A stretch of 26,053 nt of DNA from Anaerolineae bacterium (GTDB taxonomy: Bacteria; Chloroflexota; Anaerolineae; S140-20). The stretch lies in contig JALUTT010000139.1 of the NCBI GenBank assembly GCA_027021705.1, forward strand, positions 1 through 26,053, given 5' to 3'. Shown here piece after piece: positions 1 to 26,053 of the stretch. The stretch's first letter is position 1; every line of letters begins with the position of its first letter. The position numbers and the translations under genes were made by a program. The notes under the pieces were generated by a model, which saw nothing but the letters and a program-made list of their open reading frames with translations, had not been told where the DNA came from and did no database searches.

Positions 1-1
1 G

Positions 2-1453
2 GGGGAGGTGGTGGCGGACCGGGCGGTGCGGCGGCTGCGGGAGCTGGGGCTGGTGGGGGAGGAGGGGGAGGTGCACCAGCTGCTGGCGGAGTTCGCCCGG
101 GGCCTGGCGGCGGAGGTGGAGGAGGGGGAAGAGGGAAGGGGAGAGGGGCTGGGGGTGATGGCCCGGGCGCTGGCCCGGCTGGCGCGGGAGGTGAACGAGG
201 AGGTGGACCGGACGGGGGAGTACGGGCGCTTCGCCCCCCTGGTGCCCCACCTGGAGACGGTGGCGGGGTGGGCGGAGGGAGCGGGGCTGGAGGAGGCAGG
301 ATCGCTTTGGGGCAATCTGGGCTACCATCTGCACGCTCTCGCCGACTACCGCCGGGCGCGGGCCTGCTACAAGCGGGCGCTGCGGATAGGTGAAGACGCT
401 TTCGGCTCCGACCACCCCGAAGTAGCTCTGGCGGCTAACAACCTAGGGAGCGTGCTGCAGGACTTGGGGGATTGGGCGGGAGCGCGGGCCTGCTACGAGC
501 GGGCGCTGCGGATAGACGAGGCCGCCTTCGGCCCTGACCACCCCAACGTCGCTACGCTGCTCAACAACCTAGGGGGTGTGCTGCAGGACCTGGGGGATTG
601 GGCGGGGGCGCGGGAGTGCTTGGAGCGGGCGCTGCAGATAGACGAGGCCACCTTCGGCCCTGACCACCCCAACGTAGCCCGCGACGTCAACAGCCTGGGG
701 GGTGTGCTGAAGGCCCTGGGGGACCTGGCCGGGGCGCGGGAATGCTACGAGCGGGCGTTGAGGATAGACGAGGCCGCCTTCGGCCCCGACCACCGCAACG
801 TGACCCGCGACGTCAACAACCTGGGGCTGGTGTTGCAGGCCTTGGGGGACCTGGCCGGGGCGCGGGAATGCTTGGAGCGGGCGCTGACCATCTGGGAGCA
901 GGCCCTGGGGCCTGACCATCCCCACGTGGCCTCGGCGGTCAACAACCTGGGGAGTGTGCTGCAGGACCTGGGGGACCTGGCCGGGGCGCGGGCCTGCTAC
1001 GAGCGGGCGCTGAGGATAGACGAGGCCGCCTTCGGCCCCGACCACCCCAAGGTGGCCATCCGCGTCAACAACCTGGGGGGTGTGCTGCAGGCCCTGGGGG
1101 ACCTGGCCGGGGCGCGGGCCTGCTACGAGCGGGCGTTGCGGATAGACGAGGCCGCCTTCGGCCCCGACCACCCCGAGGTGGCCCGCGACGTCAACAACCT
1201 GGGGAGTGTGCTGAAGGCCCTGGGGGACCTGGCCGGGGCGCGGGAATGCTACGAGCGGGCGCTGCGCATCTTCGAGCGCTTCCTGCCGCCGGATCACCCC
1301 CACATCCGCATCGTGCGCGAAAACCTGGACGGGCTGGAGCGCGGGCGGGGAGGAGTGCGAGGGTTGCTGCGCAAGGTGTGGGAGAGGCTGCGTAGACGCC
1401 GGGAGGAGGCGGTGGGGGGGGAGGCACCGAGGGATGAGGCACTGAGGCGCTGA
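2..1453 (+). CDS. TPR-repeat protein, 5'-truncated by the window edge; probably the C-terminal part of an NB-ARC/STAND NTPase-TPR (NLR-like) protein
   Basis: Frame is open from the window start. Eight 42-aa kinesin-light-chain-type TPRs (NNLG.VL..LGD.AGAR.CYERAL.I.E..FGPDHP). Upstream 'HQLLAEFAR' resembles the winged-helix MH motif of STAND proteins; the NTPase domain itself is not visible. Confidence 0.85.
   Translation, partial: GEVVADRAVRRLRELGLVGEEGEVHQLLAEFARGLAAEVEEGEEGRGEGLGVMARALARLAREVNEEVDRTGEYGRFAPLVPHLETVAGWAEGAGLEEAGSLWGNLGYHLHALADYRRARACYKRALRIGEDAFGSDHPEVALAANNLGSVLQDLGDWAGARACYERALRIDEAAFGPDHPNVATLLNNLGGVLQDLGDWAGARECLERALQIDEATFGPDHPNVARDVNSLGGVLKALGDLAGARECYERALRIDEAAFGPDHRNVTRDVNNLGLVLQALGDLAGARECLERALTIWEQALGPDHPHVASAVNNLGSVLQDLGDLAGARACYERALRIDEAAFGPDHPKVAIRVNNLGGVLQALGDLAGARACYERALRIDEAAFGPDHPEVARDVNNLGSVLKALGDLAGARECYERALRIFERFLPPDHPHIRIVRENLDGLERGRGGVRGLLRKVWERLRRRREEAVGGEAPRDEALRR
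314..1321 (+). repeat. Eight intragenic 126-bp tandem repeats encoding the TPRs
   Basis: The NLG/SLG codons recur at 314, 440, 566, 692, 818, 944, 1070 and 1196 with high nucleotide identity. Confidence 0.95.
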
Positions 1454-1514
1454 GGGGTGAGGTACTGAGGGATGAGGTGCTGAGGCACTGAGGGATGAGG
1501 CACTGGGGGCGGGA

Positions 1515-3042
1515 GGCTGTCAACGGATTTAGGGAACGGATTGAACGGATGGGGGGCTGGTGTTCCCAAGAGGGCTTGTCCAGACTTTCGTACCGCTTCG
1601 TGCTCTTTGAGCTCTTGGTGCCCTTCGTGTCTCTCGCCGTGGCCGGAGCGGACAGGCTGTCAACGGATTGGGGAACGGATAGCTGTCAACGGATTGAGGA
1701 ACGGATTGAACGGATTTGGAACGGATGGGGGGCTGGTGCTCCCAAGAGGGCTTGTCCAGCCTTTCGTACCGCTTTGTGCTCTTTGAGCTCTTGGTGCCCT
1801 TCGTGTCTCTCGCCGTGGCCGGAGCGGACAGGCTGTCAACGGATTGGGGAACGGATAGCTGTCAACGGATTGAGGAACGGATTGAACGGATTTGGAACGG
1901 ATGGGGGGCTGGTGCTCCCAAGAGAGCCTGTCCAGCTTTTCGTACCGCTTCGTGCTCTTTGAGCTCTTGGTGTCCTTCGTGTCTCTCGCCGTAGAACCGT
2001 GCTGCGCAACCTCATTCGTTCATTCGTTCGACATTCGTTGACCAGTCTGAGCTCTTGGTACCCTTCGTGTCTCTCGCTGTGGCCGGAGCGGACAAGCTGT
2101 CAACGGATTAAGGAACGGATAGCTGTCAACGGATTGAGGAACGGATTGAACGGATTTGGAACGGATGGGGGGCTGGTGCTCCCAAGAGAGCCTGTCCAGC
2201 TTTTCGTACCGCTTCGTGCTCTTTGAGCTCTTGGTGCCCTTCGTGTCTCTCGCCGTAGAACCGTGCTGCGTAACCTCATTCGTTCATTCGTTCGACATTC
2301 GTTGACCAGTCTGCGCTCTTGGTGCCCTTCGTGTCTCTCGCCGTGGCCGGAGCGGACAGGCTGTCAACGGATTGGGGAACGGATTGAGCGGACAAGGGAG
2401 CTTGTCCAGCCTTTCGTACCGCTTCGTGCTCTTTGAGCTCTTGGTGTCCTTCGTGTTTCTCGCCGTGGCCGGAGCGGACAGGCTGTCAACGGATTAAGGA
2501 ACGGATTGAACGGATGAGGGGGGCGGCAGTTCCGTTCAATCCGCTCTCCGAATCCGTTGACAGCAATCCGCTTTGGAACGGATTGGGCGGATGGGGGAGC
2601 GACCGTTCCGTTCAATCCGCTCTCCGAATCCGTTGACAGCAGTCCGCTTTGGAACGGATTGAACGGACAAGAGAGCTTGTCCAGCCTTTCGTACCGCTTT
2701 GTGCTCTTTGAGCTCTTGGTGCTCTTCGTGTCTCTCGCCGTGGCCGGAGCGGACAGGCTGTCAACGGATTGGGGAACGGATAGCTGTCAACGGATTGAGG
2801 AACGGATTGAACGGATTTGGAACGGATGGGGGGCTGGTGCTCCCAAGGGAGCTTGTCCAGCCTTTCGTACCGCTTCGTGCTCTTTGAGCTCTTGGTGTCC
2901 TTCGTGTCTCTCGCCGTGGCCGGAGCGGACAGGCTGTCAACGGATTAAGGAACGGATTGAACGGATGGAGGGGCGAGGCGCTGAGGGATGGGGCACTGAG
3001 GCACCGAGGGCTGTCAACGGATTGGGGAACGGATTGAGCGGA
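1515..3042. repeat. Complex non-coding tandem array, basic unit 176 bp with length variants
   Basis: Unit-start motif RGCTGTCAACGGATT at 1515, 1655, 1831, 2095, 2359, 2481, 2756, 2932 and 3009 (spacings 140, 176, 264, 264, 122, 275, 176, 77). Internal AACGGATT sub-repeats. Inverted sub-copies at 2531-2564 and 2607-2640. Flanked by GAGGCACT-like octamer tracts. Confidence 0.95.
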
Positions 3043-3054
3043 CCGGTGCCTCCT

Positions 3055-3226
3055 CCGGTCGGCGGTCGGCCATACAGTCCTCGGTCCTCAGTCCTCAGTC
3101 CTCAGTCCACCGCTACGCCGCTGGCCGCTAGGTCGCTACGCCGCTCGGCCCTCAGTGCCTCGGTCCTCGGTGCCTCAGCCCTCGGCCCGCCGCTACGCCG
3201 CTAACCGCTAACCGGCTAACCGCTAC
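3055..3226. repeat. Composite short-repeat tract (CTCAGTC)n-(CCGCTAGG-like)n-(CTCAGTGC-like)n-(CCGCTAA)n
   Basis: Directly visible 7-8-mer repeats; reverse-complement relative of the tracts at 5497 and 7092. Confidence 0.85.
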
Positions 3227-3227
3227 T

Positions 3228-5486
3228 ATGTTCCGACCCTGGACCCATCTCCTCCTCGCCATCGGACTGGCCATCGCTGGCCTCGCAGCCCTCGACCGGC
3301 TGGGAGCCCGGGCTCCCTATCCCCGCCCCCTCCCGCCGCCCGACGAGCCCTCCACCCTCCCACCGACGGCCCCACCGACGCCCACCCCCCCGCCGCCCAC
3401 CGAGGGCGGTCGGCGGTCGGCGGTCGGCGGTCGCCCACCGGCCGTCGGCGGTCGTCCACCGGCGGTCGTCTACCGTCGGTCCTCCATCGTCATCCCCACC
3501 TACCCCTACACTCCCTACCTCTCCTGGTCCACCCATCCCACCTACCGCATCCGCTTCCCGGTCCTGGACTGGGGGGCCTACCGGGCCGGCCACCCCGCCC
3601 CCCGCCCCGTCTCCTACGCCCTCCTGGTCCTGGAGAACGCCCACCTGCGCCTCACCCTGCTGCCCGAACTGGGCGGGCGCGTCTACGAGCTGGTCTTCAA
3701 GCCTATCGGCGACAACTTCCTCTACCGCAACCCCGTCGTCAAGCCGGCCCCCTGGGGGCCGCCCGACCAGGGGTGGTGGCTCGCCGTCGGCGGGCTGGAG
3801 TGGGCCTTCCCCGTCGAAGAGCACGGCTACGAGTGGGGCCTCCCCTGGCCCTACGCCGTCGTCACCGGCAGCCGAGGGATCACCGTGACGCTGTGGGATA
3901 CGACGGCCACCGACCGGGTGCGGATGCGGGTTGCCGTCCACCTCCCCGCCCGCGAGGCCCGGGTCCGCCTTAGCTTCCGCCTGGAGAACCCCACCTCGGC
4001 CCCCCTGCCGGTCAAGTACTGGACCACCGGGATGCTGGCCCCGGGGCCGGCCAACGCCCCCTCGGCCGACCTCCGATTTCTCTTCCCCACCCAGGCCGTC
4101 ACCGTCCACTCCACCGGTGATCCGGCGCTGCCGGGGGCCGGCGAGCCGATGGCCTGGCCCTTCTACGAGGGACGGGATATGAGCCGGCTGGGCAACTGGC
4201 GCCAGTGGCTGGGCTTCTTCGAGGCCCCGGCCGCCCATGGCCCCTTCGTCGCCGTCTACGACGAGGCGGCCGACGCCGGCCTGGTGCGCACCTTCCCCCC
4301 CGCCGTCGCCCGGGGGGCCAAGGGCTTCGCCTTCGGCTGGTCGGATCCGCTCCCCTCCGACCTCTGGACCGACGACGGCTCCGGCTACGTCGAACTCCAC
4401 GGCGGGATCGCCCCCACCTTCGAGGCGAGCCGCCTCCTCCCCGCCGGGGGAGCCCTCACCTGGAGCGAGACCTGGTATCCGGTGGTCGGCATCGGCGGGC
4501 TGACGACGGCGACGGCCGAGGCCGCCCTTCGGCTGGAGCGGGTGGGGGACCGGTTCGCCCTGGGCCTCTACAGCCCCGTGGAGCGGTCGGGGAGCCGCCT
4601 CTTCCTCTGGCGGCGGGCCGACTGCGCCCTCCTGGGGAGCTGGACCTTCCCCACCTTCGGCCCGACCACCCCCTTCCAACGGTGGGTTCCGGCCCAGGGC
4701 CTCTCCCCCGACGCGGTCTCCCTGGTCTACCTGGACGCCGGGGGCCGCCTCTTGGCCGGCGTGGCTCCCCAGGACTGCCTGCCCCCCACCGCCTCCGTGG
4801 CCCCCCTGCCCCCCTACGTCTCCACGACGACGGTCCACCTCCGCTGGGCGGGCGAGGACGCCTGGACCGGCGTCGTCGCCTACGACCTCCAGGTGCGGGA
4901 TGGATACGAGGGGGCCTGGACCGACTGGCTGACCCGGACGGCGGCCATCAGCGCCACCTTCCGGGGGGAGGCCGGCCACACCTACTTCTTCCGGGTGCGG
5001 GCCTACGACGGCGCCGGCAACGTCGGCTCCTACGGCGACGCCGAGGGGGGCGACACCTTCACCTCCCTCCTGATCACGCCGACGCCGGTCCTGGTCACCT
5101 CCCGCAAGGAGGTCCTCACCCCCTTCGTGGGGCCGGAGGAGCCGGTGGTCTACCGGGTGCAGCTCCGCAACACCGGCAATCTGACCGCCTGGGGGCTGCG
5201 GCTCACCGACCGCCTCCCCGCCGGGCTGTTTCTCCTCTCCGGCAGCCTGACGGCGACGGGCGGAACCCTGGGCGGCAGCGGCGGCTTGCTCCTCTGGCAG
5301 GGGGTGCTGCCCCCCCTGGCCCAGACCATCCTCACCTACCGGCTCACCGCCACGGCCGCCGCCCCCCTCCTGGCCCCGCTGACCAACGCCATCACCCTCA
5401 CCGGCGACGCCGTCGCCCCCCTCGTCCGCCGCGCCACCGTCCGGCGGGCCTACCGCGCCTGGCTGCCGGTGGTGGTGGGGCGTTGA
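3228..5486 (+). CDS. Secreted DUF5107-like protein with FN3-like and DUF11-like C-terminal domains
   Basis: Hydrophobic N-terminus and Pro/Thr linker. 'LENAHLRLTLLPELGGRVYEL' is DUF5107-like, 'YDLQVRDG..W..YFFRVRAYDGAGN' is FN3-like and 'YRVQLRNTG..LTDRLPAGL' is DUF11-like. Ends in the Chloroflexi-type 'WLPVVVGR'. Confidence 0.8.
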   Translation: MFRPWTHLLLAIGLAIAGLAALDRLGARAPYPRPLPPPDEPSTLPPTAPPTPTPPPPTEGGRRSAVGGRPPAVGGRPPAVVYRRSSIVIPTYPYTPYLSWSTHPTYRIRFPVLDWGAYRAGHPAPRPVSYALLVLENAHLRLTLLPELGGRVYELVFKPIGDNFLYRNPVVKPAPWGPPDQGWWLAVGGLEWAFPVEEHGYEWGLPWPYAVVTGSRGITVTLWDTTATDRVRMRVAVHLPAREARVRLSFRLENPTSAPLPVKYWTTGMLAPGPANAPSADLRFLFPTQAVTVHSTGDPALPGAGEPMAWPFYEGRDMSRLGNWRQWLGFFEAPAAHGPFVAVYDEAADAGLVRTFPPAVARGAKGFAFGWSDPLPSDLWTDDGSGYVELHGGIAPTFEASRLLPAGGALTWSETWYPVVGIGGLTTATAEAALRLERVGDRFALGLYSPVERSGSRLFLWRRADCALLGSWTFPTFGPTTPFQRWVPAQGLSPDAVSLVYLDAGGRLLAGVAPQDCLPPTASVAPLPPYVSTTTVHLRWAGEDAWTGVVAYDLQVRDGYEGAWTDWLTRTAAISATFRGEAGHTYFFRVRAYDGAGNVGSYGDAEGGDTFTSLLITPTPVLVTSRKEVLTPFVGPEEPVVYRVQLRNTGNLTAWGLRLTDRLPAGLFLLSGSLTATGGTLGGSGGLLLWQGVLPPLAQTILTYRLTATAAAPLLAPLTNAITLTGDAVAPLVRRATVRRAYRAWLPVVVGR

Positions 5487-5496
5487 GGGGGGAGGG

Positions 5497-5653
5497 CGGC
5501 ATAGCGGCCTAGCGACTGGCGGCATAGCGACTGGCGGCATAGCGGCTAGCGGCCTAGCGAACTAGCGGCGTAGCGGCGGACTGAGGACCAAGGACCACTC
5601 GACCACCCGACCAAGTGACCAAGCGACCACCCGACCAAGCGGCCACCCGACCA
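5497..5653. repeat. Composite short-repeat tract (TAGCGGCC)n-(GGACTGA)n-(GACCAAGC/GACCACCC)n
   Basis: Directly visible; same block order as the reverse complement of 25430-25553. Confidence 0.85.
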
Positions 5654-5660
5654 CCCCCGG

Positions 5661-5689
5661 TTGCCCCCCGCCCCAAGCCGGGGTATAAT
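5661..5689 (+). promoter_or_regulatory. Putative sigma70 promoter of recF
   Basis: TTGCCC (5661-5666), 17 bp, TATAAT (5684-5689); a perfect -10 in GC-rich DNA. Confidence 0.65.
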
Positions 5690-5714
5690 CCGCCTTGGAG
5701 AACGCGCCGCCTCC

Positions 5715-5840
5715 TCACGCCCCACGCACTACGCGACACGCATCACGCATCACGCATCACGTATCACGCATCACGCATCACGCATCACACATCACACATC
5801 ACGCATCACATATCACGCATCACGTATCACGCACCACGCA
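5715..5840. repeat. Heptamer microsatellite (TCACGCA) x18, degenerate, in the recF leader
   Basis: 18 consecutive 7-bp units ending 6 nt before the recF ATG. Confidence 0.95.
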
Positions 5841-5846
5841 ACCCGT

Positions 5847-7094
5847 ATGTACGTTTCCCACCTGAGTCTCACCAACTTCCGCAACTACAGCCGGCTGGAG
5901 CTGGACCTGCCGCCCGGCCCGGTGCTCCTCTACGGGGCCAACGCCCAGGGGAAGACCAGCCTCCTGGAGGCCATCTTCTACCTGGCCACCTCCCGCTCCC
6001 CCCACACGACGACCGACCGGGAGCTGATCAACTGGCTGGCGGAGGAGGAGCTGCCCCATCCCTACGCCCGGCTGATGGTGGAGCTGGTGCGGGAGCGGGC
6101 GGCGGAGGGCGAGGAGGCACGGCGGCAGCGGATCGAGATCGCCCTGCAGAAGGTGCCCGCCCCGGGCCGGGGCCGGCTGCGCAAGCAGATCCGCGTCAAC
6201 GGCGTTCCCCGCCGGGCGATGGACCTGCTGGGCCACCTCAACGTCGTCCTCTTCCTGCCCCAGGACGTGAACCTGGTGGCCGGCTCGCCCGAAGGCCGCC
6301 GCCGCTACCTGGACATCACCCTCTGCCAGGTGGACCGGGACTACTGCCGCGCCCTGAGCCGCTACAACCACGCCCTCGCCCAGCGCAACGCCCTGCTCCG
6401 CCAGTGGCAGGAGCGCCGGGTGGACCCCGACGAGCTGGCCTACTGGGACGAACTGCTCACCCGCCACGGCGTCGTCATCCTGCTGGGCCGTCAGGCCCTC
6501 ATCGCCGAGCTGAGCCGGCGGGCCGCCCCCATCCACCGGGAACTGACGGGTGGGGCGGAGCGGCTGCGCCTGGACTACCGCCCCAGCTTCTTCCCCCCCC
6601 ACGAGGGCGAGACCGTTCCCGAGACCCCACTGCCCGACACCCCCGAACGGCGGGAGCGCTGGCAGCGGGCCTACCGGGCCGCCCTGGAAGCCCGCCGGGC
6701 CGAGGAGATCGCCCGGGGGGCCACGCTGCTCGGCCCCCACCGGGACGAACTGCGCTTCCTGGTCAACGACACCGTGGACCTGGGCACCTACGGCTCCCGG
6801 GGCCAGCAGCGGACGGCCGTCCTGGCCCTCAAGCTGGCCGAGGTGGAGTGGATGCGGGAGCGGACGGGGGAGTGGCCCGTGCTCCTCCTGGACGAGGTGC
6901 TGGCCGAGTTGGACCCTCAGCGCCGCCGCTACCTCCTCTCCCGGATCAACGGGGCCGGCCAGGTCCTGGTGACCACCTCGGACCCCGCCCTCTTCGACGA
7001 GGCCTTTCTCCGGCGGGCCGCCCGGTTCCGCGTGGAGGGGGGGAGGGTGGTGGCGGAGGGGGAGGCAACGGGGGATGAGGTGACGAGGCACTGA
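5847..7094 (+). CDS. recF: DNA replication and repair protein RecF
   Basis: MYVSHLSLTNFRNY start, Walker A G.NAQGKT, 'GSPEGRRRYLD', 'GPHRDEL', 'GSRGQQRT..LALKLAE', 'PVLLLDEVLAELD'. Start placed at ATG 5847; the ORF-track extension is microsatellite. Confidence 0.97.
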   Translation: MYVSHLSLTNFRNYSRLELDLPPGPVLLYGANAQGKTSLLEAIFYLATSRSPHTTTDRELINWLAEEELPHPYARLMVELVRERAAEGEEARRQRIEIALQKVPAPGRGRLRKQIRVNGVPRRAMDLLGHLNVVLFLPQDVNLVAGSPEGRRRYLDITLCQVDRDYCRALSRYNHALAQRNALLRQWQERRVDPDELAYWDELLTRHGVVILLGRQALIAELSRRAAPIHRELTGGAERLRLDYRPSFFPPHEGETVPETPLPDTPERRERWQRAYRAALEARRAEEIARGATLLGPHRDELRFLVNDTVDLGTYGSRGQQRTAVLALKLAEVEWMRERTGEWPVLLLDEVLAELDPQRRRYLLSRINGAGQVLVTTSDPALFDEAFLRRAARFRVEGGRVVAEGEATGDEVTRH

Positions 7095-7240
7095 GGACTC
7101 TGTACGACCGCCGACCGCCGATCTAGCGGCCTAGCGGCTGGCGGCCTAGCGGCCTAGCGGTGGACCGAGGACTGAGGACCGAGGACTAAGGACTGAGGAC
7201 TGAAGACTGACTGAGGACTGAGGACTGAGGACCGAGGACT
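7092..7240. repeat. Composite short-repeat tract (GACCGCC)n-(CTAGCGGC)n-(GGACTGA)n
   Basis: Fills the interval between recF and the acyl-CoA synthetase gene. Confidence 0.9.
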
Positions 7241-7244
7241 TTCT

Positions 7245-9428
7245 ATGACAGACCTACAGCCATTTTTCACCCCCCGGGGGGTTGCCGTCATTGGGGCCAG
7301 CCGGGACCCTCGGAAGCTGAGCTACGCTGTGCTGCGCGATCTGGTGGAGCACGGCTACCCCGGCCCCGTCTACCCGGTCAACCCCACTGCGACCGCCATC
7401 CGGGGGCTGCGCTGCTACCCTACCGTGCAGGAGGTGCCCGACCCCGTGGACCTGGCGGTCATTATCATCCCCGCCCCCGCCGTGCCGGAGGCGCTGGAGG
7501 GCTGCGGCCGGCGGGGCATCCGGGCCGCCATCGTCATCTCCGGCGGCTTCGGCGAGCTGGGCCCCGAAGGGGAGGCCCTGGAGCGCCGGATCGTCGAGAT
7601 CGCCCGCCGCCACCAAATCCGCCTCATCGGCCCCAACTGCATCGGCGTCATTGACACCATCACCCCCCTGGACACCACCTTCGTCGGGACGATGCCGGTC
7701 CGAGGGACCATCGCCTTCGTCTCCCACTCCGGGGCCATCTGCGGCGGGGTGATTGACGTGGCCTACCGCCAGGGGATCGGCTTCTCCCGCTTCGTCAGCC
7801 TGGGCAACCAGGCCGACGTCAACGAGACGGAGGTGCTGGCCTTCCTCGCCGAGGACCCCCATAGCCGGGTGGTCGCCGCCTACCTGGAGGGGGTGGCCGA
7901 CGGGGGACGCTTCCTGGAGGTGGCCCGGCGGCTGACCGCCCGCAAGCCCTTCGTCGTCCTCAAGGCGGGGCGCACCGGCGGCGGGGTGCGGGCGGCCGCC
8001 TCTCACACGGGAGCGCTGGCCGGCTCCGACCGGGCCTTCGAGGCCGCCTTCCGCAAGGCCGGCGTCCTGCGGGCCGACACCCTGGAGGAGCTGTTGGACT
8101 ACGCCACCGCCCTCGCCTACCAGCCCCCGCCCCGGGGGGAGCGGGTGGCCGTCGTCACCAACGCCGGAGGGCCGGGCATCCTGGCCGTGGACGCCCTGGA
8201 GCGGGCCGGCCTGCGGCTGGCCTCCCTCGCGCCGGAGACCAGCGAACGGCTGGCAGCCCGCCTGCCCCGGGGGGCCAACGTCCACAACCCGGTGGACCTC
8301 CTGGGCGGGGCCTACGCCGACGACTACGCCTTCGCCCTCGACACCGTCCTGGAGGACCCCGGCGTGGACGCTGCGCTGGTCATCCTGGTGCCCCAGGCCC
8401 TCGTCTCGCCGGTGGACGTGGCCAACGCCATCGGCAACGCCGCCGACCGGTCGGAGAAGCCCATCGTCGCTGCCTTCGTCGGGGATGCCAGCACCGAGGC
8501 CGGCGTCCAGGCGATGCACCGACGGCGGGTGCCCGTCTACCCCTTCCCGGAGCGGGCCGCCCGGGCCCTGGCCGCCCTTCGGCTCGATGCCCGGCGTCGG
8601 CAGCCCCGCCGGGAGGAGCGCCTGCCGGAGGCCGACACCGCGCGGGCGGCGGCGGTGATCCGGCAGGCCCAGGCCGCCGGCCAGCGCCACCTCCTGGGGC
8701 CGGAGGCGCGGGCGGTGGTCGAGGCCTACGGGCTGCGCGTGCCCGCCTCCGGCCTGGCCCGAACCGCCGCCGAGGCGGTCGCCCTGGCCCGGCGGATCGG
8801 CTACCCCGTCGCCCTCAAGGTCCACGCCCCCGAGATCTCCCACAAGTCCGACGTGGGCGGCGTCGTCCTGGGGGTGCACGACGAGGCGGGGGTGCGGGCC
8901 GCCTTCGCCGAGATCGTGGACCGGGCGCGGCGCTACGTCCCCGGCACCGAGGTGCTGGGCGTGATGGTCCAGGCGATGGTGCCGGCCGGGCGGGAGGTGA
9001 TCGTCGGGGCCAGCCGGGACCGCCAGTTCGGCCCGCTGGTCGCCTTCGGGCTGGGGGGCCTCTTCGTCGAGGCCCTGGGCGACGTCAGCTTCCGGCTGGC
9101 CCCCGTGAGCCGGGAGGAGGCCCGCGAGATGATCCGGGAGACGCGGGCGGCGCGGGTGCTGGCCGGCATCCGGGGGGAGCCGCCGGCCGACGTCGAGGCC
9201 ATCGTCGAAGCCATCCGTCGCATCGGCCGGCTGGTCCTCGACTTCCCCGCCATCGTCGAACTGGACCTCAACCCCCTCATCGTCGGGGCCGAGGGCGAGG
9301 GGGCCTGGGCGGTGGACGTGCGGATCGTGCTGGAGGGTAATGCATCGCCCTCCCGCAGGTCCAAGGTGCCCGGCGACGGCAACGGCTTACCGGGCAGCAG
9401 CCTACAACACGCTTTAGACCGTGGGTAG
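7245..9428 (+). CDS. Acetate/acyl-CoA ligase (ADP-forming), fused alpha-beta, CoA-binding plus ATP-grasp
   Basis: 'VAVIGAS', 'GPNCIG', 'SHSGA', 'SLGNQAD', 'AASHTGALAG' (phospho-His), 'TNAGGPG', 'HKSDVGGV', 'FGLGG.FVE', 'ELDLNPL'. The last ~30 aa are atypical. Confidence 0.93.
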   Translation: MTDLQPFFTPRGVAVIGASRDPRKLSYAVLRDLVEHGYPGPVYPVNPTATAIRGLRCYPTVQEVPDPVDLAVIIIPAPAVPEALEGCGRRGIRAAIVISGGFGELGPEGEALERRIVEIARRHQIRLIGPNCIGVIDTITPLDTTFVGTMPVRGTIAFVSHSGAICGGVIDVAYRQGIGFSRFVSLGNQADVNETEVLAFLAEDPHSRVVAAYLEGVADGGRFLEVARRLTARKPFVVLKAGRTGGGVRAAASHTGALAGSDRAFEAAFRKAGVLRADTLEELLDYATALAYQPPPRGERVAVVTNAGGPGILAVDALERAGLRLASLAPETSERLAARLPRGANVHNPVDLLGGAYADDYAFALDTVLEDPGVDAALVILVPQALVSPVDVANAIGNAADRSEKPIVAAFVGDASTEAGVQAMHRRRVPVYPFPERAARALAALRLDARRRQPRREERLPEADTARAAAVIRQAQAAGQRHLLGPEARAVVEAYGLRVPASGLARTAAEAVALARRIGYPVALKVHAPEISHKSDVGGVVLGVHDEAGVRAAFAEIVDRARRYVPGTEVLGVMVQAMVPAGREVIVGASRDRQFGPLVAFGLGGLFVEALGDVSFRLAPVSREEAREMIRETRAARVLAGIRGEPPADVEAIVEAIRRIGRLVLDFPAIVELDLNPLIVGAEGEGAWAVDVRIVLEGNASPSRRSKVPGDGNGLPGSSLQHALDRG

Positions 9429-9494
9429 AACCTGCGGGAGGGTTCCCCCCAAGGGTTAGAGCGCCGAAGAGCCCTGGCTGGAGGGCCATCCCCG

Positions 9495-9522
9495 TTGACA
9501 AGGGAGGACTTGCGGATATAAT
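9495..9522 (+). promoter_or_regulatory. Consensus sigma70 promoter upstream of the defence operon
   Basis: TTGACA (9495-9500), 16 bp, TATAAT (9517-9522). SD AGGAGG at 9573-9578 precedes ATG 9589. Confidence 0.85.
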
Positions 9523-9588
9523 CGTGTTAGGCCATCCAGGGAACATATGGTAATATTCCTGTACTTCCCCGCAGGAGGCAGAGCACCT

Positions 9589-12210
9589 ATGGTGTCAAAG
9601 GAACAGCGTTTTTTCGAGGCCCTGCGCGATGTGTTCGTCGGCGCCAAGGTCGAAGGCGAATCGGGCTTCGTCAACCTCATGCGCATCAAGTCCCAGTATT
9701 ACGAGCAGGGCGTCTTCCCGTGCCTGAAAGAGGAGATTGACAAAGCCCTGGGCGACTTCCCCGAATTCCGCGAAGAACTTTTCGACCGCCTCTACAACTT
9801 TTTCAAGCGCTACTTCAGCGAGTCCGGCTCCATCTACTTCCGCTTCACCCCGCCCCACGAGCACGTTTACGAGAAGGTCTACACCGACGACCGGGATGTG
9901 GCCCTCTTCTGGAAGACCCACATGCTCTACTACGTGAAGACCGACCGGCTCTTTCGGAGCATGGTGGTGGAAGTGGACGGCTTTCGGTTCTTCTTCGACG
10001 TCTCCATCCTGGAGCACAAACGGGCTAACGAGAAACGTTCCCTGGTGTATGACTTCAAGGAGCGACGGGAGGACGGCACACTGGCTTTCACGGTGACTTA
10101 CTCGGAGCGCGGAAGGAAGACGAACATTGCCGACATCCGTCGGGCCATCAAGGACGCCCTGGGGCTGAAAAAATACACGGCACAGGTTCCCTCGGAGAAG
10201 ACCTTGGAACGGGCCTTCCGCCTCTTCGAGCGCCAGAGCGAGGTGGACTACTTCATCAACAAGGACGCCCGCAAGTTCCTCCGGGAGCAGTTCAACCTGT
10301 GGCTCTACCAGTATGTGTTTGAACCGGAGGAGCGGCAGGGCACGGTCTGGACCGAGCGGCGTATCCGGCAACTCCAGGTGCTCAAGAAGATCGCCTACAA
10401 GATCGTGGATTTCATCGCCCAGTTCGAGGACGAATTGGTGCGCATCTGGAACAAGCCCAAGTTCGTGCTGGGCAGCCACTATGTGATTACCCTGGATCGC
10501 ATCGCGGCCCAGGAGGGAGGGACGGCGGCGTTGGAGCGTCTGCTGGCCCACCCCGGCATGGCGGACCAGGTGCAGGAGTGGCGCGACCTGGGCATGGTGG
10601 GGGAGGAGTTCACGCCGGAGCAGGTCTGGGTGGAAGACCTGATGGGCAAGCGCCTGCACGAGCGCTACCGGTACCTGCCCCTCGATACCCGGCACTTCCC
10701 CGACCTGGAGATGGTTATCCTCTCCCTCTTCGACCACCTGGACCGAGAACTGGACGGCCGGCTGGTGCACAGCGAGAACTACCAGGCGCTGAAGACGATG
10801 CTGCCAAAGTTTCGGGAGAGGGTGAAATGTATCTATATTGATCCGCCGTATAACACGGGTGAAGATGAGTTCGTCTACAAAGATCGGTTCCGCCACAGTA
10901 GCTGGTTGAGTCTTATTCAAGATAGGCTGGATATAGCGAGAAGCTTCTTTACAAGAGACGGTTCTATATTCATAAGCATAGATGACAATGAAGTACATCA
11001 TCTGGAACTATTATTGCGCGAGCTTTACGACGAAAATAACTTTGTGGCCAACATTGTTTGGCAGAAGCGAACTTCCCCGGACGCCAGGGCTACAATAGGG
11101 GCTGCGCATGATTACTTGGTGGTATTTGCCCGTTCTCTGCCAGAATTTAAAGGCGCACTACGATATCTGCCATTGAGCGAAGAACGTCGCAGGGAGTACA
11201 GAAACCCAGATAATGACCCTAGGGGTCCTTGGGCTTCTCGGGATATTACTGGCCAGGTGGGGCATGCAACTTCTGAACAATTCTACGAGATCGTCACTCC
11301 TGGTGGTGCCAGATATTATCCGCCAAAGGGCCGATGTTGGACGATCTCTCGAGACACTTTCGAGAAACTCGTTGCTGACAATAGGATTTGGTTTGGTAAA
11401 GACGGTAGATCTCGCCCAAGGTTGAAGATTTTTCTATCTGAAGCTGAAGGGATGGCGCCTTGGACATGGTGGACAAACAAGGAAGTGGGTCATAATCAGG
11501 AGGCCACAAAGGAACTGAATGCAGTGCTAGGTTCTGGCCATGGGTATGAAACACCGAAACCGACGCGCCTTATAAAACGGATTCTTGAATTGACAACTCA
11601 ACCGGATCCCGAGAGCATTATCCTCGACTTCTTCGCCGGCTCCGGCACCACGGGCCACGCCGTCATCAACCTGAACCGGGAGGACGGCGGCAGGCGCAAG
11701 TACATCCTGGTGGAGATGGCCGACTACTTCCATACCGTCCTGCTCCCCCGCATCAAGAAGGTGGTCTTCTCGGACAAGTGGCGGGACGGCAAGGCGCAGG
11801 AGGACGGCAAAGGCACCGGCCACTTCGTCAAGTATTTCCGCCTGGAGCAATACGAAGAAGTCCTGCGCAAGGCCCACTACCGGGACGATGACGCGCCCCT
11901 CTTCTTCCAGGACCCCTACACCCAGTACGTCTTTCTGCGCGATCCCAAGATGCTGGACAACGCCGAGACGGGCGAGAAGGTCATGGAAGTGGACATGGAG
12001 GGGGACGAGGTCCGCGTGGATCTGAGCAAACTCTACCCCGACATTGACCTGGCCGAGACCCTCTCCTGCCTCACGGGCAAGTGGATCCGCCGTATCCTCC
12101 CCGCCGAAGACGATCCGACAAAGCCCGGTATGGTGGAATTCGAAGACGGTACCACGGTGGACCTGCAAGACCCGCCGTGGGAGCTGGTGAAGCCGTTGAT
12201 CTGGTGGTAG
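9589..12210 (+). CDS. mod: Type III R-M modification subunit (amino-methyltransferase, beta class) with long N-terminal extension
   Basis: Motif IV 'IYIDPPYNTG' precedes 'TPKPTRLIKRI' and motif I 'ILDFFAGSGTTGHA'. Start moved to ATG 9589 based on the SD. Confidence 0.92.
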   Translation: MVSKEQRFFEALRDVFVGAKVEGESGFVNLMRIKSQYYEQGVFPCLKEEIDKALGDFPEFREELFDRLYNFFKRYFSESGSIYFRFTPPHEHVYEKVYTDDRDVALFWKTHMLYYVKTDRLFRSMVVEVDGFRFFFDVSILEHKRANEKRSLVYDFKERREDGTLAFTVTYSERGRKTNIADIRRAIKDALGLKKYTAQVPSEKTLERAFRLFERQSEVDYFINKDARKFLREQFNLWLYQYVFEPEERQGTVWTERRIRQLQVLKKIAYKIVDFIAQFEDELVRIWNKPKFVLGSHYVITLDRIAAQEGGTAALERLLAHPGMADQVQEWRDLGMVGEEFTPEQVWVEDLMGKRLHERYRYLPLDTRHFPDLEMVILSLFDHLDRELDGRLVHSENYQALKTMLPKFRERVKCIYIDPPYNTGEDEFVYKDRFRHSSWLSLIQDRLDIARSFFTRDGSIFISIDDNEVHHLELLLRELYDENNFVANIVWQKRTSPDARATIGAAHDYLVVFARSLPEFKGALRYLPLSEERRREYRNPDNDPRGPWASRDITGQVGHATSEQFYEIVTPGGARYYPPKGRCWTISRDTFEKLVADNRIWFGKDGRSRPRLKIFLSEAEGMAPWTWWTNKEVGHNQEATKELNAVLGSGHGYETPKPTRLIKRILELTTQPDPESIILDFFAGSGTTGHAVINLNREDGGRRKYILVEMADYFHTVLLPRIKKVVFSDKWRDGKAQEDGKGTGHFVKYFRLEQYEEVLRKAHYRDDDAPLFFQDPYTQYVFLRDPKMLDNAETGEKVMEVDMEGDEVRVDLSKLYPDIDLAETLSCLTGKWIRRILPAEDDPTKPGMVEFEDGTTVDLQDPPWELVKPLIWW

Positions 12211-12223
12211 GGAGGGGAAGAGG

Positions 12224-14965
12224 ATGACTATGGGCTTTGATTGGAGCAAAGCATACCAGGGTGCTCGCTGGGTGCGGGTGGATCTCCATCTCCATTCGCC
12301 GGCCGCGCATTCGTTCAAATTCCCCTCGGGGTTGGACGCCGGCCAGCGGGAAGAGGTGGTGCAGCGGTATGTGGCCCAACTCAAAGCCCAGGGTATCGCC
12401 GTCGCCGCCATCACCGACTACCAGCAAATTCGGCCAGAGTGGTTCTTGCCTATCCGTGATGCGGCCCGGAAAGCGGGGATCTATGTCTTTCCGGGGGTCG
12501 AACTCTCCTTTGGCGGCGGGGTCGGGGGCAAGGGAGGGCTTCACGTTCTGGCGATCTTTCCTTACGATGCGGATGTCGAGAGCATCAATCGCACCATTCA
12601 AGCCATGCTGGACAACGAACCAACGGAGCCACTGCTGCCGCCGGGGCGTGAGCCTCGTGCCTTAAAGCCTAAGGAGTCCCTGAGCGAAAGCCTCAAACAG
12701 TTACGCCCAAAGACAGGGTGTCTGCTCATCTTCCCACATCCTAACGATGACAAGGGCTTGTTCAAAAGTTTTAAGATAGGCCAGGCCGCCGAAATCCTGG
12801 CCGCCACCCGGCCGGAGGCCATCGAAGGACTGAGCGACCGGGATCGAGAGCGGCTGAGTCAGGGGGAGAAACTCCCCCCGGATGTGCTGGCCCGCATCGC
12901 CAGCGTGCACCTCAGCGATAATCACAGCATTCAGGAAATCGGCGCAAAACAACTTCATGGAATGCTCCGTGCCACTTACCTCAAACTCAGCGTTCTGGAC
13001 GATTTGAGAGCCATTTGCCTGGCTCTTCGCGACCACGAAATCCTGGTGCGCCTGGGCGAAAAGCCTGAGCCGGCCCACACGCGGATCGAGGGGGTAGAGA
13101 TAGAGGGAAGCGGATTTCTGGGAGACATGCGCTTGGCCCTGAGCCCCGAACTCAACGTACTCATCGGTGGGCGCGGCGTGGGCAAATCGGCCCTGCTGGA
13201 GGTGCTTCGCTACGGCCTGGACCTTCCCGAGTATTCTCCCACAGAGTATCGAGAAGGGTTGGTACGCTATGCCTTGGGCAGTGGTGGAAAGGTGACGGTT
13301 CACCTGCGCCACGTGGTCAAACCAGGCGTGGAACGCCACTATCGCGTTGAGCGGGTGTGGGGCGAAGAGGCACAGGTGTACGAACTGGATCCTTCCGGCG
13401 AGCATCTGGTGCCCATATCGGTCGCCGACCTTTTGAGCGGTGAAGGGAAACCCCTCTTCTTCGGTCAGCGGGTGCTGTACGATGTGGCCCAATCTCCAAC
13501 ATTGCGCCGGCAATTTCTGGACGACTTGGTAGGACGCGAAGCCCGTCGGAAAGAGCGCGAGATCGAGAAGATTCACCAGGAACTGCGCCGTAATGCCCGT
13601 AGGTCGCTGGAACTGCGGGAGAAACGCACCCGACGCGAAGAGGTAGAGCAACGCCTGCGGGAGATTGAACATGAACTCAAGCTTTTCGAACAACACGGGT
13701 TGGCCGAGAAACTGCGGGAGGAGACCGCACTCACCCGCGATGAGGAGCGGCTGAAACGCACCGAAACCGTTCCCCGAGGATTCAGGGAGGAGTGGCAGGA
13801 GATACAGGTGCGCTGGCAAGAGCGCTTGCAGAGCGCCCTTGCCGACCTTTCCCAAGCCGAAAGCCAGCAGCGAGACCTGCTTACTCAGGACGCCGCGAAA
13901 GTCATTCGTGACTTACAGGATGGACTGAAGGAAGTGTTCCAGAAGGTTGAGGATTTACTCCGGCAGGCAGAAGAGGACCTGCGCAAAGTCCGCCGGCGTT
14001 GGGATGACGGGCGGCGAATGCTGGATGAAGAACTCCGGCGGATCCGGCAGGAACTGGGCACGGAAACATTGGACCCAGACCGCTTGGTGCAACTTGCCCG
14101 GGAGAAAGAGCGGCTGGAGTATGAGCTCAAGATGCTCAGACAGGCAGAGGTGGAGGCGCAAGACCTGGAAAAGGAGCGGAGAGGCCTCCTGCGGAAGCTT
14201 CGCGATACTCGGTGGGAGGCCTTTCGCCTGCGTGAGAAAAGGGCCGAAGAAATTACCGCCCAGATCGGCCGGCGGGTCAAAGTAGAAGTCCTGTACCGGG
14301 GGCAGCGGAAGGAATACGCCAAAAGGCTGGTGGATTTCTTCAGTGGCTCCAGGATTCCGCGAAAGGACCTTGAAAGCGTTGCCAATCGTGAAGAGATGCC
14401 CGACGGCATGGCCTTGGCAGAACTGGTACGGAAGGGGAAAGAGGAATTGAGGGAGAAAACCGGTCTAAGTGAGGCCCAGACACAACGGCTAATGAATTTC
14501 CTCAACCAGGATGAGGTGCGCCTGTATGAAATGGAGCTGCTTTCCCCTGAAGATGATGTGCGGGTATCTCTGAGAGTCAACGACCGGTGGGTTCCTCTGG
14601 AACATCTTTCCGCCGGGCAGAGGGCAACGGCCATGCTGCTCATCTTGCTCACGCAGATCCAGCACCCACTTCTCATTGACCAGCCTGAGGATGACCTGGA
14701 CAATCGTTTCGTTTATGAAGATGTAGTCAAACTGCTGCGTGACCAGAAAGGCGAGCGGCAGATCATTGTCGCCACGCACAATCCCAACATCCCCGTTCTG
14801 GCGCACGGCGAGCTGATTGTCGCCCTCGAAGCCGAAAGCGAGCGTGCCCGCATCAGCGTCCAGGGGGGCATGGATAAACGCAAGGTGCAAAATGAAGTTC
14901 GTCGGGTGATGGAAGGCGGTGATGAAGCCTTCCGACGGCGGGCGGAAAAATACGGCTGGATTTGA
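12224..14965 (+). CDS. PHP phosphoesterase fused to an ABC/SMC-like coiled-coil ATPase (Ppl/TrlF-like defence protein)
   Basis: PHP motifs DLHLHS, AITD, GVEL, H, FPHP, SDNHS. Walker A GGRGVGKS, long coiled coil, signature LSAGQ, Walker B/D-loop LLIDQPEDDLD, H-loop ATHN. Confidence 0.88.
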   Translation: MTMGFDWSKAYQGARWVRVDLHLHSPAAHSFKFPSGLDAGQREEVVQRYVAQLKAQGIAVAAITDYQQIRPEWFLPIRDAARKAGIYVFPGVELSFGGGVGGKGGLHVLAIFPYDADVESINRTIQAMLDNEPTEPLLPPGREPRALKPKESLSESLKQLRPKTGCLLIFPHPNDDKGLFKSFKIGQAAEILAATRPEAIEGLSDRDRERLSQGEKLPPDVLARIASVHLSDNHSIQEIGAKQLHGMLRATYLKLSVLDDLRAICLALRDHEILVRLGEKPEPAHTRIEGVEIEGSGFLGDMRLALSPELNVLIGGRGVGKSALLEVLRYGLDLPEYSPTEYREGLVRYALGSGGKVTVHLRHVVKPGVERHYRVERVWGEEAQVYELDPSGEHLVPISVADLLSGEGKPLFFGQRVLYDVAQSPTLRRQFLDDLVGREARRKEREIEKIHQELRRNARRSLELREKRTRREEVEQRLREIEHELKLFEQHGLAEKLREETALTRDEERLKRTETVPRGFREEWQEIQVRWQERLQSALADLSQAESQQRDLLTQDAAKVIRDLQDGLKEVFQKVEDLLRQAEEDLRKVRRRWDDGRRMLDEELRRIRQELGTETLDPDRLVQLAREKERLEYELKMLRQAEVEAQDLEKERRGLLRKLRDTRWEAFRLREKRAEEITAQIGRRVKVEVLYRGQRKEYAKRLVDFFSGSRIPRKDLESVANREEMPDGMALAELVRKGKEELREKTGLSEAQTQRLMNFLNQDEVRLYEMELLSPEDDVRVSLRVNDRWVPLEHLSAGQRATAMLLILLTQIQHPLLIDQPEDDLDNRFVYEDVVKLLRDQKGERQIIVATHNPNIPVLAHGELIVALEAESERARISVQGGMDKRKVQNEVRRVMEGGDEAFRRRAEKYGWI

Positions 14966-14977
14966 GGAGCATGGGGT

Positions 14978-16135
14978 ATGGAGTGGCTTGAAGTTCAGGA
15001 ACGCATTCTCAGAGGCGAAAATTTGCACACCGAGTTCAAACAGGGGCCCGTTCACCCCGACGACCTGGCAGCCGAGCTGGTGGCCTTTGCCAATACCGAC
15101 GGCGGGTGGCTCATTTTCGGCGTGACGGACGACCGGCAGGTCACTGGCGTGGATGACCCGGACCGGCTTGCTCAGCAGGTGGACAACGTGGCCTACCACA
15201 ATTGCGAGCCACCCCTGACCGTGGTTCAGGAAACGGTGACTCCCCCTGAGGGGAAGACGTTGCTGATCGTTCAGGTACCCAAAGGCGATCAGCGGCCCTA
15301 CCGCACGAATAAAGGGCGGTACTTCATCCGTACAAGTTCGGGTAAACGCGATGCGTCTCCCCGAGAGCTCATGCGATTGTTCCAGGCGGTGGAGACGCAT
15401 TTCTACGAGGAGACGGTTATGCGGCAAGCGAGTGTATCGGATTTAGACCTGGGATCCTTCGAAGAATTTTGTAGACAGGTATTTGGTGAGACCGTGGATG
15501 AGCCACTTGTGTTGCTCGAGAAGTGGAAATTGATCCGGCCGCTGGAAGGGATGCGACATCCCACAGTAGCCGGGCTCCTGCTCTTCGGTCGCGAGCCTCA
15601 GCGTTTCTTGCCCTACGCTTATGTAACGGCTGCACGTATCCCCGGCGAGGATCCTTCGGGAGAGCCATCAGATAGGAAGCGGATTGAGGGCACGCTATTT
15701 CAAATACTGAAAGATACTTCCCGATTTTTGCGGCTCCATCTGCCGGTCTCTCATCAAATCAAGGGGTTTGAACCTGAGGCCCACCCTGAGCTTCCCGAAC
15801 GTGCCCTGCGCGAAGTGGTTGTGAATGCCCTGGTGCATCGAGATTACACACTCTCGGCTCCCATACGGGTATTCGTTTTGGATGATCGGATCGAGATTCG
15901 TAGTCCAGGCACGCTGCCCAACACCGTCACGGTGGACATGGTAAAAGCCGGGATGGCCCATGTATTGCGGAACCCTCAGCTTTACACCTTCTTCCTCAAA
16001 GCAGGCTACGTCACCGACACGGGGAATGGTTTTCGGCGTGTTATTCGGGATGTAAAGCAAGCCATTGGCCGTGAACCGGATATTCGTATTGAAGGTAACG
16101 AATCGGTGGTCTCAATTCCAAGACGTCCTTCTTAA
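14978..16135 (+). CDS. Schlafen/AlbA_2 domain protein with HATPase_c_4-type C-terminal domain
   Basis: 'GENLHTEFK...VAFANTDGGWLIFGVTDD' (AlbA_2/Schlafen) and 'ALREVVVNALVHRDY...EIRSPG...RNPQL...TGNG' (HATPase_c_4). No C-terminal HTH. Confidence 0.88.
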   Translation: MEWLEVQERILRGENLHTEFKQGPVHPDDLAAELVAFANTDGGWLIFGVTDDRQVTGVDDPDRLAQQVDNVAYHNCEPPLTVVQETVTPPEGKTLLIVQVPKGDQRPYRTNKGRYFIRTSSGKRDASPRELMRLFQAVETHFYEETVMRQASVSDLDLGSFEEFCRQVFGETVDEPLVLLEKWKLIRPLEGMRHPTVAGLLLFGREPQRFLPYAYVTAARIPGEDPSGEPSDRKRIEGTLFQILKDTSRFLRLHLPVSHQIKGFEPEAHPELPERALREVVVNALVHRDYTLSAPIRVFVLDDRIEIRSPGTLPNTVTVDMVKAGMAHVLRNPQLYTFFLKAGYVTDTGNGFRRVIRDVKQAIGREPDIRIEGNESVVSIPRRPS

Positions 16136-16155
16136 CCTTCACGCCAGGAGCGCTT

Positions 16156-19131
16156 ATGCGTACCCTCCAAGACATACTCACCGACCTTCCCTTCGCCGAC
16201 CTGCCTCCCGCCTGGCAGGACCACGACCTGGTGGCCTTTTCGCCGACCAAGCGGCTGTGGGACTACCAGCAGGAGGCGCTGCAATACGCCCTCAACGCCC
16301 TCTGGAAGTATTATGAGGACTTCCGGGACTATGCAGAAGGTGAACCGGAGGCGGCCAACGCCGAGCGCAAGGAGCGCCTTTGGGCGTGGTACCGGGACAA
16401 CGGGCTGGAGGCGAATCTAGACATCCCGCTGAAAAAACAAAAACGGGATGTACGCGCCCTGCTGGAGGCGTACTATCCTGCCGAAGACGGCCACATCCCC
16501 TACCGTCACTTGGTCAACCGCATGGGCTTCTGGATGGCCACGGGGAGCGGCAAGAGCTTGGTGCTCATCAAACTCATCGAAGTCCTCTGGCGCCTGATGC
16601 GGCGTGGGGAAATCCCGGCATATCCGGTCTTGGTCCTCACCGCCCGTGACGATCTCCTGGCGCAACTCAAGGCTCATGTAGGAGAATTCAACACAGGCCG
16701 CACCGACTTCCGCATCCACCTGGAAGACCTCAAAGCCTACCCGGAGCGGCGGCGCATGTTCCTCCCCCTGGTGGGCGAGCACGAACTCACCGTCTTCTTC
16801 TACCGGGCCGACAACCTGAGCGTGGAGCAAAAAGAGCGCATCGTTGACTTTCGTAACTATGAGAACAACGGGCGCTGGTACGTGCTCCTGGATGAGGCGC
16901 ACAAAGGGGACCGCGAGGACTCCAAGCGCCAGCACATCTACAGCATCCTATCCCGCCGTGGCTTCCTCTTCAACTTCTCGGCCACTTTCACCGACCCGCG
17001 GGATCTTCTGACCACGGTCTACAACTTTAACCTCTCCGAGTTTGTGCGGGCCGGCTACGGCAAGCACATTGCCATCCTCAAGCAGGAAAACCGTGCGTTT
17101 AAGGACAAGGAGGACTACACGGGGACGGAGAAGCAGCGTGTGGTGCTCAAGGCCCTGCTCATATTGGCCTATGCTCGGAAGGCGCAGGAGACCTCGCCTT
17201 CTGAGCAAAAGACATACCATCGGCCCCTCATGCTCACCCTGGTCAACTCGGTCAATACGAGAGACGCCGACCTGAAGCTCTTCTTCCGCGAACTGAAGCG
17301 CATCGGGCAGGGGCATATAAACGAACAGGTGTGGGAGCAGGCTCGGAAAGAACTGTGGGCGGAGCTGGCCGAGGGCCCCGAATGGCTGTTCGAGGGACAA
17401 CGCTTTCAAGCCGACCAAGCCCTCTTTGACGGCATCACCCAGGAAGAACTGCTCCGTCTGGTCTACAACGCTTCCACTCCCGGCGACATCGAAGTTCTCT
17501 TGCGGCCTTCCAATCGTCAGGAGATGGCCTTCAAACTCAAAAGCGCCGACCAGCCCTTCGCCCTCATCAAGATCGGCGACATTTCGAAATGGCTTAGAGA
17601 GGAACTGGAGGGCTATGAGGTCATCGAAGGCTACGAAGATGAAGGCTTCTTCCGCCGCCTGAACGAGGAAGATTCACCCATCAACATCCTCATGGGCTCC
17701 CGCACCTTCTACGAGGGATGGGACTCCAACCGCCCCAACGTGATCACCTACATCAGCATCGGCACCGGAACCGAAGCGAAGAAATTCATTCTGCAATCGG
17801 TGGGGCGAGGCGTGCGTATCGAGCCCTTACCCGGCAAGCGCCGGCGTTTGCTTTCACTCTACAACGCCGGAGATGTGGATGAGGCCACGTTCCAGGCCCT
17901 GAAGGGCCGGGTTACTGCGCTGGAAACCCTCTTCATCTTCGGTACCAACCGCAACGCGCTGCAAACCGTCATCAAGCAACTGGACCAGGAGAAACGCCGG
18001 GAGGCCGAGCACGAACTGGTGCTTCAGGTGAACGATGACGCAGTGGGAGGACGCCCTTTGCTCATCCCGGTTTACCGGGAGGCCGGGCACCTAATCGTGG
18101 AGAAGCGCGGACCGCGCAAGTTTGAGATCGCTCAAGACGAACTGGAACAACTGAAGCAGTATGTGGACTATCTTGCCGACCCGCGGTTGCTGGTTGTTCG
18201 GCACAACGCCTCACCGCAAGACATTGCTCTGCTCACCCGATGTCTGGAGCATCGGGAGGACTACTTCAACGTCTACAACGGAAGGCGGTACGGACGGCTG
18301 GACATTCTGCTGCCGCGCCTCTTTGCCTACTTCAAGATCATCCCGCAGGAGGCCGATGGCTTGAAGCCTCTGGAAGACGAAATTCGCCACTTCCGGCATA
18401 TTAGGGTGTTCCTGAAGGATATCGGCGATTTGCAGACCAAAATCCGAGGGGTGCAGTCGTACAAGGACCCCGCCGAGGAGCGGAAGCTCTTGATAAAGAG
18501 CCTGCAGCAGATGCAAATCTCCCCGGAGGAGTTCCAGCGGCGCTATGACGAACTGAGCAAGCGGAAGCCTGTGGAGGTGTTCGAACACCGAGGGCAGAAA
18601 TTGCAGATCCGTCACGTAGCTCGCCACTACTACCTTCCCCTGCTCGTTTCAGAACGCGAACGCATTGACTGGATCCGGCATGTGATCCGTCATCCCAGCG
18701 AAGTGCGATTTCTCGAGGATCTGGAGAAGTATCTGGACCAGGAGGGGAACGCCTTCGCCGACCTGGATTGGTGGGCATTTAGCAAGATCGATGAGAGCCT
18801 GGACGAGGTCTACATCCCCTACTACGATCCCCAAAGCAATCGCATCCGTCGGTTCTTGCCGGACTTCATCTTCTGGTTGCAGAAAGGGGACCAATACGCC
18901 GTTGTTTTCGTGGACCCCAAGGGGATGCAGCAAACCGACTACCAGTACAAGGTGGATAGCTACCGGGATCTCTTCCGGGATAAGGCAGGGGGGCTGGAGG
19001 TTTTCCACCACAACGGCCTCATCGCGCGTGTCCACCTGCTGCTGTATACCGATGATGCCAACCGTGCCCCGGCCGGCTATCGTGAGTACTGGTTTGATCG
19101 TCCCGAGGCCATCCCCAAACGGTTGGAGTGA
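16156..19131 (+). CDS. res: Type III R-M restriction subunit (SF2 helicase-like ATPase plus PD-(D/E)xK nuclease)
   Basis: MATGSGKS, LDEAHK, FSAT, EGWD, QSVGRGVR and C-terminal 'FLPDFIFW...FVDPKG'. SD AGGAG upstream. Confidence 0.92.
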   Translation: MRTLQDILTDLPFADLPPAWQDHDLVAFSPTKRLWDYQQEALQYALNALWKYYEDFRDYAEGEPEAANAERKERLWAWYRDNGLEANLDIPLKKQKRDVRALLEAYYPAEDGHIPYRHLVNRMGFWMATGSGKSLVLIKLIEVLWRLMRRGEIPAYPVLVLTARDDLLAQLKAHVGEFNTGRTDFRIHLEDLKAYPERRRMFLPLVGEHELTVFFYRADNLSVEQKERIVDFRNYENNGRWYVLLDEAHKGDREDSKRQHIYSILSRRGFLFNFSATFTDPRDLLTTVYNFNLSEFVRAGYGKHIAILKQENRAFKDKEDYTGTEKQRVVLKALLILAYARKAQETSPSEQKTYHRPLMLTLVNSVNTRDADLKLFFRELKRIGQGHINEQVWEQARKELWAELAEGPEWLFEGQRFQADQALFDGITQEELLRLVYNASTPGDIEVLLRPSNRQEMAFKLKSADQPFALIKIGDISKWLREELEGYEVIEGYEDEGFFRRLNEEDSPINILMGSRTFYEGWDSNRPNVITYISIGTGTEAKKFILQSVGRGVRIEPLPGKRRRLLSLYNAGDVDEATFQALKGRVTALETLFIFGTNRNALQTVIKQLDQEKRREAEHELVLQVNDDAVGGRPLLIPVYREAGHLIVEKRGPRKFEIAQDELEQLKQYVDYLADPRLLVVRHNASPQDIALLTRCLEHREDYFNVYNGRRYGRLDILLPRLFAYFKIIPQEADGLKPLEDEIRHFRHIRVFLKDIGDLQTKIRGVQSYKDPAEERKLLIKSLQQMQISPEEFQRRYDELSKRKPVEVFEHRGQKLQIRHVARHYYLPLLVSERERIDWIRHVIRHPSEVRFLEDLEKYLDQEGNAFADLDWWAFSKIDESLDEVYIPYYDPQSNRIRRFLPDFIFWLQKGDQYAVVFVDPKGMQQTDYQYKVDSYRDLFRDKAGGLEVFHHNGLIARVHLLLYTDDANRAPAGYREYWFDRPEAIPKRLE

Positions 19132-19133
19132 TG

Positions 19134-19217
19134 GCCTAACACCCGCTCCAGTCGCCCCGCTCCCCTTGGCTGCTCCGCTCCCTGGCTTTATGGCGCGGCC
19201 GAAGTTCATCGGTAGGA
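19134..19217 (+). other. Degenerate attC-like recombination site (84 bp)
   Basis: R'' GCCTAAC lies 2 nt after the res stop, then a 5-nt spacer, arm CTCCAGTCGCCCC, a central region, arm GGCGCGGCCGAAG, a 6-nt spacer and R' GGTAGGA (non-consensus). The arms pair at 9/13 positions, or 11/13 with G-T pairs on the bottom strand. Top strand is C-rich. Confidence 0.55.
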
Positions 19218-19253
19218 TCGTGTCCGTGAGTGAAATGAGAAAGGAGAGCCCTG

Positions 19254-20573
19254 ATGCCGGAAACTGCGTGGCCTTATCCCCTCATCGAGCGTGGCAGCAA
19301 GGTCGGCGTCCACGCCATTCGCTCCAACCGGGTCACCGAGTTCGCCCGGGCGCTGGCCGCTGGCGGTGCTGCCTTCCCCGTCGTCAAGGCGGTGGACGAC
19401 CTGGGGTGGCTGCCCCAGATCAAGGCGATCAGCCCCCGGACGGTGATCGTCGCCCGGCAGACCTCCCGCTACGAGGGCTGCGAGCGGGTGGGCGACCCCT
19501 CGACCGACCTGGATGAGATGGCCGACAACTTGGTCGGCGTCATCCTGGAGAAACTGCAGAGGCACCCCGATCTGCGGGACGTGGTGGACTACTGGGAGAT
19601 CTCCAACGAGCCCGACCCGCCGGGGGCCGAGGGATACCGGCGCTTGGCCCTGCTGATGATCAAGTGCATGGAGCGGGCCGAGGCGGAGGGGCTGAAGCTG
19701 GGCCTCTTCGGCCTCAACGCCGGGACGCCCGAATGGCCGGAGATCGAGGCGATGGTGGAGACGGGTGTCTTCGGACGCGCCCGCCGGGGCGGGCACATCT
19801 TGACGCTGCACGAGGGCGTCTTCGGCAACGTGCCCATTGACCGGTGGTGGGGCGACCTGATCCCCGGCGCGCCCCGGGTCGAGGGGGCCGGAGCCCTCTG
19901 CTTCCGCTACCGCTACCTCTACCACCTGCTCCGGCAGCGGGGCGAGGTGATCCCCCTGGTCGTCAGTGAGTTCTACGCCGGCGGTGGCTACGCCCAGGAC
20001 GGCGTCGCGCCGGAGGCGATCGTGGAACGGATGGCCTGGTACGACGAGAAGGCGCGGCAGGACTACTGGGTCCTGGCCTTCTGCCCCTTCACCCTGGGAC
20101 CGGTGGGGCAGTGGGTGAACACCGACTACGAGTTCGTCTACCCGGCGCTGGTGGACTACATGCTCACGGTGAAGGAGAAGCCCAACGGGCAGCCCGAGGC
20201 GGTGGCCCCGACGCCGACGCCGGAGGAGCCGCCGGCCGAGGAGCCCGAGGAGGAGCCCCAGGAGAGCCCCCGGCGAGGAGCCCCGCGCGTCCAGTACCGG
20301 CGCACCTACGTCCTGCTGCCGCCCGATGCCGACAGCACCTGGGCGCGGGCCGTGGTGGAGGCGACCTGGGATGAGCGCCGCTTCACCGTGGGGAGCAGTG
20401 CCGACGACGCGGGCATCGGCGACCTGGACGACCGGACGGTGATCGCCGTCAACCCCTCCCGCTGGCCGACGGACCTGAAAACCTTCTTCGACACCTACTA
20501 TCCGGGAGTGCGCTACATCCCCGTGGAGGCCGCCACGCCGGCCCAACTGGTCAGCCGGCTGCGGGCTTTGTAG
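19254..20573 (+). CDS. Hypothetical protein with clan GH-A-like TIM-barrel motifs, an acidic Pro/Glu linker and a small C-terminal domain
   Basis: 'YWEISNEP' and 'LVVSEF' resemble the GH-A acid/base and nucleophile motifs. SD AAGGAG upstream; host-like codon usage; no signal peptide. Confidence 0.7.
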   Translation: MPETAWPYPLIERGSKVGVHAIRSNRVTEFARALAAGGAAFPVVKAVDDLGWLPQIKAISPRTVIVARQTSRYEGCERVGDPSTDLDEMADNLVGVILEKLQRHPDLRDVVDYWEISNEPDPPGAEGYRRLALLMIKCMERAEAEGLKLGLFGLNAGTPEWPEIEAMVETGVFGRARRGGHILTLHEGVFGNVPIDRWWGDLIPGAPRVEGAGALCFRYRYLYHLLRQRGEVIPLVVSEFYAGGGYAQDGVAPEAIVERMAWYDEKARQDYWVLAFCPFTLGPVGQWVNTDYEFVYPALVDYMLTVKEKPNGQPEAVAPTPTPEEPPAEEPEEEPQESPRRGAPRVQYRRTYVLLPPDADSTWARAVVEATWDERRFTVGSSADDAGIGDLDDRTVIAVNPSRWPTDLKTFFDTYYPGVRYIPVEAATPAQLVSRLRAL

Positions 20574-21802
20574 CACCGGCCTGAAGCGCCGATGCTGGGA
20601 GGGGGGTACGAAGCCGGCGCCGTCGGTTCACGGCGATGCGTGGCACGACGCGCTGACCGAGGACGTGGGGGGCTATCCAGCTTTTTCCCTTGCCCCTGGT
20701 GTCCTTGGTGTCCTTCGTGGGCTTTGTGGTAGGCGGCACCGGCCTGAAGCGCCGGTGCTGGGGGAGGTACGAAGCCGGCGCCGTCGGTTCACGGCGATGC
20801 GCGAGACGACGCGCTGACCGAGGACGTGGAAGGCCATCCGGCTTTTTTCCCTGCCCTTGGTGTCCTTGGTGTCCTGCGTGGGCTTTGTGGTAGGCGGCAC
20901 CGGCCTGAAGCGCCGATGCTGGGAGGGGGGTACGAAGCCGGCGCCGTCGGTTCACGGCGATGCGTGGCACGACGCGCTGACCGAGGACATGGGGGGCTAT
21001 CCAGCTTTTTCCCTTGCCCCTGGTGTCCTTGGTGTCCTTCGTGGGCTTTGTGGTAGGCGGCACCGGCCTGAAGCGCCGGTGCTGGGGGGGTGGAAGGCTG
21101 TCCGGCTTTTTCCCCTGCCCTTGGTGTCCTTGGTGTCCTTCGTGGGCTTTGTGGTAGGCGGCACCGGCCTGAAGCGCCGGTGCTGGGGGGATACGCGCCC
21201 AGCGCCGTCGGGTTCACGGCGGCGTGCGGGCACGACGCGCTGACCGAGGACGTGGCAGGCCATCCGGCTTTTTTCCCTGCCCTTGGTGTCCTTGGTGTCC
21301 TGCGTGGGCTTTGTGGTAGGCGGCACCGGCCTGAAGCGCCGGTGCTGGGAGGTACGAAGCCGGCGCCGTCGGTTCACGGCGATGCGCGAGACGACGCGCT
21401 GACCGAGGACGTGGAAGGCCATCCAGCTTTTTTCCTGCCCTTCGTGTCCTTGGTGTCCTGCGTGGGCTTTGTGGTAGGCGGCACCGGCCTGAAGCGCCGG
21501 TGCTGGGGGGATACGCGCCCAGCGCCGTCGGGTTCACGGCGGCGTGCGGCACGACGCGCTGACCGAGGACGTGGCAGGCCATCCAGCTTTTTCCCCTACC
21601 CTTGGTGTCCTTGGTGTGCTTCGTGGGCTTTGTGGTAGGCCGCACCGGCCTGAAGCGCCGGTGCTGGGGGAGGTACGAAGCCGGCGCTGTTGGTTCACGG
21701 CGGCGTGCGGCACGACGCGCTGACCGAGGACGTGGAAGGCTATCGGGCTTTTTCCCCTGCCCTTGGTGTCCTTGGTGTCCTTCGTGGGCTTTGTGGTAGG
21801 CC
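20573..21802. repeat. Non-coding tandem array of eight ~161-bp palindrome-containing (REP/BIME-like) units
   Basis: GCACCGGC-CTGAAGC-GCCG(G/A)TGC hairpin at 20573, 20736, 20897, 21060, 21161, 21323, 21481 and 21642. The fourth unit is only 101 bp. Confidence 0.95.
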
Positions 21803-21856
21803 ACGGCGGCGCGCGCCTCCGCGTCTCTGCGTTTCAGCGATTCCAGGTTAGAAGCT

Positions 21857-23518
21857 ATGGCCGCCGGAAAACCGCGCAATCCTTCCCTCTCCATCGCTCC
21901 CCGCACGGCTTCGGGGAGTTCCACCATTTGGCTTTGGGCGCTTCTCCTGCCGGCGCTCGTCCTGGTCGCCTGCCGGCTCACGACACCGGCGGCCACGCCC
22001 ATCCCCACCGCTGTGCCCCCCTCTCCCACGCCCTTGCCGACGGCAACGCTCCCACCTCCCAGCCCCACCCCTTCGCCTCCGCCGTCGCCGACGCCGCCCG
22101 CCCCCCCGGGGACGCCGGCACCCCTCAGCACCGACCCGGCCCTCTACGCGCCGGCGATGCGCCCCGCCTTCGCTGCCGACGTCACCCACTTCCTCACCGG
22201 CACCCTCTACGCCATAGACCTCACCCTCACCTTCGACCCGCCCCAGGTCGAAGGCCGCCAGTGGGTGCGCTACATCAACCAGGAGCAAGTGCCCCTCACC
22301 GAGCTCTACCTGCGCCTCTTCCCCAACACGCCGGCCTACGGTGGGCAGATGCAGGTGACCGAGCTCACGCTGAACGGCCAGGCCGTCGAGCCCGTCACGG
22401 AACTGGAGGGCTCTGCGCTGCGCCTGCCCTTGGACCCACCCCTCCCCCCCGGCCAGGCCGTCACGCTGACGATGGCCTTCCAGGTGACCGTGCCCGAGGA
22501 GACGACGGCCGGCTACGGCCAGTTCTCCTACAGCGAGGGAGTGATGGCCCTGCCCAACGTCTACCCCCTCATCCCCGTCTACGACGACGAGGGGTGGAAC
22601 GTGGAGATCGCGCCCGCCATCGGGGACGCCGTCTACTCCGACACTGCTCTCTACCGGGTCTGGGTCACGGCGCCGGCCCGCACCCAGATCGCCACCTCGG
22701 GCACCTGCGGACCGCCCCGGCCCCTGGACGGCGACCGAGCCCGATGGACCTGCGTCAGCGGGCCGATGCGTGACTTCGTTGTCATCGCCGGCCCCGACTA
22801 TCAGGTCCTTTCCACCCAGGTGGACGGCGTACAGGTCAACAGCTACTTCCTGCCCGGCGACGAGGCCGGAGGACGGCAGGTGCTGGAGACGGCGGCGGCC
22901 GCCCTTCGGGACTTCGATCGGTGGTTCGGCCCCTACCCCTTCGCCGAGCTGGACGTGGTGGAGACGCCGACGACGGCCGGCGGCATCGAGTACCCCGGCC
23001 TCGTGGTCATCGCCGAGGACCTCTACGGGGGCTCCCGGGGCCGCTTCGACTTCTTCCGCTGGGCCACGGCCCACGAGGTGGCCCACCAATGGTGGTACAG
23101 CTTGGTGGGCAACGACCAGGTGGACGAGCCCTGGCTGGACGAGGCCCTGGCCCAGTACAGCACCTACCTCTTCTTCGAGGACGTGGAGGGCGAGGAGGAG
23201 GCGGAGCGGATCAAAGAAGTCTACTTCGAGGAGCCCTACCAGGCGGTGGTGCAGGCGGGGGAGGACCAGCCGGTGGGGCAGCCGGTCTCCGCCTTCAGCC
23301 CGGAGGGCTACGGCCTCATCGTCTACCAGAAAGGCCCCCTCTTCTTCGACGCCCTGCGCCAGGCGGCCGGCGACGAGGGCTTCCTCACCATCCTGCGCAC
23401 CTACTTCCGGCAGAACCGCTACGGCATCGCCACGCCGGAGGCGTTGCTGGCCGCCGCCCGTCAGGTGCTCGGTGAGGAGGAGGTCCAGGCCCTCTACGAG
23501 GCCTGGATCCTGAAGTAG
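21857..23518 (+). CDS. M1-family zinc metallopeptidase, predicted lipoprotein
   Basis: Lipobox LVAC, Pro/Thr linker, GGIEYPG, HEVAHQWW followed by WLDEALAQY (HEXXH-18-E), and YQKG. Confidence 0.92.
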   Translation: MAAGKPRNPSLSIAPRTASGSSTIWLWALLLPALVLVACRLTTPAATPIPTAVPPSPTPLPTATLPPPSPTPSPPPSPTPPAPPGTPAPLSTDPALYAPAMRPAFAADVTHFLTGTLYAIDLTLTFDPPQVEGRQWVRYINQEQVPLTELYLRLFPNTPAYGGQMQVTELTLNGQAVEPVTELEGSALRLPLDPPLPPGQAVTLTMAFQVTVPEETTAGYGQFSYSEGVMALPNVYPLIPVYDDEGWNVEIAPAIGDAVYSDTALYRVWVTAPARTQIATSGTCGPPRPLDGDRARWTCVSGPMRDFVVIAGPDYQVLSTQVDGVQVNSYFLPGDEAGGRQVLETAAAALRDFDRWFGPYPFAELDVVETPTTAGGIEYPGLVVIAEDLYGGSRGRFDFFRWATAHEVAHQWWYSLVGNDQVDEPWLDEALAQYSTYLFFEDVEGEEEAERIKEVYFEEPYQAVVQAGEDQPVGQPVSAFSPEGYGLIVYQKGPLFFDALRQAAGDEGFLTILRTYFRQNRYGIATPEALLAAARQVLGEEEVQALYEAWILK

Positions 23519-23561
23519 CCACCCCACGCAACCCGTAACACGCCACACGCCGAGGTGATCC

Positions 23562-25142
23562 GTGACCTCTGATCCTGTCATCTTGGACGGCGAGAGCCTG
23601 GTCCTAGAAGATGTCATCGCCGTGGCTCGAGGGGCCCCGGTGGCCCTGGATCCGGCGGCCCTGCCCCGCATCGAACGCGCCTACCAAGCCGTGGAGGCGT
23701 GGGTGGAGCAGGGGGCCGTGGCTTACGGCATCACCACCGGCTTCGGAGCCTTCAAGGACCGGCTGATCCCCCCCGACCGGGTGCTGGAGCTCCAGCGCAA
23801 CCTGGTGCGCAGCCACGCCGCCGGCGTGGGCCGCCCGATGGACGAGCCGACCACCCGCGCTATGCTCCTCATCCGGGCCAACACCCTGGCCAAGGGCTAC
23901 TCCGGCGTCCGCCCGGTGCTGGTCGAGACCCTCATCGAGATGCTCAACCGGGGCGTCCATCCCCTCATCCCCCGCCAGGGATCCCTGGGGGCCAGCGGCG
24001 ACCTGGCCCCTCTGGCCCACCTGGCCCTGGTGGTGATGGGCGAGGGGGAGGCGGTCTACCGGGGGGAGCGGATGTCCGGGGGGGGGGCGATGCGCCGGGC
24101 CGGCCTCACCCCCCTCGTCCTCCAGGCCAAGGAGGGGCTGGCTCTGGTCAACGGCACTGCCCAGATGACGGCCATCGGTGTGATGGCCACCTACCGGGCG
24201 GAGAACCTGGCCCGGGCGGCGGACATCGCCGGGGCCCTTAGCCTGGAGGCAATGTACGGCACGCCGGCTGCCTTCGACCCTCGGCTCCACGCCGTCCGGC
24301 CTCACCCCCGCCAGATGGACAGCGCCCGCTACCTGAACCGCCTCCTGGAGGGGAGCACCTTCACCCGCCCCCACGACCCCTACAACATCCAGGACGCCTA
24401 CAGCCTGCGCTGCATGCCCCAGGTCCACGGCGCGGTGCGCGACGCCATCGCCTACGCCCGCTGGGTCCTGGAGATCGAGCTGAACGCGGCCACCGACAAC
24501 CCTCTCATCTTCGTGGACGAGGAGGGGCGGGCGGAGATCATCTCCGGCGGCAACTTCCACGGCGAGCCGGTGGCCATCGCGATGGACTACCTGACCATCG
24601 CCCTGACGGAGCTGGGGAACATCAGCGAGCGGCGGGTGGCCCGGCTGGTGGACCCCTCGGCCAACGGGGGGCTGCTCCCCCCTTTCCTGACCCGGCACGG
24701 TGGGCTGGAGAGCGGCTTTATGCTGGCCCAGTACACGGCCGCCGCCCTCTGCTCCGAGAACAAGGCCCTCGCCCACCCGGCCAGCATTGACACCATCCCT
24801 ACCTCGGCCAACATCGAGGACCACGTGAGCCTGGGGCCGGTGGCCGCCCGGCAGGCCCGCCGGGTACTGGAGCACGTGGAGACCATCGTGGGCATCGAGC
24901 TCCTCTGCGCCGCCCAGGCCGTGGACTTCCGCCGGGAGGCGCTGGGGCCGGAGGCCCGGTTGGGCCGGGGGACGGAGGCCGCCTACCGCCTCATCCGCTG
25001 GCGGATCCCCTTCCTGGAGCAGGATACCGTGCTGGCCCCCCTCATCGAGAGGGCGCGGGAGTTGGTGGTGAGCGGTGAGTTGGTCGCCGCCGTCGAGGAG
25101 GCCCTAGGTGAGTCCGGCCCGGACCGGGAAGGTCCGGGCTGA
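23562..25142 (+). CDS. hutH: Histidine ammonia-lyase
   Basis: YGITTGFG, LVRSHAAG, MIO motif GSLGASGDLAPL, KEGLALVNGT, QDAYSLRC.PQVHGA, GGNFHGEP, EDHVS. Confidence 0.95.
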   Translation: MTSDPVILDGESLVLEDVIAVARGAPVALDPAALPRIERAYQAVEAWVEQGAVAYGITTGFGAFKDRLIPPDRVLELQRNLVRSHAAGVGRPMDEPTTRAMLLIRANTLAKGYSGVRPVLVETLIEMLNRGVHPLIPRQGSLGASGDLAPLAHLALVVMGEGEAVYRGERMSGGGAMRRAGLTPLVLQAKEGLALVNGTAQMTAIGVMATYRAENLARAADIAGALSLEAMYGTPAAFDPRLHAVRPHPRQMDSARYLNRLLEGSTFTRPHDPYNIQDAYSLRCMPQVHGAVRDAIAYARWVLEIELNAATDNPLIFVDEEGRAEIISGGNFHGEPVAIAMDYLTIALTELGNISERRVARLVDPSANGGLLPPFLTRHGGLESGFMLAQYTAAALCSENKALAHPASIDTIPTSANIEDHVSLGPVAARQARRVLEHVETIVGIELLCAAQAVDFRREALGPEARLGRGTEAAYRLIRWRIPFLEQDTVLAPLIERARELVVSGELVAAVEEALGESGPDREGPG

Positions 25143-25363
25143 GAGGGGCGAAGCCCTACGGGCTGGGGGAGTCTAGCTCCCCCTAGGGGGCTCCCGCTCT
25201 TTCAGCGCGGAGGTTCGGCCTTGCGTGGACGGTGGGAGCGCATCCTCCGCCGATGTCGGCCGCCCGGCGGTCGGTGGCGGAGCGTTCCCCAGGCCGGTTT
25301 GGGTGAGGGCCGTCCACAGATAGGACACAAGTGCACGGATACGTGGATCCCAGGGCCCCTCCC

Positions 25364-25392
25364 TTGCGTCGGAGCGGGGATGATGTTACAAT
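25364..25392 (+). promoter_or_regulatory. Putative sigma70 promoter, copy 1
   Basis: TTGCGT, 17 bp, TACAAT with extended -10 TG. Confidence 0.6.
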
Positions 25393-25408
25393 TCCCGGCA
25401 GCGCCGGC

Positions 25409-25553
25409 CGCAGTCCGCAGTCCGCTGTTTGGTCGGGTGGTCGCTTGGTCGCTTGGTCGCTTGGTCGGGTGGTCAGGTGGTCGCGTGGTCACTTGGTCCA
25501 CGGTCCTCAGTCCTCAGTCCGCTGCTAAGCCGCTAGGCCGCTAGGTCGCTAGG
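25409..25553. repeat. Composite short-repeat tract (TGGTCGCT/TGGTCGGG)n-(CTCAGTC)n-(CCGCTAGG)n
   Basis: Directly visible; inverse orientation of the 5497-5653 tract. Confidence 0.9.
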
Positions 25554-25579
25554 CCACCAGGCTGCTTGCTCCCTGCCCC

Positions 25580-25608
25580 TTGCGCCGGGAGCGGGATGAT
25601 GCTACAAT
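25580..25608 (+). promoter_or_regulatory. Putative sigma70 promoter, copy 2
   Basis: TTGCGC, 17 bp, TACAAT with extended -10 TG; about 50 bp upstream of GTG 25660. Confidence 0.65.
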
Positions 25609-25659
25609 CTTCTGCACTGCCGATTCCGGGAGCGACACACCGACGAGAGGAGGAAGACT

Positions 25660-26053
25660 GTGGGCCGGGCGGACATCGGGGGCAAGTACGTGCTGGCCGG
25701 CGAGCCGACGGAGTGGGCTCGCTGGCTGCTGGGAGACGAGACCATCCAGGTCGAGGAGCGGCTGTCGGGAGAGTTCCAGTTCCTGACGCGCCACAGCGAT
25801 GAGGTGCTACGAGCCCAAGGGCGGGAAGGCCCCTTCGTCCTGGTGGTCGAGGTCCAGTTGCGGGCGGACAAGCGGATGCCCCGGCGGATGCAAGCCTACG
25901 CGGCGCTGGCCGAGGATCGGTACGACCTGCCGGCCTACCCGCTGGTGCTCTACCTGCTGCCGCCGGGGGAGGGGGTGCAACTGCCGGAGCGGTACCATCA
26001 GGAGTTTATGGGCTTGACGGCCCGTCGGGACTTCCAGGTGGTGCGGGTGTGGG
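25660..26053 (+). CDS. Rpn-family recombination-promoting nuclease / putative transposase, 3'-truncated by the window edge
   Basis: Not in the ORF track because it has no stop. SD AGGAGG at 25648-25653, GTG start. Translates as MGRADIGGKYVL...EFQFLTRHSDEVL...VVEVQLRADKRMPRRMQAYAALAEDRYDLPAYPLVLYL, with PD-(D/E)xK-type D...ExQ and RM..Y motifs. Confidence 0.85.
   Translation, partial: MGRADIGGKYVLAGEPTEWARWLLGDETIQVEERLSGEFQFLTRHSDEVLRAQGREGPFVLVVEVQLRADKRMPRRMQAYAALAEDRYDLPAYPLVLYLLPPGEGVQLPERYHQEFMGLTARRDFQVVRVW

Follow-up and report, generated by a model that had tools for sequence, protein, structure and literature searches.

A 9.7-kb type III restriction-modification operon in an uncultured Anaerolineae bacterium is probably a fossil giant integron cassette trapped behind a resident promoter

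Gene cassettes that lie apart from complete integrons, as lone-attC or secondary-site cassettes and as CALIN (PMC4889954), are the closest described counterparts of the locus reported here. Like them, the locus consists of open reading frames followed by an attC-like site with an R'' box of the form RYYYAAC, starts with TTRRRY complementary to its own R'', lacks an internal promoter and has an outside one to drive expression, occupies a GTT target with no integrase nearby, and shares its attC family with arrays in the same genome; it differs in its decayed attC and in the 7-bp target repeat at its junctions. A second parallel is offered by integron cassettes that carry an anti-phage system, namely the BRiCs (Kieffer et al., 10.1101/2024.07.02.601719) and the defence cassettes of sedentary chromosomal integrons (Darracq et al., 10.1101/2024.07.02.601686). 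Integron defence systems are reported there to be streamlined, with a number of components said to "never exceed 2", to include no long loci, and to consist, among restriction systems, mainly of types II and IV; Kieffer et al. (10.1101/2024.07.02.601719) also describe a defence system outside an integron, at a pseudo-attC with a crossover-point mismatch. The small size of defence systems in integrons is attributed to poor recombination of long cassettes (10.1101/2024.07.02.601686, 10.64898/2026.03.17.712381), and the largest cassette cited by Cury et al. 2016 (PMC4889954) is about 5 times smaller than the 9.7-kb unit. In contrast, the present unit combines a type III restriction-modification (R-M) system with a two-gene module and encodes four large proteins of 385-991 aa.

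We analysed a window of 26 kb, namely contig C139 from the assembly (5,190,633 bp, 5.19 Mb; 94.9% complete) of an uncultured hot-vent Anaerolineae (Chloroflexota) bacterium. The features of the locus are given in Table 1.

Table 1. Features of the island and its junctions, with window coordinates and the evidence for each.
Feature	Position	Strand	Evidence
Resident sigma-70 consensus promoter TTGACA-16-TATAAT, outside the insert	9495..9522	+	12/12 hexamer matches
Left copy of the 7-bp direct repeat ATCGTGT (target)	9521..9527	+	L041:1177-1184 aligns to 9521-9528 and 19217-19224
Left arm of the 13-bp inverted repeat	9524..9536	+	Exact pair, genome-wide uniqueness, shuffles
Short 5' leader with ribosome-binding site AGGAGG (~9575-9580)	9537..9588	+	Read from the sequence
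mod, type III DNA methyltransferase	9589..12210	+	PADLOC MTase_III 790 bits (over 3-873), Pfam N6_N4_Mtase 1.5e-36
trlF, TrlF-family, Ppl-like AAA/SMC-type ATPase, between mod and res	12224..14965	+	NCBIfam NF045780 475.5 bits (cut-off 350), PADLOC Ppl 8e-40
slfn, Schlafen/AlbA_2 + HATPase_c_4 protein, ATPase partner	14978..16135	+	Pfam PF04326 1.3e-23, PF13749 4.1e-17
res, type III restriction helicase-nuclease subunit, full length	16156..19131	+	Pfam ResIII 1.7e-13, PADLOC REase_III 4e-26 (89 bits)
Decayed attC-family site	19134..19217	+	R'' GCCTAAC 19134-19140, R' GGTAGGA 19211-19217; covariance model R1, nhmmer
Right copy of the direct repeat ATCGTGT	19217..19223	+	Colinear with the sister promoter-to-orf439 spacer from here
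orf439, resident gene, 439 aa, function unassigned	19254..20573	+	Follows the promoter directly in L041

The operon resembles a type III R-M system of the Mod/Res, EcoP15I-like kind, with a whole-length MTase_III match, a ResIII helicase domain, and Mod and Res encoded in one operon with mod first and res last; the difference here is the TrlF/Ppl-like ATPase and Schlafen-AlbA_2 genes between the two. The leader is 62 nt long, a longer mod open reading frame starts at 9547, and the alignment of res to a Chloroflexota homologue spans residues 1-988 of 991. Homologues of trlF and slfn (64-66% amino-acid identity) also lie side by side in locus L029. A literature search for TrlF yielded nothing but spectroscopy papers. 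The GC content was 0.577 in 9528-19133 compared with 0.729 upstream (5600-9339) and 0.695 downstream (19254-23000), stepping down at 9500 and back up at 19100-19300, in agreement with the first-pass annotation, which had described lower-GC DNA between the 13-mers; in rounded terms, a 57.7% insert lies between flanks of 70-73%. The whole genome has a GC content of 0.66 and its cassettes 0.39-0.60, a range that includes the value of the island. Rfam (at gathering thresholds) and a tRNA scan over the window returned nothing.

The two ends of the island were found to be complementary. The sequence GTGTTAGGCCATC at 9524-9536 is the exact reverse complement of GATGGCCTAACAC at 19130-19142, the right arm shares bases with the TGA stop of res (19129-19131), and the 13-mer is present at these two places only in the whole assembly. 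Block-shuffled windows contained about 27 inverted 13-bp k-mer pairs each, so that such a pair somewhere in the window is not rare, while a 13-bp match between the two intergenic regions flanking the operon arose in 1 of 2000 shuffles. Within the left arm, 9527-9536 (TTAGGCCATC) is read as the remainder of the R' box of the cassette, complementary to GATGGCCTAA at 19130-19139. The expected count of this 10-mer in the 19 kb upstream is 0.006-0.009, and it occurs 5 times in 10.4 Mb. The linear start has the form TTRRRY and is complementary to its own R'', a rule that also held when checked in array cassettes from this genome and from relatives. The contiguous match between the cassette start and its own R'' plus upstream bases was 10 nt in the window (9608 nt upstream), 11 nt and 10 nt in two cassettes of the same genome (C22a, 659 nt upstream; C83b, 577 nt upstream), 11 nt in relative G017, and 12, 11, 11 and 10 nt in further cassettes of relatives. 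The R'' extension in the window, CATC, differs from the common GGC of the attC family. The first-pass annotation had reported both the exact 13-bp pair with its overlap of the res stop and an 11-bp outer stem on circularisation; the pair was confirmed at the same coordinates, and circularising 9527-19211 in silico rebuilt the stem. By its geometry, with R' straddling the left junction and R'' about 78 nt inside the right end, the unit has the layout of a cassette, unlike the terminal repeats of a transposon. A transposon with terminal inverted repeats was rejected, since relative to the empty site described below the left arm straddles the junction and the right arm lies about 75-80 nt within the insert, and gene annotation of the window placed no transposase gene in the island.

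The R'' box downstream of res follows the stop codon by 2 nt and conforms to RYYYAAC. We searched for the site with a clade-specific covariance model (R1), built from six other attC sites with the window site excluded. The results showed a full-length match on the + strand with 22.9 bits (E = 1.9e-4 in the window, 0.038 genome-wide), the best of 73 matches in the window (next, 16.2 bits) and the 10th of 14 genome-wide, where six of the nine above it were training sites. An nhmmer profile made from three attCs of the genome and searched over the whole genome matched 19134-19216 over its full length (E = 0.0058, rank 5 of 20), and a sequence-only HMM scored the native site at 17.8 bits and the reconstituted one at 20.5 bits. 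The 5' arm keeps the family sequence and both bulge positions are present on the '' arm, while the central loop is enlarged and the L' arm is mutated. The native site kept 14 of the 21 model pairs (non-canonical: 7/21 native, 5/21 reconstituted) and lost 5 of the 14 L-stem pairs, including a 2-nt deletion in the L' arm. The bottom strand of the native site folded at -0.12 kcal/mol/nt (z +1.5), a stability that does not exceed that of shuffled sequence, whereas well-kept attC sites folded at -0.24 to -0.43 kcal/mol/nt (z -1.6 to -7.1); the reconstituted site reached z +0.15, or z -1.6 with a 4-bp extension. The window site thus lacks a stable bottom-strand hairpin with an L''/L' stem. Its R' box, GGTAGGA, departs from GTTRRRY in that the GTT triplet is broken; after in-silico circularisation it reads GTTAGGC, and as GTTAGGA serves as R' at C22c and C126, the native box is one change away from a box in use. 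Inside 9528-19133, no + strand R1 match exceeded 9.4 bits. An origin of the attC 3' arm as a copy of the promoter module was also considered and rejected, the similarity being not significant (score 14 against a shuffle mean of 12.1).

These results sort the remaining claims of the first-pass annotation about this site. Its attC-like palindrome stood as a full-length family match on the right strand, but not as a stable hairpin, given the loss of model pairs and a broken inner L stem. The covariance model of the clade's own attCs, used in place of the IntegronFinder model that it named, gave a marginal match to 19134-19217, and the bottom-strand folding that it proposed failed for the native site and, without the extension, for the reconstituted site. 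Its view that no internal attC exists was borne out with R1, and two of its caveats, a G|GT right junction and the lack of intI in the window, both hold. Judged from its sequence, the site downstream of res genuinely belongs, in decayed form, to the attC family found in the genome and its relatives, and it is marginal as a site.

Integrons are present in the clade. The attC family forms CALIN arrays on contigs C22 and C83 of the source genome and was found in 15 of 40 relatives, intI above the cut-off was found in 17 of the 40, and one relative has a complete integron with the same attC family (G007:C7). The genome search suggested by the first-pass annotation thus recovered the attC family but no intact integrase gene: in the 94.9%-complete source genome no intI passed the cut-off, and one remnant only was detected (C176:3706-4017, 148.7 bits against 73.7 for XerC). 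No other attC or intI was found on the 26-kb contig, so the site stands there without array neighbours. In a relative, G017:C136, a 4239-bp three-gene cassette (DruA-like, NurA-like, HerA-like) lies between two strong attCs (55.5 and 71 bits), with no internal attC, an 11-nt end match and a GC content of 0.51. This cassette resembles the window unit in its attC family, multi-gene defence-like cargo, low GC and self-complementary start, but it lies in an array, is half the size and has an intact attC, whereas the window unit has a lone, decayed one. The 14 further attCs in relatives had cassette starts 0.2-2.5 kb upstream only, and no giant cassette was found upstream of them.

The empty site was identified in a sister-strain contig (L041), in which the promoter is followed directly by the orf439 5' UTR. 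Window positions 9483-9528 were 100% identical to L041:1139-1184, and L041:1177-1413 matched 19217-19459 at 95.1%. The sister sequence reads ...TATAATCGTG|TTGAGT...ATG(orf439), which places the left breakpoint at the G|TT of a sequence matching GTTRRRY. This left junction has the form expected from IntI, with a putative IntI crossover G|TT between 9526 and 9527. At the right junction, CATCG|TTGAGT was expected and CATCG|GTAGGATCGTGTCCGTGAGT was found, so that a 7-bp direct repeat of the target stands on either side of the insert, and because of this repeat (ATCGTGT) the right junction is not the simple reciprocal of the left. Single-strand exchange by IntI does not create a 7-bp target duplication. 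Read against L041, orf439, which had no Pfam, NCBIfam or PADLOC match, is cut off from its own promoter by the insertion. The promoter module was also considered as a possible attI. In the attI regions of two relatives, TATAATC stands 4-5 nt before |TTAGGC; local alignments of these regions with the promoter module were not significant (0.04-0.11 of shuffles reach the score), and the promoter 20-mer (<=3 mismatches) occurs in 72 of 400 other class genomes, which marks it as promoter-like in general.

Among the joints listed for contigs of four public runs, data that have no bearing on rare circles, none skipped from 9526 to 19212 and none led back from 19211 to 9527. One run (X3) joined 7201 to 19239 across 10 intervening letters; the short side of this joint lies in a repeat-rich spacer, and we did not rely on it. 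Another run (X4), with flanks about 93-95% identical, had almost no depth over the island, and no contig bridges the site.

The direct repeat bears on a first alternative, entry without IntI, in which an ordinary tyrosine integrase acted on the 7-bp core ATCGTGT, or homology-facilitated illegitimate recombination joined a promoter-module anchor and a 7-bp microhomology, and the attC-like stretch is cargo or a remnant. We regard this as unlikely, although the exact 7-bp repeat of the target relative to the empty site is what it predicts, since a shared crossover core or a microhomology join typically leaves a flanking direct repeat of this kind. In addition, the locus is a hotspot, with a ParE toxin-antitoxin pair flanked by duplicated MITE-plus-promoter modules in L041, and divergence between strains is lower in the island than in its flanks, as would fit exchange by recombination. 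However, such entry leaves unexplained the 10-nt complementarity of the start to an R'' box and the bases preceding it, 9.6 kb away, as well as a correctly oriented attC homologue abutting the last stop codon; in addition, the gene annotation of the window placed no integrase gene in or beside the island, and ATCGTGT lacks flanking inverted core-type arms. On the cassette reading, GGTAGGATCGTGT / GTAGGATCGTGTCCG and the attC-like stretch would have arrived with the operon and been absent before.

It is rather improbable, too, that the unit is a true cassette that was smaller when mobile, comprising mod-res (about 5.7 kb) or less and growing in place, for example by a 3.9-kb trlF-slfn insertion, so that IntI never moved 9.7 kb. 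All three full-length res homologues from 400 other genomes of the phylum have mod directly beside res without trlF or slfn, the trlF-slfn pair stands alone in another defence context in L029, and the largest clean cassette in relatives measures 4.2 kb. Nevertheless, the intergenic gaps of the operon are tight (13, 12 and 20 nt), its GC is uniform, and neither the mod/trlF nor the slfn/res border showed an evident repeat or scar. In strains from a separate study the entire island is present at about 99.8% identity, which dates any growth to before these strains diverged. The first-pass annotation had looked to homologous operons for the same ends, and this comparison went against it: R1 found no attC at the ends of the three res homologues or of a Tectomicrobia trlF-slfn locus (homologous loci L029 and L043-L045).

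A chance coincidence of an inverted repeat and an attC-like score beside an ordinary horizontally acquired island is disfavoured by these results and very improbable, since, against the frequency of 13-bp inverted pairs in GC-rich DNA, the genome-scale E-value of only 0.038 and the failure to fold, there stand a 13-mer unique in the genome that links both intergenic regions in 1 of 2000 shuffles, an attC match of full length on the right strand at the stop codon, and a G|TT breakpoint set by an independent contig.

We therefore favour, with a probability of roughly 0.55, the reading that 9527/9528-19216 is a single, now immobilised integron gene cassette, in which a short leader and four defence genes of one orientation are followed by a 3' attC of the family native to the host clade. 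It is probably a giant cassette, now a fossil, caught downstream of a promoter. The gene content, the boundaries, the complementary ends, the attC homology, the empty site and the integrons of the clade are observed; from them we infer an insertion by IntI and a single-step move of all 9.7 kb. The circular form would have carried an attC with an extended R''/R' stem (GATGGCCTAAC / GTTAGGCCATC), and an integron integrase, acting in trans, would have inserted it by recombination at the G|TT of a core-like site, which reads GTTGAGT in the sister strain and lies 4 nt past the -10 box of the resident promoter. Having landed behind this promoter, the cassette would be expressed from it, and orf439 would have been pushed 9.7 kb downstream. 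Later decay may have changed the GTT of R' to GGT, mutated the L' arm and expanded the loop, and with the loss of intI from the genome the cassette would have been trapped. The original proposal that the whole operon is a cassette accordingly holds in part: the attC family match, complementary ends, G|TT left junction, res flush with the attC and promoter outside the insert speak for it, while the broken L stem, the 7-bp right duplication, the lack of an array and an intI present as a remnant only do not. The cassette principle itself is already known; what probably differs here is the size, the four-gene cargo and the decay behind a promoter.

A 9.7-kb type III R-M-plus-effector operon with cassette ends would stretch the size limit several-fold, and the clean 4.2-kb three-gene cassette in a relative would stretch the same limit too, both in a phylum whose integrons have hardly been studied. 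We suggest, tentatively, that Anaerolineae integrons may move entire multi-gene defence operons, each as one cassette (4.2 kb within an intact array, 9.7 kb here). If this is true, the limit of 1-2 kb and one or two genes, inferred mainly from Vibrio and clinical integrons, would not be a general property of cassettes. Detection software embodies the 1-2 kb limit as well, through its 4-kb clustering rule, and attC searches that cluster sites within 4 kb, or drop single sites, would miss such units. The case would illustrate how a cassette turns into a fixed, expressed genomic island, by landing behind a strong resident promoter followed by decay of attC and intI, and, if true, defence islands would have an overlooked source in giant cassettes trapped at promoter-proximal GTT sites.

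The boundaries of the island are real and precise, and they bear the marks of integron cassettes of the host clade. The 13-bp inverted arms described in the first-pass annotation lay at their given positions and were exactly reverse-complementary, and the GC drop it had reported was confirmed (0.577 between the arms; flanks 0.729 and 0.695), the steps near 9500 and 19100-19300 being abrupt. A second low-GC patch in the window (1500-3000; 0.57-0.59 versus ~0.72) contained ORFs 1495-1962 and 2557-3204, which gave no Pfam, NCBIfam or PADLOC match. All four island ORFs were full length. The Ppl to which the second protein is likened is presumably a PHP-domain protein. Three full-length res homologues turned up in a set of 400 other phylum genomes, each in a bare mod-res pair, and the ATPase-Schlafen pair was found again, 64-66% identical, in a genome of Tectomicrobia. 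Mod-res pairs free of extra genes, together with the separate recurrence of the ATPase-Schlafen pair, mark the operon as a type III restriction-modification (R-M) system enclosing a second, two-gene module. The conserved pair (window 12224-16135; Tectomicrobia locus L029 9977-13877) occupied differing defence contexts, inside type III R-M in the window and beside DUF499, RadC and a UvrD-nuclease (UvrD-PD-(D/E)XK) protein in L029, where the ATPase appeared as two overlapping ORFs.

Features of the island and of the comparison cassette in a relative
Feature	Coordinates	Strand	Description
Promoter	9495-9522		Sigma-70, perfect consensus; stops 4 nt short of left arm
Left arm	9524-9536		13 bp
mod			First of four closely packed genes; type III methyltransferase; PADLOC 790 bits
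ATPase			Second gene; TrlF-family, Ppl-like; NF045780 475.5 bits (cut-off 350)
Schlafen protein			Third gene; Schlafen/AlbA_2-HATPase_c_4
res			Fourth gene; type III restriction subunit
Right arm	19130-19142		13 bp
Window attC	19134-19217		R'' 19134-19140; R' 19211-19217
orf439	19254-20573	+	Resident 439-aa gene
G017:C136 cassette (L057)	4445-8753	-	DruA/DUF4338-like 387 aa, NurA-like 384 aa, HerA-like 591 aa

The attC sites were first detected by a crude scan in which RYYYAAC...GTTRRRY pairs had to be complementary and to have stable hairpins, and which returned canonical sites on other contigs of the genome; MITE families common to these contigs and the window place them all in one genome. 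In this family a 4-5-nt spacer separates GCCTAAC from the L'' arm, which has two bulged bases; after the loop and the L' arm come 6 nt of spacer and then GTTAGGC. Extrahelical bases of attC sit on the '' arm. Contigs C22 and C83 carried arrays with sites spaced 0.6-0.7 kb, and the intervening ORFs were small, low in GC and co-oriented (HD, SET, DUF3368, SdpI). Over its initial 30 nt the window site was nearly identical to the C22 sites, and a profile from three attC sites matched 19134-19216 along its whole length (E 0.0058 across the genome, rank 5). With a covariance model of six own-genome sites that left the window site out (R1), it scored 22.9 bits on the + strand, the top hit in the window (next 16.2), and ranked 10th of 14 in the genome, below the six sites of the training set and three independent sites. 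At C36:33058-35658 (L033 3058-5658), a solitary, well-folded 86-nt attC (z -5.3) lay directly 3' of a ~2.5-kb low-GC stretch with two ORFs, one of 266 aa and one, with a Golvesin_C domain, of 608 aa, and no complementary start was found for it within 20 kb.

The window attC is now a decayed fossil. Seven of its 21 pairs were non-canonical, the 3' arm had a 2-nt deletion, the loop exceeded the family length, R' read GGTAGGA, and no stable fold was obtained (z +1.5, versus -1.6 to -7.1 for well-kept sites and -0.1 to -1.0 for three weak sites). Reconstitution by in silico circularisation of 9527-19211 gave z +0.15, or -1.6 with the 4-bp extension and -2.8 with the full 13-bp stem allowed, and the sequence-only score rose from 17.8 to 20.5 bits.

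An empty site was found in L041, a contig whose 1413 bp come from a strain ~4-5% diverged in the same metagenome. Besides the 3' terminus of the acetyl-CoA synthetase gene that lies upstream, it carried MITEs, a ParE toxin-antitoxin pair and another promoter-module copy, and then the island promoter (46/46 nt identical to 9483-9528) directly before orf439 (...ATCGTG/TTGAGTAAGAGAAAGGAG...ATG; slashes mark breakpoints). By this order, the promoter originally belonged to orf439 and the operon was inserted between the two. The island locus is an insertion hotspot. Secondary sites obey the GWT/GTT rule, and IntI exchanges the bottom strand only, which replication resolves; the left breakpoint was the G/TT of GTTGAGT, fitting GTTRRRY. 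At the right junction, comparison with L041 revealed no simple reciprocal of the left. L041:1177-1184 aligned twice, to 9521-9528 and to 19217-19224, and the insert (9528-19216) is therefore bounded by a 7-bp direct repeat, ATCGTGT. The junction can be read in three ways: the circle already carried ...GGTAGGATCGTG/TTAGGCC... and crossover took place at the second core, a course that would account for the complete 13-bp stem as well; remodelling of the junction followed insertion; or something other than IntI carried out the recombination. Entry of the island by a non-IntI route would suit the direct repeat, while the 10-nt complementarity of the island ends and the attC abutting the last stop codon speak against it, and we consider it unlikely. 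At the same spot in the sister strain (L041 300-1185), the ParE-type pair (382-597, 597-866) lay between two MITE-plus-promoter modules; the MITE ended 12 nt ahead of the -35 box, and the first junction, TATAATCGGTG/TCAGGC, resembled the island left junction through AGGC.

In the probable source run, contigs spanned both junctions. In two runs of another study the island was ~99.8% identical (e.g. 2 differences in 1331; 1 in 864) and the flanks 98-99% identical (25 differences in 1405), with the right junction contiguous from 19166. A hot-spring run had flanks ~93-95% identical and almost no island depth. No excision or circle joint occurred among the joints listed for the contigs of the public runs. 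Repeats were also observed in the window. A ~105-nt hairpin repeat at 9345-9449 (reaching 9477; 13-bp perfect stem 9348-9360/9430-9442) substituted for the 3' end that the acetyl-CoA synthetase ORF would naturally have; it had 177 blast matches in the genome, formed head-to-tail arrays of ~108-nt period on C71, C50, C133, C162, C2 and C68, and was missing at this place in L041. Downstream of orf439, a ~480-bp stretch occurred twice (20573-21058 and 21323-21801, 89% identical), with similar pieces on C25 and in relatives. Another short repeat family (7100-7240 and 5531-5595) lay in the spacers before the acetyl-CoA synthetase gene, and in public runs its contig depth was very high (>1000) and local joints were numerous.

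No intI exceeded the curated cut-off in the own genome. Two TIGR02249 pieces at C176:3706-4017 formed an intI remnant (148.7 bits versus 73.7 for XerC) with no attC nearby. This remnant (L009 1450-1815), immediately upstream of a gene for prolyl-tRNA synthetase, retained profile positions 90-152 and 272-313 and had lost its middle and N-terminus. Among relatives, intI passed the cut-off in 17 of 40 and the R1 attC family was present in 15 of 40, as in 29 of 150 further class genomes (E <=1e-7); a complete integron stood on G007:C7, its intI divergent and its three attCs members of the R1 family. On G017:C136, two strong, intact attCs (55.5 and 71 bits) stood 4239 bp apart, and the cassette between them had three overlapping genes, a GC of 0.51, a start that pairs for 11 nt with the extension of its R'', and no internal attC at E <=0.05 with filters off. 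It is a multi-gene, defence-like cassette, bigger than those in the published passages compared. There, integron defence systems never have more than two components and long cassettes recombine poorly (Darracq et al., 10.1101/2024.07.02.601686), and a cassette with attCs 4 kb apart could not be recovered (10.64898/2026.03.17.712381). A cassette enlarged after capture would suit the bare mod-res pairs and the separate ATPase-Schlafen pair, and the close packing of the four genes speaks against it; we regard such enlargement as quite unlikely. The compared passages also list secondary-site integration as one origin of integrase-less attC sites (Cury et al., PMC4889954) and describe a defence system that is not within an integron and whose pseudo-attC is mismatched where crossover occurs (Kieffer et al., 10.1101/2024.07.02.601719).

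In true array cassettes, the bases starting after G/TT were complementary to those at and before the own R''. Contiguous end matches in the own genome were 11 nt (C22a), 10 nt (C83b), and 8 and 7 nt in two others, and those in relatives' arrays 11, 7, 6, 6, 6, 4, 3 and 1 nt. Among 14 further sites, in-register matches measured 12, 11, 11, 10 and 10 nt; two of the sites lacked any match of at least 8 nt, and one 10-nt match was off-register, so chance matches do arise within arrays. The window end match was 10 nt, 9608 nt upstream (expected count of the 10-mer in 19 kb upstream, 0.006-0.009), and its extension CATC/GATG was unlike the family-common GGC/GCC. R'' lay ~78 nt inward of the right end, with R' spanning the left junction; the geometry of the island ends is that of a cassette. 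That chance produced these ends is scarcely credible: 13-bp inverted pairs are frequent in DNA of such composition, yet one joining the two operon-flanking intergenic regions was reached in 1 of 2000 shuffles, and the 13-mer had no further copy in the 5.19 Mb assembly.

These results favour, with a probability of about 55%, an island that is an integron cassette of the host clade, now fossil, whose full 9.7 kb IntI would have moved. From the giant-cassette proposal of the first-pass annotation, the boundaries and cassette marks were borne out; the decayed state of the site and the 7-bp repeat at the right junction weigh against it. As the G017 cassette demonstrates, this clade does contain defence cassettes with several genes and a length well over 2 kb.
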